Of a stretch of DNA of 64,000 bases, positions 1 to 64,000 are shown one piece after another. The first letter of the stretch is position 1, and each line of letters opens with the position of its first letter. The position numbers and the translations under genes were made by a program. Origin of the DNA: Escherichia phage p000y; the sequence record MK047718.1; one strand, written 5' to 3'. The notes below the pieces were generated by a model. That model did no database searches, was not told the DNA's origin, and saw only the letters and a program-made list of their open reading frames with translations.

Positions 1-514
1 CATATGTTGGCAACACATGACGTTGGTTATCTAAATATGTCACCTGAAGTTTATTACCTTCGGATGGATGGTCTTTATAAGAAGAAATAGCGATTTGATT
101 AGCAATGGCTTCTTGTAAAGCTATACGAACTTGTGCAGTTAATTCGTTATCAGTCATACCTATTGTTGCTTTAACAGCAAGTCCAAATACGTTAATAACG
201 ACCGGCGTTCCAGGGGCCAAAGTATCGTCGAGAACATCACCAGAAAAAGTCCAATAATCAACTTGTGCTGTACCTTCAGGCGATATGCCTGAAGTGTTTG
301 TGACAACAGTACCAATATCAGCTCGTGCCATATTATGGACATCATTTATTGCAGATTCTACGTTAGCATCATAAAAACCGCGAGCTAACTGAGAAATAGT
401 CACGGAACCTACAGCTTGGTTGTTTAAAACATCAATTTGAGCTGGATTTTTTCTGTAATTCAAAAAATCGGCATGACGGGAAATAACTCCCGCCTTTGTA
501 TTAAGTACAGTCAT
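1..514 (-). CDS. 11: baseplate wedge subunit / short-tail-fiber attachment protein gp11, partial (C-terminus runs off window start)
   Basis: Minus-strand frame open from ATG at 514-512 (ATGA overlap with gene 10 stop) to position 1; translation [13 protein letters not shown]... resembles T4 gp11; synteny next to gene 10. Confidence 0.85.
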
Positions 515-2319
515 TATGCAATCCTTACCCAACGGTATACAGTTATAGATGGCTGAATATTAGTTATAGAACGCGCTGGAACATGAGATCCATTAGTCTT
601 TGCATGGTCTTCACGATATTTAGTGTAAATAGGACCTTCTTCATCCGGGTCATATTGGCAACCGCCTATAATTACTGTACCATTATCATCAGAAATAAGA
701 ACCTTTTCATCGGTTTGTGTAGCCGGTAAATCAGCATTTTCTAATGTGATGGTTGTTACACCAACGGTACCACCTGCGGTATGAGTAGGGTTACCATTGA
801 CGTCAAGGTCATTATTATTTAATGCAAAATTAGGATCGGATGCGTCGTCATTCCAACCTGCTAATACTTTGCCTTGCCCCCAAATTTTCCATGAACCAAA
901 ACCTAAATAAGTGGCCGGATTATTAGGGTTAACAGCATTTTCGTAAATAGTCCCAACAGGATAAATTGTGTCAAATATTGCTGAGATAGTCGAGAATTCA
1001 CGTTCATACTTAGGAACAGGTTCTACATTAGGCCATCCAATTTTATCGAAATCTGTTAATGCAACGTCACCAGTAATTTCAATGTTAGACCCTTGAGAAA
1101 CATATTTCTCATCAGCGACATCAAGAATTTCTTCCATTTCAAGAAGAGTTCCTAAATCGTTATTAAACCATGTTATGGTAATAATGTCTTGGTCTTCAAA
1201 TTGACGGTCAAACAGAATTGCGCTAGGGATATTATCAGTATATTCAATCGCATAATCTGTATACGATTGAGTCCATGTCCCACCGAGATTAGCGCATGAC
1301 TCTTCAGAATCAGCATCCACACCTTCACAACGGAAAATAGGAGTTCCAACAGTACCCGCTAATTCTTGGAGAATACCATTGAAGCGAACTTCTAATGAAT
1401 TCGGGTTAGGTGGTTCTGTAGGATTAATACCAAATGCTGTAAATGGAATAGACCGGAACGTACTCAAATCAGTGACGTAAATACTTCCGTCAATAGACTT
1501 TTTAGCAGTCAATTTACTATCTAAAATGCGAACTTGGCGACGAGTATATGAACTACGCCACTGAGAAACACCATCTAGGAATGTCTCAATTTGTACAGTG
1601 TCCCCAACATTACATGGTTGGCGTAATCTAATATTAAATCCATCAAGTGCAACCAGTTCACCAGGATTAGCGCCTGGGGAACCAAAATCACTATTATCAC
1701 TGAATACATCACCATAATACAATTCGTTGCCACGATGTTTTACGCGAATGTTGTTAACGTTATAAGAGGTACCGTTAAAAACATCCATGAAATCGGTCTG
1801 ACCTTGGGTTTCAACCAGATATTCTCTACGAGCAACATTACTAATGTCAGAGCTAACTATTTTATCAATTTGTTTGTTCTTGATGTATTCCCAACGTCCA
1901 GGAGCACAATAAACTAATTCTAAATCAGAGAACTGAACGTTAATTTCTACCGGAGATGAAGAACCTTTAATCGTGTCCCCGTTTGCCGGAATTAAAGTAA
2001 CAGGGTTAATGTTCCAAGTTGCAAATACGTCACGAGCACGAATAACTTTATTATAGTCTGCAATTGTCCCTTTAGGAAGATTTACCGAAACCCGTCCAGA
2101 AGTAGTATTAATTGCATAAGATTTACCCCAAGCGGCCTTAAGATTAAGACCATCAGCCGCATCATAGGTCTTCCATGCACCAGCGGCATAAGGAACTTCA
2201 CCGTCACCTAATTCATAATAGATTTCGTCAAAGTTCTCATTTATCTTTTCACCACCTCGACGAAGGTAATCGCCTTGTCCGTCATCAACGACGTTACCAA
2301 TTTTAATATTTTGTTTCAT
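514..2319 (-). CDS. 10: baseplate wedge subunit and tail pin gp10
   Basis: 601-aa ORF; size and position as T4 gp10 (602 aa); start overlaps gene 9 stop. Confidence 0.9.
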
Positions 2320-3191
2320 TATTGAGCGACCCCAATTTTCTGAGTTGAGATAATTTTAACTGCTGAACGTAATCCAATAATATCGGATGTAATCGTCATA
2401 GTAGCAAAGTTGTTAATAATACTAAAGCTAATATTAGCAATCTCGTCGGTTTCATCTACATTACCAACTCGCATTACTGCAAATTCGGTAGAAAGAACTT
2501 CTGAGTTAATTGTATCTATTAGAATATTTATTTCGCATGTTTTTATTTTTCTACCATCAGCGGATTGACATGTAACAAGCAATTTAGCCATGTTATAATC
2601 CGTGCGATAAAACAGAGGAATAGAAACTGTGTTTCCTGTAAGACTCCAAGTCCCATCAACAGGAGATTCTTTCTGTCCAAACATGCTATCAGTAGAATAA
2701 TTCCATACTGAAGTTGGCCCGTTAAGTTCAACACAACGAAGAACAACATGAGTATAAGGGGTGGAAATAACAAGATTATTAAGAACACCTTTAATTGAAC
2801 CGTCAGTTACTTGGATACTTAAAGGATTGTTAACAGAAATAGACCCATTAGAGTTTATGAATTCTACAGAGTCACCTAATTCAGGACGGTCAATAATAAC
2901 AATCACACCACCATCAGAAGCATCAATATCATGCATAGTGCCTGGTTTAATAGGAGTTTGATAATCGGCCGCCTTTCCTTTTTGATAATAACCTGTGGCA
3001 TGAATAGTTTGACCTGTAGGTCCGGTTCCATCTGCTACGGCCATTTTACGTTGATCGCCAAATGCATTGTAAATAGCGTTGATATCGTCATTTATTTTAT
3101 TACCACCGTCGAATAAGATATCACCTGTTGAGGCATTACCAATTTCGCCGGTATCGATTAATTGTTTAGGAGTTTGCTTAAAAAATGCCAT
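2319..3191 (-). CDS. 9: baseplate wedge / long tail fiber connector gp9
   Basis: 290-aa ORF; T4 gp9 is 288 aa; synteny between genes 8 and 10; own late promoter upstream. Confidence 0.88.
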   Translation of the reverse strand: MAFFKQTPKQLIDTGEIGNASTGDILFDGGNKINDDINAIYNAFGDQRKMAVADGTGPTGQTIHATGYYQKGKAADYQTPIKPGTMHDIDASDGGVIVIIDRPELGDSVEFINSNGSISVNNPLSIQVTDGSIKGVLNNLVISTPYTHVVLRCVELNGPTSVWNYSTDSMFGQKESPVDGTWSLTGNTVSIPLFYRTDYNMAKLLVTCQSADGRKIKTCEINILIDTINSEVLSTEFAVMRVGNVDETDEIANISFSIINNFATMTITSDIIGLRSAVKIISTQKIGVAQ

Positions 3192-3223
3192 AATTCTGCC
3201 TTTTGTTGTCCGATATTATATTC

Positions 3224-3231
3224 TATTTATA
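3224..3231 (-). promoter_or_regulatory. T4-type late promoter TATAAATA (minus strand) for gene 9
   Basis: Plus-strand TATTTATA at 3224-3231 = TATAAATA on minus strand, about 33 nt upstream of gene 9 ATG. Confidence 0.65.
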
Positions 3232-3235
3232 GATA

Positions 3236-3260
3236 CAAAAATGGGAGCCCGAAGGCTCCC
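3236..3260 (-). terminator. rho-independent terminator after gene 8
   Basis: GC-rich hairpin GGGAGCC-ttcg-GGCTCCC followed by T-run on minus strand, between gene 8 stop and gene 9 promoter. Confidence 0.6.
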
Positions 3261-3263
3261 TAA

Positions 3264-4268
3264 TTAAAACATAAACAAAATGTTAATTTCTTCTGTTTGG
3301 TCCATTGCCATAATAACAGGTGGTCGGTTTTCCATATAAATCATTTCACCTGAATGACGTTGCAGGTCTCTAGGGTCGTAATAATCCTTTTCTGCTTTAA
3401 CATTAGGGTCATTTGGATTTTTCTTAGCTTCTAATGGGTTTGCGATAATTGATATCTGTCTAAAACCCTTGTTACCAGGCAAAGCTGCCTCAGGGAAATA
3501 AACAGAATCAAAATATGCTTTAAACCGCATCGTATTGGCTTTAACACGGTAAATCAAACCGTAGTCATCTTGTTGCCAAGTTAAGTTATTTTCATATCCC
3601 CAACGGGTGGGGTCTTCTTTAATTTCTTCCGGCCATGGAACTACAAGATATTCATTAGTGCAACGGTTAATTGACACATCGGCAGGAATCTCATAAAGAT
3701 ATTCCCAAATGTATCCATCACCGGTTTCGATAACCCCATTAGCATCGCCTCTACCTTCAGGAGGAGACATAGAACGAACAGACGGGGTCCATTTACCACC
3801 CAATTTAAGACATTCATCTTTATTATCTAAAGATTCTATTGAACAGAGCCCTACGTCAGGGACATCTAAACAACGGTAAATTAACCAACCGGCTCCAACT
3901 TCTGTCGCGTTGTACGGAGCAGTATTACATGCGACTATATCGTTAATTCTAAACGTGTAAGGGTCTGGATATCGCACATCTCCCCAATCACGTCTAGGAA
4001 TAACAGAATCTAACATTGAAGGTAAAACTTTAACGGTACCCATCATATGGGTCCACATATCAGTAACACCAAGAACAGAATCTGTAGGATAAGGTGGGGC
4101 GAAGCCCACCTCATTTTCATTTGACGCCCAAGGCTCTGAACGTCCAAACGTAATATAAATGGAGTTCTTATCATCTCCATCCCCAACTGAATTATAAAAA
4201 TTCAGCATTTTCTCTGTTCTAAATTTTGATGTAACTATTGCACGATAGATAACACTTGAATCATTCAT
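3264..4268 (-). CDS. 8: baseplate wedge subunit gp8
   Basis: 334-aa ORF, identical length to T4 gp8; synteny. Confidence 0.9.
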   Translation of the reverse strand: MNDSSVIYRAIVTSKFRTEKMLNFYNSVGDGDDKNSIYITFGRSEPWASNENEVGFAPPYPTDSVLGVTDMWTHMMGTVKVLPSMLDSVIPRRDWGDVRYPDPYTFRINDIVACNTAPYNATEVGAGWLIYRCLDVPDVGLCSIESLDNKDECLKLGGKWTPSVRSMSPPEGRGDANGVIETGDGYIWEYLYEIPADVSINRCTNEYLVVPWPEEIKEDPTRWGYENNLTWQQDDYGLIYRVKANTMRFKAYFDSVYFPEAALPGNKGFRQISIIANPLEAKKNPNDPNVKAEKDYYDPRDLQRHSGEMIYMENRPPVIMAMDQTEEINILFMF

Positions 4269-7200
4269 CTAATTTAACCTGTGGTGGATTCACGGGGTCT
4301 CTTGGATTTCCTACATTATCGATTAACCGTTGTTCAACCAAATCTCTAAATCTAGAGAATGTTGTTCCGGACGCATCAAATAATGGGCTCATCAGTTTAC
4401 GTCGTTCCGATGGAAGTTGACCTTGAAATATGGAGTTATTGTTTTCAGCGTTATAATCTTCAGGCAATGGATAATCTTGTCCAGCCATAGGGCCTATTTC
4501 ATATATCGCTTTACCTGTAATAGGGTCAAACTCAACATTTCCTTGTGGGTCTAATTTAGCCACTCGGTCTGCATATTTAGTCGGTAATCCAGAATCCCAC
4601 TTATAGTTTTTGTATTTATTAATAATAGTTTCAACATGTTTAAGTGTTAATCCGGTGTTAATAAACATTGTGAGAAGGGTAATTGCGATAAATCCAAATC
4701 CAACCGGATGAACAAAACGTAATACGTCTGATTTCCAACGAGATGATGGAAGTTTAGATTTAATCTTCATTACGTAGTATGCTCTACCACGATTTATGTA
4801 ATCGATGTTGTTCTGAGAAAGCTCTTTACCTTTAATACCACGAACAATTTCACCTTCAAAACCCGGGAGTCTTTCAGCTTTAACTTCCTGTCCTTGGATT
4901 AAACGACCTAAGAGGTTGTGAATTGTTACAGTCCATTGTAATTTACCTTTAGAGTAACTTCTCTCGATATACGTCACATTACAACGTCCTGTCGCGGTGT
5001 ATATGGTTTGTCCGACCAAATCTTCTGTCAACGAATCAGATTCAATGATGATATCATATTCGGTCCCGGAACTAGATTCAATTTCAATTTCAACATCTTC
5101 GTTATAAAGCACTTTAAACAAGAATTTATATGATGCTTCAGTTCCTTTAGTTGAATAGAAGTCATAACTTCTTGATTCAAAGAAACGAGACACTAAGTCG
5201 CGTTTTTCGGCGTTTAAGTAAATGTTTCGTTTATAAATCTCAGACCATAAATATTCCCACGCATGTTCTTCTCGCGGATATTGATTTTTAATAAGATTTA
5301 AAAGGTTGTTATAATGGGTCCCATAACCGTCAGAAAGATACTGAATATAAGCCTCGCAGAATGCTTCGAAGTTTGTATTATCTAAAAGATAAGACTCCGG
5401 CATCATTGTAGTGAGCAATGGTCGTAAATCTGGGTCTGCAATACCGTCCTCTTCTACAGGAGTCCATGTGGTATCTTTTTCTTGGTTTTGTAATGATGCT
5501 GTTAAGAATATATTAGTAGGCTTCCAAATTATAGAAACATTATCTCTAACACGATAACTAAAATCATAATAAGAAATAATCTCACCCGATGCTTTATAGA
5601 AAATCATGCCGGACGCATATTTTTTAAATCCGGTGAAATCTACGTTAGGCATCACTATTGTACAGTCACCGTCCTTCCAATATTCATGAACTTCACGGTC
5701 TAAAGAACTAAGTGGACGATTCTCAATAACTTTAGTGTAAAGTAAATCAGAATAAATTACAACGGCCTTGTCTGAGTTATTAATCCAACATCGAGTACCA
5801 GACTTTCTAGAATAACTAAAGAATGGCTCAGCATAGTATTCCATCGGTTGAGGAGTGAACGATTCCCATTGAGAGTCTTCAGTTGAAATAAATGCCATCA
5901 TATGATAATGTTTATCAGCCAACCATTCGCGAGGATACTCATATTTAACAGCACCGATTAAACCGTACTTGATTTGTGTTTTTGGGTCATCAACAATATC
6001 CGATTCTAGAAATTTAAAATTACTAGATGAAATAGATAACTCAACACCATCAGTAGACATACTGGTGTACCCAGGTTCAATACGACGGCGTTCTTCTTCA
6101 GTATTACCAAACACACGTTTAAATGTGCCAGCATCATGGTCTAGAACGTAAACGCCCTTATCAGCAGAATCAACAATAGGAGTGGTCCTCGGGTCGTCAT
6201 TAAGATTAACAACTTCGCCGATAATCAGTGCAAATATTTTACCGCCAACAGAATCCATTTTATAGCAAACTGCCTTAGGGTTACCTGTGATGTTAAATGT
6301 TTCTTGTTCAAACAAACGTTCGGAATATGTCGGAGATAACGGGTCTGAATCAATAGGGGCATTACTAGTTTTAATAAAACGAACTTTATCTCGAGCAGCA
6401 ACGTATACATAATCGTCGTTGCAAACGATAGCTTCTGCAATACGTGATACGTTAGCAGGTAATGATGCGTAGTTACCAAATATTTCTACATCAAATCCTA
6501 AATTTAACTGGTCACCAATTTTAGCAAATGTTATATCTTGAGAACTAAATCTCACATCATCAGCAGACCAACGAACGTCAGTTGATTTACGGCCGTAAAA
6601 TAATTTATCATACCCAAGAACATACGTGGTATAACCTGTCTGGTAATACACTGTTCTTGATACAGGGTACCCTACACGGTCATTAAACAATTTAACCGAT
6701 TTCCAGGTTTGTCCCTTATCATTAGAGACTTTAACCACAGGCTGATACCGTTCAAACAAATAAAGAATTCCTTCAGATTCCATCAAATAAACACGGTTTA
6801 TATCATGACACACCTGTTGAATCGAACCTTGAATTTCATGATACTCATTTTCGCCAATAATGAAATTTTTAATAGATGAAATATCCGCATAAGCAGGGCT
6901 AAATTGGAACGATTCATTCATTAGAGCTGCCATTATAGTGTCGTTATTAAAATCGACATAAGCCGTGTTGTTATTTGTAAATTTTTCTCTAATAAAAGTG
7001 TTAGCCAATTGCATTTCAATCATATGTTGAAATGTATACGCGTTAGTCTGAAATGATTCAAATATTTCGGTGTATACCCAATCGGATCTCTCGAAGCCTT
7101 CAGCGGCAGTTGATACACGAATAATATAAGAAGTTAATGGGTCTAAGCTACTTTCGAACCAGTTGCTATTAGGAGTATATCCTAAATTTATCCATCTGTA

Positions 7201-7359
7201 GCTGGCAGGAGGAATTATTTCCCCGTCTGCCGTTTTAGTCTCAGCGATTTCTACGAAATAGTAGAAATTAGCACCAACGTCATCCCAGCGTATTTGAACT
7301 TGGTTAGCGGACAACTTGGATATTCTGAGACTTGTGACTGCTGGCGCTTTTACTGTCAT
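4261..7359 (-). CDS. 7: baseplate wedge initiator gp7
   Basis: 1032-aa ORF, identical length to T4 gp7; synteny. Confidence 0.92.
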   Translation of the reverse strand: MTVKAPAVTSLRISKLSANQVQIRWDDVGANFYYFVEIAETKTADGEIIPPASYRWINLGYTPNSNWFESSLDPLTSYIIRVSTAAEGFERSDWVYTEIFESFQTNAYTFQHMIEMQLANTFIREKFTNNNTAYVDFNNDTIMAALMNESFQFSPAYADISSIKNFIIGENEYHEIQGSIQQVCHDINRVYLMESEGILYLFERYQPVVKVSNDKGQTWKSVKLFNDRVGYPVSRTVYYQTGYTTYVLGYDKLFYGRKSTDVRWSADDVRFSSQDITFAKIGDQLNLGFDVEIFGNYASLPANVSRIAEAIVCNDDYVYVAARDKVRFIKTSNAPIDSDPLSPTYSERLFEQETFNITGNPKAVCYKMDSVGGKIFALIIGEVVNLNDDPRTTPIVDSADKGVYVLDHDAGTFKRVFGNTEEERRRIEPGYTSMSTDGVELSISSSNFKFLESDIVDDPKTQIKYGLIGAVKYEYPREWLADKHYHMMAFISTEDSQWESFTPQPMEYYAEPFFSYSRKSGTRCWINNSDKAVVIYSDLLYTKVIENRPLSSLDREVHEYWKDGDCTIVMPNVDFTGFKKYASGMIFYKASGEIISYYDFSYRVRDNVSIIWKPTNIFLTASLQNQEKDTTWTPVEEDGIADPDLRPLLTTMMPESYLLDNTNFEAFCEAYIQYLSDGYGTHYNNLLNLIKNQYPREEHAWEYLWSEIYKRNIYLNAEKRDLVSRFFESRSYDFYSTKGTEASYKFLFKVLYNEDVEIEIESSSGTEYDIIIESDSLTEDLVGQTIYTATGRCNVTYIERSYSKGKLQWTVTIHNLLGRLIQGQEVKAERLPGFEGEIVRGIKGKELSQNNIDYINRGRAYYVMKIKSKLPSSRWKSDVLRFVHPVGFGFIAITLLTMFINTGLTLKHVETIINKYKNYKWDSGLPTKYADRVAKLDPQGNVEFDPITGKAIYEIGPMAGQDYPLPEDYNAENNNSIFQGQLPSERRKLMSPLFDASGTTFSRFRDLVEQRLIDNVGNPRDPVNPPQVKLDE

Positions 7360-9329
7360 TGTGAAATAGGCTCCAAATCTATAGTTAAGTACTGAGGACG
7401 TAAGTCATTTTCGAATACGATTAACGAACCATCCTTTGTAAAAATAATATCATCTGCAGGGTCGGAATAAAGTTCAATTGTTTGAACTTCAAAACGGTCT
7501 GAAGTGAGGTCAATTTTAGCAATGTTCCAATAAATCGAATCGGCAGGATAATTCACTTCACCAATTGAATAGTATTTGTTTCGTCCGTCAGTAACAGTAA
7601 GTTTATTAAAATCATTACCTGTATAAGGTTGTATATTTTCGTTTTCAACAACATCACCGTCTGCAAATGGACCAATAATAACTTGACCTATGCCACGGTC
7701 ATTACGGTCAGAAGATACTATGCGAACACCGTATTTAATAGTTTCGTTTGCATTTTCTGGATTAGGTCTGTGCGAATCAAACGAGAATATATTAGATTCC
7801 ATCGATCTATCTTTAATCTGATTATTGTATTTAATACCGGCCTCAGGCGTTTTATAGAAGTTTTGTACTTCGCGAACCATTTGAATAGTAGCTGAAGAAC
7901 CAATAATAGAAATATCTGCATCATCGACATAAGTTAGCATTTTAGATTTTGCAAACGATGAGTTAAAAATTTCTACATCTTCAATATAATATCGGTCAAT
8001 TTTATTAATAATTTGCCCTTCAAGATATTGTTCTGATTCTTGGAGTTTATTCAACGCGTATGTAACTTTGATATTCATTTTGATAAACAAATAATCAGGC
8101 GAAATAACAACAGGTGTAATAGTCCCTAAGTTATAATCATTCAAATAGTTTTTGATATCATCGCGTTGGACAGAAGTCAAATACAATCCAGATTTAGGCT
8201 TAGCAGCAATATATGCGTACCCTGGTTTAGATGAATCTGTGAATGTTTGAACCGCTTGAATAATAGAACCAAACCGCTCAGAGACGAATGTGTCATAGTC
8301 GGAAGCGGTTACACAACGTTGTTGAGTTTCGCGTTTAATTGTGCCTAATTCTCTAATACGTTCAATATCTTCAGGGTCACCACCACCGTCGGCCCCAACA
8401 AAGTCTGGGTTATTGCTAGGGTTCTCGTTAATATCGATTACCGTGATATTAGCTAATGTATCAGCATAAGAAAATCCTACAGCACCGTTAGCATCTGCGC
8501 CATTAGTAGAAATATACTCAATTACGATTTTAGAACCCTGAACAGGTTTAAGGCCACCAATATAGTTAGATGTTAACGCACCTTCTGATGTGTTAATAGA
8601 GATTTCGCCTTCACCAAAATAAAATTCAGTGTTCCCATCAACTGTTTCACGCATATAATAGATTGTTGACGTAGAACCAGCGTGAACCATCGACTTACGA
8701 GTCCAGTTAATCCATTCTGCTCCGTCAACATACAACTTAACCAAATTACGGTCAATATTCTTATCACGAATAATGATAGGTTTTAATCTATCAAATGTTA
8801 ATTCAGTGCGAACAATACGTCCTTGAGCTAATCGAAGACGTGGAAAATATTGGTTATTTTTGTCTTTAACTACAATGACATCTTCAGTAGAAACAAAGTT
8901 ATACGGGTTAACAGAAGTATCTTTAGCGTATGCTAAGAAACGAGTGCCACGTGGAATGGTGATATAGTTTCTATTTAGTGCATCCGTACATGTGAGCATA
9001 ATTTCTGTTTGTGCTGCTGATTTAGATGAAGGCAGATATCCGTTATCTTGAGCCGCTTGTACAACAGAACTACGCAAGTTTGCAGTACGCATAAAACTTT
9101 CATACACTGCACTATTACTGAACTGTTGGATGTAAAGAGTGTTATATGCTAAAAGGTCGCACAATACGTTTAAGCGTGAACCTTCAAAATCATAATCAAG
9201 AAATTCATTCTGTCCATTGAGCCATTCAATAATGTTCTGTTTGATTTCGGCAAATGTGCCCCCGATAAAAATCTCGGGAATAGCATTCGCTGTTCGGGTT
9301 AATTGATAATTTACAGGAGTGTTTGCCAT
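7356..9329 (-). CDS. 6: baseplate wedge subunit gp6
   Basis: Track ORF 7356..9386; start moved to ATG at 9329 (MANTPVNY..., GGA Shine-Dalgarno, 657 aa; T4 gp6 is 660 aa). Confidence 0.88.
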   Translation of the reverse strand: MANTPVNYQLTRTANAIPEIFIGGTFAEIKQNIIEWLNGQNEFLDYDFEGSRLNVLCDLLAYNTLYIQQFSNSAVYESFMRTANLRSSVVQAAQDNGYLPSSKSAAQTEIMLTCTDALNRNYITIPRGTRFLAYAKDTSVNPYNFVSTEDVIVVKDKNNQYFPRLRLAQGRIVRTELTFDRLKPIIIRDKNIDRNLVKLYVDGAEWINWTRKSMVHAGSTSTIYYMRETVDGNTEFYFGEGEISINTSEGALTSNYIGGLKPVQGSKIVIEYISTNGADANGAVGFSYADTLANITVIDINENPSNNPDFVGADGGGDPEDIERIRELGTIKRETQQRCVTASDYDTFVSERFGSIIQAVQTFTDSSKPGYAYIAAKPKSGLYLTSVQRDDIKNYLNDYNLGTITPVVISPDYLFIKMNIKVTYALNKLQESEQYLEGQIINKIDRYYIEDVEIFNSSFAKSKMLTYVDDADISIIGSSATIQMVREVQNFYKTPEAGIKYNNQIKDRSMESNIFSFDSHRPNPENANETIKYGVRIVSSDRNDRGIGQVIIGPFADGDVVENENIQPYTGNDFNKLTVTDGRNKYYSIGEVNYPADSIYWNIAKIDLTSDRFEVQTIELYSDPADDIIFTKDGSLIVFENDLRPQYLTIDLEPISQ

Positions 9330-9337
9330 TTTAATTC

Positions 9338-9631
9338 CTATTTTATAAAGACTTTTGACGAGGCCTGAGAAACAGTATCCCCGCATGAAATTGGGTCAGC
9401 CATTTGAACGGCCTTTTTACCGGTGACGTATACTTTAGATGTACGAGGTTCAGTAACACCTCCATGAGTCTCGTATGGTTTTTTAATTTCTGTATGAGGT
9501 GTTATTTGGTCTCCTGCCACAAGAACAGGAATACCGCCGGTGAACACTTTAGATTGGGAAGCATTTATTACAGTAGGAGGCCATGCTTCATGACCTGCTG
9601 TAACGCACTTGTCGTAACTTAAGCCAGACAT
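9338..9631 (-). CDS. 5.4: PAAR-repeat spike-tip protein gp5.4
   Basis: Track ORF 9338..9685; start at internal [17 protein letters not shown] gives 97 aa as in T4 gp5.4. Confidence 0.85.
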
Positions 9632-9633
9632 TT

Positions 9634-10149
9634 TCACGGCCTCATATAAACATAGTTTCGTAATTGTTGTGCCCATTTGCTCCAATTTCCTACTATAGTT
9701 TTTGTATAAACCTTAGTAAGAGTTTTTTGTACTGGAGCCGGTGGAGGTTCTGCACCAGAGTCACTTCTAGAACCGCCTGATGAACTTTCTTCTTGGTAGT
9801 TATAAATCATTTCAACCGTATAACTAAACACTTTACGAAGATTCTGAGGAGCTCTCCACAAATATAACTGTGTGGATTCATCTTTTGGTAAATCATCCCA
9901 TGAAGATGCGGTTTCAAAATCATCATTTAATCGGTATTTCAATGCATCCGAAGAAAAGCTAAACACACTTTCATATGTCCCATATAAACGATTACCATCT
10001 ACCGTAATGCCTTGTGTCGGTTCATAATCTGTTATATTTATTGACACTAAAGTTTCGGTTGTTTCTAACTGTGGAGTAAAAAGGACGTCAATAGACGCCC
10101 CTTCCATGTCTTCTCCTAAGTCGGTATTTAAAGGAAGTATTTGTGCCAT
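9634..10149 (-). CDS. 5.1: gp5.1-like protein
   Basis: 171-aa ORF between gene 5 and 5.4; synteny with T4 5.1. Confidence 0.75.
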
Positions 10150-10152
10150 ATA

Positions 10153-11886
10153 TTACCCAATATCAATACGAGATCCATCAACAGTGTATTGTCCTGAAGC
10201 TACTGAGCTCATTGTAGACATTGTTTCTGCCCAATCACCGGCAACAGTCATATCAACATTACCATTAACAGTCCATTTAACGTTCCCGTTTACGGTGTAA
10301 TCATGATTCCCTTCGACCTGAGTTTTAGCATCACCTTTAACAAGAATATCTGCATTTCCGTCAACAACTATTTTGATATTACCCTTAACGTAAAGAGTTC
10401 CATCGCCTTCAACAGTTTTAGATTGGTTACCACGAATAAAGATTGTGTCATTGCCGTCTATTTGATGGAGGCGGTCTGCCATGTTATAATATATTTCATT
10501 AGCACCAACGTTAACAAGCTTATCGCCAGAAATCAAGAAGTTCCCATCGCCATTAGTGATGTCAAAAAGGTCTTCTACAGTTTTACGAGTACGACGCCCA
10601 GACGGAGAAACTTCCTCATATGACCCTGTTGGATGAACTAAGCGATAACGTTCATTACCTGGAGTGTCGTCAAATTCTTGGATATGACCACTTTCTGTTT
10701 CCATAGCATGAACGTATGGATACTCACCACGATAACTTGATTCAGGTTCTTTAAAAAGGATGCGTGAATCTAATGGAACAGGAGGACCAGCCGGGTCTTC
10801 TGGATCGGCATTTCTAGTAACTAAATCGGCACCAACTCCTGGTGAAGGCGGTGTTTTAACAGGAACGCCATATGATTCCATGTTACCGGTTAAAATAATT
10901 GTTGTTACACGTGAAGCACGCCCTTTAGTCTGTTGGAACCATAATGAATCGCGTCCAGATTTGTATGCGGTTTTCCAATCACCATCGGCCATTGCTTTAA
11001 GCATAGTATTGAATTTTGCTACACCACCAACGCCCATCTGGAAGCACATGTTTTCTAATGCCATTTGGCGAGATCTGTTCATTTTAGCGTAAACAGGACC
11101 TACTTTAGAATTAGAACGAATGTCTTTCTGCATCTTAGCAAGGTCTTTCTCAAATAACGCTGTTGCTTCTTCTAATGTAATAGTTCCGGGATTTCCTGTT
11201 ACTTCACGCCCTACTTGATCGGATAACAATTTATTAATTCGAGACATATCTCGGGTCTTTTCCATTACGATAAGGTGTCCAATACCTACTGTAGGATACC
11301 CGAGATGGTCCCAATACACTTTATCACGAAGTCCTTCGTCACGACGTAACATTTCTGTTATTGTAAAATTAGGGTCATCATCTTCTGGAATATTTGCTAA
11401 ATCTGTATCATCCGGGTTTATACCATAATCCAAGTTGTTATCTTGAATTACGTTAGAGTTCGAATAATAGCCAGCTTCACCACCTTGGTTTAATACGTTC
11501 GTATCATTACCTAAACGTCGTGGATACTGGCCAGTCGGGTCTGAAAAACCTTCAAGTCTATTAGGCTTTTCACGTACAATCCCGCCGTATGTACCAAGTA
11601 CAATCCCGTTTGTTTTCCATTTGTCTAAGAAATGACCATATACTCGAGTTCCTTCAACAGGACCTGTAACAGAACCACCAATACCTGACATTGATGCGGA
11701 CGTAATAGGTTGAATAACAGTCATCCATGGAAGTTTTTCTGTAGGAATACCTTGTACATCACCTTGTGCTCTCTGTGCTGGATGAAGACCAACGACTCGA
11801 ACTCGAACTCGCCCTTGTTTTAATGGGTCCATTCTGTCCTCGACAACACCCACGAACCAATTAAGGCTACTGCTAATCATTTCCAT
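10153..11886 (-). CDS. 5: baseplate hub subunit and tail lysozyme gp5 (cell-puncturing device)
   Basis: 577 aa; N-term MEMISSSLNWFVGVVEDRMDP..., central T4-lysozyme-like segment (DEGLRDKVYWDHLGYPTVGIGHLI), C-terminal VxGxxxxxV beta-helix repeats. Confidence 0.95.
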   Translation of the reverse strand: MEMISSSLNWFVGVVEDRMDPLKQGRVRVRVVGLHPAQRAQGDVQGIPTEKLPWMTVIQPITSASMSGIGGSVTGPVEGTRVYGHFLDKWKTNGIVLGTYGGIVREKPNRLEGFSDPTGQYPRRLGNDTNVLNQGGEAGYYSNSNVIQDNNLDYGINPDDTDLANIPEDDDPNFTITEMLRRDEGLRDKVYWDHLGYPTVGIGHLIVMEKTRDMSRINKLLSDQVGREVTGNPGTITLEEATALFEKDLAKMQKDIRSNSKVGPVYAKMNRSRQMALENMCFQMGVGGVAKFNTMLKAMADGDWKTAYKSGRDSLWFQQTKGRASRVTTIILTGNMESYGVPVKTPPSPGVGADLVTRNADPEDPAGPPVPLDSRILFKEPESSYRGEYPYVHAMETESGHIQEFDDTPGNERYRLVHPTGSYEEVSPSGRRTRKTVEDLFDITNGDGNFLISGDKLVNVGANEIYYNMADRLHQIDGNDTIFIRGNQSKTVEGDGTLYVKGNIKIVVDGNADILVKGDAKTQVEGNHDYTVNGNVKWTVNGNVDMTVAGDWAETMSTMSSVASGQYTVDGSRIDIG

Positions 11887-12461
11887 TATGCAATCTCCAT
11901 CTCACGAATCAAATCAGTAATAAACGAGTTTATATCTTCTTTTGCAACAATTTTTATTTTACGAAGTTTTTCGTTATCTAATACAGCCGCTTCATAAATA
12001 TCTACTGCAGCTAAAGGTCCTTTATATTGCGGATACTTACGAGCTTCATCACCTTTATCGTACCAAACTAAAGGCTCGTCTGGATATGAAACTAAATTGT
12101 AAAATTTCTCACGGTTCTCATTAATATGGTAAAGAATTTGGTCTCCACCAGCATTAGCATATTTCTGAATAGAAGCTTGATACGCGGCTTCCTGAGATGT
12201 AATCCAACCATAATACGGGTCGTAGTTATCGTTGCACATCAAAAGAACCCAGTATAATTGCGGGTTGCCATAAATGATATTCGCTAGTTCTTCAGGACGT
12301 GGAGAGCCTTTAATATAATAAGAACGTAATCTATAATTGGCAGCAACACGTTTAAAGTACTCTTTATAGTTACGAAATATGTCTGTCATAGGAATAGTAG
12401 GTGCATTCTTATCAACTGTTTTAGCACTATATCCTATTGGGTCGAAGAATGTAAATAACAA
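11886..12461 (-). CDS. 53: baseplate wedge subunit gp53
   Basis: 191-aa ORF, divergent from gene 4, T4 gp53 is 196 aa; synteny. Confidence 0.85.
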   Translation of the reverse strand: MLFTFFDPIGYSAKTVDKNAPTIPMTDIFRNYKEYFKRVAANYRLRSYYIKGSPRPEELANIIYGNPQLYWVLLMCNDNYDPYYGWITSQEAAYQASIQKYANAGGDQILYHINENREKFYNLVSYPDEPLVWYDKGDEARKYPQYKGPLAAVDIYEAAVLDNEKLRKIKIVAKEDINSFITDLIREMEIA

Positions 12462-12488
12462 AATAGTCTCCTTCCAATATGAAATTGG

Positions 12489-12496
12489 TATAAATA
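12489..12496 (+). promoter_or_regulatory. late promoter TATAAATA for gene 4
   Basis: Exact TATAAATA 27 nt upstream of gene 4 ATG in the 53/4 divergent intergenic region. Confidence 0.7.
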
Positions 12497-12503
12497 ATAA
12501 TAC

Positions 12504-12511
12504 TATTTATA
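12504..12511 (-). promoter_or_regulatory. late promoter TATAAATA (minus strand) for gene 53
   Basis: Plus-strand TATTTATA = TATAAATA on minus strand, about 43 nt upstream of gene 53 ATG. Confidence 0.6.
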
Positions 12512-12522
12512 AGGAGGACAAC

Positions 12523-12972
12523 ATGGCCTACTCTGGTAAATGGGTCCCGAAAAATTTAAAAAAATACCGTGGAGACCATACCAAAATAACGTATCGTTCA
12601 AACTGGGAAAAATTCTTTTTCGAATGGTTAGATAAAAATCCAGAAATTATTGCATGGGGCAGCGAAACGGCAGTAATTCCATATTTTTGTAATGCTGAAG
12701 GTAAGAAACGTCGATACTATATGGACATATGGATGAAAGATGCATCAGGTCAAGAGTTCTTTGTAGAAATAAAACCAAAGAAAGAAACTCAACCACCTAT
12801 TAAACCGGTGAATCTTACAACTGCGGCTAAGAAACGTTATATGAACGAGATCTACGTGTGGTCTGTGAACTGCGACAAATGGAAAGCTGCCTCAGCTGTT
12901 GCTGAAAAGAGAAATATAAAATTTCGAGTTCTAACCGAAGACGGACTTAGGAAACTCGGATACAAGGGGTAA
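12523..12972 (+). CDS. 4: head completion protein gp4
   Basis: Start at ATG 12523 (AAGGAGG SD) inside track ORF 12379..12972; [11 protein letters not shown]... near-identical to T4 gp4 by recall. Confidence 0.93.
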
Positions 12973-12974
12973 TT

Positions 12975-13796
12975 ATGAGCATATTCCAAATTATATCTGA
13001 AGGCGTACAAGCCCCTAAGATTGCTCAGTCTATGAATGAAAGAAAATGGATTGAGATAGGATTAGAATACAAGAAAGCTAAAGAGAAAGGAATCACTGCA
13101 AAAGCATTTGCAGAATCAAAAGGAATAAAATACTCGTCGTTTACATCTGCAATGTCTAGATATGCATCATCTATTAAGACTGCACAGAAAATTGAAACGC
13201 TTGAATCTAAACCTAAAAATAAACTCAATAAGCAAGAACGTCAACTTCTGATGATAAACTCGTTTCGCAGTTCAATACGAGAAAAGATTAGAAATGAAGG
13301 CGCAGCAGTAAACAACAAATCATCTAAGTGGTTTGTTGAAACAATTAAGAAAAGTGTAAAAGGTCATAAAGTAGTCAAGCCTACGCCAGGCAAAATTTAC
13401 ACTTACGTGTATGATGCTAAACATAAAGATACTCTGCCATACTGGGACAGATATCCTTTGATTATTTATTTAGGATTAGGTAAACATAATTTGATGTATG
13501 GGTTAAACTTGCACTATATCCCACCTAAAGCACGACAACAGTTTCTTGAAGAATTGCTGAAGCAATATGCTAGCACAACTACTATTACTAATAACACAAA
13601 GTTGAAGATAGACTGGAGCAAGGTGAAAGGATTTCAAGGTGCAGACAAAATGATTAAAGCATACCTGCCAGGCCACATTAGAGGAACGATAACAGAAATA
13701 GCTCCTAAAGACTGGGCTAACATAATCATGTTACCTACTCAGCAGTTTATGTCAAAAGGAAAACGTTTCTCTGCGAATACTGTTTGGAAATCTTAA
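12975..13796 (+). CDS. 2: DNA end protector protein gp2
   Basis: 273-aa ORF; T4 gp2 is 274 aa; synteny 4-2-3. Confidence 0.88.
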
Positions 13797-13898
13797 TTCT
13801 ATTCTCTTCCGTTCTTCCGATATTCTGTTGAACCAGATTAATGGAAGAGACCTAAAACCATTATACTGCATTTTTATTAAAGCGTTTTTGAGGTGCTT

Positions 13899-14483
13899 AT
13901 GACTCGTCCAGCGAGACAGATTTTTAACCAAACAAATATAACAAACTTTGTTGTGGATATCCCGGATAGTACACGAACTTCAGGTTTTGTGCTCAATGCC
14001 CAAACGGCTCCACTGCCAGGTGTGAGAATTCCTGTTGTTGAAACTGTGACAGGCACAATGGGGCTAGGTCGTGCAATGCGTGCAGGCACCACATTTGAAT
14101 ATGACCCTTTTATTGTACGATTTATAGTTGATGAAGACATGACGTCCTGGATGAACATGTATAAATGGATGCTCAGCACTAATAACTATATAACCGGACA
14201 TAATACGGCCCACTCTGATGGTCCTGAGTTTGTTACTTTGCACATTTTAAACAACAATAAGACTGAAGTAGTTTTGACGGCAAATTTCTATAAACCATGG
14301 ATTTCTGATTTGAGCGAAATTGAATTTAGTTACACTGAAGATTCTGATCCTGCCGTTACGTGCGTAGCAACTATTCACTACGCGTATATGACGATAGAAA
14401 AAGACGGTGAAGTCATTGTATCTCAACAGCCTCGTCAAGCAGCCGAATCTAAATCCATTTCTAGACACCCTTCCTTGCGTTAA
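13899..14483 (+). CDS. 3: tail completion / sheath stabilizer protein gp3
   Basis: ATG at 13899 with GAGG SD (track ORF begins at GTG 13893); assigned by synteny between 2 and 1. Confidence 0.75.
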   Translation: MTRPARQIFNQTNITNFVVDIPDSTRTSGFVLNAQTAPLPGVRIPVVETVTGTMGLGRAMRAGTTFEYDPFIVRFIVDEDMTSWMNMYKWMLSTNNYITGHNTAHSDGPEFVTLHILNNNKTEVVLTANFYKPWISDLSEIEFSYTEDSDPAVTCVATIHYAYMTIEKDGEVIVSQQPRQAAESKSISRHPSLR

Positions 14484-14537
14484 TCGCTTCTAGCTCCGTA
14501 TGTTATAATCACTCATAAATTATATGAGGAAAAACCT

Positions 14538-15272
14538 ATGGAGCTAATCTTTTTAAGTGGCATCAAACGTAGTGGTAAAGACACTACTGCTGATTACATC
14601 AATTCAAACTTTAAATCCGTAAAATACCAATTGGCATATCCGATTAAAGACGCTCTAGCAATAGCCTGGGGACGTAGGCATGCTGAAAACCCTGATGTAT
14701 TCACAGAGTTGAAATACGAATACTTTGAAGGCATTGGATACGACCGTGAAACACCATTAAATCTCAATAAGTTGGATGTTATTGAATTATTGGAAGAAGC
14801 GCTAATTTATTTGCAAAGTCAATATTTACCAATTAATAATGTTAAAGTATTATCATCGTTAGAAGGTGGATATTCATATCTAGATATTAAACCATATGAA
14901 GCCCTGCGTGAAGCTATAAATAATATCAACGACACATGGTCAATCCGCCGTCTTATGCAAGCCCTCGGTACGGATGTTGTCGTTAATTTATTTGACCGTA
15001 TGTATTGGGTTAAGCTTTTTGCATTAAACTATATGGATTATATTGGAAGTGATTTCGATTACTATGTTGTAACCGATACACGCCAAGTCCATGAAATGGA
15101 AACCGCTAGAGCGATGGGTGCTACAGTTATTCATGTGGTTCGCTCTGGTACGGAATCCACCGATAAACATATTACAGAAGCTGGGTTGCCTATTGAAGAA
15201 GGCGATTTAGTTATTACAAACGACGGCTCTTTAGAAGAGCTTTATTCTAAAATTGAAACAATCTTAAGGTAA
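14538..15272 (+). CDS. 1: deoxynucleoside monophosphate kinase gp1
   Basis: 244 aa; P-loop GIKRSGKDT; size and position as T4 gp1. Confidence 0.88.
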   Translation: MELIFLSGIKRSGKDTTADYINSNFKSVKYQLAYPIKDALAIAWGRRHAENPDVFTELKYEYFEGIGYDRETPLNLNKLDVIELLEEALIYLQSQYLPINNVKVLSSLEGGYSYLDIKPYEALREAINNINDTWSIRRLMQALGTDVVVNLFDRMYWVKLFALNYMDYIGSDFDYYVVTDTRQVHEMETARAMGATVIHVVRSGTESTDKHITEAGLPIEEGDLVITNDGSLEELYSKIETILR

Positions 15273-15276
15273 TAAA

Positions 15277-15962
<686 letters not shown>

Positions 15963-15975
15963 TTTTCACAAAACA

Positions 15976-16005
15976 GTTTACATAAGGATGGTGGTGTGTT
16001 ACTAT
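15976..16005 (+). promoter_or_regulatory. T4-type early promoter (GTTTACA -35, 17-nt spacer, TACTAT -10) upstream of ipI
   Basis: Hexamers read directly from sequence with sigma70 spacing. Confidence 0.55.
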
Positions 16006-16039
16006 CATCCTATCAAATAAACAACCTCAAGGAAATAAA

Positions 16040-16327
16040 ATGAAAACTTATAAAGAATTTATATCACCTGCTGCTAACGTTTCTACTCTGACCGAAGCAA
16101 CCCTTACTTCCGAAGTTATTAAAGCAAACAAAGGCCGTGAGGGTAAACCAATGATTAGTCTGGTTGACGGCGAAGAAGTAAAAGGTACTGTTTACTTAGG
16201 GGATGGATGGTCTGCTAAGAAAGATGGCGCTACTATTGTTATCTCTCCGGCTGAAGAGACTGCACTGTTTAAAGCTAAGCATATTTCTGTAGCTCAGCTT
16301 AAAATTATTGCAAAAACTCTTCTGTAA
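16040..16327 (+). CDS. ipI: internal protein I (IPI-type injected anti-restriction protein precursor)
   Basis: 95 aa; N-terminal capsid-targeting sequence MKTYKEFI followed by prohead-protease-type L-x-E sites; T4 IPI is 95 aa. Confidence 0.85.
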   Translation: MKTYKEFISPAANVSTLTEATLTSEVIKANKGREGKPMISLVDGEEVKGTVYLGDGWSAKKDGATIVISPAEETALFKAKHISVAQLKIIAKTLL

Positions 16328-16330
16328 GTA

Positions 16331-16360
16331 GTTTACACGCTGATAGGACTATGTTATAGT
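16331..16360 (+). promoter_or_regulatory. early promoter cassette (GTTTACA ... TGtTATAGT) with flanking inverted repeat ATAGGACT/AGTCCTAT
   Basis: -35/-10 with 17-nt spacer; 8-bp inverted repeat brackets the -10. Confidence 0.6.
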
Positions 16361-16397
16361 AGTCCTATCAAAACAAATGAGTAAATGGAGAAATAAA

Positions 16398-16583
16398 ATG
16401 AAACGCGCTGAACTGATTCGTAATGTTGCTGTAGTAATTGCTTCAATGGCTTTTAGTTTTTCGATGTTTGTAGGATTCATTTGCGGACTACTGACAACAA
16501 CCGAAAATTCTATCTCATTGGTAGTAGCATTTCTAATCGGCTTAATCGCTATCGTTATGGATAAAATTGCAAAAGGTGAATAG
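16398..16583 (+). CDS. small membrane protein, hypothetical
   Basis: Internal ATG with GGAG SD inside track ORF 16377..16583; hydrophobic core. Confidence 0.6.
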   Translation: MKRAELIRNVAVVIASMAFSFSMFVGFICGLLTTTENSISLVVAFLIGLIAIVMDKIAKGE

Positions 16584-16584
16584 A

Positions 16585-16965
16585 ATGTATAAAGTGTACG
16601 CGGATTATCAGGCTAATCCATCTGAAAAGCCAGGTTGTCAAATTGGATGGGCTCATGATACTTTGCTTGAAGCAGTAGATGCTGCTCAAAAATTAGGATA
16701 TAAATATGTAGAGATTGTTCAACCGACAGGAAAAGTTATTACTCTTGAAGAGTTCAATAATATTAAACCGAACTTTTTACTTTTTGCAGGTGATAATTAT
16801 TATCCTCGCGGTGGATATGCTGATTTAATCGCGAAAGCCGCTACTGAAGATGAACTCCGTGACATTATCAAAGAAAATGAGAACAACCTGATGTATGGTT
16901 CTAATCGCTTTGATTGGTGGCAAATTGTAAATGCCCATACTCATACTATTGTTGATGAAGGTTGA
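16585..16965 (+). CDS. hypothetical protein
   Basis: ATG 16585 with AAGGTG SD inside track ORF 16567..16965. Confidence 0.6.
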   Translation: MYKVYADYQANPSEKPGCQIGWAHDTLLEAVDAAQKLGYKYVEIVQPTGKVITLEEFNNIKPNFLLFAGDNYYPRGGYADLIAKAATEDELRDIIKENENNLMYGSNRFDWWQIVNAHTHTIVDEG

Positions 16966-16967
16966 TA

Positions 16968-17255
16968 ATGATTCTTTATGCTAAAGTATCGTCTATTGAA
17001 AATGGATATAAATATGATCAAGACGCGGCTAAAGCCTTGATTGATGATTATGGCATTTTAACATGTTTTGAAGTTGAAAAGGTTTACATTGACCGTTCAT
17101 CTTCTCAAATTAAATTAGTGAAGGAAGACCGTAAATTTAATACAGTAAATTTTGATTTCTTTATTGAAACGGAAAAAGGTCCTCTTGAATATGATATTTT
17201 CAAGAATCCTTTGGGTCTTGACTGCATCGTAAATATGTATTATCATAAATGGTAA
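16968..17255 (+). CDS. hypothetical protein
   Basis: ATG at 16968 inside track ORF 16962..17255. Confidence 0.6.
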   Translation: MILYAKVSSIENGYKYDQDAAKALIDDYGILTCFEVEKVYIDRSSSQIKLVKEDRKFNTVNFDFFIETEKGPLEYDIFKNPLGLDCIVNMYYHKW

Positions 17256-17352
17256 ATATGCTTTAAGAATTATTTGTTATTATTAACTCATATCGCACTG
17301 ATTAATACCCTCTATCATCAAGGGTTCTTGTTAGAGAGCCTTTGTTAATAAT

Positions 17353-17425
17353 TGGGAATTAGCCAAGTTGGTAAGGCACTGGATTTTGATTCCAGGATGC
17401 AAAGGTTCGAGTCCTTTATTCCCAG
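17353..17425 (+). tRNA. tRNA-Gln (anticodon UUG)
   Basis: Manual cloverleaf: acceptor TGGGAAT/ATTCCCA, anticodon loop TTTTGAT, T-arm AAAGG-TTCGAGT-CCTTT. Confidence 0.8.
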
Positions 17426-17426
17426 C

Positions 17427-17513
17427 GCGAGAATGGCCAAATTGGTAAAGGCACAGCACTTAAAATGCTGCGGAATGATTTCCTTGTGGGTTCGAGTCCC
17501 ACTTCTCGCACCA
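17427..17513 (+). tRNA. tRNA-Leu (anticodon UAA), long variable arm, CCA encoded
   Basis: Acceptor GCGAGAA/TTCTCGC, anticodon loop CTTAAAA, T-loop TTCGAGT. Confidence 0.8.
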
Positions 17514-17518
17514 AATTT

Positions 17519-17592
<74 letters not shown>

Positions 17593-17602
17593 ATTTAATT
17601 TA

Positions 17603-17676
17603 CTCCGTGTAGCTCAGTTTGGTAGAGCGCCTGATTTGGGATCAGGAGGTCCAAGGTTCAAATCCTTGTATGGAGA
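17603..17676 (+). tRNA. tRNA-Pro (anticodon UGG)
   Basis: Acceptor CTCCGTG/TATGGAG with G-U pairs, anticodon loop TTTGGGA, T-loop TTCAAAT. Confidence 0.75.
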
Positions 17677-17678
17677 CT

Positions 17679-17768
17679 GGAGGCGTGGCAGAGTGGTTTA
17701 ATGCACCGGTCTTGAAAACCGGCAGTCGCTCCGGCGACTCATAGGTTCAAATCCTATCGCCTCCGCCA
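17679..17768 (+). tRNA. tRNA-Ser (anticodon UGA), long variable arm, CCA encoded
   Basis: Acceptor GGAGGCG/CGCCTCC, anticodon loop CTTGAAA, T-loop TTCAAAT. Confidence 0.8.
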
Positions 17769-17773
17769 ATTTT

Positions 17774-17849
17774 GCTGATTTAGCTCAGTAGGTAGAGCAA
17801 CTCACTTGTAATGAGAAGGTCGGCGGTTCGATTCCGTCAATCAGCACCA
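17774..17849 (+). tRNA. tRNA-Thr (anticodon UGU), CCA encoded
   Basis: Acceptor GCTGATT/AATCAGC, anticodon loop CTTGTAA, T-loop TTCGATT. Confidence 0.8.
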
Positions 17850-17850
17850 A

Positions 17851-17925
17851 GGCCCTGTAGCTGGAAGGTTCAAGCAAGCGACTCATAATCGCCAGATGGT
17901 GGTTCAATTCCACCCAGGGCCACCA
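17851..17925 (+). tRNA. tRNA with anticodon CAU (Ile lysidine-type as in T4, or Met), CCA encoded
   Basis: Acceptor GGCCCTG/CAGGGCC, anticodon loop CTCATAA, T-loop TTCAATT. Confidence 0.7.
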
Positions 17926-17937
17926 AATTATGAATTA

Positions 17938-18024
17938 GGGGAGTTATCCCGTAGAGGTAGCGGTGTGGACTGTAAATCCATTGTCATTGCGACTCGGGTG
18001 GTTCGACTCCATCACTCCCAACCA
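17938..18024 (+). tRNA. tRNA-Tyr (anticodon GUA), long variable arm, CCA encoded
   Basis: Anticodon stem GTGGA/TCCAT with loop CTGTAAA, T-loop TTCGACT; acceptor has G-A at pair 1-72, so ends are approximate. Confidence 0.65.
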
Positions 18025-18028
18025 ATTT

Positions 18029-18103
18029 GGATGTGTAGCTCAATGGCAGAGCGATCGCCTGTTAAGCGATTGGTTATAGGTTCGAATCCTATCACGTCCG
18101 CCA
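18029..18103 (+). tRNA. tRNA-Asn (anticodon GUU), CCA encoded
   Basis: Acceptor GGATGTG/CACGTCC, anticodon stem ATCGC/GCGAT with loop CTGTTAA, T-loop TTCGAAT. Confidence 0.75.
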
Positions 18104-18107
18104 AATA

Positions 18108-18184
<77 letters not shown>

Positions 18185-18202
18185 ACTTTAAGTGAGGAAA
18201 AT

Positions 18203-18547
18203 ATGAAAGGCAATGTTTATCTGGTAGTTCATGATTTAACGTTTTATTTTAATGAATATGATACAGTTATTTCTCATCGATTGATTAATTCACTTTATCA
18301 GCATGCCGATTACATCTATGTTCAAAATGAATTCGGTCATTGGAAGTTCATTAAAAACCGTTCTGGGTTAACTAGTTTTGAATACTTTGACCGTAAAGAC
18401 CTTTTAAACGAAATTCCATTGCAACATCGGTTCCAGAAACGCGAATCATTATATTATTGCCGTCATATACCAAACGCAGAATGTGCCAATGAAGCGATTA
18501 ATCTATGGCGTAGACGTAGAGAACAAATTGATGATATGCCAAAATAA
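18203..18547 (+). CDS. hypothetical protein
   Basis: ATG 18203 with GAGGAA SD, immediately after tRNA-Arg; track ORF 18155 start overlaps the tRNA. Confidence 0.6.
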   Translation: MKGNVYLVVHDLTFYFNEYDTVISHRLINSLYQHADYIYVQNEFGHWKFIKNRSGLTSFEYFDRKDLLNEIPLQHRFQKRESLYYCRHIPNAECANEAINLWRRRREQIDDMPK

Positions 18548-18858
18548 GAAGCCGGGTCGCTACCGGTAAGTCGTCGGACTGATGTTCCCTGAGTAAGGAC
18601 TGGTCTTAATAAATCTTTATGATTCGTTAATATCCCCTTACATCACAGCAGAAACGGCGCACAGAATTATCGATTCGAGGAAATATCTTTGCCGTAAGCC
18701 GAGTAGCGTTTTTGACGGAACGTTCGGATATGGTCGAGATATGGCCTTTTAAAAATATTGAGTAGCGTCAACTGCTTAATAACCGGGTTCGAATCCCGGC
18801 GTTTCGTACAAACATTTGCCTTAGCAGGTGGGACCCCAACAAGGTTGCCGCAAGGCAT
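18548..18858 (+). ncRNA. putative stable small RNA region (position equivalent to T4 species 1/2 RNAs); contains a tRNA-like T-arm
   Basis: About 310 nt without a convincing plus-strand ORF between a CDS and a strong terminator; contains CCGGG-TTCGAAT-CCCGG T-arm-like hairpin. Confidence 0.3.
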
Positions 18859-18887
18859 AGCCCCTTCCGAAAGGTTGGGGCTTTTTT
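18859..18887 (+). terminator. rho-independent terminator (AGCCCC...GGGGCT + T6), copy 1 of a repeated stem-loop
   Basis: GC-rich hairpin followed by TTTTTT. Confidence 0.7.
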
Positions 18888-18931
18888 GCATAATAATAAA
18901 TAGATAAGTTAATTAACTTAGGAAAAGTAAC

Positions 18932-19396
18932 ATGAAGTCATATGCAGAATTTTTGACTGAACAATCTAGTTCAGATGTAAAAGCCGCAGCAATTGCAGCA
19001 ATTCAAGCAGGTAAATATTCTTATAAAGACGCCTCTGATGAAGAACGTTTCCGTTTTATTAGAGATTTTAAAGCTGAAGGTTTTACTAATGCTAATACTG
19101 TTAGCCGAGTTTTTAAAAGCCTAGCTGCATCAGGTGAATTGTTCCAGAAAGCTACAGGTAAAGCACCAGCACCAAAAGCGGACCCTAAAGCAGCTCAAGA
19201 AAAAAATATCGCCAAAGGAATTATTTCTAAGTATGAAGCAATTCTTAAAGAACTTTTGGTAATCAAAACTGAAGGTCAGAAACTAGCTCGAGCATATAGC
19301 TTCAAAGATAATCCTCACGCTCATAGCCTTGAGTATGTTGAAGATATCCAAAAACTTATTAAAGACCGTATCTGGTCTGCTAAGCAAATTAAATAG
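18932..19396 (+). CDS. internal-protein-like protein with capsid-targeting sequence
   Basis: 154 aa; N-term MKSYAEFLTEQ matches the IP capsid-targeting consensus MK(T/S)Y(Q/A)EF(I/L)xE. Confidence 0.65.
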   Translation: MKSYAEFLTEQSSSDVKAAAIAAIQAGKYSYKDASDEERFRFIRDFKAEGFTNANTVSRVFKSLAASGELFQKATGKAPAPKADPKAAQEKNIAKGIISKYEAILKELLVIKTEGQKLARAYSFKDNPHAHSLEYVEDIQKLIKDRIWSAKQIK

Positions 19397-19401
19397 TAGA
19401 A

Positions 19402-19429
19402 AGCCCCTTCCTTACGGTTGGGGCTTTTT
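19402..19429 (+). terminator. rho-independent terminator, copy 2 of the repeated stem-loop
   Basis: AAGCCCCTTCCTTACGGTTGGGGCTTTTT. Confidence 0.7.
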
Positions 19430-19462
19430 GGCATCTAGGGCATAAAAATATTTCATAAAGAT

Positions 19463-19491
19463 GTTTACTTCTTCCCTAGATGTGTTACTAT
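19463..19491 (+). promoter_or_regulatory. early promoter (GTTTACT -35, TACTAT -10)
   Basis: Follows terminator copy 2; 16-nt spacer. Confidence 0.55.
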
Positions 19492-19519
19492 AGACCTATC
19501 AAAACATGAGGAGAATATT

Positions 19520-20023
19520 ATGAGTCTTTACACTGAACTGAATAAAAAATCTGAAGAATCTGCTGAAACTATTTTTAAAAACGTGCAAAAGCGTATTTTA
19601 GAAAAGATGTATAACACTGCAGCTAAAGGTGAAAAATCTTGCCGGTTTCCGATGAGGTGTTCTTCCGATTTATGCGCAAATACTATTGAATGGCTGGAAA
19701 GTGAAGGTCTTACGGTAGAGAAAAACCCGGCGACTTCTATTGATAACGAATCATATATTAGTATTTCTTGGGATAAATCAAGGGTAGAAGAGAAAGATGG
19801 TGATTGGGTTGTAGATGTTAAAACTTCTGATGGTGGACGTTCTGTTGAAGTTTCAGCTGTAGTTAAAGGTACCCACGAACAAAGGACTTGGGGTTGGGGT
19901 GGTGAAGAAAAAGAAATTGTTCTTAGTGTGATTGCCAGGTCAACTAGTAATAAAATTGCACAAAGCATCATTGACGCTGCAATTGCTGAAGCAGAAAAAA
20001 TTTGCAAAATTAAAAATAAATGA
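19520..20023 (+). CDS. hypothetical protein
   Basis: 167-aa ORF with GAGGAG SD after early promoter. Confidence 0.65.
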   Translation: MSLYTELNKKSEESAETIFKNVQKRILEKMYNTAAKGEKSCRFPMRCSSDLCANTIEWLESEGLTVEKNPATSIDNESYISISWDKSRVEEKDGDWVVDVKTSDGGRSVEVSAVVKGTHEQRTWGWGGEEKEIVLSVIARSTSNKIAQSIIDAAIAEAEKICKIKNK

Positions 20024-20052
20024 TGTACAAGCACCAAGGATGGTGATACTAT
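20024..20052 (+). promoter_or_regulatory. early promoter (TGTACA -35, TACTAT -10)
   Basis: 17-nt spacer; spacer contains the shared AAGGATGG motif. Confidence 0.5.
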
Positions 20053-20082
20053 AGACTTATCAACTACAGAGGAGTAAACAAA

Positions 20083-20247
20083 ATGACTACTTTAATTATT
20101 TGGTTCGATGAAAATGAAGAAACATACTGTGTGAATATTGGTGAAAGTCCAATGCCTGAATTTGAATCCTCAGATAAAAACTCTGTTGTATCTTGGGCTG
20201 AAGGTTATAAAGCAGCTAAAGGTGACGTTGAAATAATTTACATCTAA
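20083..20247 (+). CDS. small hypothetical protein (54 aa)
   Basis: Below track cutoff; ATG with AGAGGAG SD directly after promoter. Confidence 0.45.
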   Translation: MTTLIIWFDENEETYCVNIGESPMPEFESSDKNSVVSWAEGYKAAKGDVEIIYI

Positions 20248-20265
20248 GTAAGTTTATGTTATAGT
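20237..20265 (+). promoter_or_regulatory. early promoter (TTTACA -35, TATAGT -10)
   Basis: 17-nt spacer. Confidence 0.5.
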
Positions 20266-20293
20266 AATCACATCAAATCAAGAGGAAAATAAA

Positions 20294-20521
20294 ATGGCTA
20301 AAGTTAGTATTGATGTCGTTGATTATGAATACACCGAAGAAGTTATTCGCAACCGACACCCTGAAGTTCATATCGATTCAGTCCAAGATTCCAAGTTCTG
20401 GACAACTGAGCTTAATCTGAGTGGTCCTTATGAAGCTGTTAAGAAGTTCATGGTTGAAGAATACTGCGAAGGCATGCACCCCGAAGACGCAGAGTTTTAT
20501 GTCAATTTGATTAAAAAATAA
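20294..20521 (+). CDS. hypothetical protein
   Basis: 75-aa ORF with SD. Confidence 0.6.
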   Translation: MAKVSIDVVDYEYTEEVIRNRHPEVHIDSVQDSKFWTTELNLSGPYEAVKKFMVEEYCEGMHPEDAEFYVNLIKK

Positions 20522-20556
20522 TTTACAAACTCTTGAGAGCAGAGTATAATGCTCTC
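20522..20556 (+). promoter_or_regulatory. early promoter (TTTACA, 17 nt, TATAAT) with 6-bp inverted repeat GAGAGC/GCTCTC bracketing the -10 (operator-like)
   Basis: Read from sequence; near-duplicate cassette at 50995-51029. Confidence 0.6.
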
Positions 20557-20590
20557 ATGGATAATAAACCACCAATTGAAAGGTAATAGT

Positions 20591-21184
20591 ATGAACACAC
20601 TGAAGAAACTTGTTGAATTCATCCGCACTAAACTGGGTACTGCTATGGCTAAAAATCTGACTGTCGAAGAACAGTATAACGCAGCTGCAGATAAGTTGAT
20701 TACCCAGATCAAAGAACTAAAAACGGCTTCTGTTAAATCTATTAATGAAGAAAAACGTATTCGCGAACTTGTTAATGAAAAGAACAAACAAGCCGCTTCT
20801 AAGGAACGTGAAATTCGTAAGCTCCTGGCTGAAGGACAAGATGTTACCATGCATGCTAAGCTTGGTCTTCTGTATCGTCGAACTGCCGAACAACTTAATA
20901 CAAAAGCTGACGGGTACGCCGCTATGCGAATTGAAATTGCTCGTAAGGTGGTTGAACTTGACGATGCTCGTCAGAACCTGGCAATCAAACTCGAATACAT
21001 TCGTGAAACTCGAGCAGCCAATGCCCTTGGTATCTCTACGGCTGATGATGTAATTGAAATCGCTGCACTGACTAAGGTTGATATCGAAGACACTCTGACT
21101 CGTGTTGAAACGTTCAATGGCACTCCAGCTGGCGTCGAAACCACTTCTGCTGATGTACAAGAATATATTAACTCTTTGAAATAA
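20591..21184 (+). CDS. coiled-coil protein, hypothetical
   Basis: ATG 20591 inside track ORF 20549..21184; heptad-rich. Confidence 0.65.
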
Positions 21185-21193
21185 AATAATACG

Positions 21194-21214
21194 GAGGACT
21201 CCGGTCCTCCTTTT
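21194..21214 (+). terminator. rho-independent terminator
   Basis: GGAGGACT-CCGG-TCCTCC hairpin followed by TTTT. Confidence 0.65.
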
Positions 21215-21233
21215 GGATAATAAAGGAGTTAAC

Positions 21234-21836
21234 ATGCGAAACCAAAATAATGATATTGACTCAATGTTCGAAGAGTTCCGAGATAAGGTAAATCCACCTA
21301 CGTCTTTAGTTGATTCATTACGATATGTTGCAACTGGACGTAAATGGTACTGGTCGTCTTCTTATGAGACTACTGAGAAAACGGCTAGCCATAGCAGAAA
21401 ATCTTTATTAGCCCCAGGTATTATGATTCATGATATCGGAGCTATTGCTAAACTAGTTGCAGACCATGATATTAGATTCACTGATTTCGTTGCTCCTACG
21501 TGGTCTGTTTGTTGTTTAAACACTGAATGGGAATATATCAGCGAACGCTCTGAAGATTATTATGGTTTTAGAGATAAGCTTTTAAGGTCTAACATGTTTT
21601 ATATCGATACTGAAGTTCTAGTCGATAATAAAAAATATTACTTTACGTTAATCATCGATTCCGAAACTATGTATGAAGGCAAGCCTTTGCTTAAAAGAGT
21701 TGATGCTTTAAGTGCTATTGATGCGCTTTATGAAACTATGGTTGTTAGTCCTAATTTCACTAACAATTTAATCCTTGAGCAATTTATTATGGAATGTAGA
21801 GAATATGTCAAAGCCAACCCTATACATGCCAAGTAA
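21234..21836 (+). CDS. hypothetical protein ending in FIMECR motif
   Basis: ATG 21234 with AAGGAG SD (track ORF begins at TTG 21213). Confidence 0.65.
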   Translation: MRNQNNDIDSMFEEFRDKVNPPTSLVDSLRYVATGRKWYWSSSYETTEKTASHSRKSLLAPGIMIHDIGAIAKLVADHDIRFTDFVAPTWSVCCLNTEWEYISERSEDYYGFRDKLLRSNMFYIDTEVLVDNKKYYFTLIIDSETMYEGKPLLKRVDALSAIDALYETMVVSPNFTNNLILEQFIMECREYVKANPIHAK

Positions 21837-22200
21837 GCCCTGGGCGTATGAATACAAGCGTAAATTAATCCCAAATGAAGTACTATTTGGCCCTATTTTA
21901 GCTTTAGCATTTTTAATCTTTATGATTATAGGAGCTGTTTTAGATTCTAGTGAAGTTATATCGTCTGATGCAGCATTTTCATTAATGTTCGTCGCACCAC
22001 TTATTGTACCGTTTTTATTAATGCCTATTAATTGGGTAGGATATTGGCACCAAGGCCGTCATCACAGAGCCCGATTAAGAGAATGGAAAGTTCAGTGCGC
22101 AAAAGCCCAAGCTCGGTATGATGAAGCTGTTAAAAAGTATGAATATGAAGAAGCTATGGAATTCGTTAAGGAAATAAGATGCAAAAGCCTCAACTCTTAA
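21805..22200 (+). CDS. membrane protein, hypothetical
   Basis: Hydrophobic segments; start uncertain (21805 or 21826), overlaps upstream gene. Confidence 0.5.
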   Translation: MSKPTLYMPSKPWAYEYKRKLIPNEVLFGPILALAFLIFMIIGAVLDSSEVISSDAAFSLMFVAPLIVPFLLMPINWVGYWHQGRHHRARLREWKVQCAKAQARYDEAVKKYEYEEAMEFVKEIRCKSLNS

Positions 22201-22538
22201 CCGTATGGCCTTCTCTTGGTGAGAACATTCTAATTTTTATTATGAGTATTGGCATGGGATTTGCCTTTGGATTAGTTGGATTTCTTATTGACGGCGTTGT
22301 GTTAGGATTTATAGGGAACACTGGTGGATTCACAGACCAATGGCAGGACTTACGGTATACCCAAGCCTTTGCATCCATCGCATCATTTTGTACTGTAGTC
22401 TATTTTTACTACGATTTTATAAACCACAACAAGAAAAATAAAAAGGTTTACGCTTCTCAAATGATTAGTTATAATGAACTCCTAGCTAGACGTGAAAATG
22501 AAACAATAGAAAACTTTATTAAGGAATGTAGAAAATGA
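22179..22538 (+). CDS. membrane protein with C-terminal FIKECR motif
   Basis: 119-aa ORF, two hydrophobic helices. Confidence 0.6.
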   Translation: MQKPQLLTVWPSLGENILIFIMSIGMGFAFGLVGFLIDGVVLGFIGNTGGFTDQWQDLRYTQAFASIASFCTVVYFYYDFINHNKKNKKVYASQMISYNELLARRENETIENFIKECRK

Positions 22539-22840
22539 GTAAGATTATTGAAATTAAAGTACCAGAGTTTAATGATGCCAAATCCGCTTCAGATGCAATT
22601 TATAAACTTCTGAATCAAGCTGAACGTATCGAAGAAGAAGCAACAAAGATCGCAGACCAATATGCAGTATCGTTTTCTGTAGGTGATTATGGTAGCGGTC
22701 GTACTTATTATCCTAAGGGTGAAATCGTATCCCAGTGGATGAAAGATGAAATTGAAAATAATGGCGGCGATGTTAAGCGTGAAGGTAATGGATACGTTAT
22801 TACTGAAGGTGCTTGGGTTTCGTCTTCTGCGTTGTGCTAA
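22535..22840 (+). CDS. tandem paralog 1 of 3, C-terminal WVSSSALC
   Basis: 101-aa ORF; shares C-terminal motif and junction sequence with the next two genes. Confidence 0.65.
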   Translation: MSKIIEIKVPEFNDAKSASDAIYKLLNQAERIEEEATKIADQYAVSFSVGDYGSGRTYYPKGEIVSQWMKDEIENNGGDVKREGNGYVITEGAWVSSSALC

Positions 22841-22849
22841 GGAATCATT

Positions 22850-23122
22850 ATGTCTAAAGAACAAACCGAACTGGCTGAAGCTGTAGCAAAAATCTATGCA
22901 GCTATTGAGGCTGCCAAAGAAATTGCTGATAAACAAAACACAACATTCAACTTGTACCCAGCTTATGGTATGGGTGGAACCTATCATTCACCCGGACATC
23001 TTAAAGCCGATCTTGAACGTTGTACAAAAAACGGCTATGCTGAATGGGCTGACGTTTACCAATACGACTACAACCTGAGCCTCGAAACCGGTGGTTGGGT
23101 CGCATCTTCTCACACTTGCTAA
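22850..23122 (+). CDS. tandem paralog 2 of 3, C-terminal WVASSHTC
   Basis: 90-aa ORF. Confidence 0.65.
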   Translation: MSKEQTELAEAVAKIYAAIEAAKEIADKQNTTFNLYPAYGMGGTYHSPGHLKADLERCTKNGYAEWADVYQYDYNLSLETGGWVASSHTC

Positions 23123-23131
23123 GGAAACAAT

Positions 23132-23329
23132 ATGTCTCGTGAATTAGATTGTGCTGTACGTACGGCAGTAGCTGCTCTGGAAAACCTGTTCCAAATTGCA
23201 ACAGAAGAACGCGAAGAAGTTACATTATGGATTGAAGATAACGCAGGTCTGAATCTCCAGGACGCGATCTCATTATCCCACAATAGTATTACTGTTCAAG
23301 GCTGGGTATCATCTAGTTATTCTTGCTAA
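23132..23329 (+). CDS. tandem paralog 3 of 3, C-terminal WVSSSYSC
   Basis: 65-aa ORF. Confidence 0.6.
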   Translation: MSRELDCAVRTAVAALENLFQIATEEREEVTLWIEDNAGLNLQDAISLSHNSITVQGWVSSSYSC

Positions 23330-23334
23330 AACAG

Positions 23335-23363
23335 TTTACAACAAGATAGGGCTATGTTATAGT
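23335..23363 (+). promoter_or_regulatory. early promoter cassette (TTTACA, 17 nt, TATAGT)
   Basis: Same cassette type as 16331. Confidence 0.55.
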
Positions 23364-23391
23364 AGTCCTATCAAATTAAATGGAGTCCACA

Positions 23392-23631
23392 ATGATTTAT
23401 TACGAAAGTATCGGAACTGAAGTAGTTGCTAAAACTATTAGTCGTGAAAAGTTTGCAAAGATATTCGATATGCGTTATAAAAAATCTGAACATAAAGGCA
23501 TCCGATTCGAAGATGCGCACTGTACAATTTGCCCTTATAATGAAGACATAAACGGTACAATCGTTCCATTGGTAGAGGCTTCACATGTTGACCTCTGGGA
23601 TGAATATAATATCGCATGTCGTGAAATTTAA
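23392..23631 (+). CDS. hypothetical protein
   Basis: ATG 23392 after GGAG SD (track ORF 23380). Confidence 0.55.
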   Translation: MIYYESIGTEVVAKTISREKFAKIFDMRYKKSEHKGIRFEDAHCTICPYNEDINGTIVPLVEASHVDLWDEYNIACREI

Positions 23632-23659
23632 GTTAATGAATTAATCCGAGGAAAATATT

Positions 23660-24616
23660 ATGATGTTAGTTATTGGTTCTCGTGCACTTCACTATCACGG
23701 TCTTATTGATTCTAGCGCTATTAAAAATAGTGATTGGGACTTTATTGCGGATCAATGTTCTTGGAATGCATTCAAAAATCAAATGATGGGTGTATATGTT
23801 CACCAAGATAACCCTGATGTCCAAGTTTTCAAATGCTTCCATAATGGACGCGAAACTCATTTTGAAGCATATATTGTTCCGGCAATCACTAATGTCCGTG
23901 AATTAGTCGGTGAACTCACTCCTGAAGATTTCACGTCTTCTTATGACCTTTTAAAATACGCCAAGAAAAATTTGACTAAAGACCGTTTGAACGGGTTTTA
24001 CTGGGCAACTCCCGAGATATGTCTTGCAATTAAGATGTCTCATCGTTTCAAGAAAAATAATCCATTCTTTTTAAAGACTATGAATCATATTCAGTATCTT
24101 CGTGGTAAAGGTGTTACACTGAACGATGAACTTACTGAAATTATGCTGAAACGCCAGAAAGAAACCTTGAATTATGCTCACCCAGTTCTTGACACTTCTA
24201 AAAGTGCGTTCTTTAAAGATGACATCTATACATATGACCATGATACTATTCATGAAGCCATTGCACTAACTGACCAGCCTGCTTATAAGTTTTATATGAA
24301 AGAAGGCTCAGAAGTTATGACATCACGCGAGAAGTTCGAATCATTACCAGAAATGGTTAAATTAGCCGGTGTATATGAAGAAGCTTGTGTATTAGCTCTT
24401 GAACGTTCACAGATTCCTAACGACTTTAAAATCCATCCACGTGATAGTTTTATGATGGCCCTTGAAAAGGTCTGTACATCAATCACATCAGGATGGTTCC
24501 GTGAGTTCGCTTGGGAAAATTATAGCAAAGTAGTAAGTATGTACCAAAGCTTAGGACACGACGATTACGTCAAGCGTTTCAAACAAAACTTTCATATGGT
24601 AAAACCTTTCAAATAA
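23660..24616 (+). CDS. predicted nucleotidyltransferase-fold protein (Pol-beta superfamily motif GS...SDxD)
   Basis: 318 aa; N-terminal VIGSRALHYHG...SDWDF fits the minimal NTase motif hG[GS]x(9-13)Dh[DE]. Confidence 0.55.
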   Translation: MMLVIGSRALHYHGLIDSSAIKNSDWDFIADQCSWNAFKNQMMGVYVHQDNPDVQVFKCFHNGRETHFEAYIVPAITNVRELVGELTPEDFTSSYDLLKYAKKNLTKDRLNGFYWATPEICLAIKMSHRFKKNNPFFLKTMNHIQYLRGKGVTLNDELTEIMLKRQKETLNYAHPVLDTSKSAFFKDDIYTYDHDTIHEAIALTDQPAYKFYMKEGSEVMTSREKFESLPEMVKLAGVYEEACVLALERSQIPNDFKIHPRDSFMMALEKVCTSITSGWFREFAWENYSKVVSMYQSLGHDDYVKRFKQNFHMVKPFK

Positions 24617-24629
24617 TTTCACAAAACAG

Positions 24630-24658
24630 TTTACAAGGTCTGTAGTTGTTGATACTAT
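24630..24658 (+). promoter_or_regulatory. early promoter cassette (TTTACA, 17 nt, TACTAT)
   Basis: Read from sequence. Confidence 0.55.
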
Positions 24659-24696
24659 AGACCTATCAAAACAAATGAGTGAATGGAGATATAAAA

Positions 24697-24897
24697 ATGA
24701 CTACTTTGAATAAACGTTTCGGTAAAGCTAAACCTGGTTGTGCAGCAGAACGTCGTTATGTTTTCGCTCAGTTAGAAGATGTAGAGTATCAGATTAATCA
24801 AGTTCACATTACTGGTATCGAGCCTATGTGTGGCCTTGAAGCTCTTCGTGAAGTTCGTGATGGGTATCGTCGTGACATCGAAGAAATGTCAAAATAA
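24697..24897 (+). CDS. hypothetical protein
   Basis: ATG 24697 after GGAG SD (track ORF 24679). Confidence 0.55.
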   Translation: MTTLNKRFGKAKPGCAAERRYVFAQLEDVEYQINQVHITGIEPMCGLEALREVRDGYRRDIEEMSK

Positions 24898-24898
24898 G

Positions 24899-24927
24899 TG
24901 TACAAACTGATAGGGCTATATTATAGT
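24899..24927 (+). promoter_or_regulatory. early promoter cassette (TGTACA, 17 nt, TATAGT)
   Basis: Read from sequence. Confidence 0.5.
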
Positions 24928-24955
24928 AGTCCTATTAAAACATGAGGAGAATATT

Positions 24956-25261
24956 ATGAAATTAGGCGAAACCAACCGAATTGGTCTTTTAACAATATTT
25001 GCATCACCTTTTTACGCAGCTCTTTCTGTTGCAGTATTACAAAAGGCTTACGATATGGATGGTGTTCCTGGTTTTGTATTCTTATCGCCGTTTTTGCTAT
25101 TCGTTGGAGCATTGTTATTATATGCCACGACTAGTTTCGACCATAATGTCTGGGTTAATTATAAATGTAAATTGTCTGAAGAAGAACATGCAGAAGCTCG
25201 TAAAAAAGCTATTGAATCTACCAATCTAGAAAATTTCATTAAAGAATGTCGAGGAAAATAA
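24956..25261 (+). CDS. membrane protein with C-terminal FIKECR motif
   Basis: 101 aa, two hydrophobic helices, GAGGAG SD. Confidence 0.65.
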   Translation: MKLGETNRIGLLTIFASPFYAALSVAVLQKAYDMDGVPGFVFLSPFLLFVGALLLYATTSFDHNVWVNYKCKLSEEEHAEARKKAIESTNLENFIKECRGK

Positions 25262-25262
25262 T

Positions 25263-25949
25263 ATGAATAGTTCTAAAACTTTTAATAGTCAAGCTCGTGC
25301 AGTTGGTAGTTTTGCACATAACGTACAAAATGACCGAATCAAAAATGAACCAATGTTCTTTAATTGTGATTTGGGTTTTGCTTGGGATAATGGTGGCTCA
25401 ATCACTCGTAGCTTTATTGCCAATCTCCCAATTGATTGGACTAATCAACATGTTGTATTTGATTCTCGGGTTCATATGCTGATGCCTGGTTGGTATCCTG
25501 CTATTCCTGGATACCACCATGACGATGTTCCTCGCCCTGATATTCCAGTTGGTCAACACTTTATTACTGCAGGACAACCTGACTATGACAACCCTCGTTA
25601 CCATTCTGAACATATTCTTGGTCTTGTTAACGCTGACGTGTGTCCTACTCATTTTGCAACAGGAACTGCAGAGTTCAGTCAGATTCCTGATGGCGAACTT
25701 ATCTATCGCCAGTGGCACAAAGAAGTCCTCGAAAAAATTGAAAAAGGTGAACTAGAGAAATGGGAAGCTCCAGATCGTACTCTTCTTCAGTTTGATTGGC
25801 AAACATGGCACACTGGTTCTCGTGCAATTAGTAATGGATGGCGTTGGTTCGGACGTGTATCTCGTAATACAGACCGAGTTAAAAAGATTACCAATGAAAT
25901 TCGTGTCAATGCTCAAGTTTATCTGGAATTCCCTATGGAAGGCTGGTAA
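25263..25949 (+). CDS. hypothetical protein
   Basis: 228-aa ORF. Confidence 0.65.
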   Translation: MNSSKTFNSQARAVGSFAHNVQNDRIKNEPMFFNCDLGFAWDNGGSITRSFIANLPIDWTNQHVVFDSRVHMLMPGWYPAIPGYHHDDVPRPDIPVGQHFITAGQPDYDNPRYHSEHILGLVNADVCPTHFATGTAEFSQIPDGELIYRQWHKEVLEKIEKGELEKWEAPDRTLLQFDWQTWHTGSRAISNGWRWFGRVSRNTDRVKKITNEIRVNAQVYLEFPMEGW

Positions 25950-26440
25950 TGATTAACAAAACATATTGGTCTAATATAGACGATGGCAATGAAGGTATTT
26001 CATACTATTCAGTAGATTGGACAGGATGTCCATCCTACTTAGTGAAACATATTTGCCAAGAATTTAAAATCGACCAGCCAGCAGGTATTATCGTGAACAG
26101 ATACATTAATGGATATCAACCTATCGATGAAGTAATACGAACAACTCAAGCTGAGCTTGAAAAGTTTTTCAATAAGTGCCAATGGATAACAGGATGGATT
26201 ATATTTGTACCGTCGGTATGGTTTTTTAGTACTAAGGTGAGTTCTTTCGGTTTTGTTGATATTATTGCTATCTTATTAGCATCTACTATCGTAAGTATTA
26301 TTGGTGGTATTATTGGTGGAGGTACTGTAGGCATCATTATTAATCTTGTTAAAAGTAGTTTACAGGAACGTAAAGACAAGATAAAGGCCAAGAATAATGA
26401 AGTTGAACGTTTTATTACCGAATGCAGGAATTTGAGATGA
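25949..26440 (+). CDS. membrane protein with C-terminal FITECR motif
   Basis: 163 aa, hydrophobic core with G-rich helix. Confidence 0.65.
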   Translation: MINKTYWSNIDDGNEGISYYSVDWTGCPSYLVKHICQEFKIDQPAGIIVNRYINGYQPIDEVIRTTQAELEKFFNKCQWITGWIIFVPSVWFFSTKVSSFGFVDIIAILLASTIVSIIGGIIGGGTVGIIINLVKSSLQERKDKIKAKNNEVERFITECRNLR

Positions 26441-26673
26441 GTATAGCAATTTACATTAAATCAGAATCATGTGATAGTTATCTGTACACATACGATAAAG
26501 ATGTGTCAGAAGAAAAAATCAAAGACGACCTTAATATGGACCTTGATATGTTCTGTCCTATTGCAGATTACAAACTTGCGGTCTCTAATAGTGAAAGTCC
26601 ATCTAAAGAAACGCGCATTGAAGAATTTATGTCCGAATTAATGGCCAAATCATGGGACCGAGATGATGAGTAA
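26437..26673 (+). CDS. hypothetical protein
   Basis: ATGA start/stop overlap with upstream gene (track ORF 26422). Confidence 0.55.
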   Translation: MSIAIYIKSESCDSYLYTYDKDVSEEKIKDDLNMDLDMFCPIADYKLAVSNSESPSKETRIEEFMSELMAKSWDRDDE

Positions 26674-27121
26674 GAAAAATAAAGTGAAAGAACTATCAGC
26701 CGGTATTATTTTCCTTACCGAAGATAAAGAATTATTCATGGGGCGTGTAACTGGTTCTCGTCCTAAAGGTGCATTAGCTCATCGGTGGGATATTCCTAAA
26801 GGACGTGTCGAGCCCGGTGAATCTCCTATTGAAGCCGCTATTCGCGAATGCGAAGAAGAAACTGGGTTTACACAATATGACCCTGCCTTCCTGAAAGACC
26901 TAGGTGAACATAATTACTCAGACAATAAGAATATTCATCTGTTCCTATATACCATCCCTGTAGAGCACGAGCAATTCAGAAACAGTGTTTGTAATTCATA
27001 TCATACATTCCCAGACGGACGACAGATTCCTGAATTTGATGCATTCGCTTTAATTAAACCTTCTCAATGGGAATATGTAATGGGCAAATCATTATATAAG
27101 GTGCTCACTACCCTCCTATAA
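26663..27121 (+). CDS. nudE: Nudix hydrolase NudE (e.1)
   Basis: 152 aa; Nudix box GRVEPGESPIEAAIRECEEETGF; position upstream of e as in T4. Confidence 0.85.
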   Translation: MMSKKNKVKELSAGIIFLTEDKELFMGRVTGSRPKGALAHRWDIPKGRVEPGESPIEAAIRECEEETGFTQYDPAFLKDLGEHNYSDNKNIHLFLYTIPVEHEQFRNSVCNSYHTFPDGRQIPEFDAFALIKPSQWEYVMGKSLYKVLTTLL

Positions 27122-27129
27122 GTAATAAA

Positions 27130-27153
27130 TACCTCCTATAAACGTGGGAGGTA
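27130..27153 (+). promoter_or_regulatory. hairpin sequestering the lysozyme SD, with late-promoter-like TATAAA in the loop
   Basis: Inverted repeat TACCTCC/GGAGGTA; 3' arm contains the e Shine-Dalgarno; same architecture as described for T4 e. Confidence 0.5.
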
Positions 27154-27155
27154 TT

Positions 27156-27644
27156 ATGAATATATTTGAAATGCTTCGTAATGACGAAGGTCTTAGACTG
27201 ACTTTATACAAAGACACCGAAGGCTTTTGGACGATTGGCATAGGCCATTTAGTAACAAAGAACCCGTCTTTAGCCGTAGCTAAAGCTGAACTTGACAGAA
27301 TGATCGGTCGTAAATGCAACGGTACAATTACCCTTGATGAGGCTGAAAAGCTATTTAATGAAGACGTTGATAAAGCCGTTCGCGGAATCTTGGGTAATGC
27401 TAAACTTAAACCGGTGTATGATTCTTTAGATGCGGTTCGTCGATGTGCATTGGTCAATATGGTCTTCCAAATGGGTGTAGCAGGCGTCGCCGGTTTTACT
27501 AATTCTCTTCGTATGCTTCAACAGAAACGTTGGGACGAAGCGGCAGTAAATCTAGCCCAATCTAAATGGTATCGTCAGACACCTAATCGCGCGAAACGCG
27601 TAATCTCAACATTTAAAACAGGAACTTGGAAAGCGTATATATGA
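27156..27644 (+). CDS. e: endolysin (T4-type lysozyme)
   Basis: [32 protein letters not shown]... near-identical to T4 lysozyme by recall; ATG 27156 inside track ORF 27144. Confidence 0.95.
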
Positions 27645-27922
27645 AAACATATAGTGAATTTTTATCAGAATCTATTCTTAACGAAGCTACCGACACATTT
27701 GCAACTAAGCTAGGTGCAGCTTTGGTTGAAGCTGAAAGTCTATTAGCACGTATTTCTGAACTTGCTAGTAAGATAGATACTCGCAAATTTGAACGTACCA
27801 GCGATATCGCTAAGCTTGAAGCCTTGTTGCGTATGTGCGATAAACCAGAAGAAATCGCTAAGAACGGCTCGCTGATGAAACAACGTCTTGAAAAATATAT
27901 TTCAGGCGCTTCAGAAAAATAG
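27641..27922 (+). CDS. internal-protein-like protein with capsid-targeting sequence
   Basis: [11 protein letters not shown]-terminus; ATGA overlap with e stop. Confidence 0.65.
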
Positions 27923-27924
27923 TG

Positions 27925-27953
27925 TTTACTTCCTCCAAGGATTTTGATACTAT
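27925..27953 (+). promoter_or_regulatory. early promoter (TTTACT, 17 nt, TACTAT) upstream of denV
   Basis: Read from sequence. Confidence 0.55.
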
Positions 27954-27980
27954 ACATTCATCAACTACTTGGAGGAAATT

Positions 27981-28394
27981 ATGACTCGTATCAATTTAAC
28001 ACTTGTTTCTGAACTGTCCGACCAACATCTTATGGCTGAGTATCGTGAATTACCACGCGTATTTGGTGCAGTCCGTAAACATGTTCAAAACGGTAAACGT
28101 GTAAAGGATTTTAAAATCTCTCCAACATTTATCTTAGGCACAGGTCACGTAACATTCTTTTACGACAAACTCGAATTTTTACGTTTACGTCAAATCGAGC
28201 TAATCGCTGAATGCTTGAAACGTGGTTTCAAAATCAAGGACACGACTGTCCAGGATATTTCCGACATTCCTGTAGAATTTCGTAATAATTACGTCCCGTC
28301 CGAAGCGTCCATTGCGATAAGTCAAGCACGCTTAGATGAAAAAATTGCTCAACGGCCGTCTTGGTACAAATACTATGGTAAATCAATTTACTAA
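27981..28394 (+). CDS. denV: endonuclease V (pyrimidine dimer DNA glycosylase)
   Basis: [12 protein letters not shown]...[16 protein letters not shown] near-identical to T4 DenV by recall; 137 aa. Confidence 0.93.
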
Positions 28395-28401
28395 GGAAAA
28401 A

Positions 28402-28662
28402 ATGAAAATGTATCAAGAATTTATCATTGAAGCAGATGCCAAAGACCCCAAATTTAAAGTTAAAGCTTTCATTGGTGATGCGGAAGACTTTGGCTCATTA
28501 AAACGTAATGGGTATTCTTTCTTAGGTGGCGATGGTAAAGAAATCAACACCTATGCAAAACGTAGTGAAATTGCTTATGTTGTAGTAAGTCCTAAAGTAG
28601 ATGTTGACGATATTGGATACGATTTTAACAACTTCGGAATTATTTCTGGCGGTAAAGCTTAA
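28402..28662 (+). CDS. internal-protein-like protein with capsid-targeting sequence
   Basis: MKMYQEFIIE N-terminus. Confidence 0.6.
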   Translation: MKMYQEFIIEADAKDPKFKVKAFIGDAEDFGSLKRNGYSFLGGDGKEINTYAKRSEIAYVVVSPKVDVDDIGYDFNNFGIISGGKA

Positions 28663-28666
28663 ATTG

Positions 28667-28695
28667 TTTACGCTTAAGTATTAATATGGTATAAT
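28667..28695 (+). promoter_or_regulatory. early promoter (TTTACG, 17 nt, TATAAT)
   Basis: Read from sequence. Confidence 0.55.
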
Positions 28696-28726
28696 TACTC
28701 TATCAAAACAAACAAGGAAACAAAAA

Positions 28727-29041
28727 ATGAAAACGTATAAAGAATTTATTGCAGAATCCGCCAACCAACGCGTTGAAGGTGGTTATATTTGGATTGAACA
28801 AGTTGAGCCACCGAGCCGCACTTCTACAGGTAAATGGAAAATTACTGTTGACGGTCCTGGTGGTAAACGTAGGACTCTTAAAGAAATTAATGGGTACTAT
28901 GAAGAAGCTCTTTCGGATGCAGGAACTTACATGATGCAAATCATGATTAAAAACCCTGAAAACCGTTTTGCAGCTAAAGTCTTCCGTCGTATTGGTAATA
29001 AACTTTATGATGCATACTCTAAAAACTTCCCTAAAGAATAA
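28727..29041 (+). CDS. internal-protein-like protein with capsid-targeting sequence
   Basis: MKTYKEFIAE N-terminus. Confidence 0.65.
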   Translation: MKTYKEFIAESANQRVEGGYIWIEQVEPPSRTSTGKWKITVDGPGGKRRTLKEINGYYEEALSDAGTYMMQIMIKNPENRFAAKVFRRIGNKLYDAYSKNFPKE

Positions 29042-29066
29042 CATAAATTAAAACAATAGGAACAAA

Positions 29067-29396
29067 ATGAAAACATATCAGGAGTTTATCACTGAAGTTA
29101 CATTATCTGCGGAACAGAAAGCTGCTATCGAAGAAGGTAAGAATCCCAAAGTAACATATAAAGTAAATAGTAAAGGCGTTTTTGATGGCTTGGTTCAAGA
29201 CCCTGAATTGAAAAAAGCTCTTTCTAAAACTAATGCGTACTTTGCTCCTAAATTTAACGCAGCCGGTGTACTTATTGGATTGGATGTATTCAACTCTAAA
29301 GGTGTTCTATCTAATGCCTTTGGTTATGCCGCTAACAAAATTACCAAAGCCGCATGGGAATCCAATACCAAACAAGCTCAAAAGCCTAGAGTATAA
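29067..29396 (+). CDS. internal-protein-like protein with capsid-targeting sequence
   Basis: MKTYQEFITE N-terminus. Confidence 0.65.
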   Translation: MKTYQEFITEVTLSAEQKAAIEEGKNPKVTYKVNSKGVFDGLVQDPELKKALSKTNAYFAPKFNAAGVLIGLDVFNSKGVLSNAFGYAANKITKAAWESNTKQAQKPRV

Positions 29397-29568
29397 TTCT
29401 TGCCTAATAAAGGGAAACGCAACCTCTCCTCATGAACGTCGAGTCCTCTGAGTGATGTACCTTTTCCAACCTGTAATAAGGTCGAGCGCAATGCGGTAAT
29501 GGGTTTACATAGCGAGTCGAAGGACCTAACATGTGCCACGGAATGGCCCAAACCTTAAGAGAAATAAT

Positions 29569-30108
29569 ATGAGAACATTTTTAACTGGACCTTATCTATC
29601 CCTGATGAATGCTTTTACACACCATTCTGATGCTAGAGTAGAAGAAATTTGTAAGAACGGTTATGTCCCACCATTTGAAGACGTACTCAAGCAGTACTGT
29701 ACACTTCGTTTAGACGGCGGCCGACAATCAGGTAAATCAATTGCTGTGACTAACTTTGCTGCTAATTGGCTGTATGATGGCGGAACAGTTATTGTTCTTT
29801 CTAATACTTCAGCTTATGCTAAAATTTCTGCTGGCAACATTGAAAAAGAATTTTCTCGTTATTCTAGCGACGATATTCGATTCCGTTTATTTACTGATTC
29901 TGTTCGTAGTTTTATTGGCAATGAAGGTTCTAAATTCCGTGGATTAACGCTTTCTCGTATTCTGTATATAATTGACGAGCCTATTAAAGCTCCTGATATG
30001 GATAAGATTTACAATGTACATATTAAAACAGTCCAACACTGTTGCAAAAGCAAATATTGCATCGGCGGTAATGCTCGTCCTCAATTTTTTGTGATTGGAA
30101 TGCAATGA
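29569..30108 (+). CDS. P-loop NTPase-like hypothetical protein
   Basis: Walker A GGRQSGKS and Walker B-like LYIIDEP; ATG 29569 inside track ORF 29533. Confidence 0.6.
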   Translation: MRTFLTGPYLSLMNAFTHHSDARVEEICKNGYVPPFEDVLKQYCTLRLDGGRQSGKSIAVTNFAANWLYDGGTVIVLSNTSAYAKISAGNIEKEFSRYSSDDIRFRLFTDSVRSFIGNEGSKFRGLTLSRILYIIDEPIKAPDMDKIYNVHIKTVQHCCKSKYCIGGNARPQFFVIGMQ

Positions 30109-30413
30109 TGACCACCATTGAAGTTTTTGAATATTGTTATAACAGCCCAGTATGCAATAAAAGGGCCCTTGTAGAAAATTACGAGATTTACCATTTTAAA
30201 CCTAAACGATATCGTTTGACTAAAGGTCCGTTCGCAGGGCAGCAGGTTCTTTGTACTGCTCCTAATGCACGACTGATGACTAGTATTCCACATTTCAAAA
30301 TGGAATTTATTGACGGGCCATTTAAGGGATTAATCACTCAAAGTTTAATGGCGTTTAATTCCGACCCATTTTTGATTAAAGAAAAAATTTGGATAAATTT
30401 ATTTTCTAATTGA
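30105..30413 (+). CDS. hypothetical protein
   Basis: 102-aa ORF. Confidence 0.6.
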   Translation: MMTTIEVFEYCYNSPVCNKRALVENYEIYHFKPKRYRLTKGPFAGQQVLCTAPNARLMTSIPHFKMEFIDGPFKGLITQSLMAFNSDPFLIKEKIWINLFSN

Positions 30414-30419
30414 GGTTAT

Positions 30420-30782
30420 ATGAAAGCATATCAAATTCTTGAAGGCACACACAAAGGCACTATTTATTTTGAAGACGGTACTCAAGCCCGGATTATTGTC
30501 TCTAAGACTTTTAAAGAAGACGCTATTGTAGACCCAGAAATTTTCTACGGTTTGAATGCCCGTGAAATTGAAATTGAACATCAACCTAAAGTTAAAATTG
30601 AAGGTGGTCAACACCTGAACGTTAATGTTCTGCGTCGTGAAACTCTGGAAGATGCAGTTAAGCATCCAGAAAAATATCCGCAGTTGACCATCCGTGTATC
30701 CGGTTATGCAGTTCGCTTTAACTCTCTGACTCCGGAACAGCAGCGTGACGTTATCGCTCGTACCTTTACTGAGAGTCTATAA
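30420..30782 (+). CDS. autonomous glycyl radical cofactor (GrcA/YfiD-like)
   Basis: 120 aa; C-terminal glycyl-radical motif RVSGYAV; C-terminal ~60 aa match my recollection of E. coli GrcA. Confidence 0.8.
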
Positions 30783-31006
30783 TGGCTAAATTGATTATAG
30801 AAGGGTCTGAAGATGTTTTAAAATGTTTTGCCGCCTGGTTTAGTTGCTCAGGCGAGCAATCATTCATTGAAGCATTTAGAATGGGTGATATTATTGGAAA
30901 CTATCCGGCAACTGATATCACTGTACGTGGATATGGTATTAATGAGCCTATCCAATTGGTCGAATATGACCTTGCCACCGATGAGGAAATTCCTTATGTC
31001 GATTGA
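30782..31006 (+). CDS. hypothetical protein
   Basis: 74-aa ORF. Confidence 0.55.
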   Translation: MAKLIIEGSEDVLKCFAAWFSCSGEQSFIEAFRMGDIIGNYPATDITVRGYGINEPIQLVEYDLATDEEIPYVD

Positions 31007-31262
31007 AGATATTAAAGGCTACAAGCCACATACCGACGATAAAATCGGTAAAGTGAACGCTATTAAAGATGCAGAAGTCCGTCTTGGATTGTTGTTTGAT
31101 GCTCTGATTGAAGAAGCATATATCTTGAAAGAAAATGAAACAGAGCAACAAACCAAAGAAGATATGGATGCAGTACAGGCTCTTAAGTATGCTAAGCAAC
31201 ATCTAAAAGAAGCCAGCATGTGGGCCTGTCGTGCAGTATTTCGACCTGAGGAAAAATACTAA
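30996..31262 (+). CDS. hypothetical small helical protein
   Basis: ATG 30996 inside track ORF 30828; overlaps upstream stop. Confidence 0.5.
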
Positions 31263-31561
31263 TGGCTCAAATCCTATCAGGCTTTGGAACTCATTATGAA
31301 GCATCTAGACGCATAACTGAAAGCAATCCTTTTGGCCTTGTTCCGAAGCACAAGAAAATTCAAAGCCTTGATGACTTTGAGAACCGCCTATGGGCCCTCT
31401 TTAATGAGTACAAGGCGTATCTGAAAGAAGACGCTGACGATTGTCTTGAAGAAGATGAGATTGCGTATTACGAACAACGCCTTGAACAGCTCAAGAACTT
31501 CCATCAGGTTCGTGACGAAGTATCTAAAGCAGTTAAAAAGTTAATTCCTTTCAAAGAGTAG
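31262..31561 (+). CDS. hypothetical small helical protein
   Basis: 99-aa ORF. Confidence 0.6.
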
Positions 31562-31611
31562 TTTACTTCTCCTCTAGTTGTGTTACTATAGACTTGTCAA
31601 CTAGAGGAGAA
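31562..31611 (+). promoter_or_regulatory. early promoter (TTTACT, 16 nt, TACTAT) embedded in a perfect 14-bp inverted repeat that contains the regB Shine-Dalgarno
   Basis: Arms TTCTCCTCTAGTTG (31567-31580) and CAACTAGAGGAGAA (31598-31611) flank the -10. Confidence 0.6.
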
Positions 31612-31617
31612 ATCAAA

Positions 31618-32076
31618 ATGACTATCAATTCGGAAGTTTTTATCCGCCGTAATAAACTCCGTCGAATCTTTGAAACGGAGTTCCGCAAAATAAATGCCAG
31701 TATAAAAGATGCTGCAAAGTCTCTTGGACTACCAGGCTTTCATATCAAGTATTCTCAACATCTCTTAGATCGTGCCATCCAGAGAGAAATAGATGAGAAT
31801 TACGTTTTTGAATTATTTCATAAAGTAAAAAATCACGTTAAAGAAGTTGCAGAATTTTTATCAATGCCGGCACGTCCAGATGTTGATGAAGATTTTGTCG
31901 AAGGTGTCGAGTATCGTCCAGGCCGTTTAGAAATAACTGACGGAAATCTTTGGTTAGGACTTACAGTTTGTCGCGAAAATCCGGCATTCAAAATGAAGAC
32001 TCTTCAATGTAGAATGGCTATTATTAACAGTAAACGACTACCAGGAAAAGCTTCTAAAGCAGTGATTAAAATCTAG
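31618..32076 (+). CDS. regB: endoribonuclease RegB
   Basis: MTINSEVFIRRNKLRR...KYSQHLLDRAIQREIDE closely matches T4 RegB by recall; 152 aa. Confidence 0.9.
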   Translation: MTINSEVFIRRNKLRRIFETEFRKINASIKDAAKSLGLPGFHIKYSQHLLDRAIQREIDENYVFELFHKVKNHVKEVAEFLSMPARPDVDEDFVEGVEYRPGRLEITDGNLWLGLTVCRENPAFKMKTLQCRMAIINSKRLPGKASKAVIKI

Positions 32077-32084
32077 AGGTAAAC

Positions 32085-32627
32085 ATGAGAAAAGCACTAC
32101 TCGCTGGTCTATTTGCTCTTTCGTTATCAGCACATAGCTCCGAGCATACTTTTAGTAATGTCCAACTCGATAACTTGAATTATGCTTATCAGTTTGGGGA
32201 ACAGTTTTCTAAGGATGGAAAATTTAAAACGCATGAAAATATGCATAAGAAAGGACTTGGATACATAATGGCCGCAATACTATGGCAGGAATCATCTGCC
32301 GGTATTAATCTTAAAGATAAGAAAGGTCACCATGCGTATGGAATGTTCCAAAATTATCTACCAACAATGAGGGCAAGAATTAACCAACTTGGTTATAATA
32401 TGACTGATGCCCAAATTAAGAAAATGCTATCTAAGCGGTCTAATTCAGCCAGATGGGCTTATATCGAATTTTCTTATTGGTTAAATATACATAACGGGGA
32501 TATAAGAAAAGCTATATCCTCATATAATGCGGGATGGAAGACAAGTGCCGGAAGTAAATATGCTTCTGAAGTCCTAGAAAAGGCTAATTACCTTAAATCA
32601 AATAAACTACTGGAAATAAAAGAATGA
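32085..32627 (+). CDS. secreted lytic transglycosylase-like protein (SLT motifs)
   Basis: Signal peptide MRKALLAGLFALSLSA; SLT motifs WQESS, YGMFQ, SYNAG. Confidence 0.65.
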   Translation: MRKALLAGLFALSLSAHSSEHTFSNVQLDNLNYAYQFGEQFSKDGKFKTHENMHKKGLGYIMAAILWQESSAGINLKDKKGHHAYGMFQNYLPTMRARINQLGYNMTDAQIKKMLSKRSNSARWAYIEFSYWLNIHNGDIRKAISSYNAGWKTSAGSKYASEVLEKANYLKSNKLLEIKE

Positions 32628-32971
32628 CCAAAATGTTGGCTTTAATAGTTAGCTTGGTTTCATTTAACGCTCTTGCTAATACTACATATACTGATGTAAC
32701 GGAGTATACAAACAGAACGGCGTCTGATTATTGTGGTAAAAGTCAAGAGTGTAAAGTAGATTTTTCACAAAAATTGTTATATGCGTATAAAGACGGAGAA
32801 AAAGACGGGGCGTCTAGTAGGTTCAAGGCGTCTACCTTAATTAAAAGATACTATAAAAAATGGCAAATATTAGAATGCTCGGTGGCGGAACCTAAAGATA
32901 AGGCAGCATGCAATTCTATGGTGGACCGTCTAGTTGACTCTTATAATAGAGGACTTGCAGCAAGTGATTAA
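32624..32971 (+). CDS. secreted hypothetical protein
   Basis: Signal peptide MTKMLALIVSLVSFNALA. Confidence 0.6.
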   Translation: MTKMLALIVSLVSFNALANTTYTDVTEYTNRTASDYCGKSQECKVDFSQKLLYAYKDGEKDGASSRFKASTLIKRYYKKWQILECSVAEPKDKAACNSMVDRLVDSYNRGLAASD

Positions 32972-33431
32972 AAACTATATCAAGGGCGATATTGTCGCCC
33001 TGTTTTCTAAAGGTAATAATATTGCTCATGGGTGTAATTGTTTTCATACAATGGGCGCCGGTGTAGCAGGCCAATTAGCAAAGGCTTATCCAAAAATTTT
33101 AGAAGCCGATAAACTTCAAACCGAATTCGGAGACAAGTCTAAACTCGGGACTTATTCGGTTTATGAAAAATATTTTAAGACCCATAAAGCTTATTGCTTT
33201 AATCTTTATACACAGTTTGAGCCGGGACCTAATTTTGAGTACTCTGCTTTAATGAATTGTATAATAGAATTAAATGAATTCGGAAAGAATAAGATAATAA
33301 AGCCTGTAATTTATATGCCAAGAATTGGTGCAGGTATTGGTGGTGGAAACTGGGATGTCATCGAAGAGATTTTAGATACGTATTCTACTAAACTAGAAAT
33401 TGTGATTGTTGATTGGGAACCGTTATTATGA
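32934..33431 (+). CDS. macro-domain-like protein (possible ADP-ribose binding/hydrolase); start uncertain
   Basis: Motifs NNIAHGCNCFHTMGAGVAGQL and PRIGAGIGGGNW resemble macro-domain glycine-rich loops; only non-ATG starts available (TTG 32934, GTG 32964). Confidence 0.45.
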   Translation: MTLIIEDLQQVIKNYIKGDIVALFSKGNNIAHGCNCFHTMGAGVAGQLAKAYPKILEADKLQTEFGDKSKLGTYSVYEKYFKTHKAYCFNLYTQFEPGPNFEYSALMNCIIELNEFGKNKIIKPVIYMPRIGAGIGGGNWDVIEEILDTYSTKLEIVIVDWEPLL

Positions 33432-33640
33432 ATATACATTATCCACATCCATATGACCCAAAGAATAAGGCAGTAATTATTCGTCAATGGGAACGCATTT
33501 GTCGTACCAAATGTCCAATTAATAGTCAACATGATGTAGATAAAGACTACATCGGAACATTCGTTGAATATACCTTTATTGATAAGAAAGGCCATAAACA
33601 ACATGTAGAAGAATATTGCTTAAAGGTGACATGGCTATGA
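33428..33640 (+). CDS. hypothetical protein
   Basis: ATGA overlap start inside track ORF 33413. Confidence 0.5.
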   Translation: MNIHYPHPYDPKNKAVIIRQWERICRTKCPINSQHDVDKDYIGTFVEYTFIDKKGHKQHVEEYCLKVTWL

Positions 33641-33843
33641 GTCAAACAAAAATTCTTACAGGTGCTAAATGCGAAAAATGCGAATGGCCTGTAGTTTTTG
33701 CTTTATGCAATGACGAAATGGCTTGTGATTTTGATTATTGGTGTTACTGTTCGAACAAAGGTTGTAGCAATCATAAAGGTGAAGGGTTTTACTCAGGGTT
33801 TTACCCTTACCCAGATTTCGTTAAAGAAGGTGAACCTAAATGA
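33631..33843 (+). CDS. Cys-rich small protein (putative zinc-binding)
   Basis: CEKCEW...CNDEMACDFDYWCYCSNKGC; AAGGTG SD. Confidence 0.55.
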   Translation: MAMSQTKILTGAKCEKCEWPVVFALCNDEMACDFDYWCYCSNKGCSNHKGEGFYSGFYPYPDFVKEGEPK

Positions 33844-34022
33844 AATTGACTAAAGAAGAGAAAACTAAACTGTTTGAACTTATCCATGACCTATTGGATG
33901 AGCAAGCAGCCACCAATGCGTATGATGAATATGCTCCTTTGACGGACGAAGAATATCAAGCATTGTTGGAATCATTTGACAGGAAAGAACAAGAACTCAT
34001 TGACTACGTGAATTCACTATAA
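33840..34022 (+). CDS. hypothetical protein
   Basis: 60-aa ORF. Confidence 0.5.
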   Translation: MKLTKEEKTKLFELIHDLLDEQAATNAYDEYAPLTDEEYQALLESFDRKEQELIDYVNSL

Positions 34023-34031
34023 GGGACTCTT

Positions 34032-34613
34032 ATGGCTAGTTTAATTTTTACCTATGCCGCTATGAACGCTGGTAAGTCTGCTTCATTACTTACTGCCGCA
34101 CATAACTATAAAGAACGTGGCATGGGTGTATTAGTTCTTAAACCGGCTATTGATACTCGCGATTCAAAAGGTGAAATAGTCTCTCGTATTGGTATTCGTC
34201 AGGACGCCAATATAATTACAAAAGACATGGATATCTTTGAATTTTATAAATGGGCTGCAGCACAAAAGGATATTCACTGCGTATTTGTTGACGAAGCTCA
34301 GTTCTTAACTACTGAAAAGGTGTATCAACTTAGTCGTATTGTTGACGTGTACAATGTGCCGGTAATGGCATATGGACTACGAACAGATTTTAAAGGTAAT
34401 CTATTTGAAGGTTCTCAAGCATTAATGGCTATTGCCGATAAGCTTGTTGAACTTAAAGGTGTCTGTCATTGTGGTAAAAAGGCCACAATGGTAGCTAGAG
34501 TCACGGAAGACGGACTTCCAATTACAGATGGCAGTCAAATTGAAATTGGTGATACCGATAGATATGTGTCATTATGCCGGAAGCATTGGAATGATTTGAC
34601 AGGGTTGTTATAA
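34032..34613 (+). CDS. tk: thymidine kinase
   Basis: 193 aa; MASLIFTYAAMNAGKSASLL P-loop; near-identical to T4 Tk by recall. Confidence 0.93.
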   Translation: MASLIFTYAAMNAGKSASLLTAAHNYKERGMGVLVLKPAIDTRDSKGEIVSRIGIRQDANIITKDMDIFEFYKWAAAQKDIHCVFVDEAQFLTTEKVYQLSRIVDVYNVPVMAYGLRTDFKGNLFEGSQALMAIADKLVELKGVCHCGKKATMVARVTEDGLPITDGSQIEIGDTDRYVSLCRKHWNDLTGLL

Positions 34614-34640
34614 ATACTAATATCTAACCAAGAGGTATAT

Positions 34641-34853
34641 ATGCAGCAATTAAACGAAAGACAACTTCGTAATCTTACTGTAACCCAATTAGATGAAATC
34701 CGAAGAGAATTAGGACATTCTATTTCTCATTTAAACGAGGATATCCGTCAAACTGGTTCTAAAGCTGATTATACACGCAAGCGCAAGCTGGAAAAATACC
34801 TCACAGATGTTAAGGCCGTCCAAAGGCGAAAAATAAATACTGGCCAAAATTAA
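34641..34853 (+). CDS. hypothetical protein
   Basis: 70-aa ORF between tk and rI. Confidence 0.6.
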
Positions 34854-34865
34854 CAGGAGGCCTAT

Positions 34866-35168
34866 ATGGCCTTAAGAGCGATAGCTGTCATAGCGATGCT
34901 GGGGTTTTTTGCAGCAACAACTCCTATCGTTGGTACTGCACATATCGACCCATATTTTGATAACTTTATGGAATCAGGGATTAAAAACGTATATACTTTG
35001 TTTGAAATTCAAAATGTCGAGAATTCTGAAAAATTCTATAAGTATATGGCAAAGCATTACAAAAATAGCCCCTGTGATGATGCATTTGAATGTCATGAAC
35101 AAGGCATAAAAACTGCCAGACAATTTGCCGAGTTCATGAAAATAAAATTAGAGCCTACATCTATCTAA
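34866..35168 (+). CDS. rI: lysis inhibition regulator rI (antiholin)
   Basis: 100 aa with signal-anchor; resembles T4 RI by recall (FMESGI...KNSPCDD...FEC). Confidence 0.85.
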   Translation: MALRAIAVIAMLGFFAATTPIVGTAHIDPYFDNFMESGIKNVYTLFEIQNVENSEKFYKYMAKHYKNSPCDDAFECHEQGIKTARQFAEFMKIKLEPTSI

Positions 35169-35174
35169 TTTACT

Positions 35175-35202
35175 AGCCCCTTCCGAAAGGTCGGGGCTTT
35201 TT
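35175..35202 (+). terminator. rho-independent terminator, copy 3 of the repeated stem-loop
   Basis: TAGCCCCTTCCGAAAGGTCGGGGCTTTTT. Confidence 0.7.
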
Positions 35203-35214
35203 GGCATCTATCAG

Positions 35215-35242
35215 TTTACTTCTCCTCAGGTTGTGTTATAGT
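35215..35242 (+). promoter_or_regulatory. early promoter (TTTACT, 16 nt, TATAGT)
   Basis: Immediately after terminator copy 3 (stem-loop + promoter cassette). Confidence 0.55.
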
Positions 35243-35269
35243 AAACCTTACTTACTAGAGGAGAACGTT

Positions 35270-35449
35270 ATGTCACGTAAAGAAAAAATTTCTAAGTTAA
35301 TGTTTTTGATTGAAGAGTACGCTAATGCGGTATCTGATTGGGAAAATGCTCATGGTTGCGAAGATGGAGACATCGACATTAACAGAGCTATGAAAAAGAT
35401 GGCCGAAGCCCACACCGAATTGCAAATGTATGTTAACGAGATTATGTGA
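35270..35449 (+). CDS. hypothetical protein (59 aa)
   Basis: ATG with GAGGAG SD inside track ORF 35201. Confidence 0.5.
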   Translation: MSRKEKISKLMFLIEEYANAVSDWENAHGCEDGDIDINRAMKKMAEAHTELQMYVNEIM

Positions 35450-35456
35450 GGATATT

Positions 35457-35663
35457 ATGCTTTACGATTATACTGGAAAATCTGAAGACGGTGTACTTGA
35501 ACTTTTACCTGAAAGCGCTGAAGATGATGATATGGTGGTGATGTTTTGTAAAAATGGCCCTGGGGATAAGGGATGGATTTATCTTCGTCAAGAAAATGAC
35601 TTAATTGTTTTGGACCCTAAACAAGTTGAAGAACTTTATCAACATTTAAAACACAATCGGTAG
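35457..35663 (+). CDS. hypothetical protein
   Basis: ATG with GAGGAT SD inside track ORF 35430. Confidence 0.5.
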   Translation: MLYDYTGKSEDGVLELLPESAEDDDMVVMFCKNGPGDKGWIYLRQENDLIVLDPKQVEELYQHLKHNR

Positions 35664-35692
35664 TTTACATCTTGGTAGGACTATGTTATAGT
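35664..35692 (+). promoter_or_regulatory. early promoter cassette (TTTACA, 17 nt, TATAGT) with inverted repeat ATAGGACT/AGTCCTAT
   Basis: Near-identical to cassette at 16331. Confidence 0.55.
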
Positions 35693-35720
35693 AGTCCTAT
35701 CAAAACAAACGGAGAACAAA

Positions 35721-35831
35721 ATGAAACTTTTGCTTATCGCTTATGTTGTAGTACAATACAATTATCCGATGTTTACTTATAACATGGTAAACGGCATAGT
35801 GAATCTTATTGAAACGAGTATGGTAAAATGA
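35721..35831 (+). CDS. small hydrophobic peptide (36 aa), hypothetical
   Basis: ATG after ACGGAG SD; ATGA-coupled to next ORF. Confidence 0.3.
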   Translation: MKLLLIAYVVVQYNYPMFTYNMVNGIVNLIETSMVK

Positions 35832-36007
35832 CCCGTGAACAAGCTAATAAATTGATGGAACTTATCCGTAACTTACGTGAAGCCGATTCAGATTTGAATG
35901 ATGTAGCTTATCATGCAGTAAATGATAACGAAGACTTTTATGAAAATCAGGTTGATGCTTGTCTGAATGATTTGGTGAATTTTGTTGAAACTTTAATTGG
36001 TGAATAA
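35828..36007 (+). CDS. hypothetical protein (59 aa)
   Basis: Below track cutoff; acidic helical. Confidence 0.4.
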   Translation: MTREQANKLMELIRNLREADSDLNDVAYHAVNDNEDFYENQVDACLNDLVNFVETLIGE

Positions 36008-36008
36008 T

Positions 36009-36539
36009 ATGAAAACTGTAATTGAAACAACCGAGTTGTTTGGCGATTTATGTATCGAAAAACGTGGTTATGCTTACGTTCTGACACAAGAAGATGATGC
36101 TGTTACTATTCTTCCTATGGAACTGGACAAGATTTTGAAACTCAATCCGCCCGGCCATGCATCTGTAATTAACATTGATGAAGACCTTCAAGTTCGTTTT
36201 TATCACGGTCTTTATAGTGGGGTTAATATCGAAACAGAAGATGAATGCCTTTCTATCAATAATTGGAAAACATTCGTCACTAAGGTGAAAGAATTAATGG
36301 AATCTGAAACAGCCAAAAAGGCCAAACTTCAATGGGCTAAATGCCGTAATGCTTTTATTACAAATCAGGACCGCCCTGACTATACAACAGTCCTAGGCGT
36401 TAATCCTTCTTATGAAGACGGTGATGTCGTAGTTATTCGCCAAATTGATGACCTTCGTCAACATATCATTACATTAGACAAAGATGAAGCAGTTGCTCTT
36501 AAAGCTTATCTTGATTCTATTATCCCAACCTTGAAATAA
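36009..36539 (+). CDS. hypothetical protein
   Basis: ATG 36009 inside track ORF 35997. Confidence 0.65.
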   Translation: MKTVIETTELFGDLCIEKRGYAYVLTQEDDAVTILPMELDKILKLNPPGHASVINIDEDLQVRFYHGLYSGVNIETEDECLSINNWKTFVTKVKELMESETAKKAKLQWAKCRNAFITNQDRPDYTTVLGVNPSYEDGDVVVIRQIDDLRQHIITLDKDEAVALKAYLDSIIPTLK

Positions 36540-36549
36540 GGAAATTATT

Positions 36550-37023
36550 ATGATTATCAATGAAAACTCTTGGCACTTTAAAATTTATGCCACGTTTAAT
36601 AGTACATGGAATCGTCCGAAAACGTTGTGTGCTTATTTTTGGAAAACGCTAATCCCGGTATTGGCTGCTTCAATTATTGGATTTGCGATTTTAGCAGCAG
36701 TCACAATCATTGGTCAGGAAATTTTAACTAAATTCTTTGTTTTTAGCAGTCTATGGACATTAGTTCCAGCTTCAATTGGTATAGGCATTTTAACAATATC
36801 AGTAATGGTTCTTATTGCTGTCGGGGCGGTAATTGGTCCATCTTGGTTATTAGACAAATATAACGACAGAAAATATTATAAAGAAATTGAGCTCATTGCA
36901 CAAAACCAAGAACGAATTAAAAATGGACTTGAGCCTATTGAACGTAAGAAATCATTAATAGGTGAATACATTAAAGCTCGTAAAGAAAAAGTCTGTCCTA
37001 CTCTTGAATATAAGGCTAAATGA
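36550..37023 (+). CDS. membrane protein, hypothetical
   Basis: 157 aa with multiple hydrophobic helices. Confidence 0.65.
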   Translation: MIINENSWHFKIYATFNSTWNRPKTLCAYFWKTLIPVLAASIIGFAILAAVTIIGQEILTKFFVFSSLWTLVPASIGIGILTISVMVLIAVGAVIGPSWLLDKYNDRKYYKEIELIAQNQERIKNGLEPIERKKSLIGEYIKARKEKVCPTLEYKAK

Positions 37024-38009
37024 TGAAAACAATTATGAAAGGCTACTTTGGTAGCCACCTTTATGGAACGTCTACTCCTGAATCTGACGTCGATTTTAAA
37101 GAAATTTATGTCCCTCATGCTCGTGATATCTTGACCGGTAACGTTAAAGAACACATGAGCAAGAACACTAACAACACTGCTTCTAAGAACACAAAAGACG
37201 ACGTGGACCATGAGTTGTATAGTCTCAAATATTTCTTTAAACTAGCTGCAGATGGTGAAACCGTCGCATTAGATATGCTTCACACCCCACAAAGTCTAGT
37301 AGTTAAATCTGATTTGCCTGATGTATGGAAGTATATTCAAGATAACAGGTCTCGTTTCTATACCACTAACATGAAATCTTATTTAGGGTATGTCCGTAAG
37401 CAAGCTTCTAAATATGGTGTCAAGGGTTCTCGACTGGCTGTTCTTCGTCAAGCCCTTAAACGTTCTAATGAATGGGGACAATACTTTGATAATGGTGCAG
37501 TAATTCGTTTATCACATATGAAGAACGTTCTGCCTGTAGGTGAATTTGCTTCATGGGTTGAAACCGAAAACGAGAAAACAGGTAAGCAAACATTCTATAA
37601 TCTGTTGGACCGTAAATTCCAAGACACGTTAACCAATAAAGAGTTCAATGCCATCCTGGTTAAACTGGAAGAGAACTATGGTGAACGTGCTCGTAAGGCG
37701 GAAGCCAACGAAGGTATTGACTGGAAAGCATTGAGTCATGCATGTCGTGGTGGACTTCAACTATTGGAAATTTATAAAACCGGTGACTTGGTTTACCCAC
37801 TTCAGGATGCTCCATTTATTCTCGATGTTAAGCTTGGTAAACATACGTTTAAAACTGTACAAGAATTCCTAGAAGATATTGTTGACCAAGTTGAACATGC
37901 GTCAGAACAAGCTGCCAAGAATGGTATGCAACAAAAAGTAGATATGAGTTTCTGGGATGATTTCCTTGAGCAAGTCTATCTCGAAAATCATAATTCTTAC
38001 TATAAATAA
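37020..38009 (+). CDS. predicted nucleotidyltransferase-fold protein (GS...SDVDF motif)
   Basis: 329 aa; N-terminal YFGSHLYGTSTPESDVDF fits the Pol-beta-type NTase motif. Confidence 0.6.
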   Translation: MMKTIMKGYFGSHLYGTSTPESDVDFKEIYVPHARDILTGNVKEHMSKNTNNTASKNTKDDVDHELYSLKYFFKLAADGETVALDMLHTPQSLVVKSDLPDVWKYIQDNRSRFYTTNMKSYLGYVRKQASKYGVKGSRLAVLRQALKRSNEWGQYFDNGAVIRLSHMKNVLPVGEFASWVETENEKTGKQTFYNLLDRKFQDTLTNKEFNAILVKLEENYGERARKAEANEGIDWKALSHACRGGLQLLEIYKTGDLVYPLQDAPFILDVKLGKHTFKTVQEFLEDIVDQVEHASEQAAKNGMQQKVDMSFWDDFLEQVYLENHNSYYK

Positions 38010-38040
38010 ATAGATAAATAACCATTCACTTGAGGTAAAT

Positions 38041-38307
38041 ATGAAAAAATTAGTAATTGGTTTATTCGCAGTAATGATGGCGTTCTCTGTTGGTGCTACC
38101 ACGGGTGCAGGAGCTGGTGGTAACCAGTCTTCTGGGCCTTCCAATGGTTCGGTAAATGCATCACATTCTCAGGGTATTGAGAATATCAAATCAAGCTATA
38201 TTAATAGCACGGCTGGACAAGCAACTGAAGCATGGTCAAAGGGCCGAGTAGTTACTCACTCTGTATTCTGTGATATGCCTAATTATGTTGCTAAGTGCGA
38301 TAAGTAA
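38041..38307 (+). CDS. small secreted protein, hypothetical
   Basis: Signal peptide MKKLVIGLFAVMMAFSVGA; Gly/Ser-rich. Confidence 0.6.
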   Translation: MKKLVIGLFAVMMAFSVGATTGAGAGGNQSSGPSNGSVNASHSQGIENIKSSYINSTAGQATEAWSKGRVVTHSVFCDMPNYVAKCDK

Positions 38308-38312
38308 ATGTG

Positions 38313-38331
38313 GGGACCTTCGGGTCCCTTT
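38313..38331 (+). terminator. rho-independent terminator
   Basis: GGGACC-TTCG-GGTCCC followed by TTT. Confidence 0.6.
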
Positions 38332-38359
38332 AGGGGGTTAAAATATTTTAAAAAAGTAG

Positions 38360-38387
38360 TGTACATGCTTTTAGGATATGTTATTAT
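38360..38387 (+). promoter_or_regulatory. early promoter (TGTACA, 16 nt, TATTAT)
   Basis: Read from sequence. Confidence 0.5.
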
Positions 38388-38425
38388 AGACCTATCGAAA
38401 CGAAATGAGTAAATTGGAGAATAAA

Positions 38426-39406
38426 ATGTTCAACGTTCAAATCAAAAAAGGTATCTATCGTAATAACGAAATCTCTGGATCTTATGTCGCCACAAAGACA
38501 TGGTTCCCAGCAAAGCTTAATCCTGAATGTTCCCACTTAGGTGATGGTAAAATTTTCGTTATGATTGATGGTTCTGAACGTGGAGTATGGGTCTTCAAAT
38601 CAGACATCGTAATGGAAGGAGTTGAGACATCACCAGTTGCAGTTGTTGAAAGCACTGAAGATATGAAAACTCGTATCAACAAACGCTTTAAAGTAATGAA
38701 CATGATGACGAATGGCATTATCGATGGCAAAATTCGTTCACTCATCATTTCAGGTGCAGCCGGTATTGGTAAGACGTATTCTCTGGATAAAGCACTTAAT
38801 AATGCTAATGATAATGGTTTCATCAAATACAAAAGCATTAATGGTAAAATCTCTGGTATCGGCCTTTACGAACAACTTTGGCTCAACCGTGATGCAGACA
38901 GCGTTCTCTTAATCGACGATGTTGATGTATTCTCTGATATGGATATCTTGAACCTTCTTAAAGCAGCATTAGATACCGGAGATAAACGCAAAGTTTGTTG
39001 GAGCACTGCGTCATCTTATCTTGATGATAAGGGTATTGATAAAGAATTTGAGTTTGAAGGTACTATCGTTTTCATTACAAACGTTGATATCGATAAAGAG
39101 TTAGAACGTGGTTCGAAACTTGCCCCACACCTTCAAGCTTTAGTATCTCGTTCAGTGTATCTCGACCTTGGAGTACACTCTAATGAAGAGATTATGGTTC
39201 GAGTTGAAGACGTAATATTATCTACTGACATGATGCAGAAACGTGGTCTGACTGATGCTGAAACGTACAAAGCATTGTCCTGGATGAAGGCTAACGTATC
39301 TCGTCTTCGCAATGTATCATTACGTACGGCTCTTTATGTAGCAGATTTTATTTCAACTGATAAAGATGGTTGGGAGGAAATCTCCGAAGTAACTTTACTG
39401 AAATAA
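38426..39406 (+). CDS. P-loop ATPase (AAA-like), hypothetical
   Basis: Walker A SGAAGIGKTYS and Walker B LLIDDVD; ATG 38426 inside track ORF 38405. Confidence 0.65.
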   Translation: MFNVQIKKGIYRNNEISGSYVATKTWFPAKLNPECSHLGDGKIFVMIDGSERGVWVFKSDIVMEGVETSPVAVVESTEDMKTRINKRFKVMNMMTNGIIDGKIRSLIISGAAGIGKTYSLDKALNNANDNGFIKYKSINGKISGIGLYEQLWLNRDADSVLLIDDVDVFSDMDILNLLKAALDTGDKRKVCWSTASSYLDDKGIDKEFEFEGTIVFITNVDIDKELERGSKLAPHLQALVSRSVYLDLGVHSNEEIMVRVEDVILSTDMMQKRGLTDAETYKALSWMKANVSRLRNVSLRTALYVADFISTDKDGWEEISEVTLLK

Positions 39407-39543
39407 GCTTATAGGAAGTTCTGAGGTAACAAAAGCCATAAAGATGAATAATCATATGGCTTACCTCAAAGAAGGACACCAGGAACCTACTGAGGGCATA
39501 GAAATATTTAAAATAATGATGTACAAATCAAAGAGGATATGTT

Positions 39544-39831
39544 ATGGATTTTATGCAAAAAATTAAAGCCGCAGTCGAACTCTATGCTCATCGTATAGTT
39601 AGTTCTACGATGCAATATAGCGAGGAGGTTCGCCAGGACTCTTCCTTGAAAGGAAAAACTAAAGCCTTAATTACCTTAGATCGTTTGCAAAAGAATGCCA
39701 TAGAGATGCTCCAGTACGACAAGGGTGTATATAAGAAAGAACAGGAAGAGAAACTTAAATCTGAAAAATTACAAAAAATCCCGAAGTCTGTTTGGTTCAG
39801 TGGAAAAAATACCGAAAAAAGTTTCTTTTAG
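39544..39831 (+). CDS. hypothetical protein
   Basis: 95-aa ORF. Confidence 0.55.
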   Translation: MDFMQKIKAAVELYAHRIVSSTMQYSEEVRQDSSLKGKTKALITLDRLQKNAIEMLQYDKGVYKKEQEEKLKSEKLQKIPKSVWFSGKNTEKSFF

Positions 39832-39834
39832 TTG

Positions 39835-39862
39835 TTTACAAGGTCTATGGTTATGTTATTAT
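39835..39862 (+). promoter_or_regulatory. early promoter (TTTACA, 16 nt, TATTAT)
   Basis: Read from sequence. Confidence 0.5.
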
Positions 39863-39889
39863 AGACCTATCAACTACTGGAGGTAAAAC

Positions 39890-40417
39890 ATGAACGCTAA
39901 AGATATTTTCAACCTGGTAAATTATAACGACGGTAAATTTAAATCTGAAGCACAAAGCAAGTTCTTTAACGATGTTGCTTATGGTAACGAGATTACCGTG
40001 GATGGAGGTCAGATTTTCAAATCTCGCTGGAATTGGATTGTTATCATCGATTCAGTTGGAATTGTGGAAGTCTACAAAAACACTAACAAAAAACGTACAT
40101 TATTCTGGTCTCGTGAAACTAACGAGCAGTACAAAAAGGATAAAGCATCTCGTTTATCCAAAGTAACCCAGGAAGATATCGACTTCATCAAGAAAGATAT
40201 CGAGATGTACGAAAATTTAATTGCTGAAGACCAGGCAGTACTCGATAAGTTTGATGAAATTAAAGCTTCTCGTGAAATCCCTGACTTCATGAAAGAAACA
40301 GTAAACGAACGATACGCTCTCACTTCAGAACGTATTGCAAACTACACAAAACAGAAAGCAGAACGTATTAGTACTCTTCGGAAATTTGAAGAACGTTTAA
40401 AGACGGTTCACGCATAA
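39890..40417 (+). CDS. hypothetical protein
   Basis: 175-aa ORF with GGAGG SD. Confidence 0.65.
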   Translation: MNAKDIFNLVNYNDGKFKSEAQSKFFNDVAYGNEITVDGGQIFKSRWNWIVIIDSVGIVEVYKNTNKKRTLFWSRETNEQYKKDKASRLSKVTQEDIDFIKKDIEMYENLIAEDQAVLDKFDEIKASREIPDFMKETVNERYALTSERIANYTKQKAERISTLRKFEERLKTVHA

Positions 40418-40479
40418 ACGCTTTACCCAAGGACGGGTTATAATGGTTTTGAGTTCCAATTCAATCTGAGGAAATAGTT

Positions 40480-41475
40480 ATGAGCATTACATCTGATGCG
40501 ATAAAACATGAAATTAACGGTTTATGTGCTTCACAGATTAAAGTGTGGTTTAAAGACCATAATGATCGCAGAGCGCTTAATTATGAACGAATTGCTATCC
40601 AAGTTCATCAATTACTGGTTAGTAAATTTGATTTTCATATGCCGTCTGAAATCTATACTAATCTACCGCAAGCGCTTATTAAAGCGTGTAAAGGCTACGG
40701 AAAATCAATGGCTGATGGAATCTTCAGCGCGCTGAATAAACTTAACGTTCTGTCGATGATTAACTCTAACAATATCCTGCGTAATCTAGGACGTACTGAT
40801 TTGTTCGGTCGTGAACAGTGTAAAATGCCTTTGAAATGGATTGTTGCTCATCTTAACGAGAACCAAACACGTTTTATGGCCGTAACAGCACGTTTACAAA
40901 TGGGCCTAGATCGTCAGATGAACTTTAAAACTCATCCACGTTATTCAGGTTCAACTGACTTTTATAAATGTGAGCTTCAAAAGATTGCAGGCAAAACTGT
41001 CTTAGTAGTTCGTGTAACGTTTGAAGGACGTCGTCAAGGATATTTTGACCTAATCGGCTCTGGTCTCAAACATTGTGGATTTATCGACGAAGTTGATATC
41101 AAGCGAGACGGCACTGGATACCGTATTGGGTATGTTTGTACTCTTAAAGAAGAGATTTCAGGACCAGCACCAGGACTAAAAGACGTTAGATATAAAGACG
41201 AGCTAGTTGAAGAAATAAAAGAAGTTGAATACGATATCAACCAAGAAGATGCTCTTAAAGACCTTATTGACGAACTAAACCAAGACGTTATTCCGGTTCA
41301 GAAATTTGAATCAAAACATGCTGAGCAAATCAAATACTTTGAAGCTTTGATTAACGAACTTAATGTAACTATTCAACAGACTGACGATGAAATCTCACGA
41401 TTAGCAGGCTTAAATGGTAAAAATAAAACAGAACGAGCTAATCTTATTCAAGTAGTAAAACTTCTTAAGGAATGA
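40480..41475 (+). CDS. hypothetical protein with C-terminal coiled coil
   Basis: 331-aa ORF. Confidence 0.65.
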   Translation: MSITSDAIKHEINGLCASQIKVWFKDHNDRRALNYERIAIQVHQLLVSKFDFHMPSEIYTNLPQALIKACKGYGKSMADGIFSALNKLNVLSMINSNNILRNLGRTDLFGREQCKMPLKWIVAHLNENQTRFMAVTARLQMGLDRQMNFKTHPRYSGSTDFYKCELQKIAGKTVLVVRVTFEGRRQGYFDLIGSGLKHCGFIDEVDIKRDGTGYRIGYVCTLKEEISGPAPGLKDVRYKDELVEEIKEVEYDINQEDALKDLIDELNQDVIPVQKFESKHAEQIKYFEALINELNVTIQQTDDEISRLAGLNGKNKTERANLIQVVKLLKE

Positions 41476-41504
41476 TGTACAACCAAGGATGGTTGGAGTA
41501 TAAT
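41476..41504 (+). promoter_or_regulatory. early promoter (TGTACA, 17 nt, TATAAT), copy A of duplicated promoter
   Basis: Spacer CCAAGGATGGTTGGAG identical to copy at 42496. Confidence 0.55.
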
Positions 41505-41530
41505 AAATTTTTCAACATGAGGAATATAAA

Positions 41531-42490
41531 ATGGCTTTTATTACACGTAGAGAACTTATCAAAGAATTTACCTCGAACGCATATACCCCAGGACCTAATC
41601 CTATCCGTATGCCTGTAAAGACTCCTGAAGAGATTGAGGAAATCTGTTCATATTATGGGATTACTTCTCGTAAGTTTACTCAATTTGAATGCGTTACTAA
41701 CACACCCGTTAAAGAGTTCATTAAAAATGGTGAGTTCAGCCGTTTATTAGCCAAACAGAAACTTCGTAATTTTTGTATCGGCGGTGAAGGACAATATTTC
41801 GCTAAACAGTTCCGAAATAACCTTAACAATCTGATGGCCATTGCTTCTCGTATTCGTCCTCAAGCAATTAACATGAAACATTTGAAATATACTTATGATA
41901 AGTTAGAAATCATGGTTATCAGTGAGAATGAGTTCACTCTTACATATAAACCTAAGAATGATAACGTTGCTCGTGTATTCCACCAAGCGTTGGAAGTTTT
42001 AGGTGATAATATCCACCAGATTAAAGCGATTTATTCTCGTGAGCTTAATATTATCAACCCTATCAAGAATAAGGGCCATATCGCTATCCAGGCTCGTGTA
42101 TCTATTGGTAAAAAGGTTCCTGCGCCGTGGTGGCACAAAGACTCTGAATACTATCAAAATCTTAAAAAGGAAAATGCAACGTTTGAAGCATCGCTTACTG
42201 GGACCCCAATTGAACAGGCCGAAGTCCTAAGTGCTTATTCTACTTCGGGTAAATCAATGTTTAAAGGTTTGCCAAATGTGTGCAAACTGTCTGCAGTAAA
42301 ACTAAATGTTTCTAATGACCTTCTTCCGGCCGAAGATTACCATTACAATCAAATCAAGGCCACTATGGACCAACTGTCTGTTGAACTTGACAAAGCACAA
42401 GCTAAGCTTCGTGATGCTCAACAAGTAGTTACCAATCTCCAGTTGCAGTACTCTAAACTTTTTAACGCAATGAATGCATTAAAATCATAA
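41531..42490 (+). CDS. hypothetical protein with C-terminal coiled coil
   Basis: 319-aa ORF. Confidence 0.65.
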   Translation: MAFITRRELIKEFTSNAYTPGPNPIRMPVKTPEEIEEICSYYGITSRKFTQFECVTNTPVKEFIKNGEFSRLLAKQKLRNFCIGGEGQYFAKQFRNNLNNLMAIASRIRPQAINMKHLKYTYDKLEIMVISENEFTLTYKPKNDNVARVFHQALEVLGDNIHQIKAIYSRELNIINPIKNKGHIAIQARVSIGKKVPAPWWHKDSEYYQNLKKENATFEASLTGTPIEQAEVLSAYSTSGKSMFKGLPNVCKLSAVKLNVSNDLLPAEDYHYNQIKATMDQLSVELDKAQAKLRDAQQVVTNLQLQYSKLFNAMNALKS

Positions 42491-42495
42491 ATCAG

Positions 42496-42524
42496 TTTAC
42501 AACCAAGGATGGTTGGAGTATAAT
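42496..42524 (+). promoter_or_regulatory. early promoter (TTTACA, 17 nt, TATAAT), copy B
   Basis: Near-identical to 41476-41504. Confidence 0.55.
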
Positions 42525-42552
42525 GAATCTATCTTAACGAGAGGAAAATATT

Positions 42553-43497
42553 ATGACACGTTCACATTACATTGATTATTTTGCAGGTCTTATCGCTAAT
42601 GTTCATGCCCAACGTGCTTCTGGTTCATTAGGATTTGATGTTCCACACCGAGATGTAGTAAGTGGTATTCTTCGCGATTTTGGTACATATACCGGCCAAG
42701 AAAATCATATCTGTAAAGATACTCAAAATGCGTATTCTCATTCATTAGGGACACTGCTTCAATGGTTCAAACGTTCTCGTTTATTATCTTCTACTGTAGC
42801 TCGCGATAACATTAAAAACTTTATGAAACCGAGCTTTATTAAATCTGTGACATCTAAAACCGATTTGGTTGAATTCACTATTGTTAATGATGTTAAAAAG
42901 ACTCATTTAGCTGATTGGTTATCTACCATTCCTGAAACTAAATTTGCTGATAAATTTGCTTGTGAATTCAATAACCAAGTGAATATGCTTTTTAAACATT
43001 CTCGTAAATTATTCACTGGCGGTGATGGTCGTACAAATAAAGTTCATGTTAAAGATTGGGTTACTGCAGTATTCAAACCAACCGGTAATGGTAACGCATC
43101 ATTATCAATTGATATCCAGGTTCCTTATTACTACTCACGTAATCTCGGTACCATGAAAGCCGAAGAAATTAAGAAGCACAATAAAACCGTTCGTTCGCTG
43201 TCTTATAAACTTCGTATGATGTTACAGACTATGGATGTTGTTGAAATGTTCGACGAAACCGAAGATAACGGTTCAATGTTATTCAGTTCTCGAATTAAAA
43301 TTAAACTGAAGAACCCTAATGTGTTTAAGCCTATTAAAGAACCTAAAGCAGAAAAGGTTGATATCATGGCTGAAGAACGTGAGTACCTCAAATCTCGTCT
43401 GAAAGAAGTCGAAGCCCAGATTGCAGAACAAACTAAATCGTTAAAAGCTCTGAATGCGAAAGCGGATGGTTTACGAAATGCCATTGAGGTGTTATAA
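42553..43497 (+). CDS. hypothetical protein with C-terminal coiled coil
   Basis: 314-aa ORF. Confidence 0.65.
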   Translation: MTRSHYIDYFAGLIANVHAQRASGSLGFDVPHRDVVSGILRDFGTYTGQENHICKDTQNAYSHSLGTLLQWFKRSRLLSSTVARDNIKNFMKPSFIKSVTSKTDLVEFTIVNDVKKTHLADWLSTIPETKFADKFACEFNNQVNMLFKHSRKLFTGGDGRTNKVHVKDWVTAVFKPTGNGNASLSIDIQVPYYYSRNLGTMKAEEIKKHNKTVRSLSYKLRMMLQTMDVVEMFDETEDNGSMLFSSRIKIKLKNPNVFKPIKEPKAEKVDIMAEEREYLKSRLKEVEAQIAEQTKSLKALNAKADGLRNAIEVL

Positions 43498-43802
43498 TGA
43501 AACTACGTCTTCTAGAGGATATTGATATGAGCACTAATCATGGCTTGGTTAAGTTTATTGACGATAGTTCAAAGATTGAATTTGTTCAGCGAGATAAAAT
43601 CCACGGTGAAGAAGAGTTCGTTCCTCCGGCATGGAACGAAATAATGAAAATGGTTGAACGACGTGAAAATGCTGCCAAATCGGCAGCAAAACATCCATGC
43701 CCGGAATGTGGAACTATCCAAGTCCAACTGGTTAACTGGACCACTGATAACTTGAAATTGAAATGCCGTAAATGCTTCCACAAATTTGAGAGAACATTAT
43801 AA
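43497..43802 (+). CDS. zinc-ribbon protein, hypothetical
   Basis: CPEC...CRKC motif pair; start may be internal ATG. Confidence 0.55.
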   Translation: MKLRLLEDIDMSTNHGLVKFIDDSSKIEFVQRDKIHGEEEFVPPAWNEIMKMVERRENAAKSAAKHPCPECGTIQVQLVNWTTDNLKLKCRKCFHKFERTL

Positions 43803-44215
43803 TGAGATATAGCCTTCGTTGTTTTATCGCAGCTTTAGTTTTTGCTATTATTCCATTCATTTGGAACAGCCAGAATACTTACATGGAAACTAAAGTAATT
43901 CCTGTGGAGGTAGTGGAATTAATCTCAGGTCAATCTACAGGAAAATATTCTAAATTAGAATTTATTGCAGTCTATAAAGATGAGCAAGGACGAGTTTTTG
44001 ACAGGCATGTATCACCATCGTTTTATACGCTTCTGAATAAAGGTGATACGATAGCTATAGAAATTCGTGAGATGGATATCAAACAAACTACTAAAGATAA
44101 CTTGATTTGGTTCTTTGGTACGGTGTTGTTGGTTTCTATCTGTATCACAGGTTTTATTACATGTATTGTATTTGGCATTGCATATTTAATCGATGAAAGG
44201 AAAAATAATGTTTAA
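43802..44215 (+). CDS. membrane protein, hypothetical
   Basis: 137 aa, N- and C-terminal hydrophobic helices. Confidence 0.6.
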   Translation: MRYSLRCFIAALVFAIIPFIWNSQNTYMETKVIPVEVVELISGQSTGKYSKLEFIAVYKDEQGRVFDRHVSPSFYTLLNKGDTIAIEIREMDIKQTTKDNLIWFFGTVLLVSICITGFITCIVFGIAYLIDERKNNV

Positions 44216-44471
44216 AGTGTACGGGTACGACTCTACTATTCATAAATGCATTTATTGTGATAATGCGAAACGATTGCTGACTGTTAAGAAACAGCCATTT
44301 GAATTCATTAATGTTATGCCAGAAAAAGGTGTTTTTGATGATGAGAAAATTGCTGAGCTTCTGGTTAAGCTTGGACGTGAATCACAAGTCGGATTGACTA
44401 TGCCCCAAGTGTTTGCTCCTGATGGAACTTCGATTGGTGGCTTTGACCAACTACGAGAATATTTTAAATGA
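44208..44471 (+). CDS. nrdC: glutaredoxin NrdC
   Basis: MFKVYGYDSTIHKCIYCDNAKRLL... near-identical to T4 NrdC by recall; 87 aa. Confidence 0.92.
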   Translation: MFKVYGYDSTIHKCIYCDNAKRLLTVKKQPFEFINVMPEKGVFDDEKIAELLVKLGRESQVGLTMPQVFAPDGTSIGGFDQLREYFK

Positions 44472-44824
44472 CATATTCATTAAATCTTAAAGATTTCCAA
44501 GATGTATACGAAGTTTGTGCCAATGAACTTGGTCCTGATGCTCCAACTATTATTGAAGTTTTAAATGTGCTCCCTTCGTCATTAGCTTACGAAGCCAAAT
44601 CATGGGGTTGGAACGACACTGTCGTTCGTGATGACCTTTACGTCCTGATGAACGATATGATGGTTAAAAAGGCAGAACCGGTTGCACCAATGGTTACCAT
44701 TACCGTTGAAGAATATAATCGCCTGCAAGCCATTGAAGAGCTTCTGTGGAACATTGAATGTGACCTGCCATCAGGGCTAGAATCCTGGATTGATTATGAA
44801 GAGCTCAATAAACTCCGGGGTTAA
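44468..44824 (+). CDS. hypothetical protein
   Basis: 118-aa ORF. Confidence 0.6.
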   Translation: MTYSLNLKDFQDVYEVCANELGPDAPTIIEVLNVLPSSLAYEAKSWGWNDTVVRDDLYVLMNDMMVKKAEPVAPMVTITVEEYNRLQAIEELLWNIECDLPSGLESWIDYEELNKLRG

Positions 44825-44874
44825 ACCGTGGTATTCTGCTCGATGGGAGACTGTCGAGCCAGACGTCGAAACAG

Positions 44875-44903
44875 TTTACAACGACGAAGAAACATGTTAT
44901 GAT
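44875..44903 (+). promoter_or_regulatory. early promoter (TTTACA, 17 nt, TATGAT)
   Basis: Preceded by a short hairpin. Confidence 0.5.
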
Positions 44904-44952
44904 GAACCTTCAATAAATGAATTAATTGATATGGAGATGGGAAGAGATTATT

Positions 44953-45123
44953 ATGCAAGTTAAATTATTGTACCGTTTATTAAAAAATGGCAAGCACGAT
45001 TGGTATTTGCTTATTAAAACCGATCCGAATTTTTTCTCTGGGCAACCATTTACAGTTCGTCCTACTAAACGTCAGCTTCGCAAAGCTAAACGTTCTCATC
45101 GTAACTTTTATAGAGAATATTGA
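44953..45123 (+). CDS. small basic protein, paralog of 45548..45727
   Basis: C-terminal RPTKRQLRKAKRSHRNFYREY. Confidence 0.5.
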   Translation: MQVKLLYRLLKNGKHDWYLLIKTDPNFFSGQPFTVRPTKRQLRKAKRSHRNFYREY

Positions 45124-45124
45124 T

Positions 45125-45538
45125 ATGAATATTTCTGAAACTCGCGGTAAATGGTTCAAGATTGTTAAAGAAGATGAAGAACTACAAGTCAAGTTTCCTG
45201 AATTAAAGAAAGGAACAATCATCAAGGTAATTGGTACTACTACCGAAGATGGTTATGGCGACCATGGCATTATCGAAGTGATGTTGAACACAGGTGAGAA
45301 ACTTTGCATCTATGACCGTGATACTTGTCTTTGGTGCTTCTGGGAATCCCATTCAATAGATGAACTCGAAGAAATTGACCAAGTAGTTTGTGACAGTGAA
45401 CTTGGCAAATTTGAAGGTGAACGTATTTCTTATGCTTTAGCTAAATTAGCCGCCCAAGAAAATAATGACGGTTATGAAGGTAATCTGATGCAAGCCGCAG
45501 CGGAATACATTGAATATTTAGAAAGACGTTTAAGTTAA
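45125..45538 (+). CDS. hypothetical protein
   Basis: 137 aa; ATG 45125 inside track ORF 44987. Confidence 0.6.
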   Translation: MNISETRGKWFKIVKEDEELQVKFPELKKGTIIKVIGTTTEDGYGDHGIIEVMLNTGEKLCIYDRDTCLWCFWESHSIDELEEIDQVVCDSELGKFEGERISYALAKLAAQENNDGYEGNLMQAAAEYIEYLERRLS

Positions 45539-45547
45539 AGGTTTATT

Positions 45548-45727
45548 ATGAAAACTGAATTATTTTATGGTGAAAGAAAAAATGGGCAAAAATCCTGGAA
45601 ATTTATTATGATTGGGGCCCCAAACAATCCAAATATGAGGACTTCAATTATTTCAGTAACACGTCCTACTAAGAAAATGATTCGTCAATATAAACGTTTT
45701 CATCGAGACTTTTATAACGTTTACTAA
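45548..45727 (+). CDS. small basic protein (59 aa), paralog of 44953..45123
   Basis: Below track cutoff; C-terminal RPTKKMIRQYKRFHRDFYNVY. Confidence 0.45.
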   Translation: MKTELFYGERKNGQKSWKFIMIGAPNNPNMRTSIISVTRPTKKMIRQYKRFHRDFYNVY

Positions 45728-45729
45728 AT

Positions 45730-45737
45730 TATAAATA
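45730..45737 (+). promoter_or_regulatory. late promoter TATAAATA upstream of gene 49
   Basis: Exact TATAAATA 30 nt upstream of the ATG. Confidence 0.6.
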
Positions 45738-45766
45738 CCCTTATCTATTTAAGGTAAGGGTTTATC

Positions 45767-46240
45767 ATGTTATTATCAGGCGCAAAATATAAAGAAGAAA
45801 AACAAAAATTTTATGATGCACAGAACGGTAAGTGTCCTATTTGCCACCGTGAATTAGACCCTGATGTTCAAGGTAACCATCTTGACCATGACCACGAATT
45901 AAATGGGCCAAAAGCCGGTAGAGTTCGTGGATTACTCTGTAATCTGTGCAACGCAGCAGAAGGTCAAATGAAGCATAAGTTCAACCGTTCCGGTTTGAAA
46001 GGTCAAAACGTTGACTACTTAGAATGGCTTGAAGCTCTTCTTGCTTATTTGAAACAAGATTATTCTGATAATAATATCCATCCTAATTTTGTTCCAGACA
46101 AAACTAAAGAGTTCTCAAGACTAGGTAAAGAGGAAATGATGGCCGAGATGCTTCAAAGAGGATTTGAATATAATGAATCTGATACTAAAACACAATTAAT
46201 AGCTTCATTCAAAAAGCAACTTAGAAAGAGTTTAAAATGA
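45767..46240 (+). CDS. 49: endonuclease VII (Holliday junction resolvase) gp49
   Basis: 157 aa; near-identical to T4 EndoVII by recall (CPICHRELDP...HLDHDHELNGPKAG). Confidence 0.93.
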   Translation: MLLSGAKYKEEKQKFYDAQNGKCPICHRELDPDVQGNHLDHDHELNGPKAGRVRGLLCNLCNAAEGQMKHKFNRSGLKGQNVDYLEWLEALLAYLKQDYSDNNIHPNFVPDKTKEFSRLGKEEMMAEMLQRGFEYNESDTKTQLIASFKKQLRKSLK

Positions 46241-48054
46241 AAATTGAAAAAGAAATTGAAGGATTAATTCGTAAAACTAATAAAGATCTTTTGAACGAGA
46301 ATGCTAATAAAGATTCTCGTGTTTTTCCAACTCAACGGGACCTTATGGCTGGTATTGTGTCTAAGCACATTGCCAAAAATATGGTCCCGTCTTTTATTAT
46401 GAAAGCGCATGAAAGTGGAATTATCCATTTTCATGATATTGATTATTCCCCTGCTCTTCCATTTACTAATTGCTGTTTAGTAGATTTAAAAGGAATGCTT
46501 GAGAACGGGTTTAAGCTTGGTAATGCGCAGATTGAAACACCTAAATCAATCGGTGTTGCTACTGCAATTATGGCACAAATTACTGCGCAAGTTGCTTCTC
46601 ATCAATATGGCGGAACGACTTTTGCGAATGTAGATAAAGTACTTTCTCCTTATGTTAAACGCACCTATGCAAAACATATCGAGGACGCGGAAAAATGGCA
46701 AATCGCTGATGCACTGAATTATGCTCAATCTAAAACAGAAAAAGATGTATATGATGCATTCCAAGCTTATGAATATGAAGTAAATACTCTCTTTAGTTCA
46801 AACGGGCAAACGCCTTTTGTAACGATTACATTTGGTACAGGAACTGACTGGGCTGAGCGAATGATTCAGAAGGCAATTCTTAAAAACCGCATTAAAGGTC
46901 TCGGCCGTGATGGAATAACTCCTATTTTCCCTAAGCTTGTTATGTTCGTTGAAGAAGGCGTTAATCTTTACAAAGACGATCCGAACTATGATATTAAACA
47001 GCTTGCTCTAGAGTGCGCAAGCAAAAGGATGTATCCTGATATTATTTCAGCTAAGAATAATAAAGCTATCACCGGTTCATCTATTCCTGTTTCTCCGATG
47101 GGTTGCCGTAGTTTCTTGAGCGTATGGAAAGATTCGACTGGTAATGAAATTCTTGATGGACGTAATAATCTTGGTGTTGTAACGCTGAATCTTCCTCGCA
47201 TTGCGTTAGATTCTTATATTGGAACACAATTTAACGAACAGAAATTTGTTGAATTATTCAATGAACGAATGGATTTGTGTTTTGAAGCTTTGATGTGTAG
47301 AATTAGTTCTTTAAAAGGAGTTAAAGCAACTGTTGCTCCTATTCTTTACCAAGAAGGTGCATTCGGGGTTCGTCTTAAACCGGATGATGATATAATTGAG
47401 TTATTTAAAAACGGTAGAAGTTCAGTGTCCCTAGGATACATTGGTATTCACGAATTGAATATTCTTGTTGGTCGTGATATTGGACAAGAAATTTTATCTA
47501 AAATGAATGCTCGTCTTAAGCAGTGGACTGAAAGAACCGGATTTGCTTTTAGCTTGTATTCTACTCCTGCTGAAAACTTGTGTTATCGCTTCTGTAAACT
47601 TGATACCGAAAAATATGGAAGTGTAAAGGATGTTACTGATAAAGGCTGGTACACTAACAGTTTCCATGTTTCAGTAGAAGAAAATATTACTCCGTTTGAA
47701 AAGATTTCCCGCGAAGCCCCATATCATTTCATTGCGACAGGTGGTCACATTTCTTATGTTGAACTTCCTGATATGAAAAATAACCTAAAAGGTCTTGAGG
47801 CTGTATGGGATTATGCTGCACAACATTTAGATTATTTTGGTGTTAATATGCCAGTAGATAAATGTTTTACATGTGGAAGTACCCATGAAATGACTCCGAC
47901 TGAAAACGGATTTGTTTGTTCAGTTTGTGGAGAAACTGATCCTAAAAAGATGAACACAATAAGAAGAACATGCGGCTACCTGGGAAATCCGAACGAACGC
48001 GGATTTAATCTCGGTAAAAATAAAGAAATAATGCATAGGGTTAAACACCAATGA
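46237..48054 (+). CDS. nrdD: anaerobic ribonucleoside-triphosphate reductase NrdD
   Basis: 605 aa as T4 NrdD; C-terminal glycyl-radical and Cys-cluster region; uninterrupted. Confidence 0.93.
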   Translation: MKIEKEIEGLIRKTNKDLLNENANKDSRVFPTQRDLMAGIVSKHIAKNMVPSFIMKAHESGIIHFHDIDYSPALPFTNCCLVDLKGMLENGFKLGNAQIETPKSIGVATAIMAQITAQVASHQYGGTTFANVDKVLSPYVKRTYAKHIEDAEKWQIADALNYAQSKTEKDVYDAFQAYEYEVNTLFSSNGQTPFVTITFGTGTDWAERMIQKAILKNRIKGLGRDGITPIFPKLVMFVEEGVNLYKDDPNYDIKQLALECASKRMYPDIISAKNNKAITGSSIPVSPMGCRSFLSVWKDSTGNEILDGRNNLGVVTLNLPRIALDSYIGTQFNEQKFVELFNERMDLCFEALMCRISSLKGVKATVAPILYQEGAFGVRLKPDDDIIELFKNGRSSVSLGYIGIHELNILVGRDIGQEILSKMNARLKQWTERTGFAFSLYSTPAENLCYRFCKLDTEKYGSVKDVTDKGWYTNSFHVSVEENITPFEKISREAPYHFIATGGHISYVELPDMKNNLKGLEAVWDYAAQHLDYFGVNMPVDKCFTCGSTHEMTPTENGFVCSVCGETDPKKMNTIRRTCGYLGNPNERGFNLGKNKEIMHRVKHQ

Positions 48055-48521
48055 ATTATGATAGATTTTATCCTTGCGATTTTGTGAATGGCCCTGGTTG
48101 CAGGGTCGTTCTTTTCGTTACAGGTTGTTTGCATAAATGCGAAGGGTGTTATAATAAATCAACATGGAATGCTAGAAATGGTATTCAATTCACTGGTGAA
48201 ACACTAGAACAATTAATTGAATGTTTGAATAATGATTATATAGAAGGATTAACTATAACTGGAGGTGACCCTCTTTATCCTGATAACAGAGACGTGATTC
48301 ACTCTGTGGTACAAACTATTAAAAATCTTTATCCCAATAAAAGCATTTGGTTGTGGACAGGATATAAGTTTGAAGATATTAAACAACTAGAAATGCTTAA
48401 ATATGTTGATGTTATTATTGATGGTAAGTATGAGAAAAATCTTCCGACCAAAAAGTTGTGGCGAGGATCAGATAATCAGCGACTTTGGTCAAATACCAAC
48501 GGGGTGTGGAAACATGATTAA
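48051..48521 (+). CDS. nrdG: anaerobic RNR activating enzyme NrdG (radical SAM)
   Basis: 156 aa; Cys cluster GCLHKCEGC. Confidence 0.9.
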   Translation: MNYDRFYPCDFVNGPGCRVVLFVTGCLHKCEGCYNKSTWNARNGIQFTGETLEQLIECLNNDYIEGLTITGGDPLYPDNRDVIHSVVQTIKNLYPNKSIWLWTGYKFEDIKQLEMLKYVDVIIDGKYEKNLPTKKLWRGSDNQRLWSNTNGVWKHD

Positions 48522-48635
48522 ATTGAATTATATTATGGATACTATAAATGATATGATTTTTCATTTTGGTCCAGAATTTTATTCACAGTGTAGTTTAGTG
48601 CTTATCAATGCTTGGTTAACCAATTAAGGGTAAAT

Positions 48636-48851
48636 ATGTATAAATTTCGTAAAGGTTTAGCTGATTTTCTTACAACTGTAACGTTCTTTTTGTTTATGGC
48701 AGTTGGAGCTATTTTTCTTATTCCTTTTACTGTTGTATTTTTCTTGATTAGTTTAATTTCTCCGGAAAAGGGTTTATCCTCCAGCGAATTCAATGAACGT
48801 TTGGACAAAATTACTAATAAACTGAATTCTGTTCTTGATAAAAAGGCTTAA
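48636..48851 (+). CDS. small membrane protein, hypothetical
   Basis: ATG 48636 inside track ORF 48612. Confidence 0.55.
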   Translation: MYKFRKGLADFLTTVTFFLFMAVGAIFLIPFTVVFFLISLISPEKGLSSSEFNERLDKITNKLNSVLDKKA

Positions 48852-48853
48852 TT

Positions 48854-49171
48854 ATGATTAGTTTTGAGCGGTATGTGGTAGAGAGTTGGAAGGGGTTTGA
48901 TATGTTCGGTAATGACTATTATTTTTACGAATGTAGTCTAAATCCTAGTTTTTGGGCTGGACGTGAACGAGATCTCGAAGAAATTAATGCTCGTGCCGAA
49001 TTGTTAGGTGAACTGCCTACGGTTTATTTTACCTTTGATGCATCTGGATTTGTTATCCAGGTTTATTTTCCTGAAGAAAACTCTGGTGAGGATTCTGTTA
49101 ATCCTCCTTATTGGGCTTATCAAGGAATTATTTCTCGTGGAACAAAACTCGAACTTAAAGAACAAGATTGA
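48854..49171 (+). CDS. hypothetical protein
   Basis: 105-aa ORF. Confidence 0.6.
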   Translation: MISFERYVVESWKGFDMFGNDYYFYECSLNPSFWAGRERDLEEINARAELLGELPTVYFTFDASGFVIQVYFPEENSGEDSVNPPYWAYQGIISRGTKLELKEQD

Positions 49172-49460
49172 AATCTATGGCATCCCTGAAGAAGTTGGAC
49201 GTTGTCCAGGATGTTATACTGTTACAAAACTTTTAAAGGAGCTCAATGCTCCTTATACATTTTATAAAGTCCTCACTAATAATGGTAAGATTGAATATGA
49301 CCGTCCTTTAATCGTATCTCTTGCTAAACGTGCAGGATTCACTTCACTTAATATTCGTTATCCTGTCATATTTTTAAATGGTAAGAAACAAAAGAATATT
49401 GCAGAGTTTAAAAAGTCCTTGATTTCATTAGGATACGACTCTGATATCATAGAAGATTGA
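49137..49460 (+). CDS. glutaredoxin/NrdH-like redoxin (CPGC motif); GTG start inferred
   Basis: Redoxin-like IEIYGIPEEVGRCPGCY; no in-frame ATG upstream of the motif; overlaps previous ORF. Confidence 0.5.
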   Translation: MEQNSNLKNKIEIYGIPEEVGRCPGCYTVTKLLKELNAPYTFYKVLTNNGKIEYDRPLIVSLAKRAGFTSLNIRYPVIFLNGKKQKNIAEFKKSLISLGYDSDIIED

Positions 49461-49483
49461 CCAGGTGCCGCCTGGTCTTCTTT
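49461..49483 (+). terminator. rho-independent terminator
   Basis: CCAGG-TGCCG-CCTGG followed by T-rich run. Confidence 0.55.
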
Positions 49484-49803
49484 ATCCCATTTCTAATATA
49501 ATCTATTGGAACCCTCACTTCACTATCTCCTTGTGCCCCTCTCAAATCAAAAATATTTTCATAAAACAGTTTACATCCTCAATAGATGTGTTAAGATTAA
49601 ACCATCTACTATAGAGGAAAATAAAATGACAATTGAAGATAAAGAATTAAGGTCGACCAGTACTATTCTGTCAACGGTAATGCAGTACAGATAACCAGAG
49701 TTTCAAGCCTGGATGTTTGGTACCGTTCAATCAAATATCCAGAAATTGGTGAAATGCTTTGTGACCGTGGTATCTTCTGTTCAATTGCGAAGGAAATTAA
49801 GCC

Positions 49804-50052
49804 ATGATTAGTTTAGACTCAAAGAAAGTTGTTCTAACCCTTAAAGTTAATGACGAGCGACTGGTATTCATTACCATTTCCGATTTACATGTTGAAATTG
49901 CTAATGGCGTCCGTACTTATCAAACGACTAAAACACAATGGGATTATATCCCGATGTTGACGCTTACTCAGCGTTTAGAATCAATCGGTCTTAAAGACCT
50001 TTCAGTAAGTGAAGTGAATTTTATCAAACGTGTCGTATCAATCAACCTCTGA
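49804..50052 (+). CDS. hypothetical protein
   Basis: 82-aa ORF. Confidence 0.6.
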   Translation: MISLDSKKVVLTLKVNDERLVFITISDLHVEIANGVRTYQTTKTQWDYIPMLTLTQRLESIGLKDLSVSEVNFIKRVVSINL

Positions 50053-50059
50053 GGTACTT

Positions 50060-50353
50060 ATGGGTAAAACATATCGTCGTAAAGATTTGAAAGTTCGCGA
50101 TTACGACTATTTTGGTAAGCGTAAAGCTCCTGACGGTGTTAGCCACAAAGACATGGTTGAAAACATTTTCCGCTCAGATAAATGGAAACGTATGAAAGGC
50201 GTTGATTCTGAAGTCAAGAATGAAATGAATCGACAACTCCGCAAAGAAGTTCGTAAGTTGAAAAAAGATGTTTACAGTAAAGAAGAGTATGATTATAATA
50301 CTTCTCATACTGAAGCCAAACGTAAAGCTAACGAATGTTATCGTTACAGTTGA
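50060..50353 (+). CDS. basic hypothetical protein
   Basis: ATG 50060 with GAGGT SD inside track ORF 50030. Confidence 0.6.
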   Translation: MGKTYRRKDLKVRDYDYFGKRKAPDGVSHKDMVENIFRSDKWKRMKGVDSEVKNEMNRQLRKEVRKLKKDVYSKEEYDYNTSHTEAKRKANECYRYS

Positions 50354-50360
50354 GGAAATT

Positions 50361-50495
50361 ATGAATATCAAACGAATGCTTTTTAAGCAGGGATTATATA
50401 CTTTAAATGTTAATCCAAAGGGTGATACAACTAAATGGTCTGTAAATGACTGGATTAAGTTCATCGATGAAAATGGGGCGTGGAACACAAAATGA
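50361..50495 (+). CDS. small hypothetical protein (44 aa)
   Basis: ATG with GAGGAA SD; ATGA-coupled to next gene. Confidence 0.4.
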   Translation: MNIKRMLFKQGLYTLNVNPKGDTTKWSVNDWIKFIDENGAWNTK

Positions 50496-50692
50496 ATCCT
50501 GAAAATATTGTGTCATGGCAACTTCGTGAAGAACGTGCCGAATTCTTTGCCAATATGAAACTCAACGGTGTTGAGGATGAAGACTTTTTACGCTGGTTCT
50601 GGATTTACAAATACAAAGAATGTCAACATGCTGTGCTATTGACTTGTGCAGCTATGTACGAAGGCTGGAAAGGCGCTAAAAAGTTCGGTTAA
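50492..50692 (+). CDS. hypothetical protein
   Basis: ATG 50492 inside track ORF 50480. Confidence 0.55.
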   Translation: MNPENIVSWQLREERAEFFANMKLNGVEDEDFLRWFWIYKYKECQHAVLLTCAAMYEGWKGAKKFG

Positions 50693-50755
50693 TAGTTTAC
50701 AATGGTAGGAAGATAATAACATGTCTTCCTATCGTCTTAAAATGAGGAAAATATC

Positions 50756-50995
50756 GTGGCCCAAGAATTAGATTTTATCAAATTCAAAAAACACCTCGAC
50801 GTTAAAATTGGGGATTCAATTGTTAGGATTGAGTATGACATTTTAACAGATGCTATTACTGTTAGATGTGATGGAAATAGTTTCAGCTTCGATACAACCG
50901 AAAACAAATACCCAATCTATAAAGGCATCTTTGATATGGGTGTTGATATTACTCCGCGTGATACAAATTACTTACTTTTCATGCTTAAAAAATAG
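50756..50995 (+). CDS. hypothetical protein (GTG start)
   Basis: GAGGAA SD then GTG. Confidence 0.5.
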   Translation: MAQELDFIKFKKHLDVKIGDSIVRIEYDILTDAITVRCDGNSFSFDTTENKYPIYKGIFDMGVDITPRDTNYLLFMLKK

Positions 50996-51029
50996 TATAC
51001 AAACTCTTGAGAGATGAGTATAATTCTCT
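50995..51029 (+). promoter_or_regulatory. early promoter (TATACA, 17 nt, TATAAT) with inverted repeat GAGAGA/TCTCTC bracketing the -10; duplicate of cassette at 20522
   Basis: Shares ACAAACTCTTGAGAG...GAGTATAAT...CTCTC...GGATAATAAA with 20522-20565. Confidence 0.6.
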
Positions 51030-51061
51030 CGTTGGATAATAAAATAACCGAGGAAAATAAT

Positions 51062-51394
51062 ATGTCTACTAAAATCAAAAACGTAGTTAATTCTTTCGCT
51101 TTCGATAAAGTTGTTACTCTTCTGGAATCCGGCAATATTGTTACTCCTCAAGTTCTTGACGCGTGGGAATTCCGTCTTTATGAAATCATGCAAAAACACG
51201 ACCAGAAAATTGGACGTAATTCTATTCGTGAAATTCTAGTACAATATATTCTTTCCGAATTTGACGTTGCTGCATTTGGTGTTGAATCTAAAGCTTATCA
51301 GAAACATGAAATCTCTGAAAAAACTATCCGTCGTATGAAAAATCAACGTAAGAAAAAATTCGCTGACTTGAAAATTGTTAAGGCGGTAAAATGA
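51062..51394 (+). CDS. hypothetical protein
   Basis: ATG 51062 with GAGGAA SD inside track ORF 51014. Confidence 0.6.
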   Translation: MSTKIKNVVNSFAFDKVVTLLESGNIVTPQVLDAWEFRLYEIMQKHDQKIGRNSIREILVQYILSEFDVAAFGVESKAYQKHEISEKTIRRMKNQRKKKFADLKIVKAVK

Positions 51395-51618
51395 GCGTAT
51401 TAACAGAAACTTTGATTAATGACCTGCGTCTAGCTGGTTACGAAGTTGGTACAAATAGTCTAGGTCTTCCTCAGATTGAAGGTCCTGGATTTATTCTAGA
51501 ATACGAATTCAAACAATGGTGGTTATATGCTACGGTTGACGATGCGTTGAATATTGATTTCGTTGACCAATTTGATTCGCTGGATGCTGCTCTTGAAGCG
51601 GCAAAGGAACTAGAATGA
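51391..51618 (+). CDS. hypothetical protein
   Basis: 75-aa ORF. Confidence 0.55.
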   Translation: MSVLTETLINDLRLAGYEVGTNSLGLPQIEGPGFILEYEFKQWWLYATVDDALNIDFVDQFDSLDAALEAAKELE

Positions 51619-51884
51619 AATTAACTCGAATCAGTATAACTGAAGAAAAGCTGGGCGAATTTTATGTTGACGAATACATGAAAGTCACGTATTTTCCATT
51701 CGTTAAAGGTGTTGGTTTTTGGGAAACTCATGTATCTCAATTAAACGAAGGCGACTATAACGAAACGCATGAGAACTTTTTAGATTTTCTTTATAATGCC
51801 GGTCTTACTGAGCTTTATATCGATATCCATGAGTTCAAACGTTTAATGGAAAAAGTATTCCAGGCTTATTGTTTGCTCCGATAG
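51615..51884 (+). CDS. hypothetical protein
   Basis: 89-aa ORF. Confidence 0.55.
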   Translation: MKLTRISITEEKLGEFYVDEYMKVTYFPFVKGVGFWETHVSQLNEGDYNETHENFLDFLYNAGLTELYIDIHEFKRLMEKVFQAYCLLR

Positions 51885-51956
51885 TATCTCGTGCTTTAAG
51901 ATAGGTCTCTAAATATTATGATATAATAGACCTATGAATTGAGCCAAGAGGTACTT

Positions 51957-52514
51957 ATGACTGAACAAAAACCTAAAAATAACTATGTGAATAATAAAGA
52001 GCTTCTCGCCGCTATAATCGAGTGGAAAAAGGAGCTCTTAAATAATAAAGACCCAAACAAAATTATTCGTCAGAATGATACCATCGGTTTAGCAATTATG
52101 CTTATCGCCGAAGGCCTGTCCAAACGTTTCAACTTTTCAGGATATACCCAGTCTTGGAAGCAGGAGATGATTGCAGATGGGATTGAAGCCTCTATTAAGG
52201 GACTTCATAATTTCGACGAAACTAAGTACAATAACCCACATGCATACATAACTCGAGCTTGTTTTAATGCTTTTGTCCAACGTATCAAAAAAGAACGTAA
52301 GGAAGTTGCAAAGAAATATAGTTACTTCGTTCATAATGTCTACGACAGTCATGACGATGATATGGTAGCGTTGGTAGATGAAACGTTTATTCAAGACATC
52401 TACGATAAAATGACGCATTATGAAGAATCCGCTTATAAAGCTCCTGGGGCTGAAAAGAAGGAAGTTGTTAGCGATTCGCCTAGTTTGGATTTTTTATATG
52501 AGGATGACAATTGA
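51957..52514 (+). CDS. 55: late-transcription sigma factor gp55
   Basis: 185 aa; [20 protein letters not shown]...[24 protein letters not shown] near-identical to T4 gp55 by recall. Confidence 0.93.
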
Positions 52515-52713
52515 CATCTCTAACTACTTAGAAGAACCTTTTGACGAAGCAATCCCTTATTTGGTAAAACTGTTGGGTCGAGAATTTAAAATTAATTTTG
52601 ACATCGACCCTTTGAACCCGCATGACGTGTCATTTTCGATAAATGGGACTCCAGTTGAGTACGAGTTCTGTATTGAAGAGGACGGACGTTTTTATTTTAA
52701 TTTAATGAGATAA
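52498..52713 (+). CDS. hypothetical protein
   Basis: Start uncertain (52498 or 52504); overlaps 3' end of gene 55. Confidence 0.4.
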
Positions 52714-52714
52714 T

Positions 52715-53038
52715 ATGACTACCGAGATTATTGAAAATAAAGAAGCAGAAGATGCAGTAGCTAAAATGCTACAAGAAATCCAAAAGAAAAATGAAGCTGA
52801 AGCACGTAAAAAATCCGAAAAGATTCTTAAAAAGAATCGTTTTGAACTAAACCGTCTTTATGCACATGCTCAAGAAGCAGCAATTCAAAACAACTTCGAA
52901 GCTTACGAATATGCTATTAAGAAATCTCGGGATATTCTACGACAACCGTATAATGACAAGTTAATTAAAATACAGTGGGTTACTACTCGTCAGGCTATTG
53001 AGGACATCATTAATGGCGCTAGTTCAAACAAAGTTTAA
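52715..53038 (+). CDS. hypothetical coiled-coil protein
   Basis: 107-aa ORF. Confidence 0.6.
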   Translation: MTTEIIENKEAEDAVAKMLQEIQKKNEAEARKKSEKILKKNRFELNRLYAHAQEAAIQNNFEAYEYAIKKSRDILRQPYNDKLIKIQWVTTRQAIEDIINGASSNKV

Positions 53039-53219
53039 ACGTCTGAAGCTGAACGCAGGGTTCACCGTTAAATTGGGTGGTCCTCTTTGTGTTAAAATTT
53101 CTGAAAAGGAATATCACGACGGTTCTATTACAGAAATTTGTCCGCCTATTGTAAAGGCAGACCCAAAACAACTCGTGTGGGTTGATTCATTTCAAGTTAA
53201 GAAATGGTGGAAACGATGA
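53013..53219 (+). CDS. hypothetical protein
   Basis: ATG 53013 inside track ORF 52998. Confidence 0.5.
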   Translation: MALVQTKFKRLKLNAGFTVKLGGPLCVKISEKEYHDGSITEICPPIVKADPKQLVWVDSFQVKKWWKR

Positions 53220-53258
53220 GAGAAATCGATTTAGGCATTTTCTGAGAGGTGCTTATGC

Positions 53259-53432
53259 ATGACGAACATCCCGACTTCTGAAAATTTCGATAAAATCCGT
53301 AAAGGCAAAGCAGAAAGAATGAGACGTTTTAAAGAGTCTTATGATAAAGCTAAAGCCGAAGGAACTATTACGTACAAGCCCATTCGATTTAAAAGTTCAA
53401 ATGAGCCTCTGTACGGTGTACTATGTGGATAG
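53259..53432 (+). CDS. small hypothetical protein (57 aa)
   Basis: Below track cutoff; GAGAGGTG SD; followed by terminator. Confidence 0.45.
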   Translation: MTNIPTSENFDKIRKGKAERMRRFKESYDKAKAEGTITYKPIRFKSSNEPLYGVLCG

Positions 53433-53456
53433 GAACTCTTCGGAGTTCCTTTTTTG
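53431..53456 (+). terminator. rho-independent terminator
   Basis: AGGAACTC-TTCG-GAGTTCCT followed by TTTTTT. Confidence 0.7.
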
Positions 53457-53478
53457 CTTTATAAACGGATGATAGAAT
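53455..53478 (+). promoter_or_regulatory. MotA-dependent middle promoter candidate for gene 47 (MotA box TGCTTTA, 11-nt gap, -10 TAGAAT)
   Basis: T4 middle promoter consensus (a/t)(a/t)TGCTT(t/c)A about 12 bp upstream of TAnnnT. Confidence 0.5.
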
Positions 53479-53501
53479 GAATTAACTAATGAGGAAATAA
53501 T

Positions 53502-54521
53502 ATGAAAATTTTGCACTTAGGCGACTTCCATATCGGAGTCAAACAAGACGACCCATGGGTTCAAGATATTCAACGTGATGGTATTCGACAAGCAATTGAA
53601 TACTCTAAGAAACACGGGATTAAAACTTGGATTCAGTACGGTGATTGGTTTGACGTTCGTAAAGCAATAACACATCGTACAATGGAATTCAATCGTGAAA
53701 TCGTTGATATGATTTCTAAAGCAGGCATTCACGTTCATGTCACGATAGGAAACCATGACATGGCGTTTAAGAATACAATAACACCTAACACTGTTTCTGA
53801 ATTGTTAACTCAATTTGAAAACTTTACTATTTACGAGCATCCAACTACTGTAGATTTTGACGGATGTCTGATTGATATCGTTCCATGGATGTGTGAAGAA
53901 AATACAGGTGAAATCTTAGAGCACATCAAGACTTCTTCTGCTGCGTATTGTGTTGGTCACTGGGAACTGAACGGCTTTTATTTCTATAAAGGAATGAAGT
54001 CCCATGGGCTTGAACCTGATTTCTTAAAGACCTATAAACAAGTCTGGTCCGGCCACTTCCACACAATCTCTGAAGCTGCTAACGTCAAATATATTGGGAC
54101 ACCATGGACCCTTACTGCAGGTGACGAGAACGACCCACGTGGATTCTGGGTATTTGACACTGATGTTGAACGTATGGAATTTATTCCTAATGAAACAACA
54201 TGGCATCGACGAATCACTTATCCATTTAAAGGCAAAATCAATTATTCTGATTATACTAATCTAGCCGTACGTGTTATAGTATCAGAAATTGATTCAGAGT
54301 TGACTAAGTTTGAATCTGAACTTGAAAAAGTAGTTCACTCTCTTCGTATGGTTTCTAAAGTTGATAACAGTGTTGAATCTGATGACGACCAGGAAATCGA
54401 GATTAAATCACTTCAAGATATCATTAAAGAATATATTGACGCGATTCCAGATATCTCAGACGAAGACAGAGAAGCGCTGGTCAAATATTCCAACGAACTT
54501 TATATTGAGGCAACACAATGA
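53502..54521 (+). CDS. 47: recombination endonuclease subunit gp47 (Mre11-like)
   Basis: 339 aa as T4 gp47; phosphoesterase motifs GDFH, GNHD, GHWE, GHFH. Confidence 0.93.
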   Translation: MKILHLGDFHIGVKQDDPWVQDIQRDGIRQAIEYSKKHGIKTWIQYGDWFDVRKAITHRTMEFNREIVDMISKAGIHVHVTIGNHDMAFKNTITPNTVSELLTQFENFTIYEHPTTVDFDGCLIDIVPWMCEENTGEILEHIKTSSAAYCVGHWELNGFYFYKGMKSHGLEPDFLKTYKQVWSGHFHTISEAANVKYIGTPWTLTAGDENDPRGFWVFDTDVERMEFIPNETTWHRRITYPFKGKINYSDYTNLAVRVIVSEIDSELTKFESELEKVVHSLRMVSKVDNSVESDDDQEIEIKSLQDIIKEYIDAIPDISDEDREALVKYSNELYIEATQ

Positions 54522-54775
54522 CTTTAGATGAATTTAATAATGCTGGGCTCGGGCTTGAAGTTGAAATAGACGTTAAAGATGATGATGGATTCGAGAACAC
54601 TATCAAGTATTGGATTGAGCCATTACGCGTTGAAGGCAATGAAGTTAAAGCCGTTCATGTCTGTACCGACTGGGCTATTGAATTTAGCTTTAATATAATG
54701 GACAACGATACTCCTAGCTCTATTCTTAAAATGGCTGAAGCGTGTATTGAGGATGCGTATAATGACGAAGACTGA
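54518..54775 (+). CDS. hypothetical protein
   Basis: 85-aa ORF between 47 and 46. Confidence 0.6.
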   Translation: MTLDEFNNAGLGLEVEIDVKDDDGFENTIKYWIEPLRVEGNEVKAVHVCTDWAIEFSFNIMDNDTPSSILKMAEACIEDAYNDED

Positions 54776-55001
54776 CTATGAAATCCATCGTCACGAATTT
54801 AGTATTGGCGACGGTTATATTGGTATCGTTGAATGGACTGAGAATTACGAGGAATCAACTCCTCGTTTCTTTGGAACAATGTATGTTACCTGTGAGTACG
54901 CACCAGGTGTTGTTATGTATGCAGAACTAGATGAATATTTTGCTGATAGAGATGACATGTTAAAATATGTAGAGGACTTCATTCGAAGAGAATACATATG
55001 A
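54762..55001 (+). CDS. hypothetical protein
   Basis: ATG 54762 inside track ORF 54747. Confidence 0.5.
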   Translation: MTKTDYEIHRHEFSIGDGYIGIVEWTENYEESTPRFFGTMYVTCEYAPGVVMYAELDEYFADRDDMLKYVEDFIRREYI

Positions 55002-56686
55002 AATCATTTAAATTAAATCGTGTTCGTTATCAAAACATCATGTCGGTAGGTGGGAATCCTATTGATATCCAATTAGATAAAGTCCAAAAGACATTAATCA
55101 CTGGTAAAAATGGCGGTGGTAAATCTACGATGTTAGAAGCCATTACTTTCGGACTTTTCGGTAAACCATTTCGTGATGTTAAGAAAGGACAAATCATTAA
55201 TAGCACGAACAAGAAAGAGCTCTTAGTTGAGCTTTGGATGGAATTCGATGATAAAAAATACTTCATTAAACGTGGCCAAAAGCCCAATATTTTCGAAATC
55301 TCCGTTGACGGTGTTCGTCTTGATGAATCTGCCAGCAGTCGCGACTTCCAAGAAGAATTTGAACGTAGCATCGGAATGTCATACGCGTCTTTTAAACAGA
55401 TCGTTGTGCTTGGGACGGCAGGGTATACCCCTTTCATGGCTCTTAGCACCCCTGCTCGCAGAAAGCTTGTTGAAGACTTATTAGAAGTTGGAACACTCGC
55501 TGAAATGGATAAAATCAATAAGTCTCAAGTTCGAGAACTTAATTCCCAGGGGCAAGTTCTCGATGCCAAGAAAGATGGTATTATCCAACAAATTAAGATT
55601 TATAACGAGAATATCGAACGTCAAAAGAAATTATCTGGCGATAATGTAGCGCGTCTACAGAATATGTATGACGACCTAGCCAAAGAAGCTCGTTCATTAA
55701 AAGCAGAAATCGAAGAAGCTAATGAGCGACTACTTAATATCGTTCTTGATGAAGACCCTACTGAGGCATTCAATAAGATAGGACAAGAAGCATTCTTGAT
55801 TAAATCTAAAATTGACTCATATAACAAAGTTATTAAGATGTATCATGATGGCGGTACATGTCCTACTTGCGCATCACAGTTGCACCAGGGTGATCCTATT
55901 GTCTCTAAGATTACCGATAAGCTTCATGAATGTAATCACTCATTCGAGCAACTTACCTGCCACAGAGATAATCTGAGTGTCCTAGTGGACGAATATAGAG
56001 CTAATGTTAAGACTAAGCAGGACCTTGCATCTGATATTCGTACCAAGAAACAAGCAATGATTGCCACTATTGATAAAGCTAAGAAAGTTAAAGCTGCAAT
56101 AGAGCAAGCCTCGGCAGAATTTATCGACCATGCCGATGAGATAGCTTTGCTTCAAAAAGAACTTGATAAAATCATTAAAACAAAATCAGATATCGTTCTT
56201 GAAAAATACCATCGTGGTATTATCACAGATATGTTAAAAGATTCTGGTATTAAAGGTGCTATCATTAAAAAATATGTGCCTCTGTTCAACAAGCAGATTA
56301 ACCATTACCTTAAAATCATGGAAGCTGATTACGTGTTTTCTATTGATGAAGAATTCAATGAATCTATAAAATCACGTGGCCGTGAAGAGTTCAGTTATGC
56401 TTCATTTAGTCAAGGTGAAAAGGCACGTATCGATATCGCATTGTTGTTTACATGGCGAGATATTGCTGAAAAAGTTTCCGGTGTTAAAATCAACACGTTG
56501 ATTCTTGATGAGGTTTTTGATGGGGCAGTTGATTCTGAAGCTGTTAAGGCTATAGATACCATTCTTGGAAGTTTACAAAATACTAACGTGTTCATTATCT
56601 CTCATCGAGACCATGACCCTCAACGTTATGGACAACATCTTCAGATGAGTAAAGTTGGACGATTTACTGTGATGACTGTTTCATAA
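54998..56686 (+). CDS. 46: recombination endonuclease subunit gp46 (Rad50-like ATPase)
   Basis: 562 aa; Walker A GKNGGGKST, central coiled coil with CPTC hook, C-terminal signature/Walker B. Confidence 0.93.
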   Translation: MKSFKLNRVRYQNIMSVGGNPIDIQLDKVQKTLITGKNGGGKSTMLEAITFGLFGKPFRDVKKGQIINSTNKKELLVELWMEFDDKKYFIKRGQKPNIFEISVDGVRLDESASSRDFQEEFERSIGMSYASFKQIVVLGTAGYTPFMALSTPARRKLVEDLLEVGTLAEMDKINKSQVRELNSQGQVLDAKKDGIIQQIKIYNENIERQKKLSGDNVARLQNMYDDLAKEARSLKAEIEEANERLLNIVLDEDPTEAFNKIGQEAFLIKSKIDSYNKVIKMYHDGGTCPTCASQLHQGDPIVSKITDKLHECNHSFEQLTCHRDNLSVLVDEYRANVKTKQDLASDIRTKKQAMIATIDKAKKVKAAIEQASAEFIDHADEIALLQKELDKIIKTKSDIVLEKYHRGIITDMLKDSGIKGAIIKKYVPLFNKQINHYLKIMEADYVFSIDEEFNESIKSRGREEFSYASFSQGEKARIDIALLFTWRDIAEKVSGVKINTLILDEVFDGAVDSEAVKAIDTILGSLQNTNVFIISHRDHDPQRYGQHLQMSKVGRFTVMTVS

Positions 56687-56740
56687 ACGCTTTAACACGA
56701 TGTGGTTATAATGACCACATCAAATTAAATGGAGAACAAC

Positions 56741-56929
56741 ATGGAGTATTCAACCGGACAACATCTTCTTGTTGTCCCTGAAATTAAAAAATATGTTTTG
56801 ACCAATACGTTTTCAGGTGAAGAACATATTGTTACTGAACAAATGCTCAAATCTGCTTTTAAAGATGAGTATAATAAAATAATGTCTAATCGCAATTCCG
56901 CATGGACAGTTACTGACTTCTACGAATAA
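56741..56929 (+). CDS. hypothetical protein
   Basis: ATG 56741 after GGAG SD inside track ORF 56729. Confidence 0.55.
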   Translation: MEYSTGQHLLVVPEIKKYVLTNTFSGEEHIVTEQMLKSAFKDEYNKIMSNRNSAWTVTDFYE

Positions 56930-56941
56930 GAGAGAAATAAT

Positions 56942-57358
56942 ATGTTTACTACTGCTAAAGGTTTCACTGCTGCTGATCTGAAAGTTACTTCTATCCGTAC
57001 TGACGCTAACCCGCATAACCATAATCGTGTTCGTAAAGCATGGGTCCTGCATTGTGATGACGCAAGTGCTAAAAAGCTTCAATCTTTGCCACAAGAAACT
57101 CGTTTTATGATTTATGGTTTTATTGATAACGATGTATCTGATATGTGGATTCATCTGATGCGTAAGCACTATAAAGATTCTATTGAAGCCGGTGGAAAAA
57201 TCGTTCTTGATAAAGATGGTTCTGAGCGTCTGGAAGATTTCTACTGTGTTGATGCCGACGAACAATTAATTGCAGCTGGCGAAATTGTTGCTTCTAAAAT
57301 TCCAGAATATATTGAATCACTGCCTGAAGCTATTAAAAAGCAGATGGTTGCTGCATAA
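56942..57358 (+). CDS. rpbA: RNA polymerase binding protein RpbA-like
   Basis: 138 aa immediately upstream of gene 45 as in T4; assigned by synteny and size. Confidence 0.65.
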   Translation: MFTTAKGFTAADLKVTSIRTDANPHNHNRVRKAWVLHCDDASAKKLQSLPQETRFMIYGFIDNDVSDMWIHLMRKHYKDSIEAGGKIVLDKDGSERLEDFYCVDADEQLIAAGEIVASKIPEYIESLPEAIKKQMVAA

Positions 57359-57400
57359 TAAATTTGTTATAAACTTTGAATTGTCTTGAAAGGAAATAAA

Positions 57401-58087
57401 ATGAAACTGTCTAAAGATACTATCGCTATTCTGAAAAACTTTGCCTCTATTAACTCCGGTATTCTGCTGAGTCAAGGTAAATTTATTATGACCCGTGCAG
57501 TTAATGGCACCACTTATGCGGAAGCAAATATCTCTGATGAAATTGATTTTGACGTAGCACTTTATGATTTGAATAGCTTCTTAAGCATTTTGAGTCTAGT
57601 GTCTGACGATGCTGAAATTTCAATGCACACTGATGGCAATATTAAAATTGCAGATACACGTTCCACAGTTTATTGGCCTGCTGCCGACAAGAGCACTATT
57701 GTTTTTCCTAATAAGCCAATTCAATTCCCGGTGGCTTCTGTGATTACTGAAATTAAAGCTGAAGACCTTCAACAATTGCTTCGAGTTTCACGTGGTCTCC
57801 AAATTGATACAATTGCTATTACAAATAAAGATGGTAAAATTGTTATCAATGGTTACAATAAAGTTGAAGATTCTGGCTTGACTCGTCCTAAGTATTCTTT
57901 GACTCTTACCGATTATGATGGTTCTAACAACTTTAACTTCGTAATCAATATGGCTAATATGAAAATCCAGCCAGGTAACTATAAAGTAATGCTGTGGGGA
58001 GCTGGTGATAAAGTTGCAGCCAAGTTTGAAAGCTCTCAAGTAAGTTATGTTATTGCAATGGAAGCCGATTCTACTCACGACTTCTAA
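57401..58087 (+). CDS. 45: sliding clamp gp45
   Basis: 228 aa; MKLSKDTIAILKNFASINSGI... near-identical to T4 gp45 by recall. Confidence 0.95.
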   Translation: MKLSKDTIAILKNFASINSGILLSQGKFIMTRAVNGTTYAEANISDEIDFDVALYDLNSFLSILSLVSDDAEISMHTDGNIKIADTRSTVYWPAADKSTIVFPNKPIQFPVASVITEIKAEDLQQLLRVSRGLQIDTIAITNKDGKIVINGYNKVEDSGLTRPKYSLTLTDYDGSNNFNFVINMANMKIQPGNYKVMLWGAGDKVAAKFESSQVSYVIAMEADSTHDF

Positions 58088-58162
58088 GTCAAAGCTTTAA
58101 GTTTATTGTGATACGATTACGGAGGAGAAATCCTCCAGTTTAATGATAATGAGGAAAATTAC

Positions 58163-59125
58163 ATGATTACTATCAATTCCAAAGAACACATTCTAGAACA
58201 GAAATATCGTCCTTCTTCCATTGACGAATGTATTCTGCCTGCGTATGACCATGAAACATTCAAGTCTTTAGTATCTAAAGGAAAACTTCCTCATATTATT
58301 TTACACTCTCCTTCTCCTGGTACAGGTAAAACAACCGTAGCAAAAGCATTATGTAATGATATCAATGCCGAAATGATGTTCGTCAACGGTTCTGATTGTA
58401 AGATTGATTTTGTGCGTGGTCCGTTAACTGCATTCGCTCGTTCAGTCTCAATGGAAGGCAAGCCGAAAGTTATTGTTATTGATGAATTTGACCGTAGTGG
58501 CCTTGCTGAATCACAACGGCACCTTCGTACATTCATGGAAGAATTCTCTAGTAACTGTTCTATTATTATTACTGCTAACAACATCGATGGAATTATTGAA
58601 CCATTACGTAGTCGTTGTCGAGTTATCGAATTCGGACGTCCAACCGAAGAAGATAAAATCTCGATGATGAAGAAAATGATTCATCGTATGGTTGAAATCT
58701 GTAAGAATGAAAATATCGAAATCGCTGATATGAAAGTTGTTGCAGCTCTGGTTAAAAAGAATTTCCCGGACTTTCGACGTACAATTGGCCAATTAGACCA
58801 GTACTCGTCTAAAGGTGTTCTTGATGCAGGTATTCTGTCTATCGTAACTAATGACCGTGGCACAGTCTCTGATGTTATCGAAGCAATGAAGAACAAAGAT
58901 ATCAAACAACTTCGTGCATTAGCTCCAAAATATGCTGCAGATTATTCATGGTTCATCGATAAATTAGTTTCAGAATGTTATGACCAAGTTGCACCTGGTA
59001 AAAGTATTATTTCGCTTTACGAAATTGCAGGCGAAAATAATAAGTTTCATGGACTAGCAAGTAATATTGAATTACATGTTATGTATATGCTTCTTCAACT
59101 GACCTGCGAACTGACTTGGAAATAA
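58163..59125 (+). CDS. 44: clamp loader large subunit gp44
   Basis: 320 aa; Walker [15 protein letters not shown] Walker B; matches T4 gp44. Confidence 0.95.
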
Positions 59126-59126
59126 T

Positions 59127-59690
59127 ATGAACTTATTCGATGATGACGTCCAGCTTAACGAGCACCAAATTGCATGGAAGTCTAATGACGCTGATGCGAT
59201 TCAAAAATGTGCTGATATGTTTAAAGAAAAACCTGAGAATGAATTCTTTAAAATCATTAATGCTATTAATGAAAAGAAATCTATGTCAATTGCTCAGGTC
59301 GACTACTCAAAATTTATGGTTGAGAACTCATTATCCCAGTTCCCGGAATGTATGCCAGCCGTTTACATGATGAACTTAGTCGGTTCTGAATTAAGCGATG
59401 AAGCGCACTTCAACTATATGATGGCGGCAATTCCACGTGGCCGACGATTCTCTAAATGGGCTAAACTAGTCGAAGACACTTCAGAGTTACTAGTTATCAA
59501 ACTGTTGATGAAACATTACACAATCAACATGAATGATGCTACCGAGTATAAGCGGCTCCTTGAAAAAAATAACAAGTTGCCAATAGTCCTTAAAGAACTG
59601 AAGGCCATGGTCACTGATGAGTTTCTCAAAGAAGTTACAAAAAATGTGAAAGAACAAAAACAATTTAAAAAATTAGCATTGGAATGGTAA
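59127..59690 (+). CDS. 62: clamp loader small subunit gp62
   Basis: 187 aa; synteny between 44 and regA. Confidence 0.9.
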
Positions 59691-59692
59691 AA

Positions 59693-60061
59693 ATGATTGA
59701 AATTAAATTGAAGAACCCTGAAGATTTTCTGAAAGTCAAAGAGACTTTGACCCGTATGGGCATCGCTAATAACAAGGATAAAGTCCTTTACCAGTCTTGT
59801 CATATCCTCCAAAAGCAGGGTAAATATTACATCGTCCACTTTAAAGAAATGTTGCGTATGGACGGACGTCAGGTTGATATTGACGGTGAAGACTATCAGC
59901 GACGTGATTCGATTGCCCAGTTGCTTGAAGACTGGGGATTGATTGTTATTGAAGACTCTGCTCGTGAAGATCTGTTTGGCCTGACTAATAACTTCCGTGT
60001 TATCTCTTTTAAACAGAAAGATGACTGGACTTTGAAAGCAAAATACACAATTGGTAATTAA
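59693..60061 (+). CDS. regA: translational repressor RegA
   Basis: 122 aa; MIEIKLKNPEDFLKVKETLTRMGIANNKDKVLYQSCHILQK near-identical to T4 RegA by recall. Confidence 0.93.
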   Translation: MIEIKLKNPEDFLKVKETLTRMGIANNKDKVLYQSCHILQKQGKYYIVHFKEMLRMDGRQVDIDGEDYQRRDSIAQLLEDWGLIVIEDSAREDLFGLTNNFRVISFKQKDDWTLKAKYTIGN

Positions 60062-60065
60062 AGCA

Positions 60066-60085
60066 ATGGGACTTCGGTCCCATTT
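60066..60085 (+). terminator. stable hairpin between regA and gene 43 (terminator or part of gene 43 translational operator)
   Basis: ATGGGAC-TTCG-GTCCCAT with UUCG tetraloop, followed by TT. Confidence 0.5.
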
Positions 60086-60142
60086 GGAGTATAATAAGTT
60101 CATCAACAAACAAAAGACAATAACTCGTCTAAAGGAAATTAA

Positions 60143-62854
60143 ATGAAAGAATTTTACTTAACGGTTGAACAGATTGGTGATTCAATTTTTGAACGTTACA
60201 TCGATTCTAATGGCCGTGAACGTACTCGTGAAGTAGAATATAAACCATCACTGTTTGCTCATTGTCCAGAAAGTCAGGCTACGAAATATTTCGATATCTA
60301 CGGTAAGCCGTGTACTCGTAAGTTGTTCGCTAATATGCGTGATGCCTCCCAATGGATTAAACGCATGGAAGATATCGGACTTGAAGCACTTGGCATGGAC
60401 GATTTCAAATTGGCGTATTTGTCTGACACTTATAACTATGAAATCAAATACGACCATACAAAAATTCGTGTGGCTAACTTCGACATCGAAGTAACATCTC
60501 CGGACGGGTTCCCTGAGCCGGCACAAGCAAAGCATCCGATTGATGCTATCACCCATTATGACTCAATTGACGACAGGTTCTATGTATTTGATCTATTGAA
60601 TTCTCCATACGGCAATGTGGAAGAATGGTCTATCGAAATTGCGGCTAAGCTTCAAGAACAAGGTGGTGATGAAGTTCCATCCGAAATTATCGACAAAATT
60701 GTTTATATGCCGTTTGATAATGAAAAAGAATTATTGATGGAATATCTCAACTTCTGGCAACAGAAAACTCCTGTCATTTTGACTGGATGGAACGTTGAGT
60801 CATTTGATATTCCATATGTGTATAACCGAATCAAGAATATTTTTGGCGAATCTACTGCGAAACGTTTATCACCACATCGTAAAACTCGTGTTAAAGTTAT
60901 CGAAAACATGTATGGTTCTCGTGAAATCATTACATTGTTCGGTATCTCTGTTCTTGATTACATTGACCTTTACAAAAAGTTCTCTTTCACGAACCAACCG
61001 TCGTATTCTCTGGATTACATTTCAGAATTTGAATTGAACGTTGGTAAACTGAAATATGACGGCCCTATTTCTAAACTTCGTGAAAGCAATCACCAACGAT
61101 ATATTTCTTATAACATTATCGATGTGTATCGTGTATTGCAAATTGATGCTAAGCGTCAGTTCATCAACTTGAGTTTGGACATGGGTTATTATGCTAAAAT
61201 TCAGATTCAATCTGTGTTCAGTCCAATTAAAACATGGGATGCTATTATTTTTAATAGCCTTAAAGAGCAGAACAAGGTGATTCCACAAGGTCGTTCTCAC
61301 CCGGTTCAACCTTATCCTGGCGCTTTTGTTAAGGAACCTATTCCAAATCGATACAAATATGTAATGAGTTTCGACCTTACATCTCTGTATCCAAGTATTA
61401 TTCGCCAAGTGAATATTAGCCCTGAAACAATAGCAGGAACGTTTAAAGTAGCTCCACTGCATGATTATATTAACGCAATCGCTGAACGTCCTTCAGATGT
61501 GTACAGTTGCTCTCCTAACGGCATGATGTATTATAAAGACCGTGATGGTGTAGTTCCAACTGAAATCACTAAGGTCTTTAATCAACGTAAAGAACATAAA
61601 GGTTACATGCTTGCAGCTCAACGTAATGGTGAAATAATTAAAGAGGCATTGCATAATCCTAATCTTTCTGTTGACGAACCATTAGATGTTGATTATCGTT
61701 TTGACTTCACTGACGAGATTAAAGAAAAGATTAAAAAGTTGTCTGCTAAATCTCTTAATGAAATGTTGTTTAGAGCTCAACGTACTGAAGTTGCAGGTAT
61801 GACTGCACAAATTAACCGTAAATTGCTTATCAACTCACTTTATGGTGCACTTGGCAACGTTTGGTTCCGTTATTATGATTTGCGTAATGCTACTGCAATC
61901 ACAACATTTGGTCAAATGGCTTTACAGTGGATTGAACGTAAAGTTAATGAATATCTGAATGAAGTTTGTGGTACAGAAGGTGAAGCTTTCGTTCTTTATG
62001 GTGATACAGACTCTATTTACGTATCTGCTGATAAAATTATCGATAAGGTTGGTGAATCTAAATTCCGTGATACCAACCATTGGGTAGACTTCTTAGATAA
62101 GTTTGCTCGTGAACGTATGGAACCTGCTATTGATAGAGGTTTCCGTGAAATGTGTGAATACATGAACAATAAACAACACTTAATGTTCATGGACCGAGAA
62201 GCTATCGCTGGGCCTCCGCTTGGTTCTAAAGGTATTGGCGGATTTTGGACTGGTAAGAAACGTTATGCATTAAACGTGTGGGATATGGAAGGTACTCGTT
62301 ACGCTGAGCCTAAACTCAAAATCATGGGTCTCGAAACACAGAAATCTTCGACTCCTAAAGCAGTACAGAAAGCTCTTAAAGAATGTATTCGTCGTATGCT
62401 TCAAGAAGGTGAAGAATCATTACAAGAATATTTTAAAGAGTTTGAAAAAGAATTCCGTCAATTGAATTATATTAGCATCGCGTCGGTATCTTCTGCGAAT
62501 AACATTGCTAAATATGATGTAGGTGGATTCCCGGGTCCTAAATGCCCGTTCCATATTCGTGGAATTCTGACATATAACCGAGCTATCAAAGGTAATATTG
62601 ATGCACCACAAGTTGTAGAAGGTGAAAAAGTATATGTTCTGCCTTTACGTGAAGGAAACCCATTCGGTGATAAATGTATCGCATGGCCTTCTGGTACTGA
62701 AATCACAGATTTAATTAAAGACGATGTACTTCATTGGATGGACTACACTGTTCTCCTTGAGAAGACATTTATTAAACCACTTGAAGGATTCACATCAGCA
62801 GCTAAACTCGATTACGAGAAGAAAGCATCTCTGTTCGATATGTTTGATTTTTGA
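60143..62854 (+). CDS. 43: DNA polymerase gp43 (family B, RB69-type)
   Basis: 903 aa; exo motifs FDIEV and YNIIDVYRV; pol motifs DxxSLYPS, KxxxNSxYG, YGDTDS; matches recalled RB69 gp43 sequence. Confidence 0.97.
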   Translation: MKEFYLTVEQIGDSIFERYIDSNGRERTREVEYKPSLFAHCPESQATKYFDIYGKPCTRKLFANMRDASQWIKRMEDIGLEALGMDDFKLAYLSDTYNYEIKYDHTKIRVANFDIEVTSPDGFPEPAQAKHPIDAITHYDSIDDRFYVFDLLNSPYGNVEEWSIEIAAKLQEQGGDEVPSEIIDKIVYMPFDNEKELLMEYLNFWQQKTPVILTGWNVESFDIPYVYNRIKNIFGESTAKRLSPHRKTRVKVIENMYGSREIITLFGISVLDYIDLYKKFSFTNQPSYSLDYISEFELNVGKLKYDGPISKLRESNHQRYISYNIIDVYRVLQIDAKRQFINLSLDMGYYAKIQIQSVFSPIKTWDAIIFNSLKEQNKVIPQGRSHPVQPYPGAFVKEPIPNRYKYVMSFDLTSLYPSIIRQVNISPETIAGTFKVAPLHDYINAIAERPSDVYSCSPNGMMYYKDRDGVVPTEITKVFNQRKEHKGYMLAAQRNGEIIKEALHNPNLSVDEPLDVDYRFDFTDEIKEKIKKLSAKSLNEMLFRAQRTEVAGMTAQINRKLLINSLYGALGNVWFRYYDLRNATAITTFGQMALQWIERKVNEYLNEVCGTEGEAFVLYGDTDSIYVSADKIIDKVGESKFRDTNHWVDFLDKFARERMEPAIDRGFREMCEYMNNKQHLMFMDREAIAGPPLGSKGIGGFWTGKKRYALNVWDMEGTRYAEPKLKIMGLETQKSSTPKAVQKALKECIRRMLQEGEESLQEYFKEFEKEFRQLNYISIASVSSANNIAKYDVGGFPGPKCPFHIRGILTYNRAIKGNIDAPQVVEGEKVYVLPLREGNPFGDKCIAWPSGTEITDLIKDDVLHWMDYTVLLEKTFIKPLEGFTSAAKLDYEKKASLFDMFDF

Positions 62855-62894
62855 TATAATGCCAAGGACGGCCAACTAATTAAATGAGAGAAAT

Positions 62895-63530
62895 ATGAAA
62901 ACTACACCAATCACTATCGCTATTGACGCAATCGTAAAACAAGCTTCATCTCTTGCCACTATGGCTAAAGTAATTAGTCAAAACCCTGCTCGTTATAATG
63001 CTATTCTAGAAACTCTTCGACGCCCGGGACTTAGTAATTATGAAAGCCGAGTAATTATTACAGGTGTTGGTAAGAACGCTAATATCGCAACTAAAGCTTC
63101 CGAGACTTTTGCTTCACTCGGTATCCCAAGTATGTACTTGAACACTGGGCATTATTCTCATGGTGACGCAGGATTTATTGCACCTAATGATGTATTAGTT
63201 CACATCAGTCGTTCTGGTAAGACTGAAGAAATGATAGGTGTTGCTAAACATCTTCGTATGATTCGTCCTCAGGTTAAACAGATTCTGTTACATTGTAACC
63301 CTGACATTCCACAAGAATACGAAGCTCTTTTTGATTATACGTTCTGTACCGGTATCGCGGTAGAAGTTGACGAGAACTCTTTAGCTCCGACAATGTCTAC
63401 TACATTGTTGTTAGCGCTTATCGATACGTTCGCTATCAACCTTTCGTCTGAACGTGGATTTACCTCTAATGACTTCCTTAAGTTCCATCCAGGCGGTGCA
63501 CTAGGTGCCATGTTACGAGGCGAACAATGA
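62895..63530 (+). CDS. SIS-domain sugar-phosphate isomerase-like protein (KdsD/GutQ-type arabinose-5-phosphate isomerase fold)
   Basis: 211 aa; SIS hallmarks GVGKNANIATKASETF...HGDAGFI...VLVHISRSGKTEE. Confidence 0.75.
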   Translation: MKTTPITIAIDAIVKQASSLATMAKVISQNPARYNAILETLRRPGLSNYESRVIITGVGKNANIATKASETFASLGIPSMYLNTGHYSHGDAGFIAPNDVLVHISRSGKTEEMIGVAKHLRMIRPQVKQILLHCNPDIPQEYEALFDYTFCTGIAVEVDENSLAPTMSTTLLLALIDTFAINLSSERGFTSNDFLKFHPGGALGAMLRGEQ

Positions 63531-63670
63531 AAGCAATAACAATAGGACTTTTACTATTGATGCTTGTCATGACTATCTACTGGAGCTTAACGGCTCCAGT
63601 AATGATTCCAACACTTGTAATTGGATGGATTATGATTGGACTACAAGCAAAGTATGAATGCTTTAACTAG
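63527..63670 (+). CDS. small membrane peptide (47 aa), hypothetical
   Basis: ATGA overlap with SIS gene stop; single hydrophobic helix. Confidence 0.4.
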   Translation: MKAITIGLLLLMLVMTIYWSLTAPVMIPTLVIGWIMIGLQAKYECFN

Positions 63671-63711
63671 AATAGTGTACAATACTCCTACTTACCAATG
63701 AGGACTTCAAC

Positions 63712-64000
63712 ATGAAAAAAGCTGTTATTCTTGGTGCTGGATTGGCAACTCGTTTATATCCAATAACGCATCATATTCCTAAGGTGCTTGTTAACTATAA
63801 ACAAGACACTATTCTGAGCAATTTGTATACAATTTATTCTGACCTTGGCGCAGATGAAATTATTGTAGTAGTTCATTCAAAATTTGCTGAAACTGTTCGA
63901 GCTTATTGTGAGCAAGAAGGGTTCAATGTGACTATTCGTACAGTTGATGAAGCATACGGTTCTGCTTATGCTCTTGCTAAATTACACAAAGATTTAGACG
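63712..64000 (+). CDS. sugar-phosphate nucleotidyltransferase-like protein, partial (3' end beyond window)
   Basis: N-terminal MKKAVILGAGLATRLYPIT matches the G-x-G-T-R-L-x-P-x-T signature of NDP-sugar pyrophosphorylases; open to window end. Confidence 0.7.
   Translation, partial: MKKAVILGAGLATRLYPITHHIPKVLVNYKQDTILSNLYTIYSDLGADEIIVVVHSKFAETVRAYCEQEGFNVTIRTVDEAYGSAYALAKLHKDLD

Follow-up and report, generated by a model that had tools for sequence, protein, structure and literature searches.

The segment following gene 43 in Escherichia phage p000y very probably opens the known Mosigvirus cluster for arabinosylated 5-hydroxycytosine DNA

Arabinosylated cytosines have been chemically proven in RB69 (PMC13326640) and in NicPhage, which carries both mono- and di-arabinosyl-dC (PMC13390438); Bas46/47 and HY126 are also arabinosylated, as cited in PMC13326640. 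MS/MS and NMR identified the modified base as 5-hydroxycytosine with an ether link, and RB69 gp48 makes 5-hydroxy-dCMP using O2 (PMC13326640). In RB69, the genes for gp55, ORF054c, and gp52:53 (RB69p055-p052, part of the gp45-gp55 arabinosylation region) directly follow gene 43, and ORF055c and ORF53_52c were proposed in 2018 to function in UDP-arabinose synthesis (PMC6024577). In the RB69 reference record, gp52:53 and gp46:47 are split by sequencing errors and ORF054c is annotated 11 codons short. For HY126, the conversion of A5P to Ara-1,5-P2, Ara-1-P, and finally UDP-Araf by AfhE (kinase/pyrophosphorylase) and AfhF (phosphatase) has been reported biochemically (He et al. 2026, Nat Chem Biol; cited through PMC13326640).

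The T4 and T6 locus has the order 43 - imm.1 - imm - small ORF - 42 - beta-gt - uvsX. The Mosigvirus cluster has in common with it the anchors 43 and uvsX, the small hydrophobic ORF, and a dCMP-modifying enzyme of the ThyA superfamily with a DNA glycosyltransferase after it. However, an isomerase takes the place of imm.1 and imm; four additional genes, encoding a nucleotidyltransferase (NTase)/kinase, a HAD protein, a U32 protein, and the product of a 79-aa ORF, separate the small ORF from the ThyA homolog; and the hydroxymethylase and glucosyltransferase are replaced by a hydroxylase and an arabinosyltransferase.

We analyzed a window of 64,000 nucleotides from Escherichia phage p000y (MK047718.1), with a focus on the segment at 62895-64000. 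An initial annotation, made from the sequence alone, had placed a SIS-domain gene, a 47-aa membrane peptide, and the 5' end of a nucleotidyltransferase gene directly after gene 43. The ORFs and Pfam matches confirm this placement, and all of the ORFs lie on the plus strand:

60143..62854, plus strand: gene 43 DNA polymerase, 903 aa, the conserved upstream anchor of the cluster
62895-63530, plus strand: SIS-domain gene, 211 aa, a putative single-domain arabinose-5-phosphate isomerase, ortholog of RB69 gp55
63527-63670, plus strand: small hydrophobic (membrane) protein of 47 aa, homolog of RB69 ORF054c
63712-64000, plus strand: sugar-1-phosphate nucleotidyltransferase, first 96 codons, with an ATG at 63712, cut by the window edge

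With high confidence, we read this segment as the 5' end of an already described gene cluster, the Mosigvirus (RB69-type) one for DNA carrying arabinosylated 5-hydroxycytosine. The initial reading, a non-glucose (arabinose) hypermodification module in an RB69-type T-even phage, is borne out by the downstream genes of relatives and by the arabinosylated DNA of RB69 and NicPhage. A megablast search with the segment matched 160 phage records, with NBG1 the best at 99.3% nucleotide identity. The arrangement is not due to chance: 159 of the 160 records cover at least 80% of the segment, and 153 reach an identity of at least 90%. The phage is a Mosigvirus (RB69-like): identity over the segment is 98.8% to NicPhage and 97.6% to Bas46, differences from RB69 are at the strain level only, and the window sequence is nearer to the mar005P1/NBG1 species group than to RB69. 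The gene 43 position carries a DNA polymerase annotation in syntenic Bas46, NBG1, RB69, and HY126, and these four phages have the order 43 - SIS - 47-aa ORF - NTase/kinase - HAD - U32 - small ORF - ThyA-like - 299-aa glycosyltransferase - kinase - uvsX. The first four elements, from 43 to the NTase gene, are inside the window; we infer the remainder for p000y from relatives at 97 to 99% identity. A scan of 62700-64000 for promoters and terminators found nothing exceeding shuffled expectation; the missing signals are weak negative evidence, and the SIS, 47-aa, and NTase genes are probably cotranscribed with gene 43.

The SIS protein matches Pfam SIS (PF01380) over residues 51 to 181 (E = 8e-10; 39 bits against a gathering cutoff of 25) and is 100% identical in amino acids to its NBG1 counterpart, 97.6% to that of HY126, and 96.7% to RB69 gp55. 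Among NCBIfam models, KpsF/GutQ (TIGR00393; 9e-32), KdsD (4e-30), and GutQ (3e-22) score best, although the KpsF/GutQ and KdsD scores fall under the NCBI curated whole-protein cutoffs, since the phage protein has no counterpart of the CBS half and matches the SIS half only. Other SIS families (GmhA, AgaS, and the RpiR/MurR regulators) reach at best 1e-6; thus, the arabinose-5-phosphate isomerase (API) models are closer. The PDB matches are likewise API structures: 3etn (1e-24), 5uqi (2e-22), and 2xhz (2e-18). Residues K60, H89, E112, E157, and H198 align with KdsD K59, H88, E111, E152, and H193, which we take to be the catalytic and substrate-binding set, and all five are invariant columns in an alignment of the window protein with its RB69 and KLB31 counterparts and E. 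coli KdsD. H89 and H198 also align with both 3etn histidines.

Like E. coli KdsD and GutQ and the Bacteroides fragilis API (2xhz, 3etn), the phage protein belongs to the SIS fold family, with 36% identity to KdsD across the SIS domain. Unlike KdsD (328 aa), the 211-aa phage protein has no tandem C-terminal CBS domains: it stops 13 residues past the HPGG motif, whereas KdsD runs about 120 residues more. Judged by domain architecture, the missing CBS pair excludes the KdsD/GutQ subtype but not API function, and the protein fits the single-domain class represented by the B. fragilis enzyme (3etn, 220 aa). We predict that it is a single-domain API interconverting D-ribulose-5-P and D-arabinose-5-P. 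The bacterial enzymes serve Kdo/capsule biosynthesis, whereas the phage product would be routed to UDP-arabinofuranose for DNA. The annotations point the same way: RB69p055 has been labeled "arabinose 5-phosphate isomerase" in GenBank since the RB69 genome, and the Bas46 gene is a [quoted passage not shown] The isomerization of Ru5P to and from A5P by RB69 gp55 is a proposal in PMC13326640. JS98, PM2, and PhiKpNIH-6 have clusters that are otherwise similar but contain no SIS gene, so this gene is not strictly required. Given these clusters, and given the host enzymes KdsD and GutQ, the phage isomerase probably serves to boost flux and is not an indispensable step.

The NTase fragment begins MKKAVILGAGLATRLYPIT and matches Pfam NTP_transferase (PF00483) with E = 1e-10 (42 bits against a gathering cutoff of 21.2). 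It contains the GxGxxTRLxPxT loop of the sugar-1-phosphate nucleotidyltransferase domain (ILGAGLATRLYPIT), and its 96 residues are 100% identical to those of HY126 XAN60479.1 and Bas46 and 99% identical to those of NBG1 and RB69. On these sequence grounds, we assign it as the N-terminal UDP-arabinofuranose pyrophosphorylase domain of a 561- to 562-aa bifunctional AfhE-type enzyme (RB69 gp52:53). AfhE is reported to be a bifunctional arabinose-5-P kinase/UDP-arabinose pyrophosphorylase (He et al. 2026, relayed via PMC13326640), and the identification of XAN60479.1 as AfhE rests on an equivalence stated in PMC13326640. In the 561-aa NBG1 protein, the NTase domain is accompanied at residues 308 to 409 by sub-threshold matches to kinase families only (Fructosamin_kin at 3e-3, EcKL, and RIO1); structural matches for the expected C-terminal sugar kinase domain, of a protein-kinase-like or aminoglycoside-phosphotransferase-like type, are reported in Table 1 of PMC13326640. 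With the full-length NTase/kinase as the query, LicC (1jyk) was the sole PDB sequence match, and MurU was among the weak NCBIfam matches; PDB sequence searches with the NTase/kinase and with the U32 protein returned no close solved structure. Solved structures of the HY126 enzyme are 9iqc, 9ir2, and 9iqu.

In NBG1 and Bas46, the next 5.3 kb encodes the kinase domain, a HAD phosphatase, the U32 protein, the ThyA-like hydroxylase, and a 299-aa arabinosyltransferase. The initial annotation had suggested a downstream search for a glycosyltransferase, a phosphatase, or a kinase, and all three lie within this distance in these relatives; the transferase that it had expected just beyond the window edge would be the 299-aa protein. 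Past position 64000, p000y would be expected to encode the rest of a 561-aa NTase/kinase, a 128-aa HAD phosphatase, a 386-aa U32 protein, a 79-aa ORF, a 238-aa ThyA homolog with RSQN, a 299-aa glycosyltransferase, and a 182-aa kinase.

From family membership and the conserved catalytic residues, the SIS protein would turn D-ribulose-5-P from the host pentose phosphate pathway into D-arabinose-5-P. The C-terminal kinase domain of the AfhE-type enzyme would then phosphorylate C1 to give arabinose-1,5-bisphosphate, the downstream HAD phosphatase would strip the 5-phosphate, and the N-terminal NTase domain would join arabinofuranose-1-P with UTP to yield UDP-arabinofuranose; these last three steps (kinase, phosphatase, and NTase) are reported biochemically for HY126 AfhE and AfhF, via PMC13326640. 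GT-B arabinosyltransferases would then transfer arabinose, as one or two units, to the 5-hydroxycytosines of the DNA; these enzymes are a homolog of RB69 gp46:47, encoded about 4.3 kb beyond the window end, and a gp3 homolog near rIIA. The 5-hydroxy-dCMP itself would be made by the O2- and flavin-dependent ThyA homolog, and the arabinose modification confers protection against restriction and CRISPR nucleases. The initial proposal of a route from a pentose phosphate to an NDP-pentose holds as a module assignment, but an isomerase and an NTase do not complete it: a 1-kinase, in the same protein as the NTase, and a 5-phosphatase intervene (PMC13326640, section 27, citing He et al. 2026).

Anomeric kinases and nucleotidyltransferases are also paired in salvage, as in AmgK/MurU and in the bifunctional fucokinase/GDP-fucose pyrophosphorylase FKP. 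The phage enzyme resembles these in coupling a sugar C1 kinase to a small MurU/LicC-like nucleotidyltransferase; it differs in its NTase-then-kinase order within one chain and in that the kinase substrate would already be 5-phosphorylated, and therefore a dedicated 5-phosphatase would be needed.

The initial annotation had seen no glucosyltransferase in the window, and our searches agree. A tblastn search of the window at E ≤ 1, with a query set made up of T4 imm, imm.1, gene 42, and beta-gt and the T6 beta-glucosyl-HMC-alpha-glucosyltransferase, detected no homolog. Of 10 otherwise unassigned window ORFs of at least 230 aa that were scanned, none matches a glycosyltransferase Pfam family, and 3 match nothing. 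In Bas46, the position of T4 alpha-gt, between genes 47 and 55, is occupied by small ORFs only.

The initial annotation had named hydroxymethylcytosine as the acceptor. In that case, the donor pathway would be unchanged, and a gene 42 dCMP hydroxymethylase would supply a T4-like hmC for arabinosylation; ara-hmC was indeed reported for RB69 in PMC6024577, and the ThyA homolog is annotated as a "dCMP hydroxymethylase" in Bas46, NBG1, and PhiKpNIH-6. We consider this very unlikely. The ether-linked 5-hydroxycytosine and the 5-hydroxy-dCMP product of RB69 gp48 (PMC13326640) contradict it, and the NicPhage result (PMC13390438) agrees with 5-hydroxycytosine. In the relatives, identity between the ThyA homolog and T6 gp42 is only 29%, and the homolog carries the signature diagnostic of a 5-hydroxy-dCMP synthase, with N at the ThyA D169 position and D at N177 (MRSQNCAVVMQLD in NBG1/Bas46 versus MRSNDVVFGFRND in T6 gp42); the D169N change is seen as RSQN versus RSND in T6. 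The tblastn search for gene 42 in the window, which found no homolog, argues in the same direction. 5-Hydroxycytosine is thus the acceptor that the chemistry and the signature favor.

The 47-aa peptide had also been counted as part of the sugar module. In such a reading, the three ORFs would form one functional unit, with the peptide as, for example, a membrane anchor or scaffold for the sugar-nucleotide enzymes. The start codon of the 47-aa ORF and the SIS stop codon share bases (ATGA), an arrangement suggestive of translational coupling, and in Mosigvirus, Kanagawavirus, and Winklervirus the ORF occupies the same place within the cluster. However, homologous ORFs of 45 to 49 aa are present in T4, T6, DK-13, JS98, and KLB31, and in T4, T6, and DK-13 the ORF follows imm with the same ATGA coupling. 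T4 and T6 glucosylate hmC and lack arabinose genes here, and no such genes were seen at the DK-13 locus; in JS98, the homolog comes after imm rather than after an isomerase, and the equivalent position in PM2 and PhiKpNIH-6 has no annotated ORF of similar size. This distribution indicates that conservation of the ORF tracks the T-even backbone and not the pathway, and a pathway role appears extremely improbable.

The 47-aa ORF is instead a conserved Tevenvirinae backbone gene, unrelated to the arabinose pathway and merely located inside the cluster, with homologs kept in glucosylating T-even phages. It is 100% identical to RB69 ORF054c and strongly hydrophobic, with Kyte-Doolittle 11-residue means of up to 3.0; Pfam and NCBIfam give no family for it. 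By tblastn it has matches in 579 phage records, Tequatrovirus included. Between genera, pN is 0.25 to 0.35 against a pS of 0.6 to 0.8, and the C-terminal motif is invariant. The T4 homolog, which like that of T6 comes after imm, is unannotated. We also considered whether the ORF could be Imm itself and rejected this: T4 Imm (83 aa) gave only a chance tblastn match in the window (E = 0.97), elsewhere than the 47-aa ORF, which is homologous to the separate ORF after imm in T4 and T6.

An envelope role for the SIS and NTase genes in place of a DNA role, with the isomerase feeding Kdo, LPS, or capsule synthesis and the NTase supplying an activated sugar to mimic capsule or LPS or to mask receptors, is scarcely credible. 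In its favor, 3etn, the best PDB match, is described as a "phosphosugar isomerase involved in capsule formation," KpsF/GutQ and KdsD are the best NCBIfam models of the SIS protein, and the HAD protein of the relatives matches the capsule-biosynthesis phosphatase family TIGR01689 (4e-13). Against it, in every relative the genes lie between the DNA polymerase gene and those for the ThyA homolog, the DNA glycosyltransferase, and uvsX, the T4-like clusters have no Kdo-8-P synthase, CMP-Kdo synthetase, or membrane glycosyltransferase beside them, and the virion DNA of close relatives carries arabinose (PMC13326640, PMC13390438). Capsule or LPS genes were probably the ancestors of this cluster.

The module, read as a DNA arabinosylation cluster, is already known, and its pathway is largely worked out biochemically. 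The initial annotation had regarded the enzymology of donor synthesis as not fully worked out; the genes were proposed in 2018 (PMC6024577) and annotated in GenBank for RB69 and for Bas46, of the BASEL collection, and the biochemistry was reported in 2026 for HY126, a near-identical Mosigvirus whose U32 protein is 99.5% identical (He et al. 2026, as relayed in PMC13326640). Our analysis corrects the initial reading on the base, which is 5-hydroxycytosine; on the 47-aa ORF, which belongs to the T-even backbone; and on the isomerase, which is probably accessory.

In relatives, the U32-family protein (the RB69 gp50 homolog) is encoded about 2.3 kb beyond the window end; it has so far been labeled a "peptidase" or a "sugar or heterocycle reductase." In five other genera, a chorismate mutase accompanies the U32 protein of the cluster. 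Cysteines C192, C203, C209, C233, C340, C345, C349, and C352 of the U32 protein are invariant. RlhA forms ho5C in rRNA, and TrhP forms ho5U in tRNA. By analogy with RlhA, TrhP, and UbiU/V, the pairing suggests, tentatively, that the U32 protein could be a prephenate-dependent, oxygen-independent pyrimidine C5-hydroxylase acting on cytosine; we regard this as possible but rather doubtful, and the idea may already have been published. As a separate matter, we found no support for the Mosigvirus 79-aa gp49 as a diverged chorismate mutase: hmmscan gave nothing at E ≤ 10 and profile-profile comparison with phage CM_2 proteins gave a probability of 0.2%. Homologs of gp49 are restricted to Mosigvirus, and the HY126 record has two single-base insertions in this ORF.

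Little is at stake for the three genes in the window, and the U32 lead would matter more. If true, it would allow 5-hydroxycytosine to be made when the host is anoxic and the ThyA-like 5-hydroxy-dCMP synthase, which depends on O2 and flavin, fails; it would explain fully modified gut-phage DNA without oxygen; and it would add DNA precursors to RNA and quinones as targets of prephenate-dependent hydroxylation.

The 3' end of the window carries the following ORFs, all on the + strand:

60143-62854, +, gene 43, DNA polymerase, 903 aa
62895-63530, +, SIS protein, 211 aa (Pfam SIS, E=8e-10, above the gathering score)
63527-63670, +, 47-aa ORF, its ATG overlapping the stop of the SIS gene (no Pfam match)
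63712-64000, +, NTP_transferase fragment, 96 codons, cut by the window end (Pfam, E=1e-10, above the gathering score)

The initial annotation had placed a SIS gene, a 47-aa membrane peptide and the 5' end of a sugar-1-phosphate nucleotidyltransferase after gene 43. The ORFs and the Pfam matches for SIS and NTP_transferase bear this out at the coordinates given there, to which we add the transferase start at 63712, and the GAGLATRL motif is present in the transferase fragment (MKKAVILGAGLATRLYPIT). The 47-aa and transferase ORFs are 41 nt apart, with a GAGGA ribosome-binding site in between; scanning from gene 43 to the transferase detected no terminator and no convincing promoter.

We searched 50,697 phage records by megablast with positions 62855-64000. 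Matches were found in 160 records, with segment coverage of 80% or more in 159. The closest are Mosigvirus (RB69-like) phages: NBG1 (99.3%), NicPhage (98.8%) and Bas46, also named ChristianSchoenbein (97.6%). The encoded products are similarly close:

Amino acid identity to NBG1, RB69, HY126 and Bas46, in that order
SIS protein (RB69 gp55): 100%, 96.7%, 97.6%, 99.5%
47-aa ORF: 100%, 100%, 97.9%, 97.9%
96-residue transferase fragment: 99%, 99%, 100%, 100%

The SIS gene is labeled [quoted passage not shown] in the Bas46 record and "arabinose 5-phosphate isomerase" in the RB69 RefSeq record. Among NCBIfam models, its product matched KpsF/GutQ (9e-32), KdsD (4e-30) and GutQ (3e-22), with other SIS families reaching 1e-6 at best; a PDB sequence search returned the isomerases 3etn (1e-24) and 5uqi (2e-22) and the KdsD SIS domain 2xhz (2e-18). 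Alignment with E. coli KdsD places identical residues, K60, H89, E112, E157 and H198, at K59, H88, E111, E152 and H193, which we take to be the catalytic residues of KdsD. While KdsD and GutQ carry two CBS domains, the phage protein lacks both and therefore resembles the single-domain Bacteroides enzyme. We propose that it is a predicted arabinose-5-phosphate (A5P) isomerase.

The isomerase is probably an accessory, not an essential, component, because the SIS gene is missing from this locus in clusters that are otherwise alike: JS98 (Dhakavirus), PM2 (Bragavirus) and PhiKpNIH-6 (Marfavirus) all have a nucleotidyltransferase (NTase)/kinase and a HAD phosphatase after gene 43. PM2 and PhiKpNIH-6 also have the U32 protein and thymidylate synthase (ThyA) homolog described below; the fetched JS98 locus stops short of that point. 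E. coli has KdsD and GutQ, and one or the other presumably supplies A5P to the clusters without a SIS gene. With ~65,000 cytosines per genome (170 kb, 38% G+C) and one or two arabinoses on each, we estimate that the A5P need of one burst is about the whole Kdo flux of the host. Most plausibly, the phage copy serves as a flux booster.

A transferase, kinase or phosphatase had been expected just downstream. Gene order and domains confirm this in every relative, and for p000y itself we infer it from them. Past the window end, the order is identical in all four (NBG1, Bas46, RB69 and HY126):

NTase/kinase, 561-562 aa, the protein cut by the window end (NTP_transferase domain N-terminal; weak kinase-family matches, residues 308-409)
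HAD-type phosphatase, 128 aa (NCBIfam capsule-biosynthesis phosphatase, 4e-13)
Peptidase_U32 protein, 386 aa (Pfam, 6e-11)
79-aa ORF
ThyA homolog, 238 aa
299-aa protein, RB69 gp46:47 arabinosyltransferase
thymidylate-kinase-like protein, followed by uvsX

The 79-aa ORF, a gp49 homolog, lies at 12143-12382 of the fetched NBG1 locus and 6158-6440 of the HY126 locus. Its homologs are confined to Mosigvirus, and many are shortened to 47-58 aa. In the HY126 record two single bases are inserted in it, perhaps through sequencing error or decay.

Arabinose was found in RB69 DNA by Thomas et al. in 2018, who suggested that UDP-arabinose is made with the products of ORF055c (the SIS protein) and ORF53_52c and placed the module between gene 43 and uvsX (PMC6024577). 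DNA of NicPhage contains 5-ara-dC and 5-ara-ara-dC by HPLC-MS (PMC13390438). In the route proposed by Lee et al. in 2026, gp55 would convert ribulose-5-phosphate to A5P, the kinase domain of gp52:53 would form Ara-1,5-P2, the HAD protein gp51 would release Ara-1-P, and the NTase domain of gp52:53 would yield UDP-Araf (PMC13326640). The enzymology of donor synthesis had been thought incompletely worked out; as cited by Lee et al., He et al. (2026) provide biochemistry for the three steps from A5P to UDP-Araf with AfhE and AfhF of HY126. The sugar-nucleotide gene finding is real and the interpretation correct in outline, and both are already known: the genes are annotated, they have had functional assignments since 2018, and a 2026 report describes the pathway in HY126, whose protein is identical over the transferase fragment.

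The reading in which the donor module feeds arabinosylation of hydroxymethylcytosine has been superseded. Lee et al. showed that the modified base of RB69 is mono- and di-arabinosylated 5-hydroxycytosine, and that the ThyA homolog gp48 makes 5-hydroxy-dCMP, taking the oxygen from O2 (PMC13326640). The relatives' ThyA homologs share only 29% identity with T6 gp42 and have the published D169N signature of a 5-hydroxy-dCMP synthase (RSQN versus RSND); the annotation "dCMP hydroxymethylase" is outdated. That label is still used in many records, including PhiKpNIH-6, NBG1 and Bas46 (12424-13141 in the last two fetched loci). Structures of the HY126 hydroxylase have been solved (9iqc, 9ir2 and 9iqu).

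The lack of a glucosyltransferase in the window also held. Homology searches for T4 imm, imm.1, gene 42 and beta-gt and for the second glucosyltransferase of T6 found nothing there, and a Pfam scan of 10 ORFs that had no other assignment and were 230 aa or longer gave no match to a glycosyltransferase family. Three of these (273-331 aa; 12975-13796, 40480-41475 and 42553-43497, + strand) matched no Pfam family at E<=0.001. Bas46 has only small ORFs at the T4 alpha-gt position. A role for the genes in the host envelope (LPS or capsule), suggested solely by the ancestry of the matched families, is contradicted by the genomic context and by the chemistry of the relatives' DNA.

That the 47-aa peptide is a pathway component is contradicted by its distribution: tblastn found it in 579 phage records, Tequatrovirus among them, and in T4 and T6 a 45-49 aa homolog lies directly 3' of imm, with an ATGA overlap, and 5' of gene 42. 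Homologs also follow imm in DK-13 (ATGA overlap) and JS98. Positions are as follows, in the fetched locus of each phage:

T4, 4228-4377 (NC_000866 26227-26376, - strand)
T6, 2492-2641
DK-13, 2501-2644
JS98, 2486-2623
KLB31, 5992-6135

DK-13 and the RefSeq records of T4 and T6 leave the homolog unannotated; in JS98 and RB69 its annotation is too short, and the RB69 record says just "similar to T4 42-imm intercistronic region". Across six lineages the reading frame and stop are conserved, pN is 0.25-0.35 versus pS of 0.6-0.8, and the C-terminal motif P-x-MIPT-[LI]..W...Q.KY[EN]C[FI]N is invariant; this pattern indicates a real protein, and the hydrophobic ORF behaves like a genuine gene for a small membrane protein in the T-even (Tevenvirinae) backbone. 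In Mosigvirus, the isomerase gene stands upstream of it in place of imm.1 and imm, and the other arabinose genes are inserted downstream.

The U32 protein lies outside the window (10986-12146 in the NBG1 locus; RB69 gp50 homolog), and its best NCBIfam match is a weak one to UbiU. Characterized U32 proteins are prephenate-linked hydroxylases, not proteases: UbiU/V use prephenate as oxygen donor in anaerobic ubiquinone synthesis (PMC10990095), TrhP makes ho5U in tRNA (PMC6599085), and RlhA makes 5-hydroxycytidine in 23S rRNA (PMC5727448), the same base chemistry as phage 5-hydroxycytosine. The U32 gene is accompanied in five other genera by a gene for a type II chorismate mutase (Pfam CM_2, above the gathering score). 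This gene lies directly 3' of it, except in PM2, where a homing endonuclease gene and a small ORF are inserted between the two. The phages are Serratia X20, Klebsiella KLB31 and PhiKpNIH-6, Proteus PM2 and Shewanella Thanatos-2, whose cluster is rearranged with the pair still together. The pairs occupy these positions in the fetched loci:

KLB31, 8291-9702
PhiKpNIH-6, 6001-7403
PM2, 4495-6992
locus L012, 4492-6002
locus L013, 4501-5891

On a metagenomic large-phage contig (L021, 6001-7891), a 54%-identical U32 gene is followed by a DAHP synthase gene (2.6e-70). Homologs of 48-58% identity on further metagenomic large-phage contigs (L018 7001-8086, L022 6001-7083, L019 7001-8098 and L023 6001-7101) adjoin genes for dCMP deaminase, PolIII-alpha, UDG, deoxynucleoside kinase, 5'-deoxyribonucleotidase (NT5C), dUTPase/dCTP deaminase (DCD), a TAGT-like DNA glycosyltransferase and UDP-galactopyranose mutase; on L023, no thymidylate-synthase homolog lies within 6 kb. 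These neighborhoods hint that this clade of phage U32 homologs underlies other DNA hypermodification pathways as well.

Comparison of 18 family members shows ten invariant cysteines, with a C-x4-C-x3-C-x2-C cluster among them. We found the U32 gene in 221 phage records, in each at 80% identity or more. Every host named in these records belongs to Enterobacterales or is Shewanella, and the 57 records of Acinetobacter phages with a SIS gene are all missing from the set. These phages of a strict aerobe carry the rest of the pathway. The Mosigvirus 79-aa ORF, at the chorismate-mutase position, was considered as a chorismate mutase and rejected, having no detectable CM_2 similarity. Prephenate in Mosigvirus would have to come from host PheA and TyrA.

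Lee et al. label the U32 protein just "sugar or heterocycle reductase", and U32, prephenate and chorismate are absent from their text (PMC13326640). A literature search, with incomplete coverage of the key literature, found no paper linking a phage U32 protein to a prephenate route; the pairing with chorismate mutase might be the sole new part of this analysis, its priority being uncertain. Together with the invariant cysteines and the absence from the Acinetobacter phages, it suggests that the U32 protein may be a prephenate-dependent, O2-independent cytosine hydroxylase and a backup to the O2-dependent ThyA-like enzyme. Such an anaerobic route to 5-hydroxycytosine is a coherent hypothesis, since the ThyA-like hydroxylase needs O2.
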